Position numbers and translations under genes: made by a program. A stretch of DNA of 64,000 nt. It comes from Psammoneis japonica. Taxonomy: Eukaryota. The stretch is from NCBI GenBank assembly GCA_008632985.1, contig QPGO01000071.1, positions 1 to 64,000 of the forward strand, given 5' to 3'. Positions within the stretch are counted from its first letter, which is position 1, and every line of letters begins with the position of its first letter. Positions 1 to 64,000 of the stretch are shown here, one piece after another. The notes under the pieces are model-generated. The model was given only the letters and a program-made list of their open reading frames with translations. It was not told where the DNA came from and searched no databases.

Positions 1-1
1 C

Positions 2-1555
2 GTTGCAGTAATACAAGACAAGATTCTGTCCATTCCTCCGGATGCGGCTTGGGATTTTGGATTGGATATCACGACCCAACGAATTCAAGATACGGGGCCT
101 CATGGGTTGCATGGGAAGCTCGTCAACTCACCGACACGAGCGGTGCGAGGGTCCAACTGGACAGGTCGAGAAATGTGTTGGAGGCATGCTCCAGAGGAAT
201 ATGCCGCCATTCATTTTCACGACACCGATATGAGTGACTGCGAATGGCCAGTGTGCTATCAATGGAAGATCCCGTCCAATTTAAAGTCGGGAAATTACGC
301 CCTCCTCTTGCAAGCCGGAGAGCACAAGGATAATATTCCCTTTTTCGTTGTTCCGCCAAAAGGAAAGCGTCAAGCAGACTTGGCTGTACTTATCTCGACG
401 TTTACTTATGTCATCTACGGCAATCATGCGATGTCGGAATATCGGGAGGATGCAGACTGGCGGGCCAAGTGGCGACAGCAGGTTCAGGAGCCCAACGGCT
501 ATCCACACAATCCTTGCGATCACCCAGAGTATGGCTGGTCGACCTACAACACACATACTGATGGGGCTGGTGTCTGCTTGGCCTCTTGGCATCGACCTCT
601 TTTGAATTTACGGATTGGGTATGTTACCTTTCCGTTCCCCGAAGTGAACGGTTCTGGCTTGAGGCATTTCCCGGCCGATACCCACCTGACTGCTTGGTTG
701 GAGGCTCAAGGCATTACCTATGATGTGATTACTGACTGGGAGTTGCACACGGAAGGAAGCGACGTGTTGAAACCTTATCGAGTCGTAACAACTGGGTCTC
801 ATCCCGAGTATCATTCGGAATCGTCTCTGCAGGCGCTGAGCGACTACCGCCGTCAAGGTGGACGACTCATGTATCTTGGTGGGAACGGGTTCTACTGGAA
901 AATTGCAGTTGGAGATAACCTATTAGAAATCCGTCGAGGTGAGGGTGGAATTCGAGCGTGGGCATCAGACCCAGGCGAGTACTACCACCAACTCGATGGG
1001 CAATATGGAGGACTATGGCGTCGAAATGGACGAGCGCCGCAAGCCCTGGTCGGCGTTGGATTCTCGGCGCAAGGAAACTTTGTCGGTTCCCATTATAAAG
1101 TCAAGCCGCTTGCAAGAGCCAATCCAAGAACAGCATGGATCTTTGAAGGCATTGCAGAAGATGAGATTGGAAAGCATGGATTGTCTGGCCATGGTGCAGC
1201 CGGTTTCGAATTAGATCGCACGGATACGGCTTTGGGAACTCCCAGCCATGCTGTTGTTCTGGCGAGCTCAGTAGGCCACGATCCCAATGGCCCGTGGGTT
1301 TTGGTGTTTGAAGAACGCCTATCGCATCTTGTTAATTTGGTGGGAGTTGACAATGACGAGTTGATTCGAGCTGACTTGTCATTCTTTGAAACTCCGAGTG
1401 GTGGGGCGGTGTTCTCTACGGGATCCATTACCTACTGTGGGAGTTTGTTGACTAATGATTGCCGAAATGATGTTTCGCTTTTAACGAGAAATGTGCTTTT
1501 AAAGTTGCTGGACCCGAGATCTGAGTTTGTGGTCCCAGAACAGGGCGAAAAGTAA
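2..1555 (+). CDS. N,N-dimethylformamidase large (beta) subunit family protein, 5'-partial, no introns in the visible part
   Basis: Frame is open from base 2. Family-typical motifs: 'YAAIHFHDTDM..CEW', 'IPFFVVPP', 'STFTYVIYGN', 'WSTYNTHTDG', 'LRHFPADTHL', 'TGSHPEYHS', 'GGRLMYLGGNGFYW', 'GAAGFELD', 'GGAVFSTGSITYCGSL'. Confidence 0.85.
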   Translation, partial: VAVIQDKILSIPPDAAWDFGLDITTQRIQDTGPHGLHGKLVNSPTRAVRGSNWTGREMCWRHAPEEYAAIHFHDTDMSDCEWPVCYQWKIPSNLKSGNYALLLQAGEHKDNIPFFVVPPKGKRQADLAVLISTFTYVIYGNHAMSEYREDADWRAKWRQQVQEPNGYPHNPCDHPEYGWSTYNTHTDGAGVCLASWHRPLLNLRIGYVTFPFPEVNGSGLRHFPADTHLTAWLEAQGITYDVITDWELHTEGSDVLKPYRVVTTGSHPEYHSESSLQALSDYRRQGGRLMYLGGNGFYWKIAVGDNLLEIRRGEGGIRAWASDPGEYYHQLDGQYGGLWRRNGRAPQALVGVGFSAQGNFVGSHYKVKPLARANPRTAWIFEGIAEDEIGKHGLSGHGAAGFELDRTDTALGTPSHAVVLASSVGHDPNGPWVLVFEERLSHLVNLVGVDNDELIRADLSFFETPSGGAVFSTGSITYCGSLLTNDCRNDVSLLTRNVLLKLLDPRSEFVVPEQGEK

Positions 1556-1857
1556 CCAACAGCGCTTTTTCAGACAGTTGGTGGCTAGCGATCAATTCAA
1601 CAGTTACGTTATAGCTGTCGTCCAAGAGAAGTCCTGTTAACTGTAGAGCGCCCCCTCTACTCTAGAGAGAAGGAGTCAAACTAAACAACGTAAAATGATA
1701 GATGCAAAAAGCCGATGTACGTAAAGCCAACAATGAACGGCCGACGTCGCGCGTCGTGCGCGCTTTTGCTCCGGTAATATCTTTGTCGGTTTTTTTTTTC
1801 AACATCAACAGAAGAAGTGCTGGGCGACCTGAGCGAGCAGGACTTGTGTTGCTAACC

Positions 1858-2997
1858 ATGGGGGAAGACGGGAGCCGCTGTTATTGCGCTCCCATTCGAT
1901 TTGTGAGATCAGTCTTGTTGCTGGTGTGTCTGTTGCAACAACTGGAGGGTCTATGTTTTTCAACTCCTCACCGGTCTCCTCTCCCGCGAGCAACAACCAC
2001 GGCAAACGCGAGAAAACAACCGTCAACATCAACACATGGCATTCTGTCAAAACGAACGTCTCGTTCTTTCTTGTCGAGGGGCGGAGGTGTATTCGCGAAG
2101 GAGAACGATGACGATACTAACGTCCAAGAGTCAGAAGAGAAGGCTCTTGCCAACATCAAACGTTGCTACAAGGCGGCCTTGTTGAGCGGAGCGGTTGAAA
2201 TAACAACCAGGCTGCTCGAAGACATGGACGGACTAAAGGTTTCCACTTTGGATTGGTACGAAGTTAGAGAGACACTCGTAGTGGTGCACCGTTTTGTTAT
2301 GGGGCTTGGTCTTCGTCGCGTGTATCGCTTGTATCTCGGTTCACGTTCAGAAGTGGTGGATATGAGTGCAAGTGGCGTGTTCGCCCTTTCCAAGACAATG
2401 TCGGCAGTATGGACGACCTCAGCGATAACGTTGATGATGGAATCTTTATTATTGTTTAGCTCTCTAAAGGATCGCTTCTCCGGTATCTTGGTTCAGCTAT
2501 CACCCACTGCAATCCTGACTCTGTTTCTTGTTTGTTCTGTTCCGGTCTCCATTGTTGCAAGCCGAGCAGCAAAAGAAGCGGAGATAAATGGCAAACCGGC
2601 TGGCAGTGCTGAGTATGCTTCAGCCCGGTCCTTGGGATTTTTCGCATCGCTCAGCATGCGTTACTGCGTCGCGGCATTCGCAATCATTGGGGTAATGCAG
2701 CTAGTGAAAGCTGCCTCGGAGACTGGTTTTGTGAACATCGGGTTTGGACTGTTGGACGTTCTCGAATCGTACACTATTGGTAGTCTTCTTATGAATCTGA
2801 ATCGTAATTTTTTACCATCTATTGTTAAAGTATCAGAAGGTGGCCAATCCAAGCCAGATGAATACGCGGGTTTGTTCCAAGCTCAGAAAGGATTCTATGG
2901 AAAGGTCGGAAAGGTTTTTATTTCTCAAGTGTTCTTTCGCGTTCTTCCATTTGTGGTGTCAGGTGCCAAAACAGCGTGGGCATTGATTAAACCATGA
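1858..2997 (+). CDS. Multi-pass membrane protein with N-terminal targeting peptide, paralog A
   Basis: Long ORF with several hydrophobic segments and clear paralogy to 8077-9222 (shared 'HRFV.G.GL.RVY.L', 'GSA.YASARS.GF.AS', 'GFGLLDVLES.TIG.LL.NLN'). Start placed at ATG 1858; ORF track starts at 1702. Confidence 0.75.
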   Translation: MGEDGSRCYCAPIRFVRSVLLLVCLLQQLEGLCFSTPHRSPLPRATTTANARKQPSTSTHGILSKRTSRSFLSRGGGVFAKENDDDTNVQESEEKALANIKRCYKAALLSGAVEITTRLLEDMDGLKVSTLDWYEVRETLVVVHRFVMGLGLRRVYRLYLGSRSEVVDMSASGVFALSKTMSAVWTTSAITLMMESLLLFSSLKDRFSGILVQLSPTAILTLFLVCSVPVSIVASRAAKEAEINGKPAGSAEYASARSLGFFASLSMRYCVAAFAIIGVMQLVKAASETGFVNIGFGLLDVLESYTIGSLLMNLNRNFLPSIVKVSEGGQSKPDEYAGLFQAQKGFYGKVGKVFISQVFFRVLPFVVSGAKTAWALIKP

Positions 2998-3249
2998 GCA
3001 ACTTTGTTTGAAATCTGTTGATGGGCGTTCTTGCACGGGCCTACTTTATATGGTAAGGTCACGGATGTTTTCATAAAGTGTTTGCAATCAGCACGTAACA
3101 TAATCATAGTAGTAGATATTATCACGGCTTCTGTCTCTATGTTGTCATCAACTTACAATCTATCTCTTTTTGGCACTCCCGCGCCTGTCGTTGTCGGTGC
3201 ATGGGGTGTTGCCTCTTCAATGAGACAACGATCAACGCTTGGCGGATGC

Positions 3250-3760
3250 TGCTCTAGAGTCGGAGAATTCTCGAATCGCGAGATTCGTTGGATCAACTAC
3301 TGCCGATTTTACTTAAAGGTCCTCTCAGTGTCAGGCATCAATCACCCTTGAGAATGGTCTGAAGTTGGACATCTCAAAGGTCTCTGGCTGGCCCTGGTGC
3401 CTCAGCTGTGCAAGAAGTGCTGTCAACAATGTGGAAGAGTGGAGTCCCTCTCCTGCAGCATGGAAGTCCTGGTGTCAGTTCTGCTCATTCTTGCTGTGTC
3501 TCCCAGATGCTGCTGGACTGCAGGCACCTTTGGGGGGACTGGCTTCTTGTTTCCCCTTCTCACATGTGAGTTCAAGCATCTGCATGTTGTGCTTGCTCCC
3601 CAAGGAATGTGCACATGCTTGCACCCTGGATGGATTTGATTTGTTTTTTGTGCAAGATCATGTGGTGGCAATGCCAGCAGGTCAAGTTGAGACAACACAG
3701 CTCCATCAGACACATCATTCCAAGTGAAGGCATTTGTGCACCATGACAGTCAACAGAGGA
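3250..3760 (+). mobile_element. Decayed non-LTR (LINE-type) retrotransposon fragment
   Basis: 'REIRWINYCRFYLKVLSVS' and 'P.PAAWKSW...LQAPLGG' resemble the post-RT region of diatom non-LTR elements as I recall them. Frameshifted; the decayed domain begins inside it. Confidence 0.4.
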
Positions 3761-4979
3761 CCTTCGCTCTGCATGTCATTCTAAATTGGCCACATTTGTC
3801 TCTCCCTCCTCCAGACTTGTTCTCTGCTCATCTTTGTTGAGCCTTGCTGCATTGAAAGTCTGTGCTGTTTTCTCAGCTGGCCTGCTCCAGTTCCAGGCAA
3901 CTTGAATTTCAAATTCTTCCAAAATTGAGGGGTGGGTGCACACACAAAACTTTCATTTTTTTCATGTCTGTGCACTCACCTTTGTGTTTTTTTGAAATGA
4001 TCAAAATTGAAGGAGGTCATTGTGCTAAACACAGTTTTTGGCTGGCATCTCGAGTGATGGACTGTGGATCACACAGAGCTAGAATGGGCCAGTTGTTGAC
4101 ATTTCATGTCTCATTTTTTGGAGACACCACATCGCCAGCTGGACCCATTTGTCAGAAGAGTGCCAGCCACTTTGACGGACTGTCGCAATCAATGGTTGAC
4201 CTCTGGTTGATGGTGCTGTGTCATTTTTCAGGAGGTTTGTGCCCCACCTTTTGGAATTTTGCAAGTTGCACAGATGATCTGATTTTGATGCCCATTGCAA
4301 CAACCAGGCTCTGGAAGGAGGTGTGCCAAGCTGCCTCTCTGTTGCAAGACCTTCTCTCTTGACCCCCCCCCCAGTTTGGAATGTCTCAGGAGGAGAGAAG
4401 GACATTCATCAGGAGAAGGATTGTTGGCTGTGTTGCTGAGAGGAGCATGGACGGAAGGCTGCAAACGAGCCCCAGCATTCTTGGAAGTCTCTCCGAGGTG
4501 TTTGCAAGCACTGCAAAGAGCTTGACACCATGTTCAATGTGCCTCCTCTTTGGGGCTGCTGCTGGGATGAGAATGGAGACCTCGACATTTAAAAAACGGG
4601 GGACAGCGCGTGGCGTGCGCGAAAAATCGGAAAAGATGACCAAAACATCGAAAGATCCGCAACATCAAGTGGTTGCAAGAAAGCCAGTTGACAAGGTCGT
4701 AAGAGACAATGGGATCAAAACGACTCCTAAATTGGAAATGTAAAGAAACAATCATCAACATTTCACACTTGCAACACAGGCTTGTGCACAAAATCAGCCT
4801 GGAACCCAAAGGCAAGCCACATCAATGTGTCACGTGCTCGTTCCAGAGGAAAGACAAATGAGTGTGCTCAAGTGTAATTGAAGTGCACCTTTTCCAATGT
4901 GCCAGATGACCATGTGGAATTCCACGTGCGGCGTTCAGTCGCAAGTGTGCTTTTCAGTCGCAAGTGCACTTTTTGGGCA

Positions 4980-5330
4980 ACCAAGTGTGCTTTGTGTTCC
5001 GTTCGACAAGTTCAGCACAGCCATCAATTTCAACCCGGTTTTTTCTCCCAAAGCTCTGTCATGCAATTTGCCATTTTCCGCAAAAGTGTTGGTGGTCAAT
5101 TGGTCCAGGTGTTTTGGCACTATTTCGATCGCACCCAGATCATCGAAAAAGTGCAGAACAAGGAGCTCAGTGCATTTTCTACACATTTCTACTTAAGTCG
5201 TGCCTTGGTCGCGAATGGACAATTAAGTGTGCTTTGCTTTACGATCGACAAGGCCAGCCGATGCATCAATTTCAACCCAGTTTTTTCTCCCAAAGGTCCA
5301 TCATGTGTTTTGGAATGTGATGTGCAAGTT
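4980..5330. repeat. Diverged direct repeat, period ~242 bp, inside the TIR element
   Basis: 'aagtgtgctttg...cgacaag...catcaatttcaaccc.gttttttctcccaaag' occurs near 4983 and near 5225. Confidence 0.7.
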
Positions 5331-6659
5331 TTTGCGGTGAATTGCTTTTGTCTTTTAGCACTGTTTTGATTGCAACCAGAGCAACCAAAAAGCAAAGTTG
5401 GAGGTTCTTGGTGCATGTCCCACACATTTCTACGAAGGTGGCGATTGCACCATGCTGGTTCTCCCGAAAAGTCCTCACACACAAGCAATTCTCTCAAAAG
5501 TCATTGTGGTGTCATTGTCAAATCTTCAATCTACATTCATGAATGAGTCATTGAGCAGTGCATGGCTGCGCAGACCAACGACAGTGCTTTGTGCGCACAA
5601 TTCTACATGAGAGTCATAAGTGCACTCGAGAGTGCATTTGAAGTGCACTTCACGGGTGCACTTTTTTGACTTTTCCCCTCGTTCCACCATTTCAAAAGGA
5701 TGCAAGCAAGCCATTCGTGATGTCACCGGTGCAATCTCTTTGTTCTTCCCACTGGTGCATGGCACGGACTGACTTTCAATGCTCCCATGGCAGCAGTGGT
5801 GCTTGTTCAATGGCTTGTCCTCAATGCATTTGGAAAGAGCCTTTGGCACAGATGGACTCATTCTAGACAGCACTTGTCAACATTTGCACTCTGCCGACAA
5901 CAAGAGCCTGACAGGATCAATGCTCTAGCTCTCCGTTTCCATTGTGTCATCCTCAGAATTGTGAAGGACAAACGCAACATGTTTGTTTTCACGCATCCAC
6001 ATGCCAAAGGTCAGAATTGATGAAAACCAAACGCCCCACAAACCAAAGTGTGGATTGGATGGACCGCCAAGAGCACTGTTGGCGCCAGTGCACTCACAGA
6101 CAAACCACAAAAACAAACCCAAAACAGATGCAACACAAAAGCCTCCCACTTGTCTCCAATCCAAGTTCAGTTTCCGGCCTTGACAAAGATGAATTCTCAG
6201 CAGAACACGCTGTCACCAAACTGAAGACCAGGACTGGAGCACACCACCCACAAACGGTTTCATGCTTGTCGTTTCGGACCATGTTGACAACCCCTCCTCC
6301 ACGCACCACTGTTGACAGCCGCACTGGCAAAGGCAATCCATGTTGCAAGCAGGGCCCTGGACATTTGGAGCAACCTCACCGACTGGTGCAAATGTGCAAG
6401 GCACCCATCCAAAAGAGCAGCATGCCAATCAACAGGGGCAGTTCCCAGCAACTGCCATCGTGAAAGAAAATTTCCAGAACAGTGGAAACAAGACCGAGTC
6501 AAAGCAGTGAACCACCAAGACAAAGACTTGCATGCCCACGGCTGCAGCCGACACGACCATGGCTCCATCTAACTTCCCGCCAAAGAGCAAGTGCTGTCAG
6601 CATCAGAAAATTGATGACAGCCTTTCCACGAATCGATTGCGTCTCCAGGAACATTCTCA

Positions 6660-7300
6660 CCAAATGTAAGAGTAAATTTGTCGTCGTTGTTTTCGTCGCC
6701 CTCGGTTTCTTCTTCCAACCCACGTCGTCGTACGACTTGAACGCTGTCCTTGTCATCGCCATCGATGTTAAACCGGACGGCCGAGACAAGCATGACAACA
6801 CTTGCCACCAACATGAATGGGTGTCCCTGCAATCGTGGTGAACGCCAAATGTCATGACGACTCACGTGCTGCTGCAACGATCGATTGCTGCCAGCAGTGT
6901 GACGCACGGAACAGCGAAATCCATCCACGCGATGAACCTGGTCCGCCACCAATGTCTGTGCCTGCACAAACGCCGACTCCAGTGCCAACTCAACCACCAA
7001 CTCTCAAGCCCTCCTCGACCCCAACCGGTCACGAATTTCAACGGCGTTGCCGACTTTAAGTCCGTCACCTCGTCCAATTTCCCCGCCTGCAAAAATGCCC
7101 ACAGAGAAACCGACCGCGGCACCCACTGCTGATCTGACTGCACCGCCAACCAATTGGCCGACTCCTGAGCCAACGCCCCCACCGAACAACGAGCCTACTT
7201 TGACAATGTCGGAACTGCCAAGTGCGGTCCCAAGTAAAGTGCCATTGTCTGCTCCATGCCAATGTTTTGAACAAAGCAATGTGCCATCGTTTTCTCACAA
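6660..7300 (+). pseudogene. Fragment of a host-type membrane-anchored Pro/Thr-rich (mucin-like) gene inside the TIR element
   Basis: Hydrophobic 'FVVVVFVALGFFF' is followed, across frameshifts, by 'PTPVPTQPPTLKPSSTPT' and 'PTEKPTAAPT...PTPEPTPPP', typical of diatom surface-protein linkers. Confidence 0.5.
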
Positions 7301-8076
7301 ATCCTGAGTGTCGACACAGAAGATTCTTCCGATCCACGGCAACACCCGAATTCTTAACAAAGCCTGCTCCACACGTCATACGTGGGACAATTGCATTCCA
7401 AGCAAAAGACAAATCAAGTGTCAGTCGATCAAGTGCAGACACACAACTGCTGACACGCAACAAGGCACACGGTTGCCACTTGCGGTTGCCACTCACGCTG
7501 CAGCACTGACTCTTGCTGATGGTACGGGTCCACTGACATGATTGCTATTTCCGAGACAAGCCGTTGGCGTCAACATAAAATAAACGAGTCGTCTCTACCC
7601 CGCACCGTATTGCACTGCACGTGCACCGTCGCTCTGCCGCAAAATGGTGCATGAGTCATCAACCGATATTCTATCTTTATGGAGAATGTGATACACCAGT
7701 GATCCGCAACCTTTTATCTCCATAGCGGATGCAATGGGGTTCTGGTGTCTTATACAGCAACAATATAGACCACCGGGATGAGACGGACGCAACAAACTGA
7801 CGGTCATGGAGGTGACGGTTGGTTTTTTGAATCGGGAATGTTGTGGATTTCTGTGCGCGTGCGCGCTGTCCCCCGTTTTTTAAATGTCCAGGTCTCCATG
7901 GCACGCCAGCCCAACTTCGGAAAATCCGTACCGTGCGTATGATTCCTTTCACTTCGTATGTCCAACGGCAAATCAGATACGGCAAGGGAACATCATGGAT
8001 CAGTTGCAACTACATACCGACGGTCGCAGGAACTTCCGACTGCGACACTTTGCTTGTTACCTTCCTCTCAACCGCA

Positions 8077-9222
8077 ATGGCAAGGAGCCACAGTTGGTTG
8101 AGCACTGCTTCTTTGTGTCGCTTTGTGAGACTTGCTTTCTTGTTGTACCTGAGCAATCTAATAGTTTGCACCACAAGTTGTGCCGCTTTTCCCTCCAAGC
8201 CAAGCACGTTTTCCCCGAGAGAAATCACGACAAACATGAGACAACGAAAGATTTCAAAAGCAACAACTACTGCTACGCCTTCCCAGAATACCTCTCCTGA
8301 ATCATCCTCGTCAAAGGGCGCCGAGGAGTCGGAAAAGGAGTCTCAAGCCTGTTTACGAATGTGCGGCATATTTGCCGTATTAGCCGGCGTGGTGGGAACG
8401 GTAAACATTCTGAATGAAGGGATGGAGGGACTAGACTTTACGAGCTTGGATCCACTCGAAGTTGCCAATTCCTTTTCCGTGATGCATAGATTCGTTTTTG
8501 GAATTGGACTCCTTCGTGTGTACCATTTACTGGACTTGACGCCGACCACACATGTGGTGGATATGGATGCCAGAGATGTTATGACAGTCACACAAACATT
8601 GTCGGCAATGTGGGTCACCTCGGCGGGAGCTCTTCTCGTGGAGTGCATGGTCAAGTCTTGCGTGCTCCAGGAACGGTTTTCAAGCGTATTGACATATCAC
8701 CCCGCAGCAATAACCTTTGCAATAGCTCTTGCTTTCTCTGTGCCAGTTGCCATTATTGCTAAAAGAGCAGAGAAAGAGGCGGAGAAAAGGGGGGCTCCGT
8801 CAGGAAGCGCAGTGTATGCTTCAGCTCGATCCATTGGATTTGTTGCATCTCGCAACATGTGGCTTTGTATCGCTGGATTTGCACTCATGGGAGCTATAGA
8901 TTTGGTCAAAGCTGTCTCAGAGACTAGACTGCTTGATGTCGGGTTTGGACTATTGGACGTTCTCGAGTCGTTCACGATTGGTAACCTACTTTTGAATCTG
9001 AACAACAGTTTCCTGTATTCTGTTGTCAAAGTAACAGAGGGTGGAAAGTCAAAGCCAGAGACATATCTAGGATTGTACCAAGCGCAGAGGAACTTTTACG
9101 GAAAGATTGCTACAATCTTTCGTTCACAAGCGTTCCTCCCTCTCACGCCATACGTAATCTCATTTGCCAAGGCAAAGTTGCCATTGCTAGAAACGTTACC
9201 GTTGCCCTTCCTCAAGCAATGA
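8077..9222 (+). CDS. Multi-pass membrane protein with signal peptide, paralog B
   Basis: Paralog of 1858-2997. Signal-like N-terminus ending 'SCAAF' (possible plastid-type ASAF-like motif). Confidence 0.75.
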   Translation: MARSHSWLSTASLCRFVRLAFLLYLSNLIVCTTSCAAFPSKPSTFSPREITTNMRQRKISKATTTATPSQNTSPESSSSKGAEESEKESQACLRMCGIFAVLAGVVGTVNILNEGMEGLDFTSLDPLEVANSFSVMHRFVFGIGLLRVYHLLDLTPTTHVVDMDARDVMTVTQTLSAMWVTSAGALLVECMVKSCVLQERFSSVLTYHPAAITFAIALAFSVPVAIIAKRAEKEAEKRGAPSGSAVYASARSIGFVASRNMWLCIAGFALMGAIDLVKAVSETRLLDVGFGLLDVLESFTIGNLLLNLNNSFLYSVVKVTEGGKSKPETYLGLYQAQRNFYGKIATIFRSQAFLPLTPYVISFAKAKLPLLETLPLPFLKQ

Positions 9223-9325
9223 TCACGCTATGCTGAAGTTCCAAAGTCAAAAGTAGAATAAACCGTTTCAAACTATTTTAACCATAAGACACCAATTACT
9301 GGAACCACAATATTTTTGCATCTAA

Positions 9326-10596
9326 CTATGCACCCTGCGGACGAATCATCACATCCTCCAAAGTTATCTCATACGCGTCAGTGGCGAGCGTCTCTGGTGG
9401 AATGCATCTGTCCTCTTTGCGTTCAAGCAGTGGCTGGCCAACAAACCTCTGCTCCGCTTCAAGTCGACGCATCGTTTCAATAGGATACTCTTCCTCTCCC
9501 GTAATTCCGTCTGGCAACCTTGAGAGCTCAACAGCGACGCGATATCCCGACATGAGACTTTGCACCCACATCATAACCTTGGTCACGTATTCCTCCGTAC
9601 TTTGCGGTGATCCTGCCGGAGCAACGACTGGACACGACAGTACATTTTGATCTCCACCTTGCGACCAGATTCCTTGGCCGCATCCATTCGGACTTTGTAA
9701 TACGGGCTAGTAAGAATGAAATCGAGACCCATGGGCAAAAGCCCCTGCACAATATCCCACTCGGGTCTGTCTGAAAGGGAGCAGTAGACACTCTCGGGGA
9801 GACCATTAGAGGCGTAAAACAGAAATTTTCTTCTTTCCGTTTGTATCTTCTTCGTTGAATCGCCAAGCTCAAATTCAACGTCTTCAACACCATCCTTCAT
9901 GGTGGTGACATACAGGCAAAGCGTTGATCCCGACTCTGACTCGCGTACATCATATTCAATCAACAAAATAAAGGTACTTAGCATCACTTGTACCCGCTTT
10001 TGAAGAAAGAAGCGTGTGTGAAACGCGTTGAGGCACATGGCAACGTGTTCTTCTCGCGAAAACACGCCATGATCGGAGCTTATATCCGCAGCAATTACCA
10101 TGCCTTTGGGTGGAGGGATTTGCGGAATATCATCCGGTTTACAAGGATTCAAGTCCAGTACGATCGTCTCCAGTCGACCTTTGGTACCATCCTTACTATC
10201 GACAGCAACAATCGGGTTGTCGGTGCGAGTGTCGTGGTACGTAAGACGCGGCGTAAGTTCTTCTTTCTCGGGAGACATGGACCACTCTGGAACAACGTGA
10301 TTGGTAACACCCACGTCATGATAAAAGGTTTCGTTGACATGCTCATTGGGACACCGAACTTCCCTCCGTGTCGTCGTGTCCGTAGTATTAGCAGCAGCGC
10401 TACGTGCTGCTGCTGCTTCTTTCGCTAACCGCTTGCAGTCCTTCTTGTGTCGAGGCCAGTCCTTGAGTTGACAAGCTTTGTCATGGTACCATACACTCTT
10501 GCAGCGAGCGCAACGCATCAAAGGAGTGCTCCTTCGAGGGCCTCCGCCACAGCTGCAACAACGAGGCTGCTGCTCTGCTCCACCTCGGGACGCCAT
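9326..10596 (-). CDS. MYND zinc-finger protein (one frame break near 9600-9650)
   Basis: ATG at 10596 (MASRGG). MYND pattern 'CCSCG...LMRCARCKSVWYHDKACQLKDWPRHKKDC'. The C-terminus appears to continue in a second frame to 9326. Confidence 0.75.
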
Positions 10597-13063
10597 GGTG
10601 CGTATCTTTGCACTTTGGCACCTTTTTGCGGCTTGTAGTCTTGCGCTGAACGAAGATTTCGGAGTTTTGAAATTCCGAACTCCCTCCAACGTCGTTTGAG
10701 TGCTAAAGAATTTTAGCACCATTGGAAGAAGAGGCATGTAGAAGATGGGCCACAGCATGATTGAATCCATGGAATCATCATCATGCAAATCTGGAAATCT
10801 GAAATCCTTGTGGAAGAATTCGAGAAAACTAAACCTCCCAATGTGAACTTTGGTGACCCAGCAGGAAGAAGTTTGAGCCCCACTTCTTGCTTCTTGCTTC
10901 TGTCGTGAATCTTGTTTTCCAGATCTTTGCTCTTGTTCTTTGTTTGGAGCAAACAAAACAAGAGATCTCATGTCGCTGCAAAGGCACAGCAATGAAGCCT
11001 GCCAGCCCCGGCACTCTGCTCCCCTTGGTCTTGTTGGGACTTCAGTGCTGACCATTGTTGGAAATGTGTGCCAACACAATGGACACATGGCTGGTTCTTG
11101 GGTGAGACAAAGCCAAGATGCGCAAAACATGCTGTGGATGGAGCGCGCATGTGCACAACAAAAGAGTTTCTCACTTCATTGGAGTGGCCAACACCCAGCT
11201 GCTGGCACATGCTGTGTTCTTTGTGGGTGCAACAGACAGGAGTCTCTCTGAGGACAGCAGTCTGAACTTGGTCAGCACTGGCTTTGTTGCTCCTGCTGCT
11301 CTGTTTGAAAGAGAGGTGGAAAAGGTGTGAGCCCAACTTCTGTTTTGGAAAGATTTTTTCAATCTTGAAGGAGTGGATGGGTCAAAGATGAGCAGCAACA
11401 AAGACAAAGAGAGCAACAAGCTGAGATCAGGAGAGCCAAGTTGGTTGATGCTCTGCTCAAGCTGACAAACGTGAAGTGACCACCAAAAAGATTTTGGCCA
11501 GCATGTGGGTCATGTGTGTGCAGAGCTCTCTCCTTGTGAAAGTTGGCAATGCACTAAAAAGAAACAACTTTTTCTGAGCCTGAGTGTCCCAAGACTTGCA
11601 ACAACAGAGAAAACATGATTTGGAGCAAGGAGTGTGATCTCTTCACATGAAGGACATGCAAAAAGAAAGCACTCTGAGTGCAAGACCAAGACTGGTGGGC
11701 TGGTGTGACAAAGCTGTGTGGAAAACAGGATTGAAAGTTTGGAAAACTGAGAAGAGAAATGGAGAGCAAATCCAACATCATCAAGCAAGCTTCTTTTGGC
11801 AACCATCAAGGAACTTGGAAATGATGGTGTGCATGAAAGGAAGTGTGAACCCACCACTCCAAGCTTCCAAGGCACAGAGGGCATTGCAGCATTGGGCAAT
11901 CAAGGCAACAATGAAGACCTGCTGTCCCACTGTACAAGCAATTGTTGGCAGAGTTTGTAGAAAGGTCCGATGGTGGGATTTTGCTTCTGGGGCCAGCAGA
12001 GAAGTGCTGTGCCTTTGAACCTGACAAGGTGATCAAGATTGAAAAAGCCAAGTTTTTAGCTGGCATCTTCTTGGGTGGCACTTGTCAGAAGAAAAAATGG
12101 CTGCAGACTGAATGGTCTGCTGTGAACTGATCCAAACCTCCTCATGACATGCCAACCCCAAGTGCCACACATGTGCAAGCTAGACTGCCAAGCAAACAAG
12201 AAAACAAGAAACATCCGGAAGAGACGAGAGGATCAAGTTCCATGCCGCACCCCCCCACCCATGTCAGATCAACAGGATCAAGTTCCCACCTGACCAATGA
12301 CTTCCACCCACTCCTGACAGACAACAACCCATTTGTCCCCAGACACAATGCAATGAACCACCCTGCAAGAAAGCCCAGACAGCACAGAGAAACAAGTGTT
12401 TGAGCAACAAGAGAGATGATTCACGACATGCTCAGTGAGCACACCAACCCAACCAATGGGAGTCATTGAGCCACAGGATCATGACTCTCAAGACTCAACA
12501 GTGACAATCCCAAGCACTTCAAAAGATGGGCTCATCCTCCATTGCACCACAACAGACAACTCAAAGGCACCCAAATCCAAACAGTCTCCCTCCTGGGATG
12601 ACCCAGCAGTGGAGCCTGCCGAAACACCTTTGGGCTCAGTGGATCCCAAGGTCCTTGAATCCAGACAGTGCTCTCCTTGGAGAAGCACCCAGTGGAACCT
12701 GCAGAACAGGAGCCACCTTCTCAGGCTGTTTTGGCAGTTTTTTCTCAGGCATTGAAACCCAAAAAGTCTTCCTCTGAGGTCAACCCAGAACCCAGCAGAG
12801 CCTCATGTGCAGTGGCATCCTGGAACCAACTCTGGCTCCTCAGCCAAGTTGCTCAACCCCACCCACCCACCCACCCAATGAAGCCCTGCTCCAGCTGATC
12901 AGTCACATCACCTCACAACCTCCTCAACCACCATCAAAACTGATCTTCTCCTTTGAGCCTGCAAAAGAAGCAGCTGAACAAAACTGGATGATTCTCTCTC
13001 AATGTTTCAACCTTGATGATGAGAGAGCACTTCAAGCACAACAAACATCCATCCCAGGCTGTG
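10441..13063. repeat. Left arm of a ~2.6-kb diverged inverted duplication
   Basis: Reverse complement of 26229-28801. The ends match (cttcttgtgtcgaggcc / ggcctcgacacaagaag; atcccaggctgtg / cacagcctgggat), and the ORF 'MSTPTQPMGVI.PQDHDSQDST' appears at 12435(+) and 26846(-). Confidence 0.9.
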
Positions 13064-14095
13064 CATTTGGATCCGGCACTTGTCCATCCAGGATGCATCA
13101 ACAAGAAGCTCAACCTTGGTTGTGCATGACAGCGTCTGACATCACTGCAATGCTTGAGCATCATTTTCAGACAGCTCCAGATGAGACACAGAGGAGTTGG
13201 GTTGAGACTGCTGTGTGTGGCCCCAACAAGGGAAGTGGCCTCAACATGACTCTGGCAGAGGTGGAGCAGCTCACCGGCAAGCACAATGATGCAGAAGAAA
13301 TGACAGGAGTGTTGGAGGAGAAGAGAGAATCCAGCTGATGGCTGCTCTCTAGAGAGCAGGCCCCAGTTTTGATGAAGAGCAGCAGTGACTTGCTCCAGAC
13401 AGCAGGTGCCACCGGTGTTTAGAATGATGCAGTCTGGTGCCAACATGGACCAAGCGGTTTTGCGTGTGCTGGCAGGGCCCTCTGCAGCAGCCAGAGAGAG
13501 AGAGAGAGAGGTGCTGTGGACAATGGCGCAAACAACGGGTTGGGTTTTGTGTGCAATCTTTCATCCTTCTTGCATGACTCAAATGAAGCGTGGCACCACA
13601 ACCATTTTTAAGAAGAGGTTTTGGCCAACTTGGGTGGTTTCTGTCAACAGTGTCATGCAACAGGGCTTTGGCATCCAACTCAAGTGGTGTGCTGTTCTGT
13701 GTTTGCAAAGGGGCAGGGAGATGCTGCACAGCTTGGGGCACAGCGAGGAGGACAAAGAACACCAGTGCTGGCTGGAACAAAAAAGAGCATGACCAAGGTG
13801 GGCTGTGTCATGCAAAAGATTTGCAATTGGTGCTTGTCAGTTTTGACCCCACCAGCGCTTTCGGTTTGCCATTGCAAACACGAGAACGAATGCGGCAAGT
13901 TCACGCGATGGCTTGTGTTCTTGCCCGCGCTTGATGGCAGAGCTCTCATTTTTTGATTTTTGGGATTGGGGGGTTCACTTTTTTGTGTGTTGCGTGTTTC
14001 ATGTGTGACTGGCTGTTGCATTGTTGTGTGAAAAAAAGAAACATCGACAGCAGAACACTTGCAATGAAAAGACTGGTTGGCCAAAGAAACGAAAC

Positions 14096-17000
14096 AATGC
14101 ACTCAAAGCCCTTGCACAGCAGAACCAATGATGACGATGATCGGAAACCTCCGGTGATCCCCACCAGATGCCCAGATGGCAGGGACTCGGAGAGAGACAA
14201 ACATGATGTTCGTGCAAAACAACCTGAATCTTCAGCCCAGCCAGCAAATGACAATCCCCCCGATGAATTTCAGGGCCAGCTTGGTGTTTTGGGAGAAAAG
14301 AGGCGTCTCAAAGGCCACAGAACGCATGACAAGAATGTGGTGCCTGGTGCTGTGGCCGTTGGTCCCACAGAGAACAAACCAGCTTGTTCGCACATGAAAT
14401 CTGTTGTGGACGAAGGCTGTCCTTCTTTGACGGCACCAAAACACCATGACATTGATCGCGAGAAGCAAAACATGCACCAAGGCATGCAATCCTTGTCCCA
14501 AGATGCTCTGCTCGAGGACAAGACCAGAGAAGTCTACAGGCATCGCCCGAGCATGGAAGAGGAGAAAACGGAGGAGGAGGAACCACACCAGGAAGGAACC
14601 CCATCCCATGACATGATTGACATGGCTCGGGCAATGAACGCACCAGCTGATGGGGAGGCCATCAAATCGAAAACAAACATGGCTCCATTGGTCGAGTTTG
14701 TGTCTGGACCCCATTTTACGACAAGGTCTGAAACCAAGGAGAGCATTCCGAAACATCTCTCTGCCGCCATTGGCGATGAATGATTGGCTGTGGCAGCAGA
14801 GGTCGTTCCTGGAGAAGAGGATCTTGAAGCCCAGGTGCAAGCTCGAGTCCACAAAGAAAGAGATGAAATTGCATCTCAAGTCCAGAAACAGATCATGGAG
14901 CAAGCCAAGCCAGCCGAGCTTGTGGTGATCAAAAATTCTGACGATGATGCGACCTTGTGCTGCAACAGGCAGAGGAAATGGATGGCCCTGATGGGACTTC
15001 TCGCAATGATCGCGACTGTTGTCAGTCTTGTTGTCACCCTTCTTCCGTCTGATTCCAACACTGATCCAGATCCCGATCCAGATCCAGACCCGATCAAAAG
15101 CAGTTGTGCGTTGTGTGAAGATGGGTTTTCTCCAGTGGACCCACATGATCTTGCTCTAGGAGAAGATGGTGTCACCCGCGCGGACTTCAATGAGACACTG
15201 GGGCAACTCAATGTTGCTGGTGAAGCTTGTTTGCAGGGACAAGCTCAGGCTTGGCGACACTGTGGTTGCCCCACCCTGCCCAATCTCCTGAGTGTGAACG
15301 TAACTTGTGCAACATGCATGAATGTGCCCATCCCCTTGGAGATGCCCCAGCTTCGTGTTGACAACAAATCATGTTCTGAGTGGAATGCACACATGGCGCA
15401 TGTTCTGTCAGATTCACCGGAGTGCAATTCGTTGAGGGCTGACTTGTGGGACGCCGTTGACCAATGCACGTGCATTGAGGATCCAACGTTTCTCCAGCAC
15501 ATTTCTCACAAACTCTTTCCTTTGTCTGGAGAAGCACTGTTGGAGGACGGAATGCCACAGAACATTGTGCTGAATTGGCTTGCGCCAAAGATCCAGCCAG
15601 CCTCTCTGTCAAAACCACCGTAAAGAAAATTCAAGAATGTTGTGCTCTTGCTGCACTGTGCTGTGCAACAGAAGGCATGACGCGGGATGATGACTGCACA
15701 TTTCTTTCGAGCAAAAATGCATGTGAGTGGAGCGATGGCAGCAACGGCGTTTTTGCGCTGGCAACGCCATTGAAAAAATCAGTTTGCGCAAGTCTTTGAA
15801 ATGCAATGTCCGGCGTTGCGAAGCTTGGTGTTTCTGACAAAAATTGCTGACAAATGATGAAACTTTCCACAGCTCACAATGGCTTGCACGGGATTCTCCC
15901 GCTTGAAATGAGCATTTCATCACAGCTGAAGTTCATTGAGGCAAACAGCAACAATCTCATCGGCACTCTCCCTCAAGAATTTGGTGGCCTTACAAAGCTT
16001 GAGAGGTTTGATGCCGATTTCAACTCAATGACTGGGTCAATGCCGGCATCGCCACTTGGAATCCAGAGTCTCCAAGAGTCATGGCTTGACGGAAATCAGT
16101 TTTCGGGATCAATGCCATCCGCTTTTGGAAAATCTCTGTCCTCCTTTGCATGCAAGGGTTGCCTGCTGAATGGCAAGCTGCCAGAATCTGTCGGTGACTT
16201 GAGTCTGTTCTGTCTTGACCTGTCATCTAACGGCTTCATTGGCAGCATTCCTTCCTTTTCCGGGAGTTCCAAATTGCAGCATTTGCATCTCAGTGATGAC
16301 GAGTTCACCGGAGAACTGCCTCCTTCTCTTGGCAGCCTCACACGGCTGGAGCAACTCCATCTCATGAACAACAAGCTGACAGGAACAATCCCCAGAGCAA
16401 TTGCCGCCTTGCCATCCTCAGTTGCCATTGACATTCAAGGGAATCATCTTTCTGGCCCCATGCCTCCTTTCACTGGCGACCAGGCATCAGAGGTCTGGGT
16501 GCATGGAAACAATCTTGCTGGCCCTCTTGACGAGTTTTTTGGCTCGTCCTCCTTGGAGACAATTGTGCGGGTTCGTTTCGAGAACAACCAGCTGTCGGGG
16601 ATCCTTCCTGAAACAATTGGAAATTTCGTCCATGTGGAAGAATTGGACATTTCGTCAAATGAAGTCATTGACAAGATCCCTTCCTCTGTTGGTGATCTTG
16701 CAAACTCATTGGATTGGATCTTTTCGACAATGAGCTTTCCGGCCCTCTGCCATCGGAAATCAGAAATCTGCTGGAGCTGGATTGGCTTGACCTCAATGGC
16801 AACTCCTTGAGTGGTGCGATTCCTCCATTGGTTGGGACCCTGCCTTCGTTGAGGTCAGTTCATTTGAATGGAGATGATTTGACAGGGGAGATTCCTCCTT
16901 TTGTTTTGGAAAAGCCAGAGCATCTGTGGCTTGCAGAAAATCAACTGGGCGGCAAACTCGAGAGCTTCTTCACCTCGACGAACCCAGCTTCATTGAGGTT

Positions 17001-17625
17001 TGTTAATTTCGTAGCGAACAAGTTGTCAGGAAGTCTTCCTGAGGCTGTCGGCAGTTTCTTGCAGCTCAAAGAGATGAAGCTGAATGAAAATTCGTTTGCT
17101 GGTGCCATCCCATCAATGTTGGGGAACCTTGAGAATGTTGGATTAGTTTGGCTCAATGATGCTGGGTTCACAGGTTCGATTCCAACGGCGCTTGGGCACC
17201 TTGGAAAGCTCAGCAGCCTTGATTTGGGACAAAACAACTTAAGTGGGACAGTGCCGACCAAGCTTGGAGGCTGCACTGGTCTCTCCTCACTGGGCATTCA
17301 GCTTTGTGGTCTCAGTGGATCATTTCCCTCTGTTGTGGCGAATCTCAAGAATCTCGGTGGGCAACCGTTTTGGAATGTGGCCAACTGATGCTGGAATTCT
17401 AGTGTTTGTGTTCCTGCAATGTCTCACACCATTGCACTTGTGTCATTTCGTGCAGAGGAGCTCTACATTCATGGCAATGCTTTTGCCAACACCTTCAGTG
17501 AAACATTTTGCATGCGAGAGAACTTGATTGATGTCCTCTCCTCAAACTGTCTCAATGATTCTGTGGATTGCTCATGCTGCTCTCACTGTTGCAATGCTTT
17601 TGGAAACAATTGCGTGGAACAGTGA
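14096..17625 (+). pseudogene. Leucine-rich-repeat receptor-like membrane protein pseudogene (diatom-expanded family)
   Basis: N-terminal 'PGAVAV' and 'LAVAAEVV', TM 'WMALMGLLAMIATVVSLVVTLL', Cys-rich modules, then plant-type LRRs 'L.L.NNKLTGTIP', an intron remnant at ~17357-17454 and a terminal 'CSCCSHCC'. Multiple frameshifts; the family motif RYALA.LYY reads 'CCALAALCC'. Confidence 0.85.
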
Positions 17626-18350
17626 TTCAGCACCACGAGTTGCTTTCGATTGTGTCACCTTTGGTGTCTTCCATTTCTTGTTTGTTGTTCATGGATGCGC
17701 AACCTGCATCAATCACATTTGACCTTGCATTCTTGAGACAATGACACATGCTTCCCGGCAAGGCGTTGCATTGTGAAGCAATGGCATTGCTTGCACAAAC
17801 TCTTTTTACCATTCAATGTAGACCCACAATTGTGGTGCCAATCGTCCGACGATTGCCCTCCGTCGCTCATTCCCTTCTCTTGCTTGTGACTGGTGCACTC
17901 CCTGTGCGCAGCACAATGCGTGTTGATGGAAAGCTCCTGACGAGCTGAACGAAGTCAAATGCATGTTGTGATGTCGGAGTGAGCAGTGGAAAGTGAATGT
18001 TGTGACATGGGGACATCCCAATGAATTCAGCCAGTGGCTAAAAACCTCCTGTAGAATTCTGCGCATTTCTCCTGACATGAGACACATTTGATGACAATGC
18101 CTTTTAACGCCACCCCATTGTTTTCTTTCATGTGCATGATGTCATTTGAAGTTTTTTGTTTTTGTGTTTATTTTTTAATGCTGAAAAGCTGAATGTTTCA
18201 TGTGAACGAACGTTGCAGTCAGCAGTGAACCATCACAGATGTGACACTCATGGGTTCAGCAAAATGGACAGTTGATCAGGCTCACTGCAAAGACACACAA
18301 ACCAAACGAAATAAAACATGCAATGACGGCCAGTGACAGTTGCACAAAAG

Positions 18351-18810
18351 CCAATCCAGGTGCATTTGTCGAGTTCCCAGTCCAGATGTTGTGAGCAAAT
18401 GACGCAAAAGCGGTCCCAGCACGCCCAACAACAAGGATGAGCGCGAGATTGATCACGCTCAACTCTGAGGATGCATGACCAAACAAATTGGGCACACAAT
18501 GGTGACCCAACATTGTTGCAGTGAAAGCCAATCTAGGTGTTTTTGTTGATTTCCAAGTCCAGCCATTGCACACAAACAACGCGAGGGCAGTTTCAGCACG
18601 CCCAATGCCCAACAACGAGGATGAGCATGAGATTGACAATGCTCAACTGTGAAGACACATTTCCAAATGAATCAGACACACAGCATCAGCGACAATTGTT
18701 GCACGTGAACCAGTCCAGGTGTTTTTGTTGAGTTCAAAGTCCAGCTGTCATGCACAATCAATGAGAAGGCAGCTCCGGATGCGCCCCAGATTGATGTCAG
18801 CAGCGCTGGT
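18351..18810. repeat. Decayed tandem repeat, ~180-bp period, ~2.5 copies
   Basis: 'aggtg..tttgt.ga.tt...agtccag' recurs near 18355, 18533 and 18714. Confidence 0.7.
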
Positions 18811-19074
18811 CATCCAGGTCGACCCCACAACCCAAAGCTCAATCCACATCACTCATGGGGCCTCAACGATGCAAACAACAGAGTGTCAATGCCCTGCTGT
18901 TGAACATGAGACAAAATGAACAACTGTGAGTGAGACAAGGGCAGGCAACAACACCCCCAAAAACATCAAAACACAACACTGTGCCACAAGAAGCACAACT
19001 GCAACTCAACACACTTAAATTTCTCACCACAATGCCACAAGGCATGCATGTTGTAATTCACATGACAGGGATTT

Positions 19075-22000
19075 TTGGACTTGCGAGGAGCAAGGCACAG
19101 GGTGCCATCTGGATTGCGGGTGAAGTCACAACCAAGATGGAACTCCAATGGTCCAGTGCCCTTCTTGAGCTTGAACTTGCATTTCTCCATGAGAGTGTCT
19201 GCAAAAGCCTGGGGGTCCTTCATGGCAAAGGCCAGGTCATCCACATGCACTGCCATGCATTTGCAGTGGTCACCATTCCCACGCAGCCAGATGTCAGGTT
19301 TGGCTTTGCACGGGAAGAAACCTTCGGCATGCAAGCAATCGGCAAAGCGTTCATGCCATCTGAGGCCGGAGCTGTGGAGTCCGTGCAAGGCCTTGTGGAT
19401 GACAAAGATGTGTCCTTCCAGCTTGCCAAATTTGGGGCCTGCTGCAATGTGCAGTTTCTCCTTGGTCGCATCTTCAAGATGGGCATTCCCAATGTCGGTG
19501 GCCCAAGTCTCCACCAGTTCATTGAGTTTGGCCAGGAAGATCATCATTTGCAGGCTGCGGAGAGACGCTGCTCTGGAACAGACACTGTTGACAGGTGTGC
19601 GTCTGTGAGGTGTCCATTGGCAACAAGCCTTGCTTTGTGCCGTCTGTCATGTTTGACATCACAGACGAGATGCACCCAAATCTTCTTGTGTCCTGATGGA
19701 GCGCTGGAATCCTTGCAATGTCCACAGTCATGGAAGACCTTGCACTCATCAAGCTGAGTCATCTTCAGGTCCGTTGCATCTCCCCACTTGCAGTTGCCAT
19801 TGTGCTCATTGAGGGCCAATGCATGCCTGCAGTCCCGGGGCACTTCACACCTGCACTTGTGTTGTGGCGCAGCATGAAAGGAGTGCAACTTGGCTTGATT
19901 GGCCATGCAGAATGGTTTCTTCTGATGCAGAGCCATCTTGTGGAAATGTTTCCATCCTTTGGTTTCAAGGAGGCCATGCTCACATGCGCAGATGGCACAG
20001 GTGATGGGATTGTCCTTGGCAATGATGGCAAGGGGTTCCACCAACATCATCTCCCCATTCCCCCATTCAAGCATGACGTTGCAGCTTGAGCCTTTCCAAG
20101 AGGGGTGGATCATGAGGTTGCAATGGTCTTTCTTGTGGTGCAATGCATTGGAACTTCCAGAGGGTGGTGTCTTTGTCTTCTTGCTCAATGTGGTGCATGA
20201 TGTCGTTCCAGGCAAGGACTTCCTTGCACTCATTGTTGTTGATGGAGCAAATGAACTTGACCAGTTCAGGGTTGTCTCCAATTTTCCAATCATGGTCTTC
20301 AACGGCTTTGATGATGTGGACTCTGTGGCATTGTCTGTCCTCTTGTGGCTTCATGAGGAAGGTGCGTCTGATGACCTCCTTGGGGTCAAAGACCGGCATT
20401 TTGGGCATCCTGATCCCCTCCCCATCTGGTGAATCCGGTGAATCCTTGGAGTCATGTTGGGATTTAATGACGGGTTCAGCAGATTCCTCATCAGGAGGGT
20501 CAAGACGCAGGTTTGGGGTGGACGGATCACGGGCAGAACATGTGTTGCAGTGGTGGAGAATCTTCTGAGTGTCAGAGAGGATCTTGAATGTCATCTGATG
20601 ACCAACGTGTTTGGCGGTGCCAATGAAGTGACCGCACAACTCACGGGATTTGGACGGCCAGTCAGAATCGTTGAGGTGGCAGTGCACGGGTTCCCACCAT
20701 TGAAAGTGCAGGGGCAGGCTGATGTCGGGGGCAGAGCTGGATGGCACCTCGGTGGGAGTGCACCAGCAAAGCTTGGCAGATGCCGCATGGTTGAGCACAA
20801 AGCACACACACATCAGGGCCCTTGGCCAGGAGCAGGCCGGGGATTCAAAGCAATCCATGATGGTGTTGGCCATGGTCTTCACAGTTTGGTGGTGGCATTC
20901 AGCAAAATTCTGGTGCTGTTGGTGGGGCTCGCTTTGCCAACTGGAGATGAAGAGGGCATGAAGGATGCTGAGAACCTTGTTGCTGATCTCAACCTGAGCA
21001 CGGTCCTGATGAGCTTGGATGGGGCACCATGATTGTGGATGTTGTCTTCAAGCATGTTGACAAATTCCTTGTCAGGTTTGGTTCTGTGCATGTCCATGAC
21101 AAGAGATTCCATGCCGACAAAGATCTGGGAACCGGTGCAGCCGGAGTCAATGGCGGGGGTGTCAGAGCACACCGTGTCAGTGGCAACGGGTTCATCATGG
21201 CGGTGGACATTGAGAGCCGGGTCACCCATGTTGGCAGGCATGTGGGTGCACTGTGTTGTGCAATCAAAAGCATGGCAAACAGTGTCCTTCAGGAGAAAGC
21301 CAAAATGAGGGCGCAGCAACTCAAAGTTGGGGTCCTTGGGATTGATCTTGCACTTGTGGCATTCGCAGAAGAAATCAGACGTCGGGAGCAGGTGGTCATC
21401 AAGGACAGAGTCCACAAGCATGGCATTGTTGATGACATGGCGGTGACGACAGTTGCCGAAACTCATCAAAGAGGTTGGCAGTTGGGTCGTCTTGGAGGTC
21501 AGACATGGCATCACACCACGTCTCATTGTTGGTGAGCTGATGGTTGAGGACAGATGGGTCCCAAGTGTCATTGCCAGTGAGGACGACATGTGGCAGGGTG
21601 TCCCATTTGGCATCGGTGTGTGGACACATGGCAATGTGCGGAAGGCCACCTTTGATGTTGATGGGAATGATGCATCCATCAATGGTGGTGATGGGCTGCA
21701 GACCGTTGGGGACCTTGATGGACCAATTGTTGATGTCGTGCTTGTGCCATTGGAGTTGACCACAAGAGTGTGTGGTCTTGCCCTTTCCAGTGTGGGCACA
21801 CTGGTGAAGAATGGCAATGACAGGTCCGTGTTGTGTGCAGATGACACCACCGGCAGTGACAACGGGAACATCGATGAGCTGATGATTGTCGATGCCTTGC
21901 ACGTCAACCTGGTGATCAGTGCAGGCAATGACATGAGAACATCATCACCGGTGATGCCACCGTTTGAGCCATGATCCACGAGAGCACCCTTGTGAGTCAA

Positions 22001-24422
22001 GGTGTGGGTTGATGCAGAGCAGACGACATTGTGATTGATGACATGACAGTGAGTGTGACCGTTGAGCTCAATGTCAGCATCGGCAGTGCAGGAAGGTGCA
22101 GATCCAGGGGGGTTCTTGCCAGAGCGGGCAGAAGGAGGCCGTTCAGGTGCCAAGAGATGTCACAAGTCACCGGGTGGCAAAGGCTTGCACCTGGTGAGGT
22201 GAGCCAGGATGGGGTTGACATTGGCTGTGATGGCTGCAGCAACAGATGGTGCGGCGGCCGACGCAAGATCATGAGCATTGGCTGGCAAGTTGACATTGCC
22301 ATCACTTCCAAGATGGAGAAGGTCACGCAGGTTGACTGCCATTGAGTCATGGCAGTTGCCGGCGTGGGCGGTGCACACGCCAAGGATGATGGCCTTGGTG
22401 GACTGAGGCAAGGTGCCCAGATGCGCTGGTGATCCGGCAGAATGCAACGCCATTGTTCCCTGGTGAGGGAGGTGCCATGAGTCTGTGCAGCGCAGGCTTG
22501 AATGACGTCAATGGGATGAACGGCGTTCTCAAGCATGACGCGTTTCTGGTCAGCAGAGAAGTGGGGTCTGCACTTGGAATGAGAGCTTTGCACTTGCATG
22601 GCTGGTCCTGCCAGCGAAGTGTGAAAGCATGGGTGGAGCCTTTCCAGGTGCCATCACCAAGGCGAGCAGTGGTGAGGTGCGTGAGAAGGGTTGAGGACTC
22701 CAGGGATGTGCGGGCAGAAGCAAGAGCGCACTTGGACAGGTCACGATGCACCGCTTGAGCATCAGAGGAGCCGACATGTTCACGAACAAGTGCCTTGCCT
22801 TTGTCATTCTGCAAGATGTGTTCAAACATGGTGAACATGCACTTCTGTTGTTCATCAAACAGGGCCTTGTCCTCAAGCTGCAGAGGGACTGCACGTCGGA
22901 TCGAGGGTGCAGTCGACGTCCTGGGAGCGGGCCTGTGTGATGACAGAGGTGTGCCACATGTGCCACTGTTTGTTGGACTTGAGAGTCACAAAGGCAAGTG
23001 GGTCAGGTTTGACACCTTGTTTAAAGCCATGCATGGGGTCACATGGTTTTGGTGGCAACAAGCCAGGAGCAGGAGCAGGGGCGCTGTGCCCATGGAGAGG
23101 GACGTCACATGCTCGGGACTGAGACAACAGTCAGTGAACTCCTCATGTGTGAACAAGTGGGGGTCATTGCTGACATTGGCACCACCGTGCACTTTTGCCG
23201 TGTACAGACTAATCAGTGCAGCCATCTGTGCTTTGCAGCCACATGGCAAGGGCATTTGATTGGTGCCGTCATTGCAATCTGGGGCATCCAGTTGCGTCGA
23301 GCAAAGGTGAAGAGATCCTGGCACGAGTCAGTGCCGTCAATGTTGAGGGTGGAGTGCAACGGAATGTCTGCGGCTTGATTCGGAACAGTGCCTAGAATGT
23401 GCTTGAGGCCATTGATTTGTTGCTGCCTGGTGAGGACCGTGTTGCAACTGGGTGGGTGTCGGGACACCAGCTGGAGTTGGAGGGTGAGCTTGAACCAACT
23501 TGAAACTTGACTTGAATCTTGGCTTGAAGTCTTGAACTATCTCATGAGTCAGAAGCCACCAGCCAATGACATCTTGCTCATAGTTGAGTGCCAAGCTTCC
23601 CATCCGGTCCGCAGAGTTGTGCCGGCACGTTCGAACCCACAGCTGGCAACACTTTGGGATGTCTGAGAGCGGAGTGACGGGTTAAAAACCCCTGCTGACA
23701 AGCTGACCAGAGGTGGACAAGACCTCCAAACCATTCTCATTTTATGTCGGTTGGATGACCCGATCAGGCCGGCCAAGTTTGGCACTGTGGAGGGACGAAC
23801 AAATGCAGGAAATGCACCCTTGCCCCAATGCAGGCTGCAATCACGAGCTGCTTCCTCTCACAGTTGTCCTGGTGGGCCTCGCAGCACTGTAGAAGACCAG
23901 CAATCCGGTGCAGATGTGAGGCAGCAGACTTGGCATGCGTGCAGCAAAGCCAGAGTCAGACGATTGTGTCGTGTTCGCGTGAACGCGTGCGGATGGATTG
24001 GTCTGTCTGCCAACCAGGGTGGAGTCCGCTGCAGGGAATCCGGAATCTCGCATGTCTGAGAGTTCGGGAATTCCTGACCAAACAAATGTCTGTTGAACAA
24101 ACACATCCAACGACGGAAGGCATGCTGACAGAAATTGAAGATGACTGGGTGGAAGAAAACAACAACTTTCCTTGCTGCTGTCCAAATGGCAGATTGGCCG
24201 GAAGCCGGAAGACTGGTGTCGTTGACATCGGCGCCACTGTTGTCATTCTTGCGAGCCATGTGGCTTGAAAGCAAACTGCATCACACGATGCATGCGGAGC
24301 TGAGAGCACACACAATCATGTGTGACAAACTAAAATCTTGTTCAAATCCTGTCTTTGAGGTTTCCAAGTGTGCGACCTTGGCTTGACTCCCTCGCACAGT
24401 GTCAGTGGAACCTGCGCCAACA
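19075..24422 (-). mobile_element. Decayed Ty1/copia (CoDi-type) LTR retrotransposon, truncated inside RT
   Basis: Gag-like 'FKQGVKPDP..F.TLK..KQW', protease-like 'ALVDHGSNGG', integrase-like 'EPVATDTVCSDTPAIDSG', RT 'LVCDVKHDRRHKARLVANGH', 'DIGNAHL', 'KALHGL', 'HVDDL'. No RNase H or 3' LTR found. The 5' boundary (TGTTGG at 24422) is tentative. Confidence 0.9.
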
Positions 24423-24449
24423 TTTTGCAATCTGGGTTTCCCATCTGTG

Positions 24450-26228
24450 CTTGGAATTTCACGTTCCATCATGGCTCTTCTTCTTTCAGCAATGGGTTGT
24501 CTTCAAACACACCAGCGCCTTGTGTCGCATCGATGAAACCATGACAAGATCAAACATCGGCTCACCAACTGACGAGTGGCACCATTTCGTGTGTCACTCC
24601 AAAATGGTTGGCTCAAATTGGTTGCTGTCTCTCTTTAGATGGTGGCTGCATTGGTGCTCCAATGCGAGCAGATCTTTGAGTTCTTCATTGCCCATGTCAT
24701 TCAAAAAACACACTGCTGTCCCTGAAACAAGACTCTCCCTCCCGCAACATTTCTGAGCAAATTTTACCCAGTTGCAAACAGGTTTTCCAGAATGGCACCT
24801 TGGGTGTGCCCTGACCACCCCAATGCCGTCTGTGTGCACTTCTGTGGACCCCATCATGCAAGTGGCTGTTGGGCAATGCCTTCTCACAGCATGGCACAAA
24901 CATTTTGTTGCTGACAGAGGCAGCTCTGGTCCTTGGGTTTTTGAGAACCATTCCTGGGTTGCGTGGGCCCAGGTTTCAGCCAGCTCCATTGTTCCCACAC
25001 GAAATTCCACTGACACTTCTTGCACAGGACCCTGGAAGACTGCTTGGAACTTGGTGCCATTCCCTTGCTCCTTGCTTTTTGACATTGAGTTGCTTGGGCA
25101 GAGACTGCAAGCGGACCTGGCGGTTGAGGCCAGCATCTTTCCTTGCAGGTTCTTGGCTGTTTGGATTGCAAAAGAGCCATGATGCTTCTGGGCTTGTGAG
25201 CCCAGGTCCTTCGCAAAGCACTTGTGGTTGCTCTCCATCCTGTCAGTTTTGCAGCCATCTGGGGATCCACACCCAGACATGTTTTTTGGTGAGTGCTCCA
25301 GACACTCAATTTTTTGAAGGTCCCATCCATTTCCCACACTTCAGCTTCAACTTGCCACTTTTTTTGCCAACTTTGACTCAAGGGGCCGTTCCAAGAATGC
25401 CTTTGATCACAACGGCAATTGACTCTGAAGCCCTTTCCTCACAATTTTCCCCATCCGTCATGTTGTTGGCATTCCAGAGCCCATCTTTTCTCTTTGTCCA
25501 GGCATGGAAGCACAGAAGCATTTCCATTGGTTGAGCCCAGTTGTTTGTGGCAAGTTGGTCTTTGTCGTCACAGTCCATCCAAGTTGCTTTGAGTGCTTGA
25601 CATTCCTCCGCAGAGGACTCTTTCAAGTCATTGGCCTTCTTGCATGATTTGCTGCGATGTTTGTTGAGTGCATTGGTGAGCCATCTCTTCTTGATTCCCA
25701 TTCTGAGAACAGCGGCAATGTGGGACAGGGCACCAATGTGCTCGGTTGCCCTGAGGCAGCTGAGATTCGTCACACCAAACACAAACTCTGCTTTTGGGCA
25801 ACCGGACATTTCTGTTTGTGATTTCAGGTTGACAACAAGGTGCAGCATTCTTTCAAGGTCTGCCCTTCCACTGTTGCCAAGACATTCATGGAACACCTCA
25901 AGCACCTTCTTCATGACACCTTCGTCAAAGGCATGCATCAGATTGGTTGGTGTCATGCAAAACACTCCACCAACTGGGTCCACATTCAGTGTTTTGAAAA
26001 AGCATTGCACACCAGATGAAGGGACATTGATGACAGGGATTCTTTTGCTTCATCTCTGCGTGCTTCTGTGTGGTCAGTTGGACCCAACGCCACATGCATG
26101 ATGGGCTCCCACTTTTTGTGAGTCAGAAATTGGCACTTGTGGCTGGGGTCATGTGTGTGGTCACTGGGGCAGTCACATGCCCAATGAAGTTGGCTGGCTT
26201 GGTTCCTTCCACACACAGAATTCTGAGC
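24450..26228 (-). mobile_element. Decayed Plavaka-like (CMC-related) DNA transposase fragment
   Basis: Motifs 'GGVFCMTPTNLMHAFDEG', 'FGVTNLS.L.A.E..G', 'GNGWDLQK..CLEH', 'GSP....DRMESNHK.FAK', 'AHPRCHSGKPVCNW' resemble Plavaka-type transposases. Frameshifted. Confidence 0.6.
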
Positions 26229-28801
26229 CACAGCCTGGGATGGATGTTTGTTGTGCTTGAAGTGCTCTCTCAAGATCAAGGTTGAAACATTGAGAAGATT
26301 CATCCAGTTTTGTTTGGCTGCTTTTTTGCAGGCTCGAAGGAGAAGATCAGTTTTGATGGTGGTCAAGGAGGTTGTAAGGTGATGTGACTGATCAGCTGGA
26401 GCAGGGCTTCATTGGATGGGGGGGGGGGGGGGTTGAGCAGCTTGGCTGAGGAGCCAGAGTCGGCTCCAGGACGCAAGTGCACATGAGGCTCTGCTGGGTT
26501 CTGGGTTGACCTCAGAGGAAGACTTTTTGGATTTCAATGCCTGAGAAAGAACTGCCAGGACAGCCTGAGAAGGTGGCTGTTCTGCAGGTTCCACTGGGTG
26601 CTTCCAAGGAGAGCACTGTTTGGATTCAAGGACCTTTGGATCCACTGAGCCCAAAGGTGTTTTGGCAGGCTCCACTGGGTCATCCTGGGAGGGAGGCTGT
26701 TTGGATTTAGGTGCCTTTGAGTTGTCCATTGTGGTGCAATGGAGGATGAGTCCATCTTTTGAAGTGCTTGGGATTGTTGCTGTTGAGTCTTGAGAGTCAT
26801 GATCCTGTGGGTCAATGACTCCCATTGGCTGGGTTGGTGTGCTCACTGAGCATGTTGTGAATCATCTCTTGTTGCTCAAATGCTTGTTTCTCTGTGCTGT
26901 CTGGGCTTTCTTGCAGGGTGTGGTTCATTGCACATTGTGTCTGGGGACAAATGGGTTGTTGTCTGTTGTGAGTGGGTGGAAGTCATTGGTTGGGTGGGAA
27001 CTTGATCCTGTTGATCTGACATGGGTGGGGTGGGGGGTGCGGGATGGAACTTGATCCCTCGTCTCTTCTGGATGTTTCTTGTTTTCTTGTTTGCTTGGAG
27101 CAGTCTAGCTTGCACACGTGTGGCACTTGGGGTTGGCATGTCATGAGACCATTCAGCCTGCAGCCATTCTTTTCTTCTGACAAGTGTCACCCAAGAAGAT
27201 GCCAGCTAAAAACTTGGCTTTTTAATCTTGATCACCTTGTCAGGCTCAAAGGCACAGCACTTCTCTGCCAGCCCCAGAAGCAAAATCCCACCATGAGACC
27301 TTTCTGCAAACTCTGCTGACAATTGCTTGCACAGTGCAACAGCAGGTCTTCATTGCCACCTGTTTGCCCAACACTGCAATGCCTCCCATGCCTCAAAAGC
27401 TTGGAGTGGTGGGTCCACACTTCCTTTCATGCACACCATCATGTGCAAGCAAAAGCTTGCTTGATGACATTGGATTTGCTCTCCATTTTTCTTCTCAGTT
27501 TTCCAAACTTTCAACCCTGTTTTCCATGCAGCTTTGTCACACCAGCCCACCAGTCTTGGTTTTGCACTCAGAGTGCTTTCTTTTTGCATGTCATTCATGT
27601 GAAGAGATCACACTCCTTGCTTCAAATCACGTTTTCTCTGTTGTTGCCAGTCTTGGGACACTCAGGTGCAGAAAAACTTGTCTCTTTTGAGTGTGTTGCA
27701 AACTTTCACAAGGAGAAAGCTCTCCACATCACTCACATGACCCACATGCTGGCCGCCAAAATCTTTTTGGTGACACTTCACATTTGTCAGCTTGAGCAGA
27801 GTGGTGTGCAGCCCTGCACACGTGCATCAGTCAACTTGGCTCTCCTGCTGGTCCAGGCTTGTTTTTCTTTTTGTCTTTGTTGCTGCCCATCTTTGACCCA
27901 CTCACTTCTTCTTCAAGATTGGCAACATCTTTCCAAAGCAGAAGTTGGGCTCACACCTTTTTCCATGTCTCCAAACAGAGGAGGAGCAACAAAGCCAATG
28001 CTGACCAAGTTTGGGCTCCTGTCAATTTCTGAGCACCAGCCCTTCTTTTTAGAGACCCTGGAAACTCCTGTCTGTTGCACCACAAAAGAGTTTCTCACTT
28101 TGTTGGAGTGGCCAGCACCCAGTTGCTTGCACACACTGTGTTTGTTTTGCACATCTTGGCTTTGTTTCATCCAAAAACCAACCTTGCTGTGTCCACTGTG
28201 TTGGCGCACATTTCCAGCAACGGCCAACACTCAAGTCCCAACAGCACCAAGGGGAGCAGAGTGCCAGGGCTGGCAGGCTTCATTGCTGCACCTTTTGCAG
28301 TGACAAGATCTCTTTTTTGTTTGCTCCAAACAAAGAACAAGAGCAAAGATCTGGAAGACAAGATCACAGCCAGAAGCAAGTGGGGCTCAAACTTCTTCCT
28401 GGGTCACCAAAGCTCACATTGGGAGGTTTTATTTTCTTGAATTCTTCCACAAGGATTTCAGATTTCCAGATTTGCATGATGACAATTCAATGGATTCAAT
28501 CATGCTGCACCACAGCCCATGCAGGTGCATCTTCAGCACTGGACGTTGGAGGGAGTTTGGAATTTCAAAACTCCAAAATCTTTGTTCAACACAGAGACTT
28601 CAATGCAAAGCCACAAAAAAGTGCAAAGATGCCATTGTGAGCACCATGGTGGCCCGTGGTGGAGCTGAGCAGCAGCACCATTGTTGCAGCTGTGGTGGAG
28701 GCCCTCAAAACAGCACTCCTTCAATGCATTGCGCTCACTGCAAGAGTGTGCGGTGCCATGACAAAGCTTGTCAACTCAAGGACTGGCCTCGACACAAGAA
28801 G
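26229..28801. repeat. Right arm of the inverted duplication, ending in a decayed copy of the MYND gene 5' end
   Basis: Reverse complement of 10441-13063. 28646-28801 encodes 'MVARGGAEQQHHCCSCGGGPQNSTPSMHCAHCKSVRCHDKACQLKDWPRHKK'. Confidence 0.9.
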
Positions 28802-30824
28802 TTTGTCAAATTTTTGTCATCTGCCCATCAGTTTCTGCCTCCAGACCCAGCACTCACACAATGCTCATGGCAAAAACTCAGTGCAAACATGCAAGCAATG
28901 GCGCTGCTGTGATTGGCCCATCTGCAACCACTCTTTTGCCTTCCAATGCTGAAACAAAACAACACAGCAAATCACCCCAAAGTTTGTTGTGTCAAACTGT
29001 GCTTCTGAGTGTGCAAACACACAATGATGTCAACAATGATGATCAATCATCTGGTCACACCAATGTCGCTGGGCATTTCCATCATTCATTTTGTGCAGTC
29101 TCTGGAGTCGACATGCCAAATCACTCCCATCCAACCATGTCTTTTGTCCGTGACTGATGGCACACAGAACATCTTCCCCACCATGTGCAATTTTTTCACA
29201 TTCATGGCTGGTTGAAGGAAAAGGGAAAAAGGAGGGATTCGACCGTTGAGCACACACACAAATTGACCATGCAACCAGGGCCAGCAGAGTTGCACTGGCT
29301 TCTTTTGGTCCAGAGTGGTTGCTGCAGGTGCAGTGAGTGGGGCACATTGCAGCAGCTGCAGGGGGGTGACAATGTGACACCAAGTGTGTGCTGCCAAGCT
29401 GAGCAGTCCAGCTTGGTTGTGAGCCAAGCCCTGCCAGGCCAGTTGCTTTGGCTCCAGTTGCTCCCACATTGTGCACGTGTCAATTGTTGAAGGAACACCA
29501 CCACATTGACTCAAAAGCTGTGTTTTGAGCAGGACAGAGAGAGAAAAATTGTCATCTTGACTGGTGCTTGCTTTGGACTCTGCATCATGAGCGCAGGCAG
29601 ATGCTGCACACAGCCATTTTTGGCACCTCTCTTTGGTTGCCCACTTGGCATTGTCAACAAACTCTTGAACACAACCTCACTCAGAGTTTCTTCACTCTTC
29701 AACCACAAAAGCAGGTCCAACTTTTTGTTGGCTTTTTTGTGGCCGGGGGTCTCTGTTGCAGGCACAAATGGTGGGCACATGCCACACCATGTGGCTGCAG
29801 GGTGACAATGTCATGCCACCAAGCATTCCGGCAGAAGCGATCGAAAACCCCAACTCACTGTTGACATTTCTGTGTTGGTCAGAATTTGAAATGACCGCCA
29901 CCGTCAAGCACGCAGCTTTCTTTGCGTCAAAGTAGAAATGACACTCAATGATTTAAACTGCTGTGATCATTTGGCTTTCTTTGTGTCGAAGTGGAAATGA
30001 CACTTGACGATTTACACTGACTCACTTTGGCTCGAAGTCAGATGAAGAGATTGGGTCGCGGGCTTGTCGCCAACCAGCCACGAGCATGAAATGTTCGCCG
30101 ATTTGCACGCACCTTGAGGAAGCACCGGCAGGGCCTTGTGGCACAGCGGCGCTGCTCAGCGGCACGTCGCATGAGCCATGTGCAGGGGTTGTGAGTCCCG
30201 AAAAACAGGGTTTGGTTGGGCCGATTTCTGGCACAAAACTCACGTAGAAAATTCGTGTGGAATGCCTTGTTCGTCGTGCTTTTCCCATGCTTTGCAAAAA
30301 ATGGGCCACAACCTCAAGGAATTGATTTCAGTCACAATGGTTGACACTTTGCGTGCTTGCTCTTTTTGATGACAAACACGACGATGTCCGCTGTTCGTTG
30401 GAAAATGTTTGCCGTGGTGGCACGGTGGTGAAGTGTTGATCGAATTTCTGAAAATGGAATTTTGAAGTGTTCACGCACAGAATCGTGTTACTTGTATAAA
30501 AGTCATCATGTAAAGTGTCAATGGTTTCAGGGGAAAACGATTCCTTGAGGCGTCGGTGGAGCAGAGAAGCACGAGAAAAAAATCGGCCCAAACCCTAATT
30601 TTTATAATTTTTTCTACGTAGAATTTCTACGTGATTTTTGTACCAGTGCACATGGCTTATTGGTACCGCGGTACAAGCATTGGTGGTTTCTCGTGATTTA
30701 TTATTACAAATATTACAACAGGGCGATCCAGGAAACTTCGAAGACTTCGAAAGATTCCATATTCCATGACATTTCTGTAAATTATTCTACGTGCAGAGCT
30801 CGTAGGTTGTTGGTACTTTTTAAA

Positions 30825-31041
30825 CAAGGGGCAATAGATAAAAGTTCGAACAAATATGTTGTGTGTTCGAAGCTTTCGAATATTGTTCGAAGTGTTCGAA
30901 TTTTTGTCGAAAACATATTGCCCTCCAAAGATTTTGATTCAAGTCACTTATTATTCGAACTTTTCATATTGCCCTTTTGGTCACTTCGAACTTATTCGAA
31001 CAAAGTTCGAACTTATTCGAACAAGTTCGAAGTGTTCGAAC
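30825..31041. repeat. Array of 12 TTCGAA palindromes with a small inverted repeat (30825-30854 / 30951-30980)
   Basis: Direct reading. Within each cluster the hexamers start 9-11 bp apart. Confidence 0.85.
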
Positions 31042-31433
31042 AGTTGAATACAAGCTTTTTCGTACTGACCCCAGTAGCATTCTACGTTACATACCAGAAT
31101 TTTTAATTATTTATTTAGTCATTTATATATCATTACGAATTGACAACCACCGATTTTTGGCACGCGACACCACCACGATGACACGTTCCGTCGAACGAGT
31201 TCGGGCCCACCCGGAATAGTTACCAAGCCATTTGGGTACAGCTATATCAATGAGGTACTTGCGGATCATATATGTCTCATTGGATTGGTAATTCTTCGTG
31301 GTTGACAAATAAACGACGGCAAAGGATTCACGTGTTGTTTTGTCGTGCTTTGGCGTAGAAAACCTACGTAGGCCTACTCTGAGCCACAAGCGCGCGTAAT
31401 AAGCTTGTAGTACATCTCGTACTGCCTGTACTT

Positions 31434-31641
31434 TGGGGGAAGTCTCCAGCCAGCTGCTGGCTGAAAAAAGTCTGCTCATCAGTGCGTTTGGGGGTTATGC
31501 CAGTACAATTTTTACGTACGCAAAAGACGACGAGTCTGTCCAGCGTTCCCCAAAACCCCCTAACGCACAGATCGACAGACTCTTTCAGTACAAATTCTAC
31601 ACAAGATTCTTCAGCCAGCAGCTGGCTGGAGACTTCCCCCA
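31434..31641. mobile_element. 208-bp MITE with a 4-bp TSD (ACTT)
   Basis: TGGGGGAAGTCTCCAGCCAGCTGCTGGCTGAA ... TTCAGCCAGCAGCTGGCTGGAGACTTCCCCCA; ACTT at 31430-33 and 31642-45. Confidence 0.85.
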
Positions 31642-32510
31642 ACTTGTCGCTTCGATTGTACGTACCGTATCTCTTGTTGACGGAATACATGCAACGCAAC
31701 TTGCCAGAGGCCATGTCCATTGTTGGCACAGAAGAAGATACCCAAGACAATAACAACGAAGAAGAAGACAAGAACAAAAGTGTCAACTCATTGCTCCGCA
31801 ACCCCCTGCTGCCACATTTGATTTGGCAACACATGCAACTCGAAACTGAGAGGAAGAAAAAACCCCAAAACGAGACAGAAAGAGCTATCTACCTCTAGTA
31901 GTTAGCGGTGATCGAGGAAATGCTTTTACAGAAATACTTGTAGTAATTACACACGTGATTGGTCTACCAAGAGGGTCACCCAATGCCCTGGCTAGATATT
32001 CAACGCATTCGTACAATTAATATAATCAACCTAACCTACACTGTATGGTATGGAATCTTTCTATACATCAATGCACCGCTTCTCCTTCAGCGCTGTTTGC
32101 AGCTGACGGATCATTTCATGATTGGATGGCAACGGTTTCTTCCACACCAAATCGGCTTCAGCATGCCGAAACGTGGATTCCATGTCATTTCCAGAGCAAT
32201 CTACAATGACCGGCTTGGATGAAGAACGCCGCATGGCAAGGACGACATCGGCACCCACCATGAGCCCTCCAGCTCGCTCCATGTGCTCATCCTGTGTGAT
32301 CACGTCAAAGAGCTTTGCAGTTGTTGTTGACGTTGCCGTTGTGTCCTCTCCACGAACACAAGTACCACGGCGAATCTCGAGAGCTTCTGGCCGCTTCCGT
32401 GTAATGGTACAGTTGGGGCGATAAACTTTTGAAGGCGTCTAGACAGCATCAAACGATTCACCGGCATGTCGTCCACAATCAGCATCGACAGTGGCTCTTG
32501 TAAAGGAGCA

Positions 32511-33520
32511 GGGGATTCCCCATCTGTGAAGTGATAATTTGGTGTGAAGTGATCACGTAGAATTGTACGTATTTTTTCTAGTGCTGAAATTCTGATCAGA
32601 ACGCCACCAACTTATGTTGTGATTTGTTAATGGATGTGATCATTTGCGTGCAAATCGCCACAGTAAAGTTTGCCGTCGAGTTCCAGATGAGAGAAAAATC
32701 TATCCCTCCATCTCATCTCTCATCTCTCCTCCACTCAACTTCTAAGACAAGGATGATCGAGGTGGGAGAGGCAGAGCAAACGAAACTGAAGGCTGACATC
32801 GCCAAGCAATCGAAAGCGCTCGACGAGTTTGATGCACTTCGCTCCAGTACGCCTCAGTACGGTGAGTACGAGACGTTGAAGGGAGATGAGCTGAAGATCT
32901 TGATTCGGCTGGTTTGTCCAAACGCCGGTTTGTTAGGGAAGAGCATTGAAGTAAAGAAGAAGGAGCTTAAAGAGCGGAACGTTACAAAAGAATATCTCGA
33001 CTCTATTTACGTTCAGAAAAGGCGCGATCTCGATGACCTCAAATCAAAGCTTCAGAACTCTTCGGCTGATAGTGATTCTGACGACGAAGACCAAGAAGAA
33101 TTGCTTTAAATGAATAATCGTCTACATCATCTAGACACTTTGTGTGAATTTTCATGAACGGTTGTGATGAGAACCAAATTTCGTTAACTTTTTGTGAGGA
33201 GAAATGTGTCAAGTGATTTTTGATAAAGGACCTCGCAACGAAAGAATGTTGCACTTATGGAAGAGACGTCCGTTACGTAACGGCTATTTTCTTATCGTAA
33301 CGGTTGATTGTGCGGTGCCAGCTGTCTGCTCAACCCACTTGTACCAAGCCACGTAGAAAAATCGCGTAGCGGAAATCCAGTGGATGATAATTCTGTAGAA
33401 AGCTACGATGCCTGGTATGATAAAAGGAGAATTGGGTCGAGTGATCATCAATCTATTTTATACCAGAGGCTACGTGATTCTACGCCTGACGTCATAATCA
33501 CTTCAGAGATGGGAATCCCC
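32511..33520 (+). mobile_element. ~1-kb non-autonomous TIR element carrying a ~118-aa ORF remnant (32752-33109)
   Basis: GGGGATTCCCCATCTGTGAAGTGAT ... ATCACTTCAGAGATGGGAATCCCC. Flanked by CA on the left and TA on the right, compatible with a TA target (Tc1/mariner-like). Confidence 0.8.
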
Positions 33521-33522
33521 TA

Positions 33523-33754
33523 GGGGATTCCCATCTGTGAAGTGATAATTTGGTGTGAAGTGATCACGTAGAATTGTACGTATTTTTTCTAGTACTGAAA
33601 TTCTGATCAGAACGCCACCAACTTATGTTGTGATTTATTAATGGATATAATCATTTGCATACAAATCGCCACAGTAAAGTTTGCCGTCGAGTTCCAGATG
33701 AGAGAAAAATCTATCCCTCCATCTCATCTCTCATCTCTCCTCCACTCAACTTCT
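33523..33754 (+). mobile_element. Second, truncated head-to-tail copy of the left end of the same element
   Basis: ~230 bp identical to 32511-32743 apart from 6 A/G substitutions and one C-run indel. Confidence 0.9.
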
Positions 33755-35354
33755 CGCCGAGAAAAAAAAAACGCAAAAACCGTCATCCCGACTCGTCGAC
33801 CATGGCCCTAAGATCACTAACGTTGTCATTTCCTGAGGTATCTTGGTAGTAGAGTACGAGGAAATGACAGTGTGCTCTCATTGGACGACTACGTTGTGCC
33901 AGACGATATCAACGGCGTGGCTTCTCCTTGTGCGTAGTATTCGTCGTCGCCATATGGTGGAAGTGGCAATAAAATGGTACAATCCGTGCCGGGACGAGCC
34001 GTTGGGTCGCTCTCAAAACGACTGGAGCCGCCCATGGCCTCACAAATTTGCATGGCATAGTTCAATCCCAAGCCCGTACCATTGGCTTCTCCACTCGCCA
34101 CAAACTTCTCAAACACAAGTTTCTGTTCCTCTTTCGGTATCCCAGGACCCGTGTCTCCTACATCACGACAAGTGATTGTTGTTTCCACATCTTCCCATCC
34201 CACCCACAGCTGGATGGATCCAGTGACAGTATACTTCATTGCGTTGGATACAACATTTTGCAATACCTGTTGGATACGGTGGGCATCTCCCATGACAATG
34301 TCATGCGTCGTCGTAGTTTCTGCCTCCCATGTAAACTCAACACCCGACCGCAAGGAAGGGAGGGTCATTTTGTGAACATCGCAGACCAGTTGTCGGAGCG
34401 AAAAGCGATGTACGTGAAACTCCATTTTGCCCTCGTCAACCTCTCTCGAGTCCAAAAGGTTGTTCAAAATAGACGTACACTGCAAAGATTCATTCCCTCG
34501 ACCGATTCGCCATTGTCTCGGGAAGCTCCTCGGGCGGTGGCATGGACCCCAAGGCACTCGACATGGCAGAGAGAGGACTGCGCAGTTCATGAGCAAAGTA
34601 GGCCTGGATGTTTCTTTCCGTCTCAGCCTTGGCGCTCTCGGCCAGTGCCGTGCCCGTCATGACGGTGGCAATCTGGGAGAGAAATGTTGCCTTTGCCTTT
34701 CGGGCGTTTGTTTTCCATGCGCTCTCCTCAACGTGTCGACTCTACAGAATCTTTTAAAAAGGTGTTTCAATTCTTTGTCTTCTCAGCAATGATTTCAGTT
34801 ATTCAGTTTCGTCTGCCTCTCGATTCAGAGCTATTCAAATAGACTTTTTTGCTTGCTACAGGAAAAGCAGCCGAGCCTGCATAGGAGAACCTCGTATGCT
34901 ACTGTTTCAACATTGGACGAGCTGCTGTGAATGGTAGGTCTCTAGAGAGTACCGGTTTTCCATTTTCTTGGTTTTGTACCGCACCCTACGAAAACCAGCA
35001 CCACCACCTCACTGACCCTCGCATGATACTGCAGATTCAACAGTAGCTAGAGAAGCGCAGTTGCGAATTTTCCCGACACAGAGTGCCTTATTTCACAGAT
35101 TTCTGGTTTGGTACCGCACTTGCGAAGATCGGTACCACCCCCCCCCTTTTGCATTGTTGTCTTCGTGTAGACAACAAAATAATTGAAGAACACCTTGCAA
35201 CCGGATCGTTCGAGAAACAAAAATAAGCGAAGGTTTAGTTTTTCGGTCGAACCCGTACAGCCAACAACCTCCTGTCATCATGGACCCAAAACGCTTGACG
35301 TACTCATTTCCCCGTGTTGAAGCAATTACCTTTTAGAGAGTGTTAGAGAAGAAA

Positions 35355-36248
35355 TCATTGTTTCTTTTCCTTCTCAGAAGAAGAGGCGGACCTGTACGTC
35401 TTGAGGAGATATGTTGTCCCCAAAAGCATGGAGAGACAACAAACAAGTTGCACCTCTGTGAATCCTTGAAAATACCGCGATGAAAACATTCGGTCCGAAG
35501 GTGGTCGATAGCGATACATTTCAACAGTGAGCCTCAAAATAGGATAAAGCACCATAAACGCAGCGAAAAGCTGTCCATGTACAGGTAGCCGATTTTTTCG
35601 TTCCAATCGGAGCAGCACCCAACACAAGAGCAAATTACCGAGAAACGCATACAGTTGCGTCGCGTGCATAGGATCGCTGTAAGTATCGCTACGGTCTTTG
35701 TGATGGTGCCTCCGAAATTGCCTGTAAGCACTCAGCAGATACTCCAGTCCAAAAACGTCACGAATTGCACCATCCTCCTCAATCACTCTCCCAAAGCAAC
35801 ATCCTTCCAACAAACACCCGATCCTGCCAATTGAAATTCCCAGTGCCAATGGAGCTGACCCGAAATCGAGCACTTGCGCAACAGGCATTTTCTGAGCTCG
35901 ACTGTAAAAAGCAATAAGTAGTACAACCATTAGGATTCCACCATGCAAGGTCAATCCGAATGCAGGAATGAGCATGACGAGAAACGGGTTCTTTCCCCGT
36001 GCCCTCGCATTTGCGACAAAGTTCGCCCAGTTTACAAAGCAATACTGAAATCGCGCACCCCACAACCCCCCTACAATGGCGAGAAGGAGCAGAGATAAGC
36101 ACTGCTTGGTCGTGATATTAAATCGTTTTCTGGTTTTTAGCATCAGGATTCCATCGGCTACGAATGCTAAAGCAAGCATCAGCCCGTACCATAAAAAATT
36201 GATGCCAAAGGCTGAAAAGGCAATCGGACCACTGTTTATCTTTATCAT
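35355..36248 (-). CDS. lgt: Prolipoprotein diacylglyceryl transferase (Lgt) homolog, intronless
   Basis: 'FLWYGLM', 'GLWGARFQY', 'GLTLHGG', 'LGISIGRIGCLLEGCCFG', 'HATQLY', 'GQLFAAFMVLYPILRLTVEMYR', multiple TM segments. Start at MIKINSGP (36248); upstream ATGs at 36314 and 36344 are possible. Confidence 0.9.
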   Translation of the reverse strand: MIKINSGPIAFSAFGINFLWYGLMLALAFVADGILMLKTRKRFNITTKQCLSLLLLAIVGGLWGARFQYCFVNWANFVANARARGKNPFLVMLIPAFGLTLHGGILMVVLLIAFYSRAQKMPVAQVLDFGSAPLALGISIGRIGCLLEGCCFGRVIEEDGAIRDVFGLEYLLSAYRQFRRHHHKDRSDTYSDPMHATQLYAFLGNLLLCWVLLRLERKNRLPVHGQLFAAFMVLYPILRLTVEMYRYRPPSDRMFSSRYFQGFTEVQLVCCLSMLLGTTYLLKTYRSASSSEKEKKQ

Positions 36249-36667
36249 GGTGATATTTCTTTGTTTAGGCAGCAATATGGCAAGCGGGTAGCAAGATAGT
36301 AGAGAGAAGGTCATGGATCGACGCACATCGCATGCGGCATGCATCAGAACCTGAACACCGCCAGCGCGAAAGATCTTTCCAAAGATTTTCTTTTTTTTGT
36401 ATTTGCCGTTTTCGAAATGCCAACGGATAATAATTTCGGGGCTATCTTATTTATTTACCTTCAGGACGGTATAGTGAATTCAAGTTATTAATAGCTTTAG
36501 TGGCGTAGGAGATTATAGAAATGAAATTAATCAAAATCAAATATGTACATATTTATTTCTGAATAAAACGATTTTACTGGCATACTGTACGGTACTTGGC
36601 AGGCAGTTGGCAGGTTGGATATCGTCAAAGTAAAAACGCGTCATTTTTTCAGAAGAAAGAAGAAACA

Positions 36668-38242
36668 ATGAAGTGTTCTCCGACCGTCGAGAGCCGCACG
36701 TGGCTGACCTTGCTGCGGGCAGCCTTGCTTTCCATTGTTTTATTGTCTAAGAATAACCTGGTGTATGGCTGTAGTAGCGAAGGGACCACTTGCGCCACAG
36801 GAGAGTGTGTTTGTTCCGATACGCTTACAGCCGCAGAAGAAACGTCTTGTAAGTACACTTCGTGACTTGCGAGGCCTTGCTTCTAAACTCACGAACTGCT
36901 TTACCCTAAGATCGATTACTCACTATCCTGCCCTTCTTTCTTTTGCGCAATTTGCAGGTTGTAAGTAACCACGCAAACAAGAAAACGAGCTTGAAACTTT
37001 CTCATGATGTTTTTGCTGTTGTGTGTTTTGGTGCTTTTCGTGTAATCAGCCGACCTCGGAGCAGACAGCATTGGGTGCATTTCCTGTGATAATGATAACT
37101 TTCGATTTTGCGGTGACGTATCTACGTGCAATAGTTGCTCGGAAGGACAGTGTGTGTGTTCCGATGGACTTATTGATGAAGGCAGTTGTGAGTACAGTTT
37201 AGGACGGGCGACACATTATTTCTAGATGTTTTATCCCCATATGATTGCTCACTACCCCCTCCCTTGTTCGTCTTGCTCAATCTGCAGGTGGTAGGTAACC
37301 GTTGAATATGCAAACGAAGAGAACATGCTAGAAACGTTGATGTGTCTAATACTTTTTTTTGGTGTTCTTCTCGTGTACTTGTAATCAGCCGGTTTCGGAG
37401 CCGGTGATGATGGATGCATCTCCTGCACTTTCAGTGATTTTTGTTCTGATACGTCAAAGTGCAGCGAGGAAGGAGGAGGCGAACGCCGAGCCACCCGTCG
37501 CCTAAACTTGCAACATGATGACTATCTTCAAGTCCTTGACACGTGTGGTGACCTTGAATATGATGGCGCCATCTATGTCAATTCTCACTTTTTTGCGGTT
37601 TTCTATCCATCTGCGGCCACCATCCATGCATCCTGCCCCATGCTCGCCTACCAGCTTCGTTTCGACGAAGACAACTGGCAAGTAGATAGCGCTGATCAAG
37701 TTGAAGAGGACCTTGCGGTTGAAATTATTGTCGACACCTACGAAAACATTGGCCATGGAGAACGTATCTTTCCACGCGACCAGTCGTTTTCAACTGGAAC
37801 GTACACACTCAACCAAGTCGCCGACGCTGTCGCTTCTGTGCAAGTGCCCGAGACAGGAGCCTGGGACGTCCTGCACAACTCGTGCTTTGCCATGGCCACT
37901 CAAATGGCTGTCGCTCTAGACTGGGATATCGACAATGGTATGCTTCCCTACGTTAGCCAACGTCTAAGGATGCATCACACTAGCAATAATGTCCAGAAGG
38001 CCATCAAGACGCGAAACTTTGTCAAATACTTTCAAGGCGGATACCTTGAGCCGGTTCTCCTCAAGACCGTCGAGGCGTGGATTGGCGGAGATGGTGGTTT
38101 GGGCGGTGCTCCTGAGGGACAGGCGCTTCTCGACTTTATCATCAATGCTGATCCGGAAGAGGATGAAGCGCTTGCTGTGTTTTACGACGAGCTTGTTGAT
38201 AGCTATGTTGATCGCGATGTTCGTACCACCAAGAAGAATTGA
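36668..38242 (+). CDS. Secreted Cys-rich repeat protein; exons 36668-36848, 36958-36960, 37050-37187, 37288-37290, 37389-38242
   Basis: Signal peptide, four canonical GT-AG introns and a consistent phase. Two repeats 'C..G.CVCSD.L....SC...GA...GCISC.....C.D.S.C', then an 'RRL' motif and a ~245-aa C-terminal domain. Confidence 0.8.
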
Positions 38243-38935
38243 TCTCTCTTCTCCTTCATCTCTGGCACAGCGTGAGACTTGCTGGTGAGGATTTGGCTTG
38301 GACTCTTGGATTGATTTTCCGGCGACTTTGCCATTTATGTGCCTATGCGTTATGGTAGAAAACTTAGCTAACTAGATGAAAAAGATAGTTTAAGGCTTTA
38401 TGCGCGGGTTGGTGGCACCAAACTACATCATGTGTGCAGTGTGGAGAAGATGTGAACGATGCTCCGCTTGTCTTTCGACAACGTCACGGGCGCAAACTGT
38501 TGAGATGATTATCAAAAATGACCGCTAGTTTCACTGCTTCTATAGTGCAGTCGGCAATCGTAGAAGCTGTGGATCTGGTACTACATGGCATGTTTGGTCA
38601 AAACACTGGGTTTTTTGGATTTTGTGCTGAGGAGGAGAAGCAAGATTACCACAATGCCGTTGATATTTCTGAAAATACATTCAACAACGAATATAATCAT
38701 TTGGAACCAAGATAGGACAGAAATGTCTTTCAGCGAACATGGCAATTTGTCTTAGAGAAAATAACGGTTCTGTTAGTTTTCGTTTTTATTACATATAGAA
38801 GAGTTGTAAATGTTTCAATATAAGTACACAGCATAGCCGTTATGTCGCTCGATCGTCGCACGTACGTACCTCTTCGTAGCTTTAAAATTAAAACTGTAGG
38901 GCCCTACTGTACGCCACGCGATAGTGCGGCAACGC

Positions 38936-40717
38936 ATGGACAACATCGAGGCTCTCGAAGGTCGCCGTCACAACGACACAAACAAAACGCAATATCATAC
39001 GGTATGTTTGCCCATTGCGGAGGAGAAAAGGATAATGAACCCTCAATCAAAGTGTACTTTGGGTCGTAGAAGTAAAAAGAAGCACACAGAGCATGATGAG
39101 CCGCTGTTTGTAAAGCAAAGGCCAAGAAACAAGCCTCCTCCGAGAAAGCGGTCGCCATCTCCACCTCGACGCAAAGCGGAATCGAAACAGCTTCATAATG
39201 AGCCACTGTTTGTAAAGCACAAGCCAAGAAACAAACATCCTCCGAGAAAGCGTTCACCCTCTCCACCGACGTTCAAAGCAGAGCCGACGCTTTCTAGTTT
39301 CTTTGAAGCAACACCATCCGTAGCACTTCGAACGGGACAAGCTGCAAATTTGTATTCTCGTGATTTTGAAATGCACTCGAAATTGGCAAATCGAGCACGA
39401 CAACGCAATCGACGCAGACGTGTTACTGAGTTGCGTTGGTCTGATTTGGAGATTGGGGAACTTTTGGGATCGGGGAATTTCAGCCATGTCTATGAAGTTA
39501 AACTGTTGAGGCGGCGAGTGGACGAAATACAAGAAGAGCAAGAGGATGATTTGAACACAATCAACACAGATGTTTGGGATATGGCATCGCGATGGACAGA
39601 GGCACAGGGGCCCTCTCACAACAAGGTGTCGGACATTTGGGACCTTATCTCTCACTCTGGAACACTGGTGGAAGAGCCACTTGAAGAGGAGGATGAGAAT
39701 CAAACTTATGCGTTGAAACATTTGAATCCAGGAGCAATGAAGAACGAGCGCCAGTTCAAGGCGAATGCGATTGACTTGGTTCTCGAGGCCAAATTGCTGG
39801 CCAATCTCAACCACGATAACATCATCAAACTTCACGCAGTCACTGGAGGGAGCATTGTGACTGTCTTTAACGGTGGGGGCTACTTTCTGTTGTTGGATCG
39901 TCTTTCAAATACGCTAGAAGAACGCATTAAGGCATGGCAAGAAGAAAAGAAACGATCAAAGTCACGTTCTCGTTCTAGACCACGGTCACGCTTGCGTGGT
40001 CTAGGGCGAGATAAGGATGCTGCCAAAAAGGAGCTTACTCCTGATCAACGAAAGATTCTGGACGACCGCCTCCGATCTACAGCGCTTGGTATTGCAAGAG
40101 GAATGGAGTATCTTCATTCCAATCACATTGTCTTTCGTGACTTGAAGCCAGCCAACATTGGATACAACGCCAAGGGAGTTGTGAAAATCTTTGACCTCGG
40201 GCTAGCACGGGAGATTGTGGATCCTGATCAACGGCTGACGGGCAACACGGGGTCTCTTCGGTACATGGCACCAGAAGTTGCCAAGCACGAACACTATGGA
40301 TTAAAGGCAGACGTGTACAGCTTTGGTCTTGTTCTATGGGAAATCCTCACGTTGGACTTGCCCTACCAGGGTTTGAACCGAGTCAAACACGCCGAGCAGG
40401 TTGTGTACGGAAATCAGCGTCCACCAATCGGCAATGACTTTTGCGGGACATCCGATATCATAAGGATAATTGAAAATTGCTGGGACGTAAATCAAAGGAT
40501 CCGTCCGAGCTTTGTTTCGATTCGCAACTCCCTTTTGACCGAACTGGCGACCAATCGTCAGGCCGAAACAGACAAGTGGGTTGCCGACGTCAAGGCAGAA
40601 ACAACTGCCGCGCGAATGCGGACCAAACTTCGAAGACGACGACAAGATAAAGAATATCATCGCTTCGAAGACGGGGGGACCGAATCCAATAGGGTGAGTT
40701 GGAATCATAACGTGTAA
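38936..40717 (+). CDS. Ser/Thr protein kinase (diatom TKL-like)
   Basis: 'LGSGNFSHV', 'YALK', 'FRDLKPANIG', 'FDLG', 'GSLRYMAPE', 'DVYSFG'. 102-bp internal duplication at 39092/39194. Confidence 0.92.
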   Translation: MDNIEALEGRRHNDTNKTQYHTVCLPIAEEKRIMNPQSKCTLGRRSKKKHTEHDEPLFVKQRPRNKPPPRKRSPSPPRRKAESKQLHNEPLFVKHKPRNKHPPRKRSPSPPTFKAEPTLSSFFEATPSVALRTGQAANLYSRDFEMHSKLANRARQRNRRRRVTELRWSDLEIGELLGSGNFSHVYEVKLLRRRVDEIQEEQEDDLNTINTDVWDMASRWTEAQGPSHNKVSDIWDLISHSGTLVEEPLEEEDENQTYALKHLNPGAMKNERQFKANAIDLVLEAKLLANLNHDNIIKLHAVTGGSIVTVFNGGGYFLLLDRLSNTLEERIKAWQEEKKRSKSRSRSRPRSRLRGLGRDKDAAKKELTPDQRKILDDRLRSTALGIARGMEYLHSNHIVFRDLKPANIGYNAKGVVKIFDLGLAREIVDPDQRLTGNTGSLRYMAPEVAKHEHYGLKADVYSFGLVLWEILTLDLPYQGLNRVKHAEQVVYGNQRPPIGNDFCGTSDIIRIIENCWDVNQRIRPSFVSIRNSLLTELATNRQAETDKWVADVKAETTAARMRTKLRRRRQDKEYHRFEDGGTESNRVSWNHNV

Positions 40718-41115
40718 GGGGTAGGGGTTACAGAATCGAAGCCTGGAAATACGAAAGCGAGGGAGCAACATTATTTGGGTGTAGGGTGTTAAATTTGAAT
40801 CTTCGGAAAGATAGTTGCATCGGTGTCTTCTGGCTTTGAAAATCACTGGAATCGGTTGGGGTACAGGAAAAATACGCTTTCAATGGTATTTTGATCGTCA
40901 AGGACGATGAAACGGCTTTGTGGTCATGGTCGGGGATGATCACAAACTCCAAAACGCTTTGGCAGTGCCAGGAAACTGTGCGACAGACGGACGCAATAAA
41001 AGGATTTGTTTGAAATTTAATATTTATTCATTAAAATGGGATATCATTCACTTTTATTCAATGACTTAGATTGCAATCACTTCATCCGACGAGCGACGAG
41101 TTTTCAGATTTCACC

Positions 41116-43290
41116 ATGGTGGCAACGACGAGCTTTACGCAGGGCAGCGCAACCTCAATGGGTTCCAGCTCCATGTTCTCGCCCTCTACCAATGCAAGTC
41201 TCTTTTCTCCTCGAGACACGAGCATGGGCGGTGGTAGCGCGACACCGCGTTTGTTTTCGCCTACCGCCGCAACCTCGTGGTCTGTCGAGAGCGCAAGACA
41301 AGAGCTCCGTGAAGCGGTTTCAACCTTGTCCCATTGTGGACTGAAGCTAGCAGCCAAGTGGGCATGCGAACAATTGATTGGATTGCCTCCTCCAACAGAG
41401 CTGGAAGAAGCTGCTCCTCCAGTCATCAAGGGAATCAGCGGTGGTGATGATATGGCTGTGTATGCGAAATCATTGATGGATCTGGGAGAGTATGTGCACG
41501 CTGCGGCGGTATTAAGTCAGCCCTCCAAGGATATCGGTACCATTTCAGCTCCACTTCCGCACTTATCGTCTTTTGGGATCTACATTAGAGCATATGCAAT
41601 GTACTTGGCAGGAGAACGAAGAAAGGAGGAAGAGATCGTTGAACTCAAGTAGGTGATGTTGTTGTTGATGAATTGATTCTTAGAAGTTATGTTGTCAATT
41701 TGGGATCGGAAAAGGAACTGACGCACTCTCTTATGTTTTTGACTTGGGAACAGGGAACCTCTGGAACGAACGACTCTTCGAAATCCGTACTTGTCGCAGC
41801 TCTGTGATGAATTGTCCGAGGCTTATGCTTCGAAGAGTCTGGATGCGTTTGGTTTGTACGTGTACGGCATTGTCCTGAAAGAACGAGAACAATCTCGTCT
41901 AACTTCCATCGCCGACTCTTCCGTTGCATCGCACGGAATCCTCATGGAGTCTATCTTGAGCTTCCCATGGAATTGGAGTGCTTGGCTTGATTTGGCCGAG
42001 TTGTGTTTGGACGAACCGACACTCCATCCAGTTGTCGAAAACAAGCTTCAGAGCCTGGCGAGTCACTACATGTACCATTTCTTTTGCTCTCACGTCTTTG
42101 GAGAAGATCAAGCGCAAGAAAATGCCATTGCCATTATGGAACGACTCATGTATGCCGAACAACCGCCACACGACCATGATGAAGATGCACAAGACGAGGG
42201 TGCTGCCTTGTTTCGAAACTCACCCTATCTCGTCTCTCGCATGGCGGTGGCACACTATCATTTGAGGGCGTTTGATGTGGCCGAAGATTGCTTCGTCGCC
42301 CTTCGGGACCGCGATCCGTACCGCTTGGAGGATATGGATGTCTATTCCAATATTCTCTACGTTCGCGAAAACCGCGTTGCCTTGTCTCAACTCGCCCACG
42401 GCTGTGTACGAGTCGACAAGTACCGTCCGGAGACGTGCTGTATTGTGGGGAATTACTATTCTATAAAGTCGCAACGCCCCAAGGCTGTCTGGTACTTTCA
42501 GCGCGCCCTCAAGCTGAATCGTAACTATCTGAGTGCGTGGACTCTCATGGGGCATGAATATGTGGAAATGAAAAACACAGCGGCCGCTATGGAAGCCTAC
42601 CGTCGTGCCGTGGATGTCAATGAACGTGACTACCGTGCTTGGTATGGATTGGGGCAGACGTACGAGATTCTTGATATGCATCTGTATGCTCTCTTTTACT
42701 ATCGCAAGGCCGCTGCGTTGAGGCCCTATGATGCACGCATGTGGTGTGCCATGGGCGGCTGCTATTTGGGTCTCAACAAGCGTGCCGACGCGATTCGGAC
42801 TTATGAACGGGCAGTGTCACACAATGACACAGAGGGCATTGCAACGCAAAAGTTGGCGGCCCTCTATCGGGAAGACGGGCACGACGAAAAAGCTGCACGT
42901 TGTTATATGCGTCATTTGGAACTTCGTTATGAAGCGACCGACCATCACGCCGATCAAGCACCAGCGTCGATTGAAGCGGTGCTCAACAGTGTCGTCGTGC
43001 AGGCAGCGGAAGCTGAAGCGCTCTTGTTTTTGGCATCGTATCACAAGAAACACGGGGAGTACGAAACGGCGGCCTTGTGTTGTTCTCGGCTGTTGGAGTA
43101 TGCCGGGCCGGAAAAGGAAGAAGGCAAGGCACTGTTGAGAGAAATCAGATCTCGACGAGAAGAACAGTCTGGAATGCGGCAGCAGCAGCAGCAATCCGGC
43201 AGAGCTGGCCTTCGACTAGATGTGTCAGAGGATTCTTCAATGGACGCCAGCTCTGTCAAAGATGAATCGTCTTTTGAATTTTCACCATAA
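41116..43290 (+). CDS. CDC23: Anaphase-promoting complex subunit 8 (TPR); intron 41649-41753
   Basis: 'GLKLAAKWACEQL', 'DPYRLEDMDVYSNILYV', 'DKYRPETCCIVGNYYS', 'AWTLMGHEYVEMKNT', 'DYRAWYGLGQTYE'. Confidence 0.95.
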
Positions 43291-43431
43291 TCCTTATTGG
43301 GGAGGGGGGTTGCGCAATTGACTATTTTAAAATCTAAGAACTTCTTAGCGTCGTCACGTGGGTGCTATCATTATAAATCAGTACCAGCAACGTATTTCCA
43401 CAACTTGCGGAGTCATCGTGCGTGTCTCTGC

Positions 43432-45126
43432 CTACCCTTTTTTCCTTTTGGTATTCTTTCGTCTTTGATCGACAACCTTTTCGGCATCTTCTCGTTTTGG
43501 AATAAGACCACTCAACCAAACCGCACACGACATCCAAGAGAGGGACGCTACTGTCGATAGAGCAGACAATTGCACAATGCCAAATCCTTCAAACGCATAC
43601 GCAAGTGCAGACAAGACGAGTGACATGCCGCTCTTTCCGAATCGATTTCCAAACACACCAATCACTTCCTTGCCCAAGTACCGGCTTTCAAAGTCTAGCG
43701 GTTGGTAGACCATTTCGTTCACCACATTGCGTAGCGAATAATCCATGGTTTTTGCGCAAAAAAAGGAAAAGGCCAACACGTAAAGCGATGGATCGACCTG
43801 AAGGTTTTGAATGACACTGCAAACCAGAGGGATGAGTGGCATGAACGCCATACCCATTTTGGCTCGATTCGTTTGAGAAAGAGCGGCAAGACGAGAAACT
43901 GAAACATCCCCGAGACGCCGTTGACTGTCGCGTAAAACTGTCCCGCCCAGGCTGCTCGCTCACTGTCGACCGTGATGGATGTTTTAAGTTTGGTCACAAG
44001 CAAACATTTAGGATTGTTGATAAGCTTTGAAAGCTGAGAACCTCACAAAAGAGCGCACCCAGTGTTGGTACTCGTCGAAACAAATCTCGTGCTTTGGTAA
44101 TTTGTGATTTTGATTCGTTCGTCTCCTCGTTTGTCTTTTTCTTGCCCTTTTTCTTGTCTTGTGCCTTTTGCGTCATTTCATCTTCAGGATTAAACCCATG
44201 CTTGTCAGACGTTGAATAGGCCTGCTCGGCGCACAACAGACTCAATAGTAAACTAAAGACGTTGCATCCCATCAATCCCAGTAGCCCCACCTTTTCCACT
44301 AGAACCGAAATGAAACTACCAGAGAGTGTAGACGTGATGGACGACAAGCCTGCAATCGATGCAAACCAGGTGGATCCTTCGGTTGGTGTCAGGATGGATC
44401 CGATAAAGGACCATTGTTGCGAATAGATCAAGTGAGCATACGAATTCTGCAGAATAAAAGCCAAGCCAACAAGAATCTTGGATAGCGAAACGACACGACT
44501 GCCTCCGAGGGGAATCATGATTTGAGACTTTTCCCAAACAGAAATCAACACGGCCAAGCCGCCCAAGGCAAACATGGAAAACAGAGTAGTGTGCCGAAGT
44601 GCAACTCGTGGTCCATGCTGTTCCAGTTCACGGCCGTATCTGTTTTTCAGCAAAGAAACAACATTGTATAAGTCGTCACAAATTACAACGAGACGAGAAA
44701 GCACTTGTTTTCTTACCCCATGAGAAGCAGTACAGATACTGGAGAAACACATGCCATGGCAAGAGGAAATGCCGCTGGACTCGTAAAACCCGTTTCGGAT
44801 GATGTGAAAAGAGCTAGATTGGAACTTCGTGCAAATTCATACCCCCCAAAGTGAAGCGCCATGGAGATTGCCATCCAAACCGCCGCTGACCCTCGCGGGG
44901 GCAACGGTTCAAGAACTTTGGAAAGCATATTATCTTTTGGTAACACTGATAGAGATGTAGATGCAGAAGCTCCTCCAGATAAACGAAATACCGAATCAAC
45001 CAAGGGTTTTGATTTTGAAAGCGATGCGCGGTTCATGTGATGGTGGTTGTGTGCTGGAAGTGGTGAGAAAGCGTGTATCGATGATATTGTTGACCAAAAC
45101 AAAAACACGACGCTCCTGGCAAGCAT
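43432..45126 (-). CDS. TLC/NTT-like (MFS-fold) transporter with signal peptide; one intron (~44642-44716) and two 1-nt frameshifts
   Basis: 'ALHFGGYEFARS', 'QQWSFIGS', 'AKTMDYSLR...EMVYQPLDFESRYLGKEVIGVFGNRFGKSG'. Frame breaks at ~44000 and ~43845 lie in short T runs. Confidence 0.75.
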
Positions 45127-47516
45127 AAGAAGAAAACCACTATAAGATAGCTTCTTACTTCTTCCAACTCTTCCACTTGGATCTTTCCCGCTGTTTTGCT
45201 ACCAACAATCGTCGGCGGCATTCATCAAGTGCTTCACATCTTGCATATCGTCGTGTGTGGTATCTGGTATCGTTGTTTTGTCGCGTTGGCATCAAGGATG
45301 CTGACGCGACTTCCGGTAGGCGGATGGACGGAAGAAACGCATGTTTCCGGGTTTCCCGTCTGTAACCCGCAAGGCAACACCGCGCAATCGCCGCAACCAG
45401 CAACATCATCGTGGGACCCCACAAATACGGAGGGACCCGCAACCCGGAAATGTGTAGAGTTCTACGTGAATGTATGGGGACTGTTCACGTAGGTTTTGTA
45501 CCAGAGCTATCTCGCGAACTAGGCGTTTTTTCGGATTTTTGTCGTAGAAACTGTACCAGTTTTGCGTATGTAAGCTACATGTTTCAGTACCACATACAAA
45601 AATTCGCGTCCCTCCGTATTACACGACGCTCGCGGAGCGGCCACCGCTGCGTAGAAATGGCATTTTGTACTGTGACGTCATCTTGCACGTAGATTCTACG
45701 GCAGTACTGAAAAGCCGCTCCTTCCTTCTTTTTTTTGGGCCGAAATTCAGATCTGCCTCCCACAATTCCCAGTACAAAAAATGCGTAAAAGTTACGGAAC
45801 GAAAATGGTGAGTCGCCGTTCATCGGTAAGAACGTTACTGCTTGTGTTATTGGGTCAAAACGCGCAATGTTTCGATTGTATCTCATCATCAACTTATATG
45901 ACTATCGTTCTATCTAAAAACATTGCGACTTTTTGCCACTTGCAGAGCGAAAAAAAGACTTTTGCTGCCGCCCACTTGTTTCACCCGATGTCGCTGCTTC
46001 CGACAACTTCAGGCGACGTTCTCAAGGTTCAACACAGAAGGTGTGGTATGGGATAACGTTCATTCGTCGACATTTGTGATAGAGATGAAGGAGAAAATAT
46101 CCTGACTGTTGTGGGAGGTGATGCTGAGCTGAAAACAAGAGCTCATCCAAATGTGCATCCGTCGCCTTGGTCCTGTCGCAACCGCCTGATCGACTCAGAA
46201 TGCCAAGAAATTCATGAGGAGGGGTTGTTCAAGGAATTAGAGAGCCCCTTCATGTAATAAAGGAAGCTACTATGGGCAAGACAAGGAAACAAAAGAGCAA
46301 TTCAAGGACGTGAGAACCCGCAAGCTGGTGGACCCACAAATCTGCCAATCTACCACCGGAGACAATTTGCAATGTAGGAGACGACTCCTAGTTTTAACCA
46401 GCAATTCTAAGCACTAGTCCATGCTAATTTATCATATTACGCATTTATAATCTATTCTTATCATTGAAGTGATGATTTCTAGCGCTTGGAGCCTTCAAGA
46501 GAGAACTGCTTGCGCTCACCAAGTTCCGGATCAAATCCACTTTTGGGCTTCAATGGCACTTATTGTTTTTGTTGACTCTTGCCACTACTCATGTTCAATG
46601 TCCTTCTATGTAGTGGATGCTTCCTGGACTATTGTTAAGCCTTAAATCTACATTATTAACAAACTGCGCATCGTTCCGTGCACTCAAAATGATGAAAATG
46701 GGTGTCCGTAAAAAGGGTTCCGGCCAGCTATCGTCAATTACCAGTCACTGGTAGTATTTTCTACAGTTTGATCCCGATCTTAAGAAGCATTGACCGCATA
46801 CAAAAGCATCTTTGCAGACAATATGAACAATTTAAGCTGTGCTCCGCATCGATTTGGTTGGAGCTGGTGCATTCACAGGATCAGAGGTCCAACTGCTTAC
46901 GGCTCCTCAGGAACTCGCATGGATTCTTGACTTCTGACAACCACCCAGGATCGTCTCATTTAGGCATAGAGGGAGGAGTATGAGGCGTAGGTTGAAACTT
47001 TTGGATGGTTTAATGTAGACATTGAGCCGATTTGATTGTCGATAATGATCGTGACAGCAAGGATTGCCGCGCTTGCTTTTGTTTTTGACACGGAAAACAC
47101 TGCCAAAGAAAGAGCTTGTGACTTTCTATGTCACCTTTATCGAATATATCGTCCAAGTCATGGGTACCTGCATAATACATTCCACTGTACACCTTCAAAA
47201 CATTTGCTGTCGTGTCGGATGCAGAAGACACAAAGAAATTGAGTGAAAAGTTCAGATGACGATTAAAGGCATCAAATGAAGATTTCTTGCTTTAGTACCC
47301 TTACCTTATGATCATAATGAGGTTTTAACATACTATCCAGGTGTTTCTTACACTTGGTGTTAAATATTGCCGCCGCCGCAACCGATCTCATGGTCGACTT
47401 GAGTTGCGTCGCGTGTCTGCGTTTTGGATGAAGAAACATTGATTTTATGGGTTATGAGCGTTTTGTCGAAAATCACAGCGATGGCCGCGCGGACGTGGCC
47501 CAAAAGCGTCGTATTT

Positions 47517-49505
47517 CACGGTGCTAATCTCAGCGACATAGTATCGTAGAAATATGTTCTTTGTACCAGAAGCATATATCTATGAATAATATATTGCGCT
47601 GGCAGCGCTGCCGACAGATTTCTCTTTTTTCCCACACTTCACCGTGACGAAAAAAATGGTGAGTCGCCGTTGCTTTCGACGATGTCGTTTGCCAGAAGTG
47701 ATGAGTACGAGTGTGATGTTTTGACAAATTATTGCTAATCAACGTCAATACTAACGACATTGCTAAAAACATCACACTCGCACTCATCAGGAGACCGTTT
47801 TTGGACGATGCTGCTGTTGGCACCGCTGCAAAGCAAAATGGCACGTGCCGTTGCTTTCGACGATGTCGTTTGCCAGAAGTAATGAGTACGAGTGTGATGT
47901 TTTGACAAATTATTGCTAATCAACGTCAATGCTAACGACATTGCTAAAAACATCACACTCGCACTCATCAGGAGACCGTTTTTGGACGATGCTGCTGTTG
48001 GCACCGCTGCAAAGCAAAATGGTGCGTGCAGCTGCTGTTGATGATGTAGTTTGCCGAAAATAATACGTATGAGGACTATGTTTTGATGAAACATTGGCGT
48101 TCAATGTCAATGCTAAATGCACATGTAAAAACATCGCTCTCGCATTGTTCAGGAGACCGCTTTGTGACGACCCTGCTGTTGGCTGTTGACACCGCGGCAA
48201 AAGTTTCAGCATGTTCCCTCGGCGAGTCAAAAGTTAGGAACACTCGTTGCTTGTTCACTTTGGCTGTCACAGTCAGCTCTCGCGCTGTCTTGTAGATGTG
48301 CAGGAATGGAAAAAGGTGTTCACGAAGCGCGTTGCCATTTGGTGGTGGCTTTGATGCGCCCAGACCAGTCCATCTCGTCGTTTTTCAGCATGTTCCCTCC
48401 ACCGAGTCAACAGGTGAGAACACTCGCAGTGCTTTCACTTTAGCTCATGTAGTCATCTCTCACATTGTCCAACACATTTAGAGGCCCTCTGATGGTCTGT
48501 CCCGTCTCTTCCGTTCGCCGTCGGCAGTTTTCGGAAGGTTCGCTGCTTCAGTGCGTCATTCCTGTTGCTCTCTTTGCACCTGATTAGCTTGACATTTGCT
48601 GCAAATGACATGTCAACAATCTATAAAAAATAACTGTGTTGCACTGGGTTTAGAAGTTCTTCAGACAGTAGGAGTGACTAGCCACCCCCTGACCTTGACG
48701 ACCAAGTGCGCCCAAAAATGCCAAGTTCCGGCCTCTCCTTGCGCCACCAAGGTCGCAAATTGTAACAAATCAAACATTTATCTCGTCATGACAATCCAAA
48801 ACAATGTTGGATGCACTGTCACAACATTCTACACCGTTCCTAGCCCCACAAGCGACCGGCAACTGCCGACCGAGGACCAAAGCTCGAAACAAAAATGTTG
48901 TGTTCCGGCCTCTCATTGCACCACCAAGACCGCATGTTGAAATGACTCAAGCACATGTCTCGTCATGACGACCCAAAGCAACACTCGATGCCCTGTTACA
49001 GGTTTCTTAATCGTTTCTAGCCCCACAAGCAACCGGCAACTAGCGACCGGAGAAAACAAAAAGCCGCGCCATGTCCATCAAAATGCCAAAGAAACACAAA
49101 ACCTTTAGAAGATGCTAACAAAACAACAACACCATCACACTCTTCGTATTCGAATTACCTTGTACCAATGCTATTGACGCCAGAACATCGTCCCACTGAA
49201 GTCCGATTTATGAATAGAGCGAAGTTGCGGAGAAAACAAAAAATCACCCTGTCCGTCTAAATGCCAAAGAAACACAAAACCTTTGGAAGACACCAACAAA
49301 AAACCAGCTCCATCATACTCATTATATTCGAATTACCTTGCATCAATGCTCTTAACCCTGTTATATTTTCCCAGTGACGGTGTATTCATGAACGCCGTGC
49401 CGCCATGGTGTTTTATTCTCGCCTTTTTCGCGAGTCCAGACACTCTTTGAGGTTATGGGCTTAAACCATACTGTGTCGCTTCGCGCGTAGAAAAAAAGCA
49501 CCGTG
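47517..49505. mobile_element. ~2-kb non-autonomous CAC...GTG element (Chapaev/CMC-like) with a 4-bp TSD (ATTT)
   Basis: Starts CACGGTGCT and ends AGCACCGTG. Subterminal inverted match AGCGACATAGTAT / ATACTGTGTCGCT. ATTT at 47513-16 and 49506-09. No transposase ORF. Confidence 0.55.
47666..49350. repeat. Four successive families of ~177-181-bp tandem repeats
   Basis: Units start at 47666/47847/48028, ~48206/48387, ~48725/48902 and 49051/49231. Confidence 0.85.
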
Positions 49506-49514
49506 ATTTTGGAT

Positions 49515-49830
49515 CACTCTCCATCGTGAGTCTATGCGTCGACCGTTCTTCGCGCGCGCTCGCACGCACACGAAGGTCTCCTCATAGACTCTCGCGGAAG
49601 TCAGACGGACGGTTTGTTACGATGCCTCCGGAATCCCCGTATGTTTCTACATACGCAAAAAACTTTTCTACGGAGAATTCTACACGAAACATACCAGGAG
49701 GGCACGGTAACAAATCGCCTACATACGACCCTGGTACATCGTCCGTCTTACTTCCGCGAGAGTCTATGAGGAGACTTCGGGTGTGCGCGCACACGACAAC
49801 GGTCGACGCATAGACTCACGATGGAGAGTG
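49515..49830. mobile_element. 316-bp MITE with long TIRs and a 9-bp TSD (Mutator-like)
   Basis: CACTCTCCATCGTGAGTCTATGCGTCGACCGTT ... AACGGTCGACGCATAGACTCACGATGGAGAGTG, with an inner inverted match to ~95 bp. ATTTTGGAT at 49506-14 and 49831-39. Confidence 0.92.
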
Positions 49831-49873
49831 ATTTTGGATTTGTGGGGCCTCACGATGAAACACACTTCGGACC

Positions 49874-50869
49874 ATGACGATGTTGTCGTCAATCACCCGA
49901 AGGCTGGCGACTGTCACACTCCATCATCATCCCTCTGCTCTAAGTACAGTGTTAGGGACTTCATACAGTCACGTCGTGCGGCAACCTCAAGCTCTCGTGG
50001 GGTTACGATACAAGACTGGAGGTGGCAAGAACAAGAAGAAGAGCAGCAAGAAACCAGAGGTATGATATACTATACGTGTAAGCTAACACACTGATTTGAT
50101 GATTCAGATCATCTCACCAATTTCTTTATTTTCCTCTTTTTTAATTTTTTTCAGAAAACTGCTTCTACTGATCCTACTCCAGAAGAGGAGGACCGTCCGA
50201 ATCTGCTTCAACAAGAATGGGTGGAATTGCAAAAGTCCATTGCAGTCGAAGGTTTCGACACGGGCCAGATCACCACGGCGACAGCCATAAAGAAGCAAAG
50301 GGGTGGCAAACAGATGCGTCGTAAACGTGAAAAGGAAGCGGAACTTGCAAAAACTGCTCTAGATCGTGAACGAGCATTGTCAGATGTGAGTTGACTGTGT
50401 ACAATAATGAACTTTTTGATCAACTGAGAAGCGTTGAGATGATGTTGTCTGAGTTTTTTTCTTTGCTTCTTTATTTCTAATTATTTCATCCTTCTTTTAG
50501 TTGGGTGGCGGTCAATTCCCTCCGTTGCGGTATTCGGATGAAGAGACGGAACGATTGTTGGCTCTAGCCTATGCCGCAATTCCGGAGCGCGGAGGCAAGC
50601 GTGGCACGAGAAATTTGAAGCGACAAAGGCTTCGTTGGTTTCGGGTGCGAAAGGCACGTGCCAAGCAAAAGCGGGAACGAATCATGGCTCATGAACGCCG
50701 CATGGCCAAGCGGTCTCGTATCGTTCGGGAGGTGATGCAAGTCAAGGAGGAGGCGGCAGACATTCGGGCCAGGGACAAGGCCTATCAAGAAGAAGTACTC
50801 AAACGATGGGCCGAGAACATGACGAGTGCGAGTAATGAATCGACTGCACTGTCGAATCGAAAGTTGTAG
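49874..50869 (+). CDS. Basic, probably mitochondrion-targeted hypothetical protein; exons 49874-50059, 50155-50385, 50501-50869
   Basis: Canonical introns join in frame. Arg/Ser-rich presequence-like N-terminus and a very basic C-terminal helix. Confidence 0.7.
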
Positions 50870-50944
50870 AGGAAAAACCGTCTATTTAAACTGACAAAGT
50901 ATCACTTGGCTTTGTCCTTTTTATGAGAAAGTTTAGCGCAGTGC

Positions 50945-52460
50945 TTACTTTGCCATGAGTTGGGCACGGCCTAGAATTTGCAGAGCGCGATTGGCCTCTC
51001 TCGCCAAAAGGTCGTGACGCTCCGTTTCATGTGCTTTTTCTAATGCTCCCCATACACTGGCCTCTTCGTTTTGCAGCTGAGCCTTGGCGTTGTCACTGAA
51101 TTCAATCAATACCCTGAGGCATACAGTAGCAAGGGCCGCTTCATGAGGTGAGGCTGGTTCTGTCTCAATTGCGGCCGTGGTTGATCGGCTGGCACAACCA
51201 ACAACGTCCTGTACAAGGGCCATAAGGAGATCGCTACTTGTAAGTCGCGAAAACTGTCTTGAGTTCAGTATGTTTGGGTCTTCTCTGGACACGACCAAAA
51301 GGGAGTTTGCCAGAGCACGAAGTGCAAGCGATCGAAGAATTCTTCCGTAATGAGCACCCTCCTCAAAGGCAAAGGTAGATCCGTCACCACCAGCTATGTT
51401 GTTGTTTGGCCGAGAGCTAGAATCGACAGCGTTCACAGAATCTGGCTCGTTGGGGAATTTGCAGTCTTGAAGCAGATTGAAAACGAAGGAATGCACATAA
51501 CTTGCGCTTGTATTTTGGTGCGACGACCCCAACACAGCCATGGCGGCAGTCATTGAAGTTGGGACACCCGAAGATCGCGTATCTGTCAAACATATAATAC
51601 TCTCCATCCCAAGTTGCTGCGCTTCCACCCTGTCCTTCTTCAAAAGGGTCGCCGCGTGTTCGAACCCGACAATAACTTTTTTCTCCGGGGAAGAGTCGAT
51701 TAGCGTGGTTTCTGATACAGCTTGCCTTTTCAGTCTTGGTTGATCAACCTTAAGACGATCATTTGAAGGAACGCGTTCAAGTCGAGGAAACTCCCATGGA
51801 GCGGTACGGATAGTTTGTCTGTCGTCTTTGCCGCTTCCCTTTCCCATTGCCGCATTCAAAACTGCGCGGCAGGTCCAATGAAACGAAATGACGTCTCCCC
51901 TTATGCGCAACATTCAACGAGAACGGTACGACTCATGTCGGGTGCTTCTACATTTGATTCAGAGCCCAAAGTTACTGGGCCGCCACGGAACAAGTGAATA
52001 TTGAAACGAACGCCATCGACAGACGTGCATGTCGCCGTATTCTGTGTAAGAAAAAATTTTTGTTGAGCAAAACTGTCAGAATGAACAAGTTTGACACCGT
52101 CACCCAAACCGCACGTCTCAAAAGGATAGCACGTACCGTTTCGTCATCGTACTCAGCCGCAATGTTGCGCCTCCTGAGGCAATCTGAGATTCTCTCGGCC
52201 ACAACGGACGGCGTGGATTTAACTTGTGCTGTACAATGCGCGTCGATGGGTGGATAGAAAGGGGGGATAGACTTGAGACTTTCATCAGACACATGCCACG
52301 GTGCGTGGACATTGCTGATTATGTTTGGATGTTGAGAAGCGCTGCTTGAACCGCGCAATCTTCGCAAAAGACTGGGACGTTTCAAGCTGCTGTTGCTGTT
52401 TTGTTTCGGCATGTTGTTTGATGAACGTGAAAATTGTGTGTTCGACTTGGAATGATGCAA
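50945..52460 (-). CDS. Hypothetical protein (KA1-like region plus helical C-terminus); one intron and one frame break near 51910
   Basis: Consecutive ORFs 51972-52460, 51901-52107 and 50945-51913 can be joined by a GT-AG intron (~52052-52137) and a 1-nt shift. Confidence 0.6.
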
Positions 52461-53124
52461 GAAAATTGAGATTGTGATTGCGCTCGAGCAAAGCCGGGAT
52501 TGTGATCATTCAACGAACACCTCCGATTGAGTTGTTTCGATATTATGCGGGAAGATACCTTTTTTGGGATGGACGACCCGTGTCACGACCAACGCTCGTA
52601 ACGCAATCCAAACAGCCGATCAAATTCCTCGCCACGACTCACGAAACTGCCAAGACTGAACTAAACTATCCCCATGTCTAAATAACTTTATTTGGTGCGC
52701 GGCGGGACTGACCGTCCGTTTGGCTTTTGTTTGAGTTGGATGCAGATTTCCCAAGCAGGAAATGCAGTCCACTCTCTAGCTAGCTAGGGCCCTATGCCTT
52801 TGCGAGTCTAGAGTACCTCCTATCTCCAATGATTGTTGCTTGCTGCCCATAGGGCTTAGGGCTACAGCCCAAATGACGCCCTCCCCCTCCCCGAATACCG
52901 TACGATGGGTGCTCGGACTTGTGTCCGCCGCTGTTGTTCAACACGAGGAATCGGGAATCTCGGCTATCCGGAATCTTTTAGAGACGAGTTACGGGTTCCC
53001 CTGCGTCTTATTTTTTGCGTCTTGCATCTTCGGCAGATGATGAATAATGATGGATGTCGGTCAATGGTAAAGGCATTTCTGCAATACCGTAGTGCTCTTG
53101 TCCATCCGTGAAGTTGATTGAATA

Positions 53125-53539
53125 ATGAGAAGTGTTGTCTTCAGCTTGATCCTATTGTCTCAGTGGGGGCTCTTGTTGACTGCGGGTGAAAGACATTTCT
53201 GTTTAAAGCCAACCGCATTCGTGTCGACCCGCTTCCCCAACAAAGCAACAGTACAGTCCGTTGCAAAATGCGGCTTACAATTGAGACGAGAAGACAGTAT
53301 CTCTTTTCGAGAAGTCAATCAAAGATACTGTGGGAGACATGGATCAAGCTGAGGATGATGTTCCGCTTATTCTTGAATCCATGGAACCTGTAACTTTCAT
53401 GGGGCTTTCACCAAAAGGAGAGGTGGATCCTTTTGACGTTCCGCCGTTTGTCGGCACTATTATTTTGATTGCAAGCATATACTTTAGCGTGGCTGTCTTC
53501 TTCACGGACACTGACCCGTTTGCAAGTGGATTATTGTAA
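53125..53539 (+). CDS. Small signal-peptide protein with a C-terminal TM helix; frame break near 53330
   Basis: Signal-like N-terminus in ORF 53125-53352 and a TM segment in ORF 53330-53539. Confidence 0.45.
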
Positions 53540-53904
53540 GAGGGCATGCATCTCGCTTTTTGGGTGGATATTTGACGCAGTGCAGACCATCACAGATGAG
53601 GGAGGATAGGAGCGGAGCGAGACGCATTCGAGGATTTCGACATGAGACACCATAAAAGCTCGCATTGTGAAAAATAGTAGCTGCGAAGAGATGCTTATGC
53701 GTTTTATGTTAATTCTGCTTTTTCAAAACTACCTACGCTGTAGCAAACGAGGCAACGTCATGCAGATCAGATACGTATCACCACTTCTGGTCTACAGTTC
53801 ATTGTTAGCTCCCGTCAGAATATTATTCGCTACAGTATCTCTTGATGCTTACTTTATCTTGTACATATTGATATAAGATTACGGAATGAGAGCTCTACCC
53901 GTCT

Positions 53905-54645
53905 TTAAAACCTAAAAACTCCTCTATACGCCGCTTGTGATGCTTGCGAGAATAGGAACATTATCGCCATAAACAGGATCACAATACTGAAAGACCCCAG
54001 CATTACTCTCATACGAAGCAGCAGTTCAACTGGATCTTGGTCTTGAAATTCTGAAGTTTTCGCTGGCGGTATTCCAAGTCGCCTCGAGAGCACGGTGAGA
54101 AAGACCTGATGAAGCATCAACATGATGATTGTGTAAACAAGACCCCAAGCAGCATCAATAACCGCAGCGTCTTGAGGGTCGTTCATGTCAAAGACACCTT
54201 GAGAGTGATCCGATAGCTCAGGGACCGTCCACAGCAACCAAGATGATAGAAGCGCCAGTCCAACGAGCACCCAGCCAATGCATATGCTAAACCACAGCGA
54301 ATATCGAAGATACTTGTCGGTCATTTCGCGACGCCCAGCAGAAGCTTCTACATTTCCTATTGAAGCTTCGACAAGCTCTTTAGTGATGCCGGCCGCTTCA
54401 GGGTCGTCCATCTTCTCCTCTCTAGCATAACCGTCTTGGCGAGATGGGTTGTTGCAAGCGCGGTGGCGGGCAGCAACTTGGGTTTGCCTGTTCATCAAGT
54501 TTTGATTTTTGTCATCGAAGCGCCTGCGAAAAAGTGGTCTCATACCGTAGTTGTTGCAAGATTCACACCGATCAGACGAGGAATCTGTGGTTGAATTAAG
54601 TGTCAGCGACAGGTCCTGAGCAAAAACGCTCGAATATTGTTGCAA
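53905..54645 (-). CDS. Three-TM hypothetical membrane protein, paralog 1 (start uncertain)
   Basis: 'FDMNDPQDAAVIDAAWGLVYTIIML' is shared with the gene at 55425-56167. Confidence 0.65.
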   Translation of the reverse strand: MQQYSSVFAQDLSLTLNSTTDSSSDRCESCNNYGMRPLFRRRFDDKNQNLMNRQTQVAARHRACNNPSRQDGYAREEKMDDPEAAGITKELVEASIGNVEASAGRREMTDKYLRYSLWFSICIGWVLVGLALLSSWLLWTVPELSDHSQGVFDMNDPQDAAVIDAAWGLVYTIIMLMLHQVFLTVLSRRLGIPPAKTSEFQDQDPVELLLRMRVMLGSFSIVILFMAIMFLFSQASQAAYRGVFRF

Positions 54646-55424
54646 AGCAGTGAACTGAGGAGGTATTATTGTGGATTGTGGTGTTTTGTGGTTCGGCCTT
54701 TGAAAGAATGTCCATCATTTTGTTTCAATTATGCCCTCGATGATGATTTTGCTATTGCCTCATTGTCTCCTTTAAATCTTCTGCGTGGCGCCATTCCCGT
54801 ATTATTTAACAACAAAAAAGAATGACGGCGACAGGTACGAGTATGGATAGACAGGCAGACTGCGGGGGCGGGGACATGCTCTACTAGCTAGCTAGGGCCG
54901 TGTGTGTCGTCATATAGTTAGAATCTAAGTTTAACTACTCTACTCTAGAGAGTAGAAGTACTCTGTTCGTTAGCTAGAGATAGCAAATCTCTTACGAGCA
55001 AAACTGTATGACGAGCGAGTAGTTTGCCTATCGATGCTTCCCCCAGTACCTTCATCGAAAGTAGATACAAGTAATAGTGCATGACGGTAGTTCTAGCTAA
55101 ACCCTACTTTGTGCTGTAGAGGAGAGCAATACGTAGATAATTGAGGAAGGAAAGAATCTTGCTTTGCTTCGGGCGACCTTTTATTGAATAGTCGTGTGGT
55201 ACAAAAACAGAGTCGTTCTGGGAATGATCCAGTCAAACCAACGGCTGTGGTGGCTCAGAAGAATGTTTAGAGCGACGAATTAAACTTTTGGTTTGTTCCT
55301 GATAGTTTATAGGGCGAAAAAGAACACACTGTATAATCAATTGAGAGCCACTCTAGCTATAGGCGCACACGATGAATGCAGTTTTGTCCAACCGATTACT
55401 CGGAGAACCGGTAGTTTTTTTCGT

Positions 55425-56167
55425 CTAAATTACAGCCACGCTCCTGTCTTTCTCATTGTACGGAGATTCATATTCGCTGGAAGATGTAGTATCAAGGGCC
55501 AAATCGTCCATGGCGCTAAGTGGGAGAGGCATTTGGTCATCATGTACTCCTGATGACGCCGTTTTCGCTGTTGCCCAGTACCAACACAGCACGCTCCATG
55601 CACCAGAGAGCACAAGTGCGCCCCGAATTGTGCCTTTCGATGAAGACACACATTACACCCATAATAATACCACCATGGTGATTGCACCAAACGTAATACG
55701 GAGTCGCAGCAAGTATTGGAAATGGTCCACGGTTGCACGTGACATTCTTGGGACCATGGTGACTCGTCTCGCCATGGTTGACAAAAGCAATTGTTGCACA
55801 AAGAGCAACATGATTGTAAAGAGCAATCCCCATGCTGCGTTGATCAGTGCTACCACGCGGGGGTTATTCAAATCCAAAAACGCACCATCGTAGCGATCGT
55901 CGACGGGGAAGGTAATCAGTACAAACGATGATGCCAATGAAAGAGTCACAAGGATGGCACCGACGGCTGTACTGAACCAAAGCAGAGACAGAAGACACAA
56001 GGATTCGTCACTTGATGGTCTTTTTTGCTTTGATTGACTGTTCCGTTTCGGGAAGATTTTGTAGACATCGATGAATCTACCGGCCTCTGTGATTTTGTTG
56101 CATACTTCTTGGATTCGGTAGGCGGAGGTAAGCTATGCCTTTTTGATTTTGAGAAGAAAAACTTCAT
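55425..56167 (-). CDS. Hypothetical membrane protein, paralog 2, with apparent frameshifts
   Basis: 'FLDLNNPRVVALINAAWGLLFTIML'; coding sequence is spread over three frames. Confidence 0.55.
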
Positions 56168-56547
56168 GTTCAAATCATATGGGCGTTGCCAAGGGGCTGA
56201 TGGGTGGCAAATAGAGTCGACAAAGAGATTCACTGCGAGGTTGTCCTTAGGATGGATGGTCTCTGCAGGCAAAACAGGGCAAGATGATTTTTGTCAAGTT
56301 TCATGTGCGCATTGAAAAGTGCCACTCACATTTTTGGGTCATAATGTGGGTCATTCGGTCATTGGCCTTCGTTTTGGGTCATTTCTCACATAACGAATTA
56401 TCGGATTGCGCTCCCGTCACGTCATTATCTCACGAAATCGATTGACCGACCTCATCCAACACTCAAAAAATCGAAGAGAAAGGTATTCAGTAGCTAACCT
56501 GTGTGACAGCAACATCCATTTGCGGTTCAGTTGAAGAGATCGAAACA

Positions 56548-58289
56548 ATGACATCTTCAACAACGACCGCGGACGAGCCTCCGTCACAATGCTTCGGATT
56601 CTTCCGATGGTCTCGAACCAAAAATTATCGGTACTCCTTATTTTTACTATTGCTCGTTGCTGTCTTACTAGATGCAATCGACGACTGGAAAAGCTGGAAA
56701 GAATTCTTGCCCATGATGACCGAAACAACATCTCAAGATAGCATATGGTCGACATCGCGATGGTCCTCCTCGAAATCAGAGTTGCCGCGCCAAACCACCG
56801 TCGACGAGAACGATTCCGCTTCGCCGCTACTCCATCCCGGTCATTCACAGCTCACCGTCATTGAGAAACCTCCAGAAAATTTGAAAATGAAGAATGTCTC
56901 CAAACGGGGAAAGAAAAAACGAGGGAAAAATCTTCGAACTAGAGGTAACAACAAGGAAAGAAGAGAAAATAAGAAAAACTGGAAGAAATCTGACGACAAT
57001 TGGGCTACGAATCAAACTTCAATCAATACAAGTCAGGTCAGAAACGGTGACTCAAACAAGAGGCGTATTCCTGTAAAGAGAATAGTGTTGTTGGGGTCTC
57101 GAGGAAAATCGTTTGACGCCAAGAGCGGGCGAACGATGAAGTACGACATGTGGCAGGGAGGACGTGACGATAGCCACGTGTCATATGGTGGTCCCTCACC
57201 AAGCCTAACCAATCCGTATACACTAGATGGAAAGAGCGGAGAAGGCAAGTGCACGCCAGCAGCAGAGTGGCAAACAAAATTTAACCCAACGTGCAACGGG
57301 TTTCACGAGTTGGATTTTATTTTTGACAATGACGATGGAAGCGTAATGGACAGTGATCATTCCATGCAGCTCTTGGGAATCGGAACTTCTCGTGATACAT
57401 GGAAAGTGTTCAAGGACGACGATGTTGTGGTTATGAAAACTTTGCAAGAGACAAGAGATTTTACAGCCAAGATTTACTCTCATCAGATTGTAGACGCAGT
57501 GTCCTCCGAAAGGCTTTCTTCTTCGCCGTATGTGTTGGATATCTACGGCTTTTGTGGACCCCACGTCTTGAATGAATTGGGAAGGCCATTGGATGTAAAG
57601 AATGTGACAATGGCTGAAAAGCTTCGTTATGCCACCAACTTGGCCGCTGGAATGGCTGATACTCATGGCATTGACGGAACTTCCAATCCAAACATGGTTC
57701 ACGCAGACCTTCGTCACAACAACGTAATGTTTTCGTTTGAGACGGGTCTGTTAAAATTAAGTGACTACAATCAGGGATATTATCTCGGTTGGAACAAACA
57801 AAAAGACGAACAGTGTGGGTACAAACCGTCCTTTAGTTTCTGGCACGACCGTTTTGCAGCCCCGGAAGAATGTTATAGCGGCGTTCAAACCGAAAAGACT
57901 GACATTTATCATCTAGGCGGCATGATATTCTATCTGCTCACGGAGTATAAGGTGAGTTTTCTACTTTCGGGAAATGCCAAAATCCGATTTGTGCCTTTGC
58001 CCATGTGGCTCAACTCTTCTATTGACGTTGTGCCTGATAATAATACCAACAGCCGTACACATTCAACAAGGATGATTATTACGATCGAGAATCAAAAATG
58101 TCAAAGCAGAAGGGAGGAACAAAGCAGTGGGCTTTTCCCGAACTTCCGCCTCGGTATCAAAAGAGTTCTGATCCTACCGTCAAAACCATGCTCAAAGCCA
58201 TCGACATGTGCCTGCGATTCAAACCAGAGAATCGAGCGTCTGCAAAGCAAGTGTACCAGTTTCTGGACAAATCGCTCAATCGTTTTTGA
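56548..58289 (+). CDS. Type II membrane-anchored kinase-like protein (PKDCC/VLK-like); intron 57952-58052
   Basis: N-terminal TM, 'WQTKFNPTCNGFHE', 'VVMKT', 'VHADLRHNN', 'LSDYNQG', 'APEE', 'EKTDIYHLG'. Confidence 0.8.
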
Positions 58290-58341
58290 AAAGCAGCAGC
58301 AACAAAAGCAGCAGTAATACCATACTGTAACGAACTATTTT

Positions 58342-61145
58342 TCATATTATCTCCTTAAAAGTTGAGACATTTTTAACTGTCGAGAAAGGACTGAAAGCTG
58401 TTTCTAGCTTGAGCAAATACTTCAGGGAAAGGAAAGGATACCGCAAACGCAACCTGCACTTGTTGCGTCTTGAAAGATTCCAATGCAGCCAAGGATGATG
58501 CTTCCATTTGCTGCCTGCCAAGCATATCATTCTGCACAGCATAGATTAGCACGAACGGGTCAGGCGAAAACAGAGGTAAATACTGATACAAAGACGAACC
58601 GACTCACCAATAAATCATTGTAGCTGGCAATGTCTGCTTCAAGACAGTTTCGGGCGTGGTCGACACTCGTTGGAGGCGAGGCCACGAGGGAACGAATGTG
58701 ATAATCCGCACTCGCCAATACCTTGTTGCGCAACATTTCATGATCTGCGCGATGGCTCAAGACTAGTTTTTGGAGTGCATTGGGGTTGGCCACGCCCATT
58801 CGTTCTGCCACTGTCGTTTTGGGGAGACCCGTCAAAAGCGACGGTGGAAGTGTGCGTCGATGAGGAGACAAAAAGCCAGGCCTGCGATTGGGGGACAAAA
58901 AGCCAGGCCTGGGAGATTTTGCACGAGGAGGTGACATGACCTTGTTGCGAAGCGCCACGAGTGCGTCTGCACCATTGGTATCCGGATTGGGTTGCTTGTC
59001 GGGAGTCCAACCGGCTCGGACAGCCGCCTTGTAAGCGTTGCTGTTGGGAATGAGGATTTTGCGTTTTTTGGGCCTACCCCGTTTCCGCTTGACAGGTAGT
59101 ACTGGATCCGTTGGCGTATCGTCCGATTCAGAGGTCACCGGCGCGGATTTGGTAGCTGCGACCGCAGAAGCAGGCCTTTCGCAACAGCAGCAACACCGGC
59201 GGCAGCAGCCGGTTTCTCTGTAGTGACTTGTTCCTCTGCGTCTGATTCTTTTGGACGACGCAAAAATTTCATCATGGCTCCGTCCACCGGTTTCTCGGGG
59301 GGCGGCGTTTTTGACTCGGGAGAAACCTGTTGAGCGGTAGCTGCTACATCCGACGTCGTCTGAACTTTGGGTCGTTCCTTGGCGCTAGCTTGTGGTTTGG
59401 GAGCAGGCGCTGATTCCGCTTGCGGAGAGTCGGCAACAACACTGTGACGAGAGGCCTGGATAGAAGCCGGCGTTTGCTTTGGGCCCGTCTTTCGCCTTTT
59501 TGTGGACTTGGGCGTGACAATGGGATAGGCTTGGGACGACGGTAAAACCTGGAGAGGAGCTGACATTTTGTCACTGCGCGCAACCTTTACTGTTTCGTCG
59601 GACGGCTTGCTTGACTTATTGCTCGACACTTGCTCCTTGCTACTCCACAAGTCTTGCATGGAACCCTTGAGAGACCGCAACGAAATGCTACCGCGTCCCG
59701 TGATGTTGTTGTATTCGGCAACCGCCGCGACAACAACGCCCTGCGGAGACTTTGCCAAGCACATTTGACGAGACGTTGCGCTTTGTTGAGTCGAAAACAA
59801 AGCCGAGTCCAAAGTCTCCAACTTTGGCAATCCTCCATCGCCATGTTGTGAGTACAAGACAAGTGAGCCCTGCAAAATTACGACAGTATGAATTGTAAGA
59901 ATGAATCGTACTTAACTGAAGGCGCTTATTCTTCTCACTTGACCTTTTACACAATCCATATTACTTACATTTGACAATTCCAACAAGACATGTCCTGCAT
60001 CCGACTTGATTCCCGCCATGCTGACAATCGACGTAATTCTCCCCGCTGTGCTCGTCTCTTGCTAGTACCACCACTACCGGCCGACGGCAGTGCCAATTCG
60101 GTATGATTGTAGGGCGACTCCGCTTCGAGCGACACGACACTCATTTGATTGTACAAATTGCCACCGCTACAGACACAAAAGCCACCCGCCATGCCCAAGG
60201 CCGACTCGGTCGAGGCCACATCCTTGTGTTTGGGTCTCTTGGGGCGGTTTTCATGCTCTTGTTGTTGTTCTTGACTCAAATCCCATACACGCAGCTTTTG
60301 ATCGTCGCTTTTGGAAATCGCCTGCAAGTGGCTGCGACTGTCATAACGAAAGGTAAGCATCAATATGGAATTGCCATTGGTTTGCGTGTCATAGAGGCAC
60401 TGCCATAGGGCATCGCTTTCGTTCTTGGGAGTAAAGGACCAAATGTGAATATTCTTAATGCCTCGTCCCGTCAAGAGCATGTACGTGTCATTCTTATTCT
60501 TGGAGTTGTCTTTACGAAAAAGTTTCGTACAAGCCCCAAATCCACGTAGCTTGGCATCCGAATGTCGATACACGTGTGTTGAATGATCGTCCAGCTTGAC
60601 CGCCACCAACTCGACACTGCCTCGAGCAACACCACCAAAGCAGTATTTGCCGTCCTGACTTACATCGACATGCATGAGCAATGAGGTATGAACACCCCGG
60701 GCATGAATTTGACATAGGACCAATCCCTGTTGTTTCGGTGTCGATAGTACTTGCTTGCGGCTCTTGCTTATAATGGGCACTTGATTTTCTTCGTCGGATG
60801 AATCTAAATCAAACAGAGACTCCTCCTCATCGTCAATGCTATTCTTTGATTTCTTATTGTTGCCCGTCGTATCGGGACACGTCAAATCAAAAAGACGAAG
60901 TGTACCATCAGAAAAGCCTGCAATCAATTGATTTCCGCTCGGAACCAACTTGAGCGATGTGCCTAAAGATTATATAAATCAGATCCATAAGGAAATTGTA
61001 CATGAGTGATTGTCCGTATTGAGTCGTCACGGCCATAAGATGCAGACAGGAGAAGAACAACACATTCGCTCCACATTGTATACTTACACTCCTCATTGAC
61101 TGAGAAGTCAAACCCATTCTGAATCGCTTCTGCCGTCGTCGACAT
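58342..61145 (-). CDS. WD40-repeat protein with an AT-hook, multi-exon
   Basis: 'GFSDGTLRLFD', 'NIHIWSF', 'DDQKLRVWD', AT-hook 'KRKRGRPKKR'. Several GT-AG introns and two apparent 1-nt shifts. Confidence 0.7.
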
Positions 61146-61480
61146 GGTGCTGTTGGTTTTGCAACGCAGCGATTGCAACGCCGCCGCAGTTCAGAGAAAA
61201 AGAGACTGCGGCGAGAAGTGGCGGTGTGTTTTCCAGTTGCTTGATCGTCATGCGATTTTTTTCGAATTTTTTCTGGCGCGCATTTTTTACCGTTGAACAG
61301 CGTCAGAAAAATGACATTCCGGATTCCATCATGCTACGTCACACGCACGTCACGATCAAAATCATCACTTTCCCGCGCGAAGATACGCGCGGGGCAAGAA
61401 CGGGGTGCGATGAACGCACCTCAACACACAATGAGCGCTTTGCCGCCGTCAATGCTACTGCAGAAACAAATTCAACAACC

Positions 61481-63279
61481 ATGGCTAGCCATAAAAGATT
61501 ACTATGCTCTTTGTTACTTTTCGTATGCATGTCGAGAGTGTTTTCAATAGCGAGACAGACTCACCATGACTCGACAAACATTGCGAATCATCCAGAGCAT
61601 CGACATGTGCAGAAACAAGAATCATTGTCGACGAGAAAAAGGAGGAGACTTGTAGAGGACGCAAAAGAGGAAGCGAAGAAAACCAAAGAACCAACCGATG
61701 CTACAAACAAGCCAACTAGTAAGCCGGCAAGCAAACCGACTAGTAAAAAGCCAGCAGCCGACAAAACAACGACTAAGCCGACCCCGAAACCGGCTCCCAA
61801 GCCTGCCGCGAAGAAACCCGCCAAGCCAACAACAAAGCCAAAGGAAGCAGCAGCAACGACAACAACTCCAAAGCCAACTCCAAAAGTAACACCTAAACCA
61901 ACAATCAAGAAACCAGTGAGCACGATCAAGCCGACTGCTAGCAAGCCAACGGAAAAGCCAGTCACAAGTAGTAAACCAACCCCCAAACCGACAGAGGCCA
62001 AAGTAGTACCCGACGAGACGACGACCAGTCCAACCGTTACAACGCCAGATACTACTACTACTACACCCAGTCCGACTCTTGTTCCAACCAAACAAACACC
62101 CGAAACGACGAGTCCAACGCTTAGCCCAACAACGCCCAATAATATGGATTCAAAAACACATGCAAGTCAAGACAATACTACCGATGCTGCTGCTGAAAAG
62201 TGTGCAGAGGCAAAGACGTGTACCGAATGCAAAGCCGTCCGTTTGGATGATAATTATTTATGTGCCTGGAAAAATGATACGAATGATTTGTATTCTTGTC
62301 GAGTAGCAACAGCGCCCGATGAGACGACTGTCGACTGTCCAGCAGAAGCAAAAACAACAACAACCACCACGGATGCTCCCACCACGACGACACCGGCGGA
62401 ATTACCAGAAACAGAGCAAAGCGAATGGACGGCCAAAAATATCTTTGTGATTATCGCCTTGTTTATTATTTTGTTTTATTTTCGAAAGCAAGCCATGGAT
62501 CATGAAAATGAAGCACTCTTGGCGGCACGATTGCAGAACGCAAGACACCGACATCATGAAATGTGAGTACTATTATAAAAATGCAAAAGAGAGTGCTTTT
62601 TGATTCAGGAATGTTTTTCATCTCATTCAATCTTCTCTCCTTTTTATATTTTAGTGTCCCATTGGCACTGGGAGATCCGGACAATGATGATTGGGGATGG
62701 GACGATCAGGCTACTACTGGTGATGTAGAGCTTGCGTCTCTCAAACAGGCCAAGGAACACGAAGAACTCCAAATGGCAATGGCCATGTCCATGTCGTCGC
62801 ACGATGAAGAAACTCAACGACGAGAAAAATCACCGTCACCGGCTCGGAAACGGTCAAGTCCACGAACCGCACCCAAACCGACAGTGGCGGGTAAGTTCAC
62901 AAACAAAAGAAACGAGTATGTACTGTTATGAAACTGTCTTGCGCTGACGTGTTTCTTCTCTCCGTTTTTGTTGGTAGTACCACCACGAAGGACCAAACTA
63001 CCCACGCCACCATCTTCAATGAGACCACCTGTGCAAGGAGGACGAACAGTTGCAAAGCCAGTCGCAAAACCAAAGCCTCCACCAAGAGAGGATGATATAT
63101 TTGCCACAATGGGTTTGTCGGCTGCTCCTACCTTTGCCAAAAAGCCTGCCGCTTCTGCGCCTACTACTACAACTAGCAACACCTTGGCTGCGGCGGCTGA
63201 TTTTGCTACTTCATCATCACAAGCGGAAGATGAATGGGGAGATGATGCGGATTTGGATGATTTGCTTAATGATGAATGA
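61481..63279 (+). CDS. Type I membrane protein with a Lys/Pro/Thr mucin-like stalk, a small Cys domain and a cytosolic UIM-like motif; exons 61481-62562, 62655-62890, 62978-63279
   Basis: Signal peptide, 'RRL', KPT repeats, 'CAEAKTCTEC...CAW', TM 'IFVIIALFIILFYF', 'EHEELQMAMAMSMS'. Confidence 0.75.
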
Positions 63280-63404
63280 GCTGGAGGTAATAATTGTAAG
63301 AAAAGAGGTATTGGGTACACGTACGCTTTCTTAGAGACTTGTCTACAGTATCATATAGGTTTCTTTAGATTGAGAGCGAGAACATGCGTTTAACAGCCGT
63401 GCGG

Positions 63405-63998
63405 TTAAACTTCCAGATCTAAGTCTAAATCAAGCAGCTGTTTCATTTCTTGTACAAGAGCTGTCCCCAACGTTTCTTCGTGTTTTTCGTCTCCTGGTTG
63501 TGATCTCGTGTAAACCCAGTGGCCCGTCTTGGCATTGTATTCATACCGTCGTGGTCCAGACAAGGGAGAAGACCACCAGATTTGTTCATTGGGGGTTTGC
63601 TTATTGATTACCCACGTTCCATGACCAGGTATGCTCAGTGTTAGCACACCCGACGCTACTGTGACTTCGACATCGTCCATACCGGGCACCTCGTCAATCA
63701 TGTCTTCAATAGCGTCTTGAATTGCATCCAAGGTTTCATCCGCAACCTTATGGTACTCTCCGACGCTCTGAAAGAATCTCTTTTGGGTGGAAACTAGCTC
63801 TGTTCTTTCAAGGTTGTTAAAAAGTTGTACTACACACACCTCCTGTGGTGCTCCAATCCGTCTGGGTTGATTTCTGCCCAAGCTAGTGTTGCATCCTCCT
63901 AGTAGAGTGACGTAACAACGATGAGACGATTTTGTGGCGCGAGAAAGATTTTCTCTACCTGCTTTCTTTGTCAAAACCCGACAAGAGGAGCAGCGCGC
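63405..63998 (-). CDS. FXN: Frataxin, 5'-partial
   Basis: 'YHKVADETLD', 'ASGVLTL', 'GTWVINKQTPNEQIWWSSPLSGPRRY'. Frame is open to the window edge. Confidence 0.95.
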   Translation of the reverse strand, partial: ARCSSCRVLTKKAGRENLSRATKSSHRCYVTLLGGCNTSLGRNQPRRIGAPQEVCVVQLFNNLERTELVSTQKRFFQSVGEYHKVADETLDAIQDAIEDMIDEVPGMDDVEVTVASGVLTLSIPGHGTWVINKQTPNEQIWWSSPLSGPRRYEYNAKTGHWVYTRSQPGDEKHEETLGTALVQEMKQLLDLDLDLEV

Positions 63999-64000
63999 AG

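Follow-up and report, generated by a model that had tools for sequence, protein, structure and literature searches.

Near-total loss of TpA from two discrete islands of diatom DNA

Two TpA-poor islands between intact genes

The window analyzed here is a 64-kb stretch of DNA from a diatom, the host already assumed when the sequence was first read without database searches (hereafter the sequence-only reading). Two islands within it hold a copia element and pseudogenes and are flanked by intact genes. The larger, island B (10831–30488; 19,658 nt), contains a 3′-truncated Ty1/copia polyprotein pseudogene on the minus strand, extending from gag to reverse transcriptase (19080–23085; tblastn and a Pfam RVT_2 match at 18969–19646). 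This pseudogene is frameshifted and almost devoid of tyrosine (Tyr counts of 1/226, 0/268, 0/326, and 0/426 in its ORFs), and three diverged tandem copies of ~180 nt (family D5; 18347–18787) lie beside its truncated end. A leucine-rich-repeat (LRR) protein pseudogene on the plus strand (15851–17385), with Pfam LRR_1, LRR_8, and LRR_4 matches on ORFs 15851–16807 and 16696–17385, is a host-type gene, not a transposon.

An inverted duplication crosses the left border of island B. Its left arm (10441–13063, plus strand) leaves its outer 390 nt (10441–10830) outside the island, with TA and CG retained, and its right arm (26229–28801, minus strand; 83–94% identity to the left arm) lies wholly inside. 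Adjoining the island is an apparently intact zf-MYND gene (9583–10596, minus strand) with a putative start at 10596. A mutated copy of its 5′ part (28142–28819, plus strand; tblastn and alignment) retains 57% amino-acid identity, carries one in-frame stop, and has WY replaced by RC in the zinc finger. Island A (3315–7522) is a second such domain, located between two genes; its copy number is ~4–8 by summed word depth, and no Pfam domain was found in it. It lay outside the range given by the sequence-only reading.

Island B retains 56 TA (O/E 0.05), compared with ~803 expected from flank density (1,617 TA in 39,602 nt), a loss of 93%. Per kilobase, TpA O/E is 0.00–0.17 over 11001–30000 and 0.36–0.81 in the flanks. 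In island A, 31 TA remain in 4,208 nt (O/E 0.11; CG O/E 0.54), a loss of 82%. The original description of ~20 kb nearly without TpA is borne out by these counts, and the phenomenon is larger in extent than originally reported. The longest TA-free run measures 2,557 nt (20465–23022); the segment 19081–20460, read by eye as lacking TA, indeed falls inside a 1,411-nt TA-free run (19054–20465); and outside the two islands such runs reach 221 nt at most. Borders are abrupt: TA is dense up to 10830 and again from 30489, and depletion stops within ~100 nt at the domain borders.

The TpA-loss signature is real and specific to a few dinucleotide steps: TA and CG alone are depleted, and TG and CA alone are enriched. 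In island B, CG persists at a lowered level, as had been noticed (O/E 0.36), TG reaches 1.64, and CA reaches 1.75. The remaining 12 dinucleotides stay within ~0.1 of their flank O/E values—AA, AT, AC, AG, TT, TC, GT, and CT among them—so that other A/T contexts are spared. Pooled over both islands, the TA+CG deficit (~1,652) is nearly balanced by the TG+CA excess (~1,559), and no microsatellites accounting for that excess were found.

Direction, strand use, and reach of the change

We polarized the change in the copia pseudogene over 726 consensus columns from 82 intact relatives (tblastn). Only 1 of 39 conserved Tyr columns is kept; 17 have become Cys (TGY), 14 His (CAY), and 3 Trp (TGG), matching the systematic Tyr-to-Cys/His replacement that the sequence-only reading had described. 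Its motif changes also stand against a consensus of 14 intact relatives, with HVDDL, KALHGL, GNAHL, and LVCDVK in the window for YVDDL, KALYGL, GNAYL, and LVYDVK. Arg columns carry the CpG component: 18 of 48 are kept, and 26 now encode His (15), Cys (7), Gln (3), or Trp (1). Nontarget columns are largely conserved (Pro 42/43, Trp 17/18, Asn 21/22).

The paralogue formed by the unmutated 10441–10830 and its island copy points the same way. Five of its six TA are changed in the island copy (4 TA>CA, 1 TA>TG), a rough ratio to be set against ~9% divergence at other sites, and 12 of 17 CG read TG or CA. When island A was compared with other contigs of the same sample, 22 of the 40 differences listed (1,315 further ones lie beyond these) paired TG or CA in the window with TA in the other copies and 10 with CG; 8 were of other kinds and none was reversed. 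Copia columns, paralogue, and other copies thus substantiate the claim of a TpA>TpG/CpA change on both strands that destroys Tyr codons. Elsewhere in the islands we infer its direction from composition, as at the CCALAALCC motif, which is present in the window sequence and whose direction of change comes from composition only.

Both strands were hit independently. Cys and His outcomes at Tyr columns are about equal, and the order of TG and CA along the sequence is random (2,078 runs vs. 2,083 expected, z = −0.17). Survival of TA differs by context (survivors/expected: RTAY 4/300, YTAY 19/275, RTAR 20/242, YTAR 44/158; chi-square P = 4e-16), and of the 56 TA left in island B, 36 occur within TTA or TAA, the contexts first picked out by eye. 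All 16 contexts are fitted by a model in which the two strands are hit independently; its cumulative hazards fall in the order TAT (2.99) > TAC (1.57) > TAG (0.77) > TAA (0.49), a preference for ATAT-like over TTAA-like contexts. As to which base is read, a tetranucleotide outcome test weakly favors the position 3′ of A over that two positions 5′ of A (excess 366 vs. 295).

Targeting does not follow repeats, as had initially been supposed. The duplicated stretch 10441–10830 beside the zf-MYND gene is unmutated whereas its island copy is mutated, and stretches with 1–3 copies (85% likeness) are fully depleted of TA. Transposon, host-gene-fragment, and unannotated sequence are affected alike.

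A candidate process and its alternatives

We consider it likely, on evidence from this one 64-kb window, that a region-targeted process converts TpA to TpG/CpA on both strands of silent, transposon-rich domains, close to saturation and with CpG decay on top. The A:T>G:C change would act on putatively silent domains, with its target presumably set by chromatin or methylation state, not by repeat homology. Adenine would be deaminated enzymatically to hypoxanthine in DNA and read as G at the next replication, and mobile DNA, stripped of its Tyr codons, TATA-like motifs, and AATAAA signals, would be irreversibly inactivated.

The sole experimental precedent comes from Bigelowiella natans, for which a preprint reports TpA-only A:T>G:C hypermutation in mutation-accumulation lines (Mettrop et al., bioRxiv 10.64898/2026.01.13.699255). 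According to that source, of the 231 mutations found in two silent viral inserts, 230 were A>G or T>C, and these are all stated to fall on TpA; the rate was ~1000-fold over background, and only some lines were active. Its authors propose an ADAT/TadA-type adenine deaminase and cite DNA editing by amphioxus and trypanosome ADAT2. We found no report of TpA hypermutation in diatoms in the literature, and such an A-to-G mutator footprint has so far been reported only in this 2026 preprint on an unrelated alga. The suggestion that the phenomenon was undescribed therefore holds for diatoms, but the same TpA-only hypermutation has been measured in B. natans.

As far as the preprint describes it, the B. 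natans process resembles the diatom footprint closely: A>G or T>C occurs at TpA exclusively and on both strands, with no other A/T context affected; changes stay within separate regions of silent, foreign, or mobile DNA (the silence being putative in the diatom); single-copy DNA can be targeted; long-term TpA-poor, CpA+TpG-rich clusters are enriched in reverse transcriptase domains; and an adenine deaminase is the proposed agent. The hosts differ, a chlorarachniophyte (Rhizaria) versus a diatom (stramenopile), as do the targets, giant-virus and virophage inserts versus copia, an LRR pseudogene, and a gene-fragment copy. Erosion is near saturation in the diatom (TpA O/E 0.05), whereas Rho is 0.45 in the B. 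natans giant-virus insert. CpG decay and Arg>His/Cys accompany TpA loss here, whereas almost no G:C>A:T is reported there. The diatom process is known from its footprint alone and that of B. natans from a measured rate; flanking-base context is quantified here, and the word “trinucleotide” is absent from the preprint's main text. By analogy, DNA adenine deamination is the leading idea for the enzyme, and the chemistry proposed for B. natans has an about even chance of applying in the diatom.

An origin on the thymine side is unlikely but merits weighing. In silenced DNA, a TET/JBP-type enzyme might oxidize the thymine of TpA to 5-hydroxymethyl- or 5-formyluracil, with mispairing to G following at replication. 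Because the signature is symmetric, T>C at TpA is indistinguishable from A>G on the other strand. Dinoflagellate DNA has 5-hydroxymethyluracil enriched at TpA sites, and 5-formyluracil forms mispairs with G. The window itself, however, offers no evidence on thymine modification, and the B. natans preprint reads its pattern as adenine deamination, likewise without proof.

That the islands hold true TA with a modified base, misread in sequencing or assembly, is very unlikely. Contigs from a public run (X1) match 10929–11682, 11687–12071, 13034–14295, and 15790–16631 with 0–1 differences, at a depth of 66–75 on TA-free stretches and 56–61 on unique flanks. These exact 31-mer contigs are TA-free, and the unique parts show no TA variant at half depth; since they match at single-copy depth, the TA-free stretches are no assembly artefact. 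X1, whose platform is unrecorded, may be the window's own assembly data, which leaves the artefact some room; the match excludes polishing error and is not an independent confirmation. Strand-specific misreading, moreover, predicts all-TG and all-CA versions, whereas random interleaving is seen, and the two arms of the inverted duplication make the same choice at 380 of 401 sites (TG/TG 173, CA/CA 207, discordant 21). TA is read normally in other copies within the same data, and the same Tyr>Cys/His pattern recurs in eight unrelated reverse-transcriptase fragments from public data. Shared arm states and the X1 contigs support the island sequence as heritable.

Editing at the RNA level—A-to-I changes in retrotransposon transcripts by an ADAR- or ADAT-like enzyme, fixed through reverse transcription and reintegration—is highly improbable. 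It would suit the copia retrotransposon, the largest identifiable element, and the preprint's discussion states that ADAR usually prefers U upstream of the edited A (bioRxiv 10.64898/2026.01.13.699255). Yet sense editing yields Tyr>Cys only, and 14 of the 34 Tyr codons turned Cys, His, or Trp encode His, an outcome that counts against sense-RNA editing because it requires T>C on the coding strand. Nor are the changes limited to sense A>G in retroelements: depletion is just as strong in the LRR pseudogene, the gene-fragment copy, and unannotated DNA, and its limits coincide with domain borders, not with the ends of elements.

Related copia loci separate the loss of TpA from that of CpG. Across 80 such loci in metagenomes, TA O/E is 0.45–0.95, with depletion at none of them, whereas CG O/E is as low as 0.03–0.06 at several. 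We attribute CpG loss to a separate process because these relatives decay at CpG without TpA loss: CpG decay is a separate, ordinary layer over the loss of TpA. As the sequence-only reading held, 5mC deamination accounts for the CpG part and for none of the TpA loss, since TpA cannot be removed by it. The CpG>TpG/CpA changes in these domains resemble the methylated-CpG decay of diatom transposons, whose methylation is reported as established (PMC2806351, PMC9998398). The domains that lose TpA also lose CpG, so one enzyme acting on both A and C may nevertheless exist in this organism.

These shared domains would also suit Pol-eta-type error-prone repair (WA>WG) of T:G mismatches in methylated DNA, an agent suggested at first reading that we now judge most improbable. 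It fails because ApA, which WA includes, is untouched (O/E 1.18 in island B vs. 1.16 in the flanks), so that A>G is not found at TpA and ApA together. TpA is also retained in CpG-decayed relatives elsewhere, and within island B CpG loss varies sevenfold (6 to 41 CG per kb) while TpA loss is uniform (0–8 TA per kb). A TA-poor foreign source, or selection against TA, is scarcely credible: TA is mildly low genome-wide (O/E 0.58), which lends no specific support, but conserved Tyr codons were mutated in place, the two paralogue copies differ precisely where TA and CG lie, and in frameshifted pseudogenes it is implausible that selection removed 93% of TA sites.

Related defense systems and significance

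Fungal RIP, in Neurospora and others, likewise destroys mobile DNA in place through irreversible hypermutation by transitions, within sharp regional limits and with a preferred dinucleotide, and it depends on a RID/DNMT4-type methyltransferase. Its chemistry and direction are opposite: it turns C into T, mainly in CpA>TpA changes that generate TpA (PMC2621366), whereas in island B of the diatom O/E is lowered to 0.05 for TpA and raised to 1.75 for CpA, the reverse of RIP as originally proposed. RIP is also triggered by and limited to duplications; in the diatom, one duplicated stretch escapes and near-unique ones are affected. DNMT4 is present in many diatoms (PMC9998398).

APOBEC and ADAR editing of retroelements in animals also restrains mobile elements by deaminase hypermutation (a deaminase being only proposed in the diatom). 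The substrates of those enzymes are cDNA or RNA, and their traces are strand-specific tracts in retroelements, whereas the diatom process strikes both strands at random in chromosomal DNA of any kind. TadA and ADAT2 act on a tRNA adenine preceded by U/T (U33-A34), and they and TadA-derived adenine base editors thus share with the proposed diatom enzyme the targeting of A after U/T. To our knowledge, a natural TpA-specific DNA adenine deaminase has yet to be demonstrated.

With a second host so distant in phylogeny, what had been a curiosity of one species becomes a candidate for a widespread eukaryotic defense against mobile DNA. The window presents the end state of the process, near-total TpA loss, which lay beyond the reach of the B. 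natans mutation-accumulation study, as did the other features it adds: a quantitative flanking-base preference, random strand use, borders set without regard to repeat homology, and a course independent of CpG decay. More tentatively, diatoms and chlorarachniophytes, and perhaps much of SAR, might share a chromatin-guided defense in which a natural TpA adenine deaminase acts on both strands of duplex chromosomal DNA, with ATAT hottest and TTAA coldest, driving transposons and integrated viruses TpA-free and Tyr-codon-free. If true, this pathway would be the mirror image of fungal RIP, and its enzyme the first natural DNA adenine deaminase with dinucleotide specificity, relevant to base editing. 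Transformable model species exist among diatoms, which brings the responsible enzyme within experimental reach.

For annotators, such islands mislead ORF and gene-end calls. TA-free DNA has TGA stops only and therefore yields many long spurious ORFs (107 of at least 90 aa in ~20 kb) and falsely extended neighboring genes: the zf-MYND ORF is listed as 9583–11130 because island B lacks stop codons.

Extent and polarity of the TpA loss

A 1-kb scan of the window gave TpA observed/expected (O/E) ratios of 0.00–0.17 across 11001–30000, versus 0.36–0.81 in the flanks, bearing out the near absence of TpA over ~20 kb described in the sequence-only reading. Limits drawn from TA positions define island B (10831–30488; 19,658 nt), with 56 TA present and ~803 predicted from the flank density (1617 TA in 39,602 nt). 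The extent proposed earlier, 10700–30400, holds for this island but missed a second TpA-depleted domain, island A (3315–7522), which lies between two intact genes and carries 31 TA in 4208 nt. The longest TA-free run is 2557 nt in the islands versus 221 nt outside them. CG persists in island B at a reduced level (O/E 0.36), also as first read; TG and CA reach 1.64 and 1.75, and the remaining 12 dinucleotides stay within ~0.1 of flank values. The two islands together lack ~1652 TA+CG sites, and a matching surplus of ~1559 TG+CA is present; therefore two self-complementary pyrimidine–purine steps have become two non-self-complementary ones. No microsatellites were found as a source of the TG/CA excess.

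Conserved protein columns and sister copies give the direction of change. Tyr makes up 2.9–5.0% of 82 intact copia relatives; of the window copia ORFs, the one of 226 residues has a single Tyr, and those of 268, 326, and 426 residues lack it. Across 726 consensus columns, 1 of 39 conserved Tyr positions remains Tyr, with 17 replaced by Cys (TGY), 14 by His (CAY), and 3 by Trp (TGG), so the Tyr-to-Cys/His replacement noticed by eye stands. Of 48 conserved Arg positions, 18 remain Arg, with 15 now His, 7 now Cys, 3 now Gln, and 1 now Trp; retention is 91–98% for Pro, Trp, Asn, Gln, and His. At the nucleotide level, the left copy of a duplicated stretch, 10441–10830, lies outside island B and retains TA and CG, whereas the island copy has CA or TG at 5 of the 6 TA sites and TG or CA at 12 of the 17 CG sites. 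Among 40 listed differences between the window and other copies in the sample (1315 further exist), 22 pair window TG/CA with TA, 10 pair window TG/CA with CG, and 8 are of other kinds; none of the 40 shows the reverse, window TA against TG/CA. The signature of TpA loss is real, strong, and polarised.

CpG decay is a layer distinct from TpA loss. Within island B, CG ranges from 6 to 41 per kb and TA is constant at 0–8 per kb. Among the best 80 of 200 confirmed related copia loci from metagenomes, none is TpA-depleted (TA O/E 0.45–0.95), and several have CG O/E of 0.03–0.06. Transposon methylation in diatoms is established, according to the available text of PMC2806351 and PMC9998398.

Two features of the flanks were recorded separately. 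Tandem arrays with units of ~181 and ~177 nt occupy 47666–48208 and 48713–49392 in otherwise normal DNA, and the 1-kb window 48001–49000 is mildly low in TpA (O/E 0.36) and high in TG (1.56). A 232-nt direct repeat (32512–32743 and 33523–33754; 96% identical, 1011 nt apart) lies in TA-normal DNA and could delimit a small element of recent origin.

Island contents and read support

A Pfam run on 133 stop-free ORFs identified a copia reverse transcriptase (RVT_2; 18969–19646, minus strand), an LRR pseudogene (15851–17385; LRR families), and the zf-MYND gene bordering island B (ORF 9583–11130, minus strand); beyond these it returned only one below-threshold match, and it gave no identity to 23300–26200 or to island A. 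Searching with the 82 relatives by tblastn extended the copia element to a frameshifted, 3′-truncated polyprotein at 19080–23085. An inverted duplication joins 10441–13063 to 28801–26229, and its right arm carries a decayed copy of the 5′ part of the MYND gene (57% amino-acid identity, with WY replaced by RC in the zinc finger). The zf-MYND ORF runs ~180 codons into island B, for the sole reason that TA-free DNA has no TAA or TAG stops. Island B holds 107 stop-to-stop ORFs of at least 90 aa, and over-prediction by gene callers is to be expected in such DNA.

Copy number differs across the islands. Summed contig depth at 19175–21175 reaches ~20,000 versus ~60 on unique DNA, so related copies of the copia family number in the hundreds. 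Where these copies differ, the changes are mainly transitions (A>G 273, G>A 277, C>T 257, T>C 248), with 20–37 of each transversion. By the same measure, the LRR part and the duplication arms have ~1–3 copies at 85% likeness. Island A contains internal 241-nt repeats at 4974–5433, and its other copies in the same sample retain TA.

A sequencing artefact is rejected by reads, arm concordance, and the interleaving of TG and CA. Contigs from the coded public run X1 match the TA-free sequence with 1 difference at 10929–11682, 0 at 11687–12071, 1 at 13034–14295, and 0 at 15790–16631. Their word depth is 66–75 on TA-free stretches versus 56–61 on unique flanks, and no half-depth TA variant occurs among the X1 contigs matching those stretches. 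These contigs rule out polishing error; X1, a run of the recorded sample with no platform on record, may be the assembly's own data and hence is not independent confirmation. The internal evidence is stronger on the reality of TA-free DNA. TG and CA follow each other at random along the islands (2078 runs versus 2083 expected; z = −0.17), a pattern that strand-specific misreading would not yield. Both arms of the inverted duplication make the identical TG-or-CA choice at 380 of 401 sites, and the TG/CA states were therefore copied like ordinary sequence.

The public data comprise three coded runs from one sample and study. At 14491–14526, all X1 contigs disagree with the window at 4 positions, 2 of which are CG in the reads and TG or CA in the window; either a local variant or a minor assembly error accounts for this. 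At window positions 2500–22499, run X2, a library of conjectural type, spans the genes and a form of the island A element that has TA, but little to almost none of island B.

Strand use, sequence context, and targeting

Both strands are affected, with Cys and His outcomes at Tyr columns about equal, and strand-coordinated tracts of RIP or APOBEC type are absent by the runs statistic (z = −0.17). Survival of TpA varies with flanking bases (chi-square P = 4e-16): 4 survivors were observed against 300 expected for RTAY, 20 against 242 for RTAR, 19 against 275 for YTAY, and 44 against 158 for YTAR. An independent-strand model fits 16 of 16 contexts, with cumulative hazards of 2.99 for TAT, 1.57 for TAC, 0.77 for TAG, and 0.49 for TAA; this order puts ATAT at the hot extreme and TTAA at the cold one. 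Survivor counts alone do not separate the base 3′ of A from the base two positions 5′ of A, and an outcome test leans weakly toward the former as the one read.

The TG/CA states that the arms have in common place most conversion before the inverted duplication. Conversion went on afterward: the arms are discordant at 21 sites, ~20 sites are converted in one arm only, and the gene fragment is converted besides.

Targeting is independent of repeat homology. The border of island B falls ~235 nt upstream of the probable start codon of the MYND gene; the duplicated stretch beside the gene is spared and near-unique DNA is converted, so the repeat-targeted mutator proposed at first is not borne out. 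We infer that chromatin or methylation state sets the target.

The evidence best supports a process that acts on DNA in place and is targeted to domains. Its simplest chemistry would be adenine deamination, in which A would become hypoxanthine and then be read as G; this would agree with the TadA/ADAT enzymes, whose habit is a T before the target A. Oxidised thymine mispairing with G would also produce TpA loss, and its footprint would be equally symmetric. Error-prone repair of the Pol-eta type (WA>WG), the other candidate raised at first, is ruled out, as ApA is unaffected. RNA editing followed by reverse transcription fails twice: His outcomes require opposite-strand changes, and non-retroelement DNA is depleted to an equal degree. 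Foreign composition or selection against TA is excluded by the paralogue pair and the conserved-column copia comparison. RIP runs opposite in direction to the dinucleotide shifts in the window, which upholds the description of the change as the reverse of fungal RIP.

Precedent and occurrence in public reverse transcriptases

The host is a diatom by protein homology: among the matches listed for the window CDC23 (at least 120 homologues), all nine named homologues are from diatoms (52–60% identity), and none is from Bigelowiella. A process of the same kind has been described in Bigelowiella natans, in the available text of a 2026 preprint (bioRxiv 10.64898/2026.01.13.699255). There, two silent viral inserts received 231 of 302 mutations in mutation-accumulation lines, and 230 of the 231 were A>G or T>C, all on TpA as stated; the rate was ~6e-7 per site per generation. 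That text also reports 124 TpA-poor, CpA+TpG-rich clusters genome-wide and TpA-depleted coding sequences enriched in reverse-transcriptase domains, and it puts forward an ADAT2 homologue as a DNA adenine deaminase; diatoms are not mentioned. Full-text literature searches found no report of the TpA-loss signature in diatoms, and in the available text of the diatom transposon papers searched by term, neither hypermutation nor dinucleotides nor deamination is mentioned. The earlier remark that no such pathway was known in diatoms accords with these searches, but the kind of process has a precedent.

The window is a further case of a hypermutation whose single earlier description, from 2026, concerns an unrelated alga. 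Both share TpA-specific A>G/T>C change, whereas the targets are viral inserts in B. natans and transposons near saturation in the diatom. Details of sequence context, of how the strands are used, and of targeting are new from the window.

A survey of viral contigs yielded no relative. Among the 150 best cluster representatives for the window reverse transcriptase, 6 have Tyr <1.5% (median 4.5%), as do 2 of 118 proteins in a second search. The eight Tyr-poor fragments (0–1.5% Tyr; public protein fragments P0226, P0253, P0306, P0374, P0410, P0331, P0249, and P0223) have Cys or His in place of Tyr at 3 to 7 of 7 conserved Tyr columns, with 7 in P0226 and 6 in P0374. The retention of Arg in several suggests that TpA was lost there and CpG was not. 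All eight are only 40–60% identical to the window reverse transcriptase; they lie on ENA or JGI contigs of 1.9–10 kb and may come from the same species as the window.

Follow-up and report, generated by a model that had tools for sequence, protein, structure and literature searches.

The window analysed here, the whole stretch of 64,000 nucleotides, carries a hybrid histidine-kinase-like gene that is interrupted at a TA, within the coding region of its linker, by a composite insertion of 1,300 bp (Table 1). The insertion consists of a 1,010-bp non-autonomous element with terminal inverted repeats (TIRs; element 1), followed by the truncated 5′ part, 286 bp, of a longer relative (element 2). 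The TIRs of element 1, at 32511-32538 and 33494-33520, are 27-28 nt long (three TIR matches, with 0 expected), and its interior (32744-33493) is part of a more abundant repeat, showing a contig depth of 500-2400 against 58 for single-copy sequence and loose contig ends at 32744 and 32763. Contigs of element 2's family also have loose ends, showing that its other copies extend past 33793/33806. An allele lacking the insertion is present in the same sample: in X1 and X2 contigs, 32508 is followed directly by 33809, with TA at the junction. The TA target-site duplication (TSD) and the TIRs are both Tc1/mariner-like features, and the arrangement resembles gap-repair derivatives of that group in its duplicated TA, its TIRs, its non-autonomous derivative and its one-sided truncated copy at a TA. 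No transposase was found within the window, and the superfamily of element 1 was therefore left unassigned. The 118-aa ORF in element 1 had no Pfam family, and a protein search gave 39 candidates, none with E <= 0.001; TIR scans of metagenome contigs and of viral contigs returned 0 matches each. In composition the insertion looks unmutated on the whole (TpA o/e 0.59, compared with 0.58 elsewhere; CpG o/e 1.10), which is what a recent insertion that is still polymorphic should show.

Table 1. Positions of the features discussed, numbered from the first letter of the window.
Feature	Position	Strand	Details
TpA-poor block, 4.2 kb	3315..7520	.	TpA o/e 0.11, CpG o/e 0.55, CpA+TpG o/e 1.62
TpA-poor block, 19.1 kb	10831..29933	.	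53 TpA, TpA o/e 0.04, CpG o/e 0.35, CpA+TpG o/e 1.70
Degenerate Copia-type reverse transcriptase	18969..19646	-	inside 10831-29933; conserved Tyr replaced by Cys/His
Interrupted hybrid histidine-kinase-like gene	32061..34656	-	HATPase_c 33889-34596, receiver-like start near 32485
Two flank positions	32465..32468	.	filled haplotype CA + TG, both empty-allele contigs TA + TA
Left target-site duplication, now CA for TA (T→C at TpA)	32509..32510	.	sequence and empty-site contigs
Element 1, non-autonomous TIR element, 1,010 bp	32511..33520	+	TIR matching, depth
Copy 1 of common 5′ end	32511..32743	+	233 nt, G alleles, extra TIR C
Difference cluster	32583..32650	+	68 bp, six G (copy 1) vs A (copy 2)
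118-aa ORF in element 1	32753..33109	+	
TA joining element 1 right TIR to element 2 left TIR	33521..33522	.	sequence
Element 2 stump, 286-bp 5′ fragment	33523..33808	+	contains copy 2 (33523-33754), A alleles
Right TA of target site	33809..33810	.	sequence and contigs

The two elements share their 5′ end. Pairwise comparison of copy 1 with copy 2 (232 nt) revealed six substitutions and one indel, an additional C in the TIR C-run of copy 1. The substitutions (sites 1-6) lie at 32583/33594, 32626/33637, 32636/33647, 32638/33649, 32648/33659 and 32650/33661 (copy 1/copy 2); copy 1 has G and copy 2 has A at every one, and five are TpG in copy 1 and TpA in copy 2. The exception is site 5, which is CpG in copy 1 and CpA, not TpA, in copy 2. 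The 164 remaining common positions showed no difference. Within the cluster span five of the seven TpA steps of copy 2 are TpG in copy 1, and outside it 0 of 7 are changed. This comparison reproduced the full list given in an earlier note on this DNA: the C-run indel, the six G/A differences, the five TpG/TpA pairs and the 68-bp span. The note also held that shared CpGs were untouched, which is correct for the six CpGs common to both copies, although one difference does lie in a CpG, site 5 being the seventh CpG of copy 1. The 'two adjacent TE ends' that it described come from two different elements and not from a local duplication: the copies diverge internally at 32744/33755, and other copies join 32744 to different upstream sequence. 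The extra C is missing from both copy 2 and element 1's own right TIR, and the indel is therefore derived in copy 1.

Independent point mutations of the ordinary kind, alike by chance, would have to account for a small number of events, six, but the pattern is difficult to reconcile with them. Six changes of one transition class in one direction are expected with a probability of ~4 x (1/4)^6 = 0.001, clustering of all six in 68 of 232 nt gave p of about 0.008-0.012, and, read as A→G, the TpA context at five of six sites gave p = 0.002 (of the 65 A's, 14 stand in TpA). A coincidence of this kind is scarcely credible. Read as G→A, the TpG context gave p = 0.10 (of the 45 G's, 22 stand in TpG), so that the context alone is compatible with this direction as well.

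Elsewhere in the window two blocks, together ~23 kb, are strongly depleted in TpA (Table 1), with a TpA o/e of 0.58 in the rest of the window. The total of YpR steps is preserved in the blocks despite the loss of TpA and the gain of CpA+TpG, the longest stretch without TpA is 2,557 bp, and the saturated block ends 2.5 kb from the insertion. The degenerate Copia-type reverse transcriptase (RT) was compared with 25 RT homologues. At the eight columns with Tyr in at least half of these, the residues in the window are C,H,H,C,C,H,S,Y, so that Tyr has become Cys or His at six of eight conserved columns. One of the eight columns precedes the catalytic-box VDD. These replacements set the direction of change in the block as TpA→TpG/CpA. 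A 2.6-kb repeat behaves likewise: the copy outside the block has TA at five steps where the inside copy has TG or CA, with no case of the reverse. Erasure of TpA in this direction was thus shown to exist in the window at a distance from the insertion. The blocks contain the Copia RT and an LRR gene fragment, and 50 of the 52 other block ORFs belong to no family; no recognised viral genes were present among the block targets (Copia, the LRR fragment and repeats). Mobile DNA is represented among the affected sequences by the Copia RT and the transposon end; the LRR fragment, the ORFs without a family and the changed unique flank positions do not fit mobile targets so plainly.

An origin of the TpA-free blocks in base-modification miscalls was considered and rejected, because a two-strand consensus would keep TA and create CG. 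Tyr-free RT relatives and TA/TG/CA polymorphism, moreover, turn up in public assemblies besides this one and among contigs of the runs, which also contradicts it.

A Copia family of eight copies was assembled from metagenome loci. It contained 48 three-state sites at which TA, TG and CA all occur, and only 5 of its 201 variable YpR steps mixed TA with CG. Judged from their sequences, these copies carry what is the same TA-hub footprint as the contigs of the transposon family in the window. Identical conversions were recurrent in several of the copies. The presence of the footprint in related metagenome Copia copies makes the question extendable to many genomes.

The earlier note described the six differences as the product of a processive, strand-coordinated burst. 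All six do lie on the same strand, but with 5-6 events only (p about 0.03-0.06), and the neighbouring in-place changes at 32465, 32468 and 32509 fall on both strands. Strand-coordinated clusters in other TE copies, for which it proposed a test, were approached through the partly mutated metagenome Copia copies, where a weak excess was detected: 173 of 314 neighbours within 40 bp were on the same strand (55% vs 50%; the copies are non-independent), a count equalled in 97 of 2000 shuffles, with 97-319 of 2000 shuffles equalling the same-strand excess overall and per-copy runs z of +0.47 to -1.93. In the copies of the 2.6-kb repeat, TG/CA double differences formed 10 runs vs 14 expected (z ~ -1.6). 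A runs test on the order of TG and CA in the saturated blocks gave z = -0.03 and -0.44, with dispersion not above that of normal sequence, and is uninformative on strand coordination. Exposure of the edited A's in a hairpin was also considered, and the fold of 33575-33680 was no better than that of shuffles (z = -0.12). Processive strand coordination is, overall, weakly supported.

The flanks of the insertion provided changes that can be polarised against the empty allele. As the earlier note had pointed out, the left flank reads CA at 32509-32510 where TA would be expected, and the empty-site contig does read TA. The two further positions, 32465 and 32468, lie 41-44 bp left of the insertion. 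A parsimony argument over three haplotypes and four flank SNPs was set aside, as the X2 contig, which has TA at all four, is possibly chimeric between two haplotypes.

Contigs of the runs confirmed part of the window sequence; those of X1 and X2 could be aligned to it, and run X3 gave no aligned contig. Record 11 of the X2 contigs (33618-33838) contains the A alleles of sites 2-6 together with the right-flank junction of copy 2, with 0 other letters, and contigs also agree with the window over 33809-34000, again with 0 other letters. The G alleles of copy 1, however, were found in no aligned contig; the read check envisaged in the earlier note, made on contigs, supports sites 2-6 of copy 2. 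Both contigs that cover 32635-32650 differ from the window there, no aligned X1 or X2 contig carries the window letters at 32465, 32468 or 32635-32650, the depth at these places lying on other letters, and no aligned X1 contig carries the window alleles at 32363-32468. It could be that the G's of copy 1 and the CA and TG just to its left were introduced by mistake during assembly or polishing, the stretch being both repeated and heterozygous. Note, however, that assembled contigs pop heterozygous bubbles and lose variants, and that the filter drops records, so the missing copy 1 alleles are uninformative both ways. The letters of copy 1 are moreover not those of the contig majority (T in the window at 32637, C in both contigs covering copy 1 there), unlike the result of simple mis-polishing, and the agreement over 33618-33838 and 33809-34000 is complete. 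An error of this type is very unlikely.

Other contigs of the family were informative about the individual sites. The depth-weighted majority was A at sites 2 and 4 and tied at site 3, and no dissent from A was seen at sites 5 and 6, in each case among the 40 of 107 variants listed. Of the 321.8 depth units over copy 2 at sites 2 and 3, only 132 had G. Sites 3 and 4 carry TA, TG and CA states and no CG; at site 6 one contig has CG, which may have been the ancestral state at that site. At 27 places the window has A or T where other family contigs have G or C, and 21 of these are TpA in the window (p = 5e-12). The window copy is not simply the family majority everywhere, since it has TpA at both 32859 and 32868 and the sole contig aligned there (depth 279) has TpG.

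A different interpretation of these data accepts the same mutator and the same direction, and dispenses with a recent burst: the G and A versions would be older variants of two source elements, and their adjacency incidental. This would fit with the two ends coming from different elements whose interiors diverge, with the occurrence in other family contigs of both A (sites 2-6) and G (sites 2, 3, 5 and 6), the latter leaving room for the established subfamilies that the earlier note named as a refutation, and with the recurrence of the same conversions across metagenome Copia copies. It accounts less well for a single 68-bp cluster beside 164 identical positions, and for a combination of alleles in copy 1 that was absent from all aligned family contigs; at site 4, where both contigs over copy 1 have A, G is private to copy 1 and occurs in no other aligned contig. 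Next to the cluster, in addition, the changes in the TSD and in the flank necessarily arose in place. We consider the older-variant explanation unlikely, while giving it real weight.

The direction of change could also be the reverse, with a strand-coordinated G→A burst in copy 2 (on the minus strand C→T, at CpA five times and at CpG once). The TpG/TpA pair is the dinucleotide of fungal repeat-induced point mutation (RIP) read backwards, CpA→TpA is the classical RIP context, and the substrate, a direct repeat 1 kb apart, would be suitable. RIP resembles the process considered here in being a defence tied to homology or repeats that introduces transitions into mobile DNA within a dinucleotide context and can leak into flanks; it differs in that it makes TpA from CpA, and in the process considered here TpA is destroyed. 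To our knowledge RIP is known only from fungi. Site 5 would fit CpG decay, the CG at site 6 in one contig and the private window TpA at 32859/32868 point the same way, and the one-sided stump of element 2 is what abortive gap repair would be expected to leave. Candidate agents would be a RIP-like process acting through the diatom DNMT4, or cytosine deamination of single-stranded DNA during the gap repair that truncated element 2. PMC9998398 relates diatom DNMT4 to fungal RID and gives its function as unknown.

Several observations argue against this reversed direction. The polarised local change, in the TSD, is TA→CA, and both the window and the independent Copia family show the opposite process only. 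There is no TpA excess in the insertion: its RIP indices, TpA/ApT (high under RIP) and (CpA+TpG)/(ApC+GpT) (low under RIP), are 0.60 and 1.15 vs 0.63 and 1.22 in the background, its TpA o/e equals that of its surroundings to within 0.01, and the indices of the blocks (0.05 and 1.86) are reversed with respect to the customary RIP thresholds. RIP usually strikes both copies, and here the six changes are one-directional between them. The majority for A at sites 2 and 4, the absence of dissent at sites 5 and 6 among the variants listed, and the three-state TA/TG/CA sites without CG are likewise unfavourable. The reversed direction, with the agents that it would call on, is improbable.

Derivation of copy 1 by A→G, as the earlier note had proposed, is by comparison of the sequences favoured, not proven, because a TpA→TpG/CpA process of demonstrated direction operates in the same window, the TSD changed from TA to CA, the TIR indel is derived in copy 1, the family contigs have a TA hub, and A is in the majority at sites 2 and 4. 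The accompanying proposal, that no prior CpG decay is needed, agrees with the CpG o/e of the insertion. With roughly even confidence, the six differences may be read as footprints of TpA-targeted transitions on mobile DNA, with copy 2 ancestral and copy 1 altered. The changes would be TpA→TpG, or TpA→CpA when the opposite strand is hit, in a diatom-like genome, with the process of the blocks presumed to have made the six changes. The composite transposon inserted at a TA and was then probably changed in place, and the affected part of the filled haplotype would be a stretch of ~190 bp (32465-32650) that takes in the cluster, the TSD, where TA has become CA, and the flanking gene, with its two TA→CA/TG changes. 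The agent may be an enzyme that modifies bases on a single exposed strand at any one time. One candidate is an adenine deaminase of the ADAT2/TadA-like type put forward for Bigelowiella natans; thymine oxidation at TpA is an alternative agent. At site 5 (CpA/CpG), either the same patch would include an off-target A or the copy 2 lineage would have undergone unrelated CpG decay.

We know of no such TpA-destroying process described before a 2026 preprint. In the accessible text of that work (Mettrop et al., 10.64898/2026.01.13.699255), the viral and foreign DNA integrated in B. natans is described as hypermutated specifically at TpA: mutation-accumulation lines had 231 mutations in two regions, of which 230 were A→G/T→C, all 230 on TpA; over the long term TpA was lost and CpA+TpG gained in clusters of 1-kb windows; and TpA-poor coding sequences were enriched for reverse transcriptase and DDE endonuclease. 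The same text mentions neither strand-coordinated clusters nor diatoms. The window shares with this system, as there described, regional confinement and, in the blocks, TpA-confined transitions to TpG or CpA according to strand. TpA is the target at five of the six differences, at 21 of the 27 family places, and in the TSD and two flank changes; regional TpA depletion with CpA+TpG enrichment is seen in 3315-7520 and 10831-29933; and all six differences are A/G, with A→G the favoured direction at these sites. The two systems differ in host, B. natans being a chlorarachniophyte and the present genome that of a diatom-like stramenopile, and in targets, which are viral and foreign DNA in B. natans and here comprise a Copia element, a fragment of an LRR gene, repeats and the end of a DNA transposon. 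A TpA o/e of 0.04 is far more complete than the Rho of 0.45 given for B. natans's NCLDV region in the accessible text, and CpG decay accompanies TpA loss in the blocks here, unlike in B. natans.

Other known systems match less closely. ADAR hyper-editing fixed in retroelements and APOBEC kataegis both leave deamination footprints that are clustered and coordinated by strand. ADAR, which has a preference for a 5′ U, needs an RNA intermediate, whereas element 1 is bounded by TIRs and a duplicated TA, its empty site is exact, and the TSD and unique flank are changed too. APOBEC acts by C→T at TpC, which is absent here. Decay of 5-methylcytosine at CpG, as in methylated diatom transposons, is at work in the blocks too (CpG o/e 0.35-0.55) and could account for site 5, but five of the six differences lie off CpG, one being at CpG, and the CpG o/e of the insertion is 1.10. 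A literature search found no paper on TpA erasure in diatoms, and for A-to-G or adenine deaminase genome defence it found only fungal RIP papers; PMC12220804 held nothing relevant on deaminase or hypermutation.

Diatoms may, tentatively, possess a TpA-directed DNA base-editing defence like that of the chlorarachniophyte, proceeding from single-strand patches at element ends to near-total TpA erasure over tens of kb; on balance we lean against so broad a claim. Under such a defence, patches would spill from the element end into the TSD and the flanking gene, and the end state would be free of Tyr, TAA and TAG codons. A TpA-destroying defence would then not be peculiar to one chlorarachniophyte and would extend to diatoms, which are major marine primary producers, and its targets would include transposons in addition to inserts of viral origin. 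Being heterozygous, with an empty allele in the same sample, the locus would serve as a natural 'time-zero' substrate in a search for the enzyme and for the signal that targets it. A barely touched polymorphic insertion so near a saturated block offers a handle on the onset of targeting, on one-strand editing and on the order of CpG methylation. TpA erasure strips its targets of all tyrosine codons and of two of the three stop codons. The spurious long ORFs and the GC-rich islands without TpA that result will mislead gene finding, as well as searches that look for foreign DNA by composition.

Dinucleotide counts per kilobase, together with the positions of TpA, revealed two sharply bounded blocks of the window that are nearly without TpA. 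Over its 19.1 kb the larger block has 53 TpA steps, and the longest stretch within it that is free of TpA measures 2,557 bp. The blocks are larger and stranger than the cluster of six A/G differences to which the earlier note had drawn attention. Within the blocks the four pyrimidine-purine steps add up to an unchanged total, and therefore both TA and CG have been turned into TG or CA. As neither TAA nor TAG can occur, ORFs in the blocks are artificially long. At 15851-17385 (plus strand), inside the larger block, leucine-rich-repeat ORFs (LRR_1, E = 3e-24) lack tyrosine, and a host-like gene fragment has therefore been swept along.

Features of the window, with observed/expected (o/e) dinucleotide ratios for three stretches (TIR, terminal inverted repeat)
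Feature	Position	Strand	TpA o/e	CpG o/e	CpA+TpG o/e	Detail
Smaller TpA-poor block	3315-7520		0.11	0.55	1.62	
Larger TpA-poor block	10831-29933		0.04	0.35	1.70	
Right-hand stretch	30301-64000		0.58	1.03	1.17	
Degenerate Copia-type reverse transcriptase	18969-19646	minus				RVT_2, E = 2e-12; inside larger block
Element 1	32511-33520					1,010 bp; 27-28-nt TIRs
TA after element 1	33521-22					
Second element, left end	starts 33523					
Interrupted hybrid histidine-kinase-like gene		minus				insertion within linker coding region
HATPase_c of that gene	33889-34596	minus				
Receiver-like start of that gene	near 32485	minus				

The direction of conversion in the blocks can be demonstrated by tyrosine content, by the Copia reverse transcriptase (RT) and by an inverted repeat. 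Tyrosine makes up 0.1% of residues in ORFs within the blocks versus 2.3% outside. A search of 1.84 billion representatives with the RT gave 5,090 matches at E <= 0.001, the best 150 of which were listed, and 25 of the top 41, picked for greatest query coverage, were aligned. Tyrosine is present in half or more of the 25 homologues at eight columns; there the window RT has C, H, H, C, C, H, S and Y, with Cys or His at six of eight. The RT catalytic box normally starts with tyrosine; in the window protein a His stands before its VDD. The inverted repeat (10441-13063 and 26229-28801; 2.6 kb, 84% identity) lies near the two ends of the larger block, and over 365 aligned nucleotides one copy is outside it. 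In this comparison TA outside stood against TG (four) or CA (one) inside at five steps, with no case of the reverse, and CG was kept outside at 12 steps, with one case of the reverse. One copy of the repeat contains the block border (about 10830). Both copies have lost nearly all CpG (5-8 per kb left) and show 26 TG-versus-CA double differences.

Relatives of the RT were then sought in metagenomes using a profile of the window RT and its relatives; 603 pattern matches yielded 338 confirmed loci, the best 80 of which were kept. Four of these 80 combined a TpA o/e below 0.35 with a CpA+TpG o/e of at least 1.29, a frequency biased because the search patterns included Cys/His variants. In the window copy and the seven loci whose TpA o/e was under 0.45, positions aligned with the Tyr of a normal relative were Cys or His in 63 of 87 cases, versus 31 of 801 in the other loci. 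Eight loci form one family (86-93% identity) whose TpA o/e is graded from 0.71 to 0.25 over the aligned segments. Among its 201 variable pyrimidine-purine steps, TA, TG and CA occurred together at 48, TA with either TG or CA at 54, CG with TG and/or CA at 85, and CA with TG alone at nine. TA was mixed with CG at only five, and therefore TpA erasure and CpG decay are separate processes, each with its own hub. Tyr-to-Cys/His replacement with TpA loss was also recorded, to differing extents, in the metagenome Copia relatives L053, L058, L063, L045, L064, L065, L066, L067, L073 and L079 and in the library proteins P0145, P0172, P0225 and P0122.

Strand coordination in the eight-locus copies was weak. 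Runs tests per copy gave z from +0.47 to -1.93, and among conversions within 40 bp of each other 173 of 314 neighbours were on the same strand, a value reached in 97 of 2000 shuffles of copies that are not independent. The window's saturated blocks showed no same-strand coordination. The processive, strand-coordinated burst proposed in the earlier note remains a weak claim.

The six differences themselves lie between two transposon 5' ends, copy 1 (32511-32743) and copy 2 (33523-33754). The repeat is real: the copies align over 232-233 nt and differ, as had been noted, by one C-run indel, located in the terminal inverted repeat, and six substitutions. At 32583, 32626, 32636, 32638, 32648 and 32650 (sites 1-6), copy 1 has G and copy 2 has A throughout, five being TpG versus TpA and 32648 being CpG versus CpA. 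All six fall within 68 bp, and the remaining 164 common positions are without difference; simulation gave p of about 0.01 for the clustering, and for six transitions that share class and direction the arithmetical probability is about 0.001. The six CpGs common to both copies are intact, as claimed, but one difference falls in copy 1's seventh CpG.

A pattern search found three TIR copies in the window versus none expected by chance. The two adjacent ends are indeed transposon ends, but they belong to two different elements at one TA and are no local duplication. Since other contigs continue beyond 33793/33806, copy 2 is the 286-bp remnant of a longer element. Inside element 1, the stretch 32744-33493 is a repeat of greater abundance (summed depth 500-2400) that elsewhere adjoins different upstream sequence, with loose contig ends at 32744 and 32763. 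When contigs from three coded runs of one sample were compared with the window, contigs of run X1 (9,555 nt, depth 58) and run X2 joined 32508 straight to 33809, so an empty-site allele without the 1,300 bp exists in the same sample. Its target site is TA; in the filled allele the left-hand dinucleotide is CA and the right-hand one TA. The right junction and the A of copy 2 at sites 2-6 were both carried by an X2 contig (record 11; 33618-33838, no other letters); none of the contigs matched to the window from the three runs had the letters of copy 1 at 32635-32650. Downstream of the insertion the receiver-domain frame of the histidine-kinase gene (32300-32440, minus strand) shifts, also in the empty-allele reading; a sequence error, a small intron or decay to a pseudogene could account for this. 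The window differs from the empty-allele contigs at five of 209 nt left of the insertion and at none of 192 nt right of it; the four listed left-flank differences (32363, 32409, 32465, 32468) are all TpA versus CpA/TpG, two per sense.

Polarity was judged against a family consensus, an approximation from contigs that covers sites 2-6 and draws on 40 of 107 variant rows. In favour of ancestral A, the window has A/T versus G/C in family contigs at 27 listed places, of which 21 are TpA in the window (p = 5e-12); a further three are cluster positions at which copy 1 has the T of its TpG. Sites 3 and 4 are TG in copy 1, TA in copy 2 and others and CA in other contigs, never CG, which favours TA as the only state one step from both TG and CA. 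Site 4 is A in both contigs matched to copy 1, G accounts for 132 of 321.8 depth units at copy 2's sites 2 and 3, and none among those 40 rows dissents at sites 5 and 6. The extra C in copy 1 is a derived state when compared with copy 2 and with the right TIR of copy 1's own element. The CA of the left target-site duplication (TSD) is an in-place TpA-to-CpA change, as the insertion mechanism must have written TA; two positions 41-44 bp to the left of the inserted DNA (32465 and 32468) are CA and TG in the filled haplotype and TA and TA in both empty-allele contigs. The whole insertion, with a TpA o/e of 0.59, has background composition, as would be expected if the copy is young, still polymorphic and near to its master in sequence.

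In the opposite, RIP-like reading, G would have become A in copy 2. Bearing on it, diatom DNMT4 is described as related to fungal RID and without known function (PMC9998398). The TpA context is significant in the A-to-G reading alone (p = 0.002, versus 0.10 for G to A), and the family's CpG o/e of 1.10 indicates that CpG is not decaying. Against ancestral A, other contigs also have G at sites 2, 3, 5 and 6, site 3 becomes a tie once depths on both copies are summed, one contig has CG at site 6, site 5 is not in TpA context, and the contigs do not bear out copy 1. Moreover, the sole contig over 32859 and 32868 (depth 279) has TpG at both, against TpA in the window. These are Tyr codons (TAC) in element 1's 118-aa ORF and TGC (Cys) in that contig; therefore either the abundant version was converted or the window copy is derived. 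The A-to-G direction and the link to a mutator proposed in the earlier note are favoured but not proven.

A TpA-destroying transition process is present in this genome and its relatives; the six differences share its context, and in-place TpA changes adjoin them. Copy 1 or its immediate source may have been struck on the plus strand at five of the seven TpA of the 68-bp span, the hits probably lying within a patch of about 190 bp (32465-32650) across flank, TSD and element end. The agent would probably be an enzyme working on transiently single-stranded DNA, and an adenine deaminase of ADAT2/TadA type, put forward in a preprint on Bigelowiella natans (10.64898/2026.01.13.699255), is a candidate. 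The alternative candidate would be oxidation of thymine at TpA with mispairing thereafter. The plus strand is non-template for element 1's own ORF, and the host gene is transcribed convergently through the copy 1 end, so transcription-linked exposure or double-stranded RNA guidance are possible, though speculative, triggers. The region around the cluster folds no better than shuffled sequences.

According to a 2026 preprint, two integrated viral regions in B. natans mutation-accumulation lines mutate about 1,000 times as fast as the genome remainder, 230 of their 231 mutations being A to G or T to C, all at TpA; reverse transcriptase and DDE endonuclease are over-represented in clusters and coding sequences poor in TpA and rich in CpA+TpG, and an ADAT2-like adenine deaminase is the authors' proposed agent (10.64898/2026.01.13.699255). 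Its text mentions neither 'diatom' nor 'stramenopile' (10.64898/2026.01.13.699255), and further literature searches yielded no account of TpA erasure in diatoms. On these sources the phenomenon is of a kind described once, in another lineage, and the window would hold its diatom member, seen at saturation and possibly at onset.

The window's APC8/Cdc23 protein is 54-60% identical to its best named relatives, from the diatoms Attheya, Cyclotella, Skeletonema and Thalassiosira, and 70% identical to its best match without a name; the source organism is therefore a diatom or closely related to diatoms, with no near reference. An ORF at 35355-36344 (minus strand) encodes a prolipoprotein diacylglyceryl transferase (LGT, PF01790, E = 2e-42), a bacterial-type enzyme, here on a eukaryotic contig. 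At 47653-48183 and 48713-49356 lie repeats with a length of about 180 bp, in tandem or nearly so (72-86% identity), besides an inverted pair at 49513-49832.

What the first reader, a model, noticed from the sequence alone, without database searches (positions are those of the whole stretch)
35355..36248. Intact bacterial lipoprotein-lipidating enzyme Lgt in a eukaryote, with a possible ER-retrieval tail
Seen: an intronless Lgt retaining the WYG, HGG, GR and R..VE..R motifs, embedded among intron-containing genes, and ending ...KEKKQ (KxKxx pattern). Known: Lgt transfers diacylglycerol from phosphatidylglycerol to the lipobox Cys of bacterial prolipoproteins and is not a standard eukaryotic enzyme; KxKxx is a COPI retrieval signal. 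Inference: a horizontally acquired Lgt domesticated in the secretory pathway.
Basis: partly seen in the sequence, partly recalled or inferred. Interest (0 to 1): 0.75.

Follow-up and report, generated by a model that had tools for sequence, protein, structure and literature searches.

The report
Bacterial-type Lgt gene in a diatom
A diatom chromosome carries an intact, intron-free copy of the bacterial enzyme that starts lipoprotein lipidation, acquired from bacteria and ending in a tail that looks like an ER-retention signal, which hints that a pathway thought to be purely bacterial may work in a eukaryote.

Summary
Window 35355-36248 (minus strand) is an uninterrupted 297-codon ORF, 329 codons from the first ATG. 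It matches Pfam LGT (E 1.9e-42), aligns end to end with E. coli Lgt and folds like 5azb. It keeps the equivalents of Y26, H103, R143, G154, Y235, R239, E243 and R246. N146 and E151 are Cys, which is a published bacterial variant. In two bacterial genomes that variant is the only Lgt and abuts lspA.

The contig is eukaryotic. APC8/Cdc23 has only diatom best named hits and an intron, and the nearest gene has a GTAAGT intron.

An exhaustive search of 1.84 billion representatives found two close relatives at about 46% identity, both unnamed. All other hits are bacterial at 40% identity or less. The three form a clade inside a bacterial group whose only named members are Lentisphaerota.

All three end in a di-lysine motif, against 7 of 270 other homologues.

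Horizontal acquisition is well supported. ER residence is suggestive only. Activity, expression, substrates and Lsp are untested.

The parts
35355..36248 (-). Lgt-family coding sequence of 297 codons plus TGA, read from the conserved Met (MIKINSGPI...); no intron
   Evidence: Searches give the ORF. Pfam LGT E 1.9e-42. Aligns to E. coli Lgt 5azb at E 7.5e-16 over residues 39-320 of the 329-aa form. Relatives P0002 and P0120 align in a single frame. AF2 pLDDT 87.9, and the only significant PDB match is 5azb.
36249..36344 (-). Possible 32-codon N-terminal extension (ATGs at 36344 and 36314); hydrophobic (MTFSLLSCYPLAILL); not conserved in relatives
   Evidence: The upstream parts do not align with P0002. 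Which ATG is used is unknown, because no RNA data could be obtained.
36183..36191 (-). WYG motif (equivalent of E. coli Y26)
   Evidence: alignment. Y is nearly invariant and G invariant in alignment A1; both are nearly invariant in A4.
35937..35945 (-). HGG motif (equivalent of E. coli H103-G104-G105)
   Evidence: The two close relatives have Q in place of H.
35790..35828 (-). Lgt signature motif in its Cys form, GRIGCLLEGCCFG (E. coli G142-G154). R143 and G154 are kept; N146 and E151 are Cys
   Evidence: 244 of 272 retrieved homologues carry the C..CC form. The variant is described in PMC13251419 section 13.
35511..35546 (-). TM6 motif Y-x3-R-x3-E-x2-R (equivalents of E. coli Y235, R239, E243, R246)
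   Evidence: R239 and R246 are invariant, and Y235 and E243 nearly invariant, in 150 sequences.
35358..35372 (-). C-terminal KEKKQ, a di-lysine (KxKxx) candidate COPI/ER-retrieval signal
   Evidence: Relatives end in EKKTT, the KKxx form. 7 of 270 other Lgt homologues meet the rule.

Best explanation
This is a genuine nuclear gene of a diatom, acquired by horizontal transfer from a bacterium. The nearest named relatives are Lentisphaerota, in the PVC group. It encodes a complete seven-helix Lgt-family enzyme of the Cys-signature subtype.

Shown:
- family membership and fold
- retention of the PG-binding and catalytic Arg, Tyr and Glu residues
- a eukaryotic setting on both sides
- bacterial ancestry
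- very narrow distribution

Inferred:
- Translation starts at Met 36248.
- The first helix acts as a signal anchor, so the short N-terminus and the active-site cavity face the ER lumen (the equivalent of the periplasm) and the C-terminus faces the cytosol.
- There the KEKKQ tail binds COPI and keeps the enzyme in the ER, which in diatoms is continuous with the outermost plastid membrane.
- The enzyme transfers the diacylglyceryl group of phosphatidylglycerol to a cysteine thiol of translocated proteins, giving thioether-lipidated membrane-anchored proteins.

My odds for each step:
- real host gene of bacterial origin, about 0.9
- catalytically competent diacylglyceryl transferase, about 0.55
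- ER or cER residence, about 0.4
- protein cysteines as the acceptor, about 0.35
For: Family and fold:
- Pfam LGT E 1.9e-42.
- E. coli Lgt 5azb aligns at E 7.5e-16 over nearly the full length.
- AF2 model pLDDT 87.9, pTM 0.86. Its only PDB match at E <= 0.001 is 5azb (E 4.4e-11, TM 0.65/0.68).

Residues:
- Equivalents of Y26, H103, R143, G154, Y235, R239, E243 and R246 are present.
- R239 and R246 are invariant, and R143, Y26, Y235 and E243 nearly invariant, in 150 sequences.
- The Cys form of the signature motif occurs in 244 of 272 homologues.
- In 2 of 2 bacterial genomes examined it is the only PF01790 match and lies next to lspA.
- It is recorded in the literature (PMC13251419 section 13).

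Host setting:
- Cdc23, kinases, zf-MYND, LRR and WD40 genes lie on both sides.
- The best named Cdc23 hits are all diatoms.
- Introns sit about 5.3 kb away and in the adjacent gene.
- GC3 is 0.48 against 0.485-0.54 for neighbours.
- RSCU correlation with host ORFs is 0.39 (host ORFs against each other 0.36-0.71), against 0.13 with a bacterial lgt.

Origin:
- Of 6245 hits, only 2 reach E <= 1e-30.
- The three sequences form a clade (99 in FastTree; SH-aLRT 100 in IQ-TREE).
- That clade lies inside a 29-row group (SH-aLRT 95). Of 17 clusters looked up in that group, 3 carry organism names, and all 3 are Lentisphaerota.

Constraint:
- At about 46% identity the three relatives still share the motif residues and the stop position.

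Tail:
- 3 of 3 clade members meet the di-lysine rule, against 7 of 270 others.
- E. coli Lgt has a periplasmic N-terminal strand and head and a positively charged cytoplasmic face (PMC4728403 passages).
- The model has seven long helices, which puts the C-terminus on the cytosolic side.
Against: - No expression data: no RNA run could be listed.
- No activity or localisation data.
- The NCBIfam equivalog TIGR00544 scores 111 bits, below its cut-off of 118.9.
- N146 and E151 are Cys. N146 is called absolutely required in E. coli, E151A/Q are inactive, and the M. smegmatis N146C paralogue is presumed weakly active.
- The two close relatives have Q at the H103 position, and H103Q is inactive in E. 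coli.
- Whether the genome has Lsp, Lnt or lipobox proteins is unknown, because no genome is held. The window has no Lsp match better than E 8.2.
- Phosphatidylglycerol is mainly a plastid and mitochondrial lipid in eukaryotes (recalled), which sits poorly with an ER location.
- The di-lysine pattern is short. P0002 and P0120 share theirs by descent, so there are at most two independent observations.
- P0002 and P0120 are unnamed contigs of 5.2 and 2.5 kb, and their host is unknown.
- The sister of the clade is unresolved (support 13; an open fork), and the tree is unrooted.
Confidence: 0.5

Rival explanations
1. The enzyme has been repurposed. The transferred Lgt is active but no longer, or not only, lipidates lipobox proteins. 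It would use its PG-binding cavity for lipid remodelling, or transfer diacylglycerol to a different acceptor, in the ER/cER or another membrane.
For: - No eukaryotic lipobox proteins are known (PMC12462473 passage; PMC8689077 passage).
- The clade has a long stem, 1.0 changes per column.
- It has its own conserved head and loop motifs (EYLLSAY, RP.PSD.MF.S).
- H103, proposed as the peptide-binding site, is Q in two of the three members.
- PMC13251419 suggests that divergent Lgt subgroups may use other substrates.
Against: - The PG-contacting and catalytic residues are those of ordinary Lgt.
- The Cys-signature type sits next to lspA in bacteria, so the type as such is a lipoprotein enzyme.
- No alternative acceptor is known for any Lgt (recalled).
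Confidence: 0.2
2. A neutral or decaying transfer. The gene sits in the genome but is not expressed, or makes an inactive protein, and the di-lysine tail is chance.
For: - No expression evidence.
- Very narrow distribution.
- Residues essential in E. coli are replaced (N146C and E151C; H103Q in relatives).
- TIGR00544 scores below its cut-off.
- The neighbouring histidine-kinase gene carries a frameshift, so the region, or the assembly there, is not flawless.
Against: - The frame is fully open and covers the whole Pfam profile.
- Three relatives at about 46% identity keep the start Met, the stop position, all the Arg/Tyr/Glu motif residues and a di-lysine end. That is not expected without selection.
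- Codon usage is in the host range.
- The Cys substitutions are normal for the donor subfamily.
Confidence: 0.15
3. Organelle-targeted Lgt. Translation starts at 36344 or 36314, and the extra 22-32 residues act as a targeting signal to the plastid or mitochondrion, where phosphatidylglycerol is abundant. The enzyme would then work there and not in the ER.
For: - Two in-frame ATGs lie upstream, and the stretch between them and Met 36248 is hydrophobic (MTFSLLSCYPLAILL).
- PG is a plastid and mitochondrial lipid (recalled).
- Cyanobacterial thylakoid-lumen proteins are lipoproteins (PMC8038367, abstract only).
Against: - The upstream stretch is not conserved in P0002, and the Met at 36248 is.
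- I saw no aromatic residue after a signal-peptide cleavage site of the ASAFAP type, as diatom plastid presequences have (motif recalled, judged by eye only).
- The nearest relatives are Lentisphaerota, not cyanobacteria.
- A conserved di-lysine end points to the ER.
Confidence: 0.1
4. Contaminant or chimeric assembly: a bacterial fragment wrongly joined into a diatom contig.
For: - The gene is bacterial in type and has no intron.
- No reads could be examined.
Against: - Eukaryotic genes flank it closely on both sides of one contig. An intron-bearing signal-peptide gene starts 320-420 nt upstream. Downstream on the same strand lies a histidine-kinase gene (domain call only), and beyond these Cdc23 and kinases.
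- GC and codon usage are host-like.
- The best bacterial hits in the list are 40% identical or less.
- It ends in a eukaryote-style di-lysine tail.
Confidence: 0.03

Closest known systems
Bacterial phosphatidylglycerol:prolipoprotein diacylglyceryl transferase Lgt (E. coli Lgt, PDB 5azb/5azc; Pfam PF01790)
   Same: - Seven-helix fold with N-terminal strands and a head between TM4 and TM5.
- Equivalents of Y26, H103GG, G142-R143, G154, Y235, R239, E243 and R246.
- Similar length.
   Different: - 25% identity in the Foldseek alignment to 5azb.
- N146 and E151 are Cys.
- The head is poorly predicted (pLDDT 52-57 for residues 161-190).
- Encoded in a eukaryotic nucleus.
- Ends in a di-lysine tail.
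Cys-signature Lgt of uncultured bacteria, named members Lentisphaerota (clusters of P0137, P0163, P0198); also Hydrogenedentes, Myxococcota, Atribacterota, Omnitrophota and Clostridiales
   Same: - Same GRxGCxxxGCCxG signature.
- 29-40% identity across the listed hits.
- The diatom clade nests among them.
- In two such genomes the gene is the sole Lgt and abuts lspA.
   Different: - The diatom clade sits on a long stem, 1.0 changes per column.
- It has its own conserved head motif EYLLSAY and loop motif RP.PSD.MF.S.
- It has low-complexity inserts in P0002 and P0120.
- It has a di-lysine end.
P0002 and P0120 (unnamed ENA metagenome proteins)
   Same: - About 46% identical to the window protein in the pairwise alignment.
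- Same start Met (P0002), same stop position and same motifs.
- Di-lysine end EKKTT.
   Different: - Q in place of the H103 equivalent.
- Longer head inserts.
- Host unknown; contigs of 5171 and 2501 bp.
Lgt-like EST of Perkinsus marinus (Pm04168)
   Same: Another report of an Lgt BlastX hit (E 2e-23) in a protist data set (PMC2868825, one passage).
   Different: It is an alveolate. Only a table-style mention exists, with no analysis.
C-terminal di-lysine (KKxx/KxKxx) COPI retrieval signals of ER membrane proteins
   Same: K at -3 and -5 in the window protein and at -3 and -4 in the relatives, at the very C-terminus of a tail predicted to be cytosolic.
   Different: Never tested for this protein. 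One library search found a single paper that holds both 'KKXX' and 'Phaeodactylum' (listing only). The rule itself is recalled from yeast, mammalian and plant work.

Membership tests
Lgt (Pfam PF01790) | Score above Pfam's gathering cut-off over the whole domain | tested here: met
   145.7 bits against 24.9; profile positions 1-238 of 240.
Lgt equivalog (NCBIfam TIGR00544) | Score above the curated equivalog cut-off | tested here: not met
   111.0 bits against a cut-off of 118.9 (E 6.6e-32), profile positions 8-274 of 280. A narrow miss.
Lgt | Seven-TM body with arms and head, as in E. coli Lgt | tested here: met
   AF2 pLDDT 87.9 and pTM 0.86. 5azb is the only PDB match at E <= 0.001 (E 4.4e-11, TM 0.65/0.68). 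The head is of low confidence.
Lgt | Y26 and the H103GGL motif | tested here: met
   LWYG and LHGGI align to HWYG and FHGGL. The relatives P0002 and P0120 have Q at H103.
Lgt | Signature motif G142-R143-x-G-N146-x3-G-E151-x2-G154 | tested here: inconclusive
   G142, R143, G145, G150 and G154 are kept; N146 and E151 are Cys. PMC13251419 section 13 reports N146 to C and E151 to C/D in distant Lgt. 244 of 272 homologues have this form, and it is the sole Lgt next to lspA in 2 of 2 genomes examined. No Cys-type enzyme has been assayed, as far as the texts I read show.
Lgt | TM6 residues Y235, R239, E243, R246 | tested here: met
   All four are present. R239 and R246 are invariant in 150 sequences.
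Lgt | Transfers diacylglycerol from PG to the lipobox cysteine | not testable with these tools
   Needs complementation or an in vitro assay.
Bacterial lipoprotein pathway | Lsp (and Lnt) and lipobox substrates in the same genome | not testable with these tools
   No whole genome is held. Within the 64-kb window, tblastn with a bacterial Lsp gave nothing better than E 8.2. The adjacent signal-peptide gene is not a convincing lipobox protein.
COPI di-lysine retrieval signal | Lys at -3 and at -4 or -5 from the C-terminus | tested here: met
   KEKKQ. Relatives end in EKKTT. 3 of 3 in the clade meet the rule, against 7 of 270 other homologues.
COPI di-lysine retrieval signal | Tail exposed to the cytosol on an ER membrane protein | tested here: inconclusive
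   Inferred from the N-out, seven-helix topology of E. coli Lgt and the seven long helices of the model. Insertion into the ER is itself an inference.
COPI di-lysine retrieval signal | ER localisation that depends on the lysines | not testable with these tools
   Needs tagged expression in a diatom.

The most novel reading that the evidence does not exclude
A small diatom lineage runs bacterial-type protein lipidation inside its endomembrane system. An ER or cER-resident Lgt, held there by a di-lysine signal, would attach phosphatidylglycerol-derived diacylglycerol to cysteines of secretory proteins. That would be the first lipobox-type S-diacylglyceryl lipoproteins made by a eukaryote.
Probability: 0.25. 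Interest if true: 0.85.

Novelty: new variant of a known kind. Interest (0 to 1): 0.58.

Why it matters
Diacylglyceryl lipoproteins are treated as a hallmark of bacteria:
[quoted passage not shown] - the latest survey of Lgt considers only bacteria and archaea (PMC13251419: no occurrence of 'eukaryot' in the main text)

An intact, constrained Lgt in a diatom nucleus, fitted with a eukaryotic sorting signal, gives a concrete and testable case. The question is whether this chemistry has crossed into a eukaryotic secretory system, and how a polytopic bacterial membrane enzyme is adapted after transfer.

Such lipoproteins are potent TLR2 agonists (recalled), so a eukaryotic producer would also interest people who study algal-animal interactions.

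If the gene turns out to be silent or inactive, it is one more of the many bacterial genes found in diatom genomes.

Tried and rejected
1. RNA evidence: the look-up of sequencing runs listed no RNA holder for 34800-37000. This is not evidence either way.
2. Whole-genome search for Lsp, Lnt and extra Lgt copies: no genome is held.
The three-sequence alignment A3 was used in its place.
4. Metagenome scan with A3: 80 loci were kept of 241 relatives, all at 35% identity or less, so no further member of the clade.
5. Genome scan with A3: only 2 distant bacterial loci.
6. Viral scan with A3: none, so there is no sign of a giant-virus route.
7. Neighbouring signal-peptide gene as a possible substrate ('...NLVYG|C', ATG at 36668): rejected. 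'GC(S/I)S...C' recurs in later Cys-rich exon modules, and a Lys sits at -7. The lipobox rule used here is recalled.
8. N146C and E151C as evidence of inactivity: rejected as decisive.
9. The histidine-kinase gene as an example of an intron-containing neighbour: rejected. The frame switch lies within about 30 nt, so it is a frameshift.
10. Earlier findings of this scan: nothing by place, sequence or words.
11. Literature: searches found no paper on an Lgt in diatoms or other algae. The only eukaryote mention is a Perkinsus EST. Supplements were not opened, including Fig. S8 and Table S2 of PMC13251419, which may show the Cys-type distribution.
12. No AU test, no rooting and no dN/dS were done, because no DNA of P0002 or P0120 is available.
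Full report
**1. What is in the sequence.**

On the minus strand a frame is open from 36446 down to a TGA at 35355-35357. In-frame ATGs lie at 36344, 36314 and 36248. From 36344 the product has 329 residues (P0001).

The protein matches Pfam LGT (PF01790) at E 1.9e-42, 145.7 bits against a cut-off of 24.9, across profile positions 1-238 of 240. The NCBIfam equivalog TIGR00544 scores 111 bits, just under its cut-off of 118.9.

Among solved structures the only sequence match is E. coli Lgt (5azb/5azc, E 7.5e-16), aligned over residues 39-320. An AlphaFold2 model built on 150 sequences has pLDDT 87.9 and pTM 0.86. It shows two N-terminal strands and seven long helices, and the region between helices 4 and 5 is of low confidence. 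Foldseek against the PDB gives one match at E <= 0.001, 5azb (E 4.4e-11, TM 0.65/0.68).

**2. Motifs.**

Through the alignment the equivalents of E. coli Y26 (LWYG), H103 (LHGG), G142-R143, G154, Y235, R239, E243 and R246 are all present.

The positions of N146 and E151 are Cys.

In E. coli, E151A/Q and all tested H103 variants are inactive (PMC4728403, passages). N146 is listed among the absolutely required residues (PMC13251419, section 13).

[quoted passage not shown] It adds that an M. smegmatis paralogue with N146C is presumed to be weakly active.

Of the 272 homologues I retrieved, 244 have the C..CC form. Two bacterial genomes were reached through loci L081 and L082. In each, the Cys-type gene is the only PF01790 match, and it lies directly beside an lspA (Peptidase_A8) gene.

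I read the Cys signature as the normal state of a large bacterial Lgt subfamily and not as damage. I found no assayed enzyme of this type in what I read.

**3. The setting is a diatom nuclear contig.**

ORFs on both sides carry eukaryotic domains: APC8/Cdc23, two protein kinases, zf-MYND, LRR and WD40. The named best hits of the Cdc23 ORF are all diatoms (Attheya 61%, several Cyclotella, Skeletonema, Thalassiosira, Mediolabrus, Cylindrotheca). The top hit overall reaches only 69%, so the species is not close to any named one in that database.

Cdc23 contains an in-frame stretch of about 100 nt with stops at about 41650-41750 that its homologue lacks, which is an intron.

The gene that diverges from the Lgt start has its ATG at 36668, 320-420 nt away. 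It encodes a signal peptide and Cys-rich modules in several exons, and its first exon ends at GTAAGT.

The Lgt ORF itself aligns with its relatives in one frame.

GC is even across the window. The ORF's GC3 is 0.48, against 0.485-0.54 for neighbours. Its RSCU correlates 0.39 with pooled host ORFs (host ORFs against each other give 0.36-0.71) and 0.13 with a bacterial lgt.

A contaminant or a chimeric join is therefore unlikely, though I could not look at reads.

**4. Relatives and origin.**

A word-indexed search of 5.8 billion clusters gave one hit at 38% identity (P0002). The other 117 listed hits are Lgt proteins at 23-37% identity in the listing. Those that carry a name are bacterial: Clostridiales, Atribacterota, Myxococcota, Omnitrophota and others.

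The exhaustive HMMER search of 1.84 billion representatives gave 6245 hits at E <= 0.001. Only two reached E <= 1e-30: P0002 (432 aa) and P0120 (316 aa, N-terminally cut). Searching with P0002 returned only these two above the bacterial level. Both are single, unnamed ENA contigs of 5171 and 2501 bp.

Scans of JGI metagenomes, of one genome per prokaryote species and of IMG/VR added no further member.

No hit from MMETSP or EukProt, and none named as a eukaryote, appears among the hits listed (one search's library carries no names). The same database holds Cdc23 from many diatoms. Only the best 118-150 hits are listed, so more distant eukaryotic Lgt homologues cannot be excluded. A Perkinsus EST hit to Lgt has been mentioned in print (PMC2868825).

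In a FastTree tree of 267 rows the window protein, P0002 and P0120 form a clade (support 99) inside a 35-39-row group (85-89).

In an IQ-TREE LG+C20 quick tree of 67 rows the clade has SH-aLRT 100 on a stem of 1.0 changes per column. That tree used the 39-row group minus two long-branch rows, 12 named rows and 18 random others. The clade lies in a 29-row group with support 95.

Of 17 clusters of that group that I looked up, three carry organism names, and all three are Lentisphaerota. The immediate sister is unresolved, and the tree is unrooted.

Horizontal transfer from a bacterium, perhaps of the PVC group, into a narrow eukaryotic lineage is the simplest reading.

At about 46% identity the three proteins still share the start Met, the stop position, the motif residues and clade-specific motifs (EYLLSAY in the head, RP.PSD.MF.S before helix 7). 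That argues for selection on the protein.

**5. The tail.**

The window protein ends KEKKQ (K at -3 and -5). P0002 and P0120 end EKKTT (K at -3 and -4). Among the other 270 Lgt homologues 7 meet the KKxx/KxKxx rule.

P0002 and P0120 share their tail by descent, so this amounts to about two independent observations against a background of 2.6%.

E. coli Lgt has its N-terminal strand and head in the periplasm and a positively charged cytoplasmic face. With seven helices the C-terminus is cytoplasmic. If the protein inserts into the ER in the same sense, the tail faces the cytosol, where COPI reads such signals (rule recalled).

Against it, phosphatidylglycerol is chiefly a plastid and mitochondrial lipid in eukaryotes (recalled). 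In diatoms, however, the ER is continuous with the outermost plastid membrane (recalled).

**6. What I think it does.**

Most likely it is a live, horizontally acquired Lgt that sits in the ER/cER with its cavity towards the lumen. There it would transfer diacylglycerol from PG to protein cysteines. My odds fall at each inferred step: host gene of bacterial origin 0.9, active transferase 0.55, ER residence 0.4, protein acceptor 0.35.

Rivals are:
- a repurposed enzyme with another acceptor (0.2)
- a silent or inactive relic (0.15)
- an organelle-targeted form that starts at an upstream ATG (0.1)
- an assembly artefact (0.03)

Whether the genome has Lsp, Lnt or lipobox proteins could not be tested. 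The window has no Lsp match (best E 8.2). The neighbouring signal-peptide gene, which at first looked like a lipobox protein, is not one.

**7. Novelty.**

Searches of the paper library found no study of an Lgt in a diatom or other alga. Recent texts describe these lipoproteins as bacterial only. The 2026 survey of Lgt does not use the word eukaryote.

The protein is a member of a known family by Pfam and by fold. The eukaryotic host, the clade-specific features and the di-lysine end make it a new variant. Bacterial genes in diatom genomes are common (recalled), and nothing here shows expression or activity.

Noticed in passing
window 33889-34656 (-), frame switch near 34488-34519: The histidine-kinase gene just downstream of the Lgt ORF has its H-box (AHELRSPLSAM) in one frame and the rest of HisKA plus HATPase_c in another. 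The switch falls within about 30 nt, which is too short for an intron. It is a 1-nt frameshift, either an assembly indel or a pseudogene.
   Followed up: partly
window 36668-38242 (+): This gene is transcribed divergently from the Lgt start. It encodes a signal peptide followed by repeated Cys-rich modules (GC(S/I)S..C..C) in several short exons, with the first intron starting at GTAAGT at 36849. It then has a 244-285-aa C-terminal part with no Pfam match. Its '...VYG|C' after the signal peptide resembles a lipobox only superficially.
   Followed up: partly
window about 41650-41750 (+): APC8/Cdc23 (41206-43287) has a single short intron of about 100 nt that stays in frame but carries stop codons.
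   Followed up: yes
L083 (G001:C90) 1083-2196; G002:C13 1067-2177: In two uncultured bacterial genomes lspA and a Cys-signature lgt are adjacent, 25-28 nt apart, and that lgt is the only PF01790 match in each. This is circumstantial support that N146C/E151C enzymes are working Lgt.
   Followed up: partly
proteins P0018, P0036, P0042, P0051, P0054 and others (alignment A1): Many bacterial Cys-type Lgt homologues of 420-510 aa carry a PDZ domain (PF17820/PF00595) inserted in the periplasmic head between the signature motif and TM5, plus an extra N-terminal helix. The diatom protein has no such insert.
   Followed up: no
window 2-1555 (+): An ORF running off the window start matches DMFA2_C, the C-terminal domain of the N,N-dimethylformamidase beta subunit-like family, at E 6.5e-93. 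This may be another gene of bacterial type on the same diatom contig.
   Followed up: no

Follow-up and report, generated by a model that had tools for sequence, protein, structure and literature searches.

The gene that occupies positions 36668 to 38242 on the plus strand of the window (the whole stretch of DNA that was analysed, 64,000 nucleotides) is interrupted twice, in both cases by exactly 201 nt (36849-37049 and 37188-37388). The two interruptions share the same layout, GT..CTCAC..pyrimidines..CAG / GTN / GTRRGT..AATCAG, so that the question raised by this locus is whether each of them is one intron or a pair of introns separated by an exon of three nucleotides. The preliminary description of the locus had opted for micro-exons, and its coordinates and splice strings turned out to be exact to the base. 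We consider it probable that 36958-36960 and 37288-37290 are real, mostly constitutive 3-nt exons. The corresponding gene model consists of the following features, where a and b denote the sub-introns upstream and downstream of each micro-exon.

36668-36848, plus strand: exon 1, with the ATG, a signal-peptide-like N-terminus, an extra cysteine (Cys35) and the first half of cysteine module 1
36848, plus strand: 3' end of exon 1 (...TCT T), where the T is the first base of the split TGT, phase 1
36849-36957, plus strand: sub-intron a1, 109 nt, GTAAGT donor, TTGCAG acceptor; its interior holds CTCAC (36919-36923) as candidate branch point, 35 nt before the 3' site, and a 45-nt AG-free pyrimidine-rich tail
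36958-36960, plus strand: putative micro-exon 1, GTT, which completes T/GT (Cys) and starts T/CC (Ser)
36961-37049, plus strand: sub-intron b1, 89 nt, GTAAGT donor, CTCAT branch candidate, 58-nt AG-free tail, AATCAG
37050-37187, plus strand: middle exon, 138 nt, starting with CC and ending with ...AGT T; it encodes the second half of cysteine module 1 and the first half of module 2 (peptide P0052 is the in-frame translation of 37052-37186)
37188-37287, plus strand: sub-intron a2, 100 nt, GTGAGT donor, CTGCAG acceptor; its interior holds CTCAC at 37248-37252, 36 nt from the 3' site, and a 60-nt AG-free tail
37288-37290, plus strand: putative micro-exon 2, GTG, which completes T/GT (Cys) and starts G/CC (Ala)
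37291-37388, plus strand: sub-intron b2, 98 nt, GTAGGT donor, CTAAT branch candidate, 55-nt AG-free tail, AATCAG
37389-38242, plus strand: last exon, starting with CC, with the second half of cysteine module 2, an RRL site and the stop codon; its 3' part encodes a conserved C-terminal domain with a His...NxC signature

With these exons, the spliced frame runs uninterrupted from the ATG at 36668 through 392 codons to the stop codon that ends at 38242, and all eight splice junctions are intact; read-through of any sub-intron, or of either whole intron, runs into stops. No ORF of at least 100 aa was detected on either strand between 36447 and 37384. The surroundings are gene-dense and of the eukaryotic type, with about 48% G+C, long ORFs and a small number of short introns. 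This gene density and the short introns, together with the RXL-type site of the product (see below), are the only grounds for calling the host diatom-like. Next to the gene lie an LGT homologue of bacterial type (minus strand, 35358-36446) and a protein kinase (38900-40714), and the APC8/Cdc23 gene located nearby has its Pfam profile split by a 105-nt intron.

The first line of evidence comes from the splice signals. The borders of the putative micro-exons, CAG/GTT/GTAAGT and CAG/GTG/GTAGGT, present canonical 3' and 5' splice sites on both sides, and all four sub-introns have a GTRRGT donor, a YAG acceptor, a CTNAY branch candidate 35-45 nt upstream and an AG-free tail of 45-60 nt. Their lengths (89-109 nt) compare with 87-150 nt for seven likely introns of the window, which were hand-picked among 130 heuristic GT..YAG candidates, from both strands, that connect open frames of 60 codons or more. 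These control introns likewise have GTAAGT, GTGAGT or GTAGGT donors, a CTNAY-type branch candidate and an AG-free tail; for one of the seven, at 41649-41753 in the APC8 gene, the Pfam profile continues across the intron, which supports it.

Enumeration of the internal exons that would be in frame and free of stops, with sub-introns of at least 40 nt, yields only two possibilities per 201-nt region. Of these, the 3-nt exon alone is shared between the copies and alone has a consensus donor, whereas the remaining exons would need the donors GTAACC or GTTGAA. The string YAGGTNGTRNGT occurs twice in the 64 kb, both times here, compared to the expectation of 0.28, and 2 of 100 shuffles reach this count. 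By a rough estimate that assumes uniform base composition, YAG-NNN-GTRNGT is encountered about once per 16,000 positions, that is, about 0.01 times per 200-nt intron; under the same rough assumption, the variant with NNN = GTN is expected about 7e-4 times per 200-nt intron.

The simplest model, which is also the expected output of a standard gene predictor, is that of single 201-nt introns, in which the internal CAG/GTRRGT remains unused or serves as a recursive or decoy intermediate, such that the modules would have seven cysteines each, with a serine at the junction. The outer GT (36849, 37188) and AG (37049, 37388) are canonical, their removal is in frame and the protein produced by skipping is plausible. 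Nevertheless, we find this model unlikely. A 201-nt intron would exceed in length all seven likely introns of the window, and the branch point and pyrimidine tract in front of the internal CAG predict that this site is used.

Recursive splice sites are zero-length 'ratchet' exons of the form YAG/GTRAGT, and stwintrons are nested introns of fungi. The arrangement described here resembles both in that, within an apparent long intron, an internal 3' site is followed almost at once by a 5' site, and in the stepwise removal that would result. A zero-length recursive step is formally possible under the single-intron model, given that a GT stands right after each internal CAG. However, the hexamers at this position, GTTGTA and GTGGTA, have no G at +5, and GTAAGT and GTAGGT, the consensus donors that begin 3 nt later, are far better. 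A recursive splice site was accordingly rejected, as the AG does not abut a consensus donor. Unlike in recursive sites, three coding bases lie here between the AG and the strong GT, so that stepwise removal would leave them in the mRNA. A stwintron was also discarded: each of the four sub-introns has its donor and acceptor complete in the genomic DNA, and none of these splice signals is split by the neighbouring sub-intron.

Under the micro-exon model, the modules would share one interruption site, each being split there by a pair of short, ordinary spliceosomal introns (109+89 and 100+98 nt). The T of the upstream exon and the GT of the micro-exon would form TGT, the codon for the fourth cysteine of the module, with the third base of the micro-exon opening the next codon. 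Each sub-intron of about 100 nt would be recognised separately, by intron definition, and the first removal, regardless of which of the two sub-introns it involves, would join the 3 nt to a long exon, so that the second splice would be an ordinary one. Such stepwise removal would avoid the steric clash between the complexes on 3' and 5' sites that are only 3 nt apart; both the steric problem and the stepwise solution are well established for micro-exon and recursive splicing. Partial processing has a clear coding consequence. If a is removed and b is retained, the message reads TGT TGT AAG TAA, with a stop after three codons. Therefore, the use of the strong internal CAG demands the use of the adjacent donor, and a productive mRNA needs either both sub-introns or the entire 201 nt removed.

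The second line of evidence is the duplication of the cassette. The two a sub-introns are similar to each other (z 9.3 against shuffles), as are the two b sub-introns (z 5.8), which bears out the earlier proposal that the cassette was duplicated along with the protein repeat. In contrast, comparison of a with b gives z of only 1.2-2.1 against shuffles; thus, the second sub-intron was not copied from the first, and the possibility that the second intron is a duplicate of the first was rejected. The intron/micro-exon/intron cassette was already in place when the module duplicated in tandem, and it was kept in both copies. It follows that the two cassettes, being copies of one ancestral event, do not count as two independent observations.

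Since the duplication, the interiors of the introns have diverged while the signals were conserved, as the preliminary description had also pointed out. The internal signals (CTCAC, CAG, the exonic GT and GTRRGT) are identical between the copies in 15 of 16 positions, the single change being A/G within the consensus, and the outer signals are identical in 8 of 9 positions, compared to 109 of the 186 other intronic columns (0.586). The binomial P for the conservation of the internal signals is about 0.002, with positions that were picked after inspection, so that this value is post hoc. The survival of these internal positions in both copies would be unexplained if the regions were single introns. 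In the pairwise alignment of the copies, the introns show identities of 0.64 and 0.61 against 0.48 and 0.53 for the flanking exon segments, where the latter values take in poorly alignable flanks. The best local blastn match between the two regions (36914-37000 vs 37243-37338) is centred on the micro-exon, and the top repeat families, D1 and D5, correspond to the micro-exon island and the branch-point island, respectively. The 30-column island includes 25 identities, which is not extraordinary by itself in an intron that is about 60% identical. When compared to the 64-kb window by blastn as a check for introner-like elements, the two 201-nt regions matched each other only. Likewise, a tblastn search of the window for paralogues with the spliced product and with its cysteine-rich part retrieved only the gene itself.

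The third line of evidence comes from the protein. The translations confirm that inclusion, through T/CC becoming TGT + NCC, creates a TGT codon and one extra cysteine per repeat (...EETSCSDLGA... and ...DEGSCAGFGA..., 8 Cys per module) and that skipping keeps the frame with 7 Cys per module (...EETSSDLGA... and ...DEGSSGFGA...), as originally claimed; the 12-mers given there for inclusion are TCTTGTTCCGAC and AGTTGTGCCGGT. Both the included and the skipped frames are open down to the stop at 38242. Because the length of 3 nt leaves skipping in frame, the frame alone cannot prove inclusion, unlike in the case of 1-nt exons. Under either model, the mature N-terminal region has an odd total of cysteines, 17 with inclusion and 15 with skipping; hence whole-protein parity was dropped as a test, and only the count per module (8 vs 7) is informative.

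The product of the last exon (P0001) has 50 relatives at E <= 1e-3, 15 of these at E <= 1e-10, in a library of 1.84 billion proteins; the best of them is P0002 (7.8e-48), and the closest relative is only 41-45% identical. These proteins look secreted and combine a variable cysteine-rich N-terminal region, an R-x-L site and a conserved C-terminal domain. In 11 of the 50, there is a module that starts with C-x(3-5)-C-x-C, as do both modules here. The next cysteine follows at 7-13 residues in 10 of these 11 modules, the exception being P0014 with 18; in the two modules of the gene analysed here, this distance is 11 and 9 residues if the micro-exons are included, as opposed to 20 and 18 if they are skipped (all spacings were counted by hand from printed strings). 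The single-module relatives P0010 and P0044 contain exactly 8 Cys in the pattern C-x4-C-x-C-x7-9-C-x5-7-C-x2-C-x4-7-C-x6-10-C, which both modules here fit only when the micro-exon cysteine is present. The C-x5-7-C-x2-C continuation is found in three relatives (P0010, P0044 and P0022), and in the printed alignments the micro-exon cysteine is aligned to the fourth cysteine of all three. That the three nucleotides encode exactly the cysteine seen in 10 of the 11 homologous modules is unexplained under single 201-nt introns.

In BLOSUM62 local comparisons with 10 homologous modules, the included version scores higher in 13 of the 20 cases, with 5 ties and a deficit of 1 in the remaining 2; this comparison has no shuffle control, and an extra cysteine raises the score by construction. 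The homologous modules are distant, with about 25-30% identity overall, and their sequences may be transcript-derived or ORF calls. Taken together with the anatomy of the signals and their retention after duplication, the cysteine in these distant homologues suggests that the spliceosome uses the internal sites and that the included form would be the main product.

Several additional searches bear on the nature of the modules. A sub-threshold match to EGF_Tenascin was detected in exon 1 (E 0.066, 13.7 bits vs the cut-off of 25, profile positions 5-20 of 29), which stops just short of the expected last EGF cysteine; no EGF profile matches were obtained for 10 homologues. If the module is EGF-like, which is only a lead, the micro-exon cysteine would partner the second cysteine of C-x-C. 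The search with the type-A alignment A3 added only P0053 and P0054, both of them 6-Cys relatives, and the middle-exon peptide P0052 had no match among longer proteins. A cluster look-up for 10 relatives returned a single name, 'trypsin', for the fused protein P0037. In metagenome contigs, the pattern combining P0001 and P0002 matched 159 stretches, with no relatives among them. No annotated or transcript-derived orthologue of the gene was found.

Granted that the 3-nt exons are used, their inclusion could be regulated. The preliminary description had suggested a splicing switch for disulfide pairing, in which the micro-exons are alternative cassette exons and the included and skipped mRNAs switch the modules between 8 and 7 cysteines. 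The frame is kept in either form, and animal 3-nt exons are often alternative (Drosophila hth, PMC7392893; PMC4674806). One might also speculate that the parity matters, given that the number of cysteines is even (16) only with exactly one micro-exon included. We nevertheless regard such a switch as quite improbable. The internal sites are as strong as the constitutive sites nearby, an unpaired cysteine in a module of a secreted protein is usually deleterious and, as a matter of general knowledge, exon skipping is the less common type of alternative splicing where introns are short and recognised by intron definition. Judged by splice-site strength, inclusion looks constitutive. Thus, of the original proposal, the reality of the 3-nt exons gains support from the signal anatomy, the retention in both diverged copies and the cysteine of the homologues, whereas the disulfide-pairing switch is disfavoured because the strong internal CAG/GTRRGT argue for constitutive use.

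An extended version of the switch, with two independently regulated cassette exons and up to four secreted isoforms in which each module has either all its cysteines in disulfide bonds or a free thiol, appears very unlikely to us. If true, splicing would control a redox or cross-linking switch in a unicellular eukaryote, and this would be the first description, outside animals and plants, of a micro-exon cassette duplicated in tandem.

Exons of this size have precedents. Constitutive 1-nt micro-exons are present in plant APC11 and VPS55 (PMC4674806), and a wider set of micro-exons of 1-15 nt has been reported in plants (PMC4674806, Guo and Liu 2015; PMC8831610, Yu et al. 2022), with the adjoining donor strongly conserved as GTRAGT (PMC8831610). 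As these reports describe them, plant micro-exons are similar to the putative ones here in that a tiny exon lies between two ordinary introns and encodes a conserved protein feature, annotation routinely misses them and, in some relatives, the same bases are found inside a larger exon. The exons predicted here differ from the plant 1-nt exons in being 3 nt long, in their non-plant, intron-poor host, in the tandem duplication of the cassette within one gene and in that they are inferred from sequence.

In animals, the closest counterparts are the 3-nt micro-exon micro-Ex8 of Drosophila homothorax (PMC7392893) and the three-base exon of human MAP4K5 (PMC8632122), which, as in the present case, consist of 3 nt and insert one residue without a change of frame. 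These animal cases are for the most part alternative and rely on exon-definition and enhancer machinery across long introns, in contrast to the flanking introns of about 100 nt here. In Trichoderma Xlr2, a regulated micro-exon switch alters the DNA-binding domain (PMC11121469). The host is, as here, a short-intron, intron-definition organism; the difference is that the Xlr2 micro-exon is a regulated switch, whereas inclusion looks constitutive at this locus. The same report states that functional micro-exons had not been described in filamentous fungi before Xlr2, which shows that, as far as this account goes, reports of micro-exons are sparse outside animals and plants. Our literature search on diatoms, Phaeodactylum, Thalassiosira and stramenopiles found no relevant micro-exon report.

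The known picture of splicing is unchanged by this locus, with exons of 1-3 nt already documented in plants and animals; what is unusual here is the host lineage and the fact that the whole cassette is duplicated in tandem. Should the micro-exons be real, standard annotation would mis-predict the protein, losing two structural cysteines or splitting the gene, and exons at the lower limit of size would occur, and duplicate as a unit, in an intron-poor, protist-type genome. The locus would then offer a compact natural substrate (about 200 nt, with two diverged copies in the same transcript) for the study of how intron-definition spliceosomes handle sites that are 3 nt apart.

A further alternative is that the gene is silent or decaying, the cassette being a relic that has no present function. 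The limited identity to the closest relative (41-45%, as given above) and the absence of the gene's own product from the protein collections searched are compatible with decay, but the intact frame of 392 codons and the intact splice junctions speak against it, as does the C-terminal domain, which retains the family's invariant Cys, Tyr and Gly along with the near-invariant His and NxC positions. On balance, a relic is extremely unlikely.

The functional reading of the gene is that it likely encodes a secreted pro-protein, with a signal peptide, two tandem 8-Cys modules, an RRL processing-type site and the C-terminal domain. In the family, H66, H88, N163 and C165 are near-invariant across 40 sequences. 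A search of Pfam with P0001 (the C-terminal part) assigned it to no family, and Foldseek retrieved no PDB entry at E <= 0.001 for the C-terminal model. The last-exon product was modelled with AF2 at a mean pLDDT of 77, with the core at 90 or higher. The best structural neighbours of this model, by VIA, are CLN5 (Z 6.9), TseH (Z 6.8), the DUF862/PPPDE desumoylase (Z 5.2), Aichivirus 2A (Z 5.0) and PLAAT4 (Z 3.9), all with Z values under the caution line of 8. We take all five to be permuted papain-like (NlpC/P60-type) Cys-His enzymes. For three homologues, Pfam matches to Peptidase_C97 and LRAT were obtained, at sub-threshold levels only; these matches, the near-invariant His and NxC positions and the leads from the protein atlas (scores of 0.89-0.90), which are no stronger than leads, agree with the permuted papain-like reading. 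Judging from the model, the C-terminal domain may thus adopt a permuted papain-like (His...NxC) fold, which remains a lead.

The R-x-L site is present in 40 of the 49 family members in which the anchor regex matched. The RRL site that follows the cysteine modules here resembles the RXL pro-region of diatom secreted proteins as this is described in PMC5525289.

The C-terminal part of the gene under study and the site that lies upstream of the conserved region in its family are located as follows.

37391-38239, + strand: conserved C-terminal domain (search for relatives, alignment, AF2 model)
37470-37500, + strand: R-x-L site, RRL in this gene (motif, also present in homologues P0003-P0051)

The C-terminal domain matched no family in the Pfam search, and a protein library search yielded at least 50 relatives. 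In the family alignment, numbered by the last-exon product P0001, Cys52, Tyr57, Cys82 and Gly136 are invariant, and His66, His88, Asn163 and Cys165 are nearly so. The structures closest to the AF2 model are CLN5, TseH, PPPDE, Aichivirus 2A and PLAAT4 (all Z scores below the tool's caution line of 8), which suggests that these secreted proteins may form a family of permuted papain-like (His...NxC) enzymes not described before.

Of the 49 family members with a match to the anchor motif, 40 have the R-x-L motif between the Cys-rich region and the conserved domain. The motif is similar to the RXL pro-region that, according to PMC5525289, is removed by proteolysis from diatom secreted and biosilica proteins.

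The two composite interruptions (36849-37049 and 37188-37388) are identical in total length, 201 nt each, whereas their sub-introns differ (109+3+89 vs 100+3+98); the indels that followed the duplication offset each other, and the equal length may be a coincidence. Between the repeat units (36770-37450), the introns are 0.61-0.64 identical compared to 0.48-0.53 for the aligned exon segments; this at least equal similarity of the introns suggests that the exons evolve fast, that the introns are under constraint, or both.

In the Pfam search, several ORFs 300-460 aa long gave no match at all; the neighbouring ORFs that did give one include:

9586-11175, - strand: zf-MYND ORF (Pfam)
15851-16807, + strand: LRR ORF (Pfam)
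33892-34656, - strand: HATPase_c (histidine-kinase-type ATPase) ORF (Pfam)
35358-36446, - strand: ORF matching PF01790 (bacterial prolipoprotein diacylglyceryl transferase) strongly, at E 2.5e-42

The last of these may be a bacterial-type gene inside a eukaryotic nuclear genome. It is oriented head-to-head with the gene under study, and other genes around it contain spliceosomal introns.
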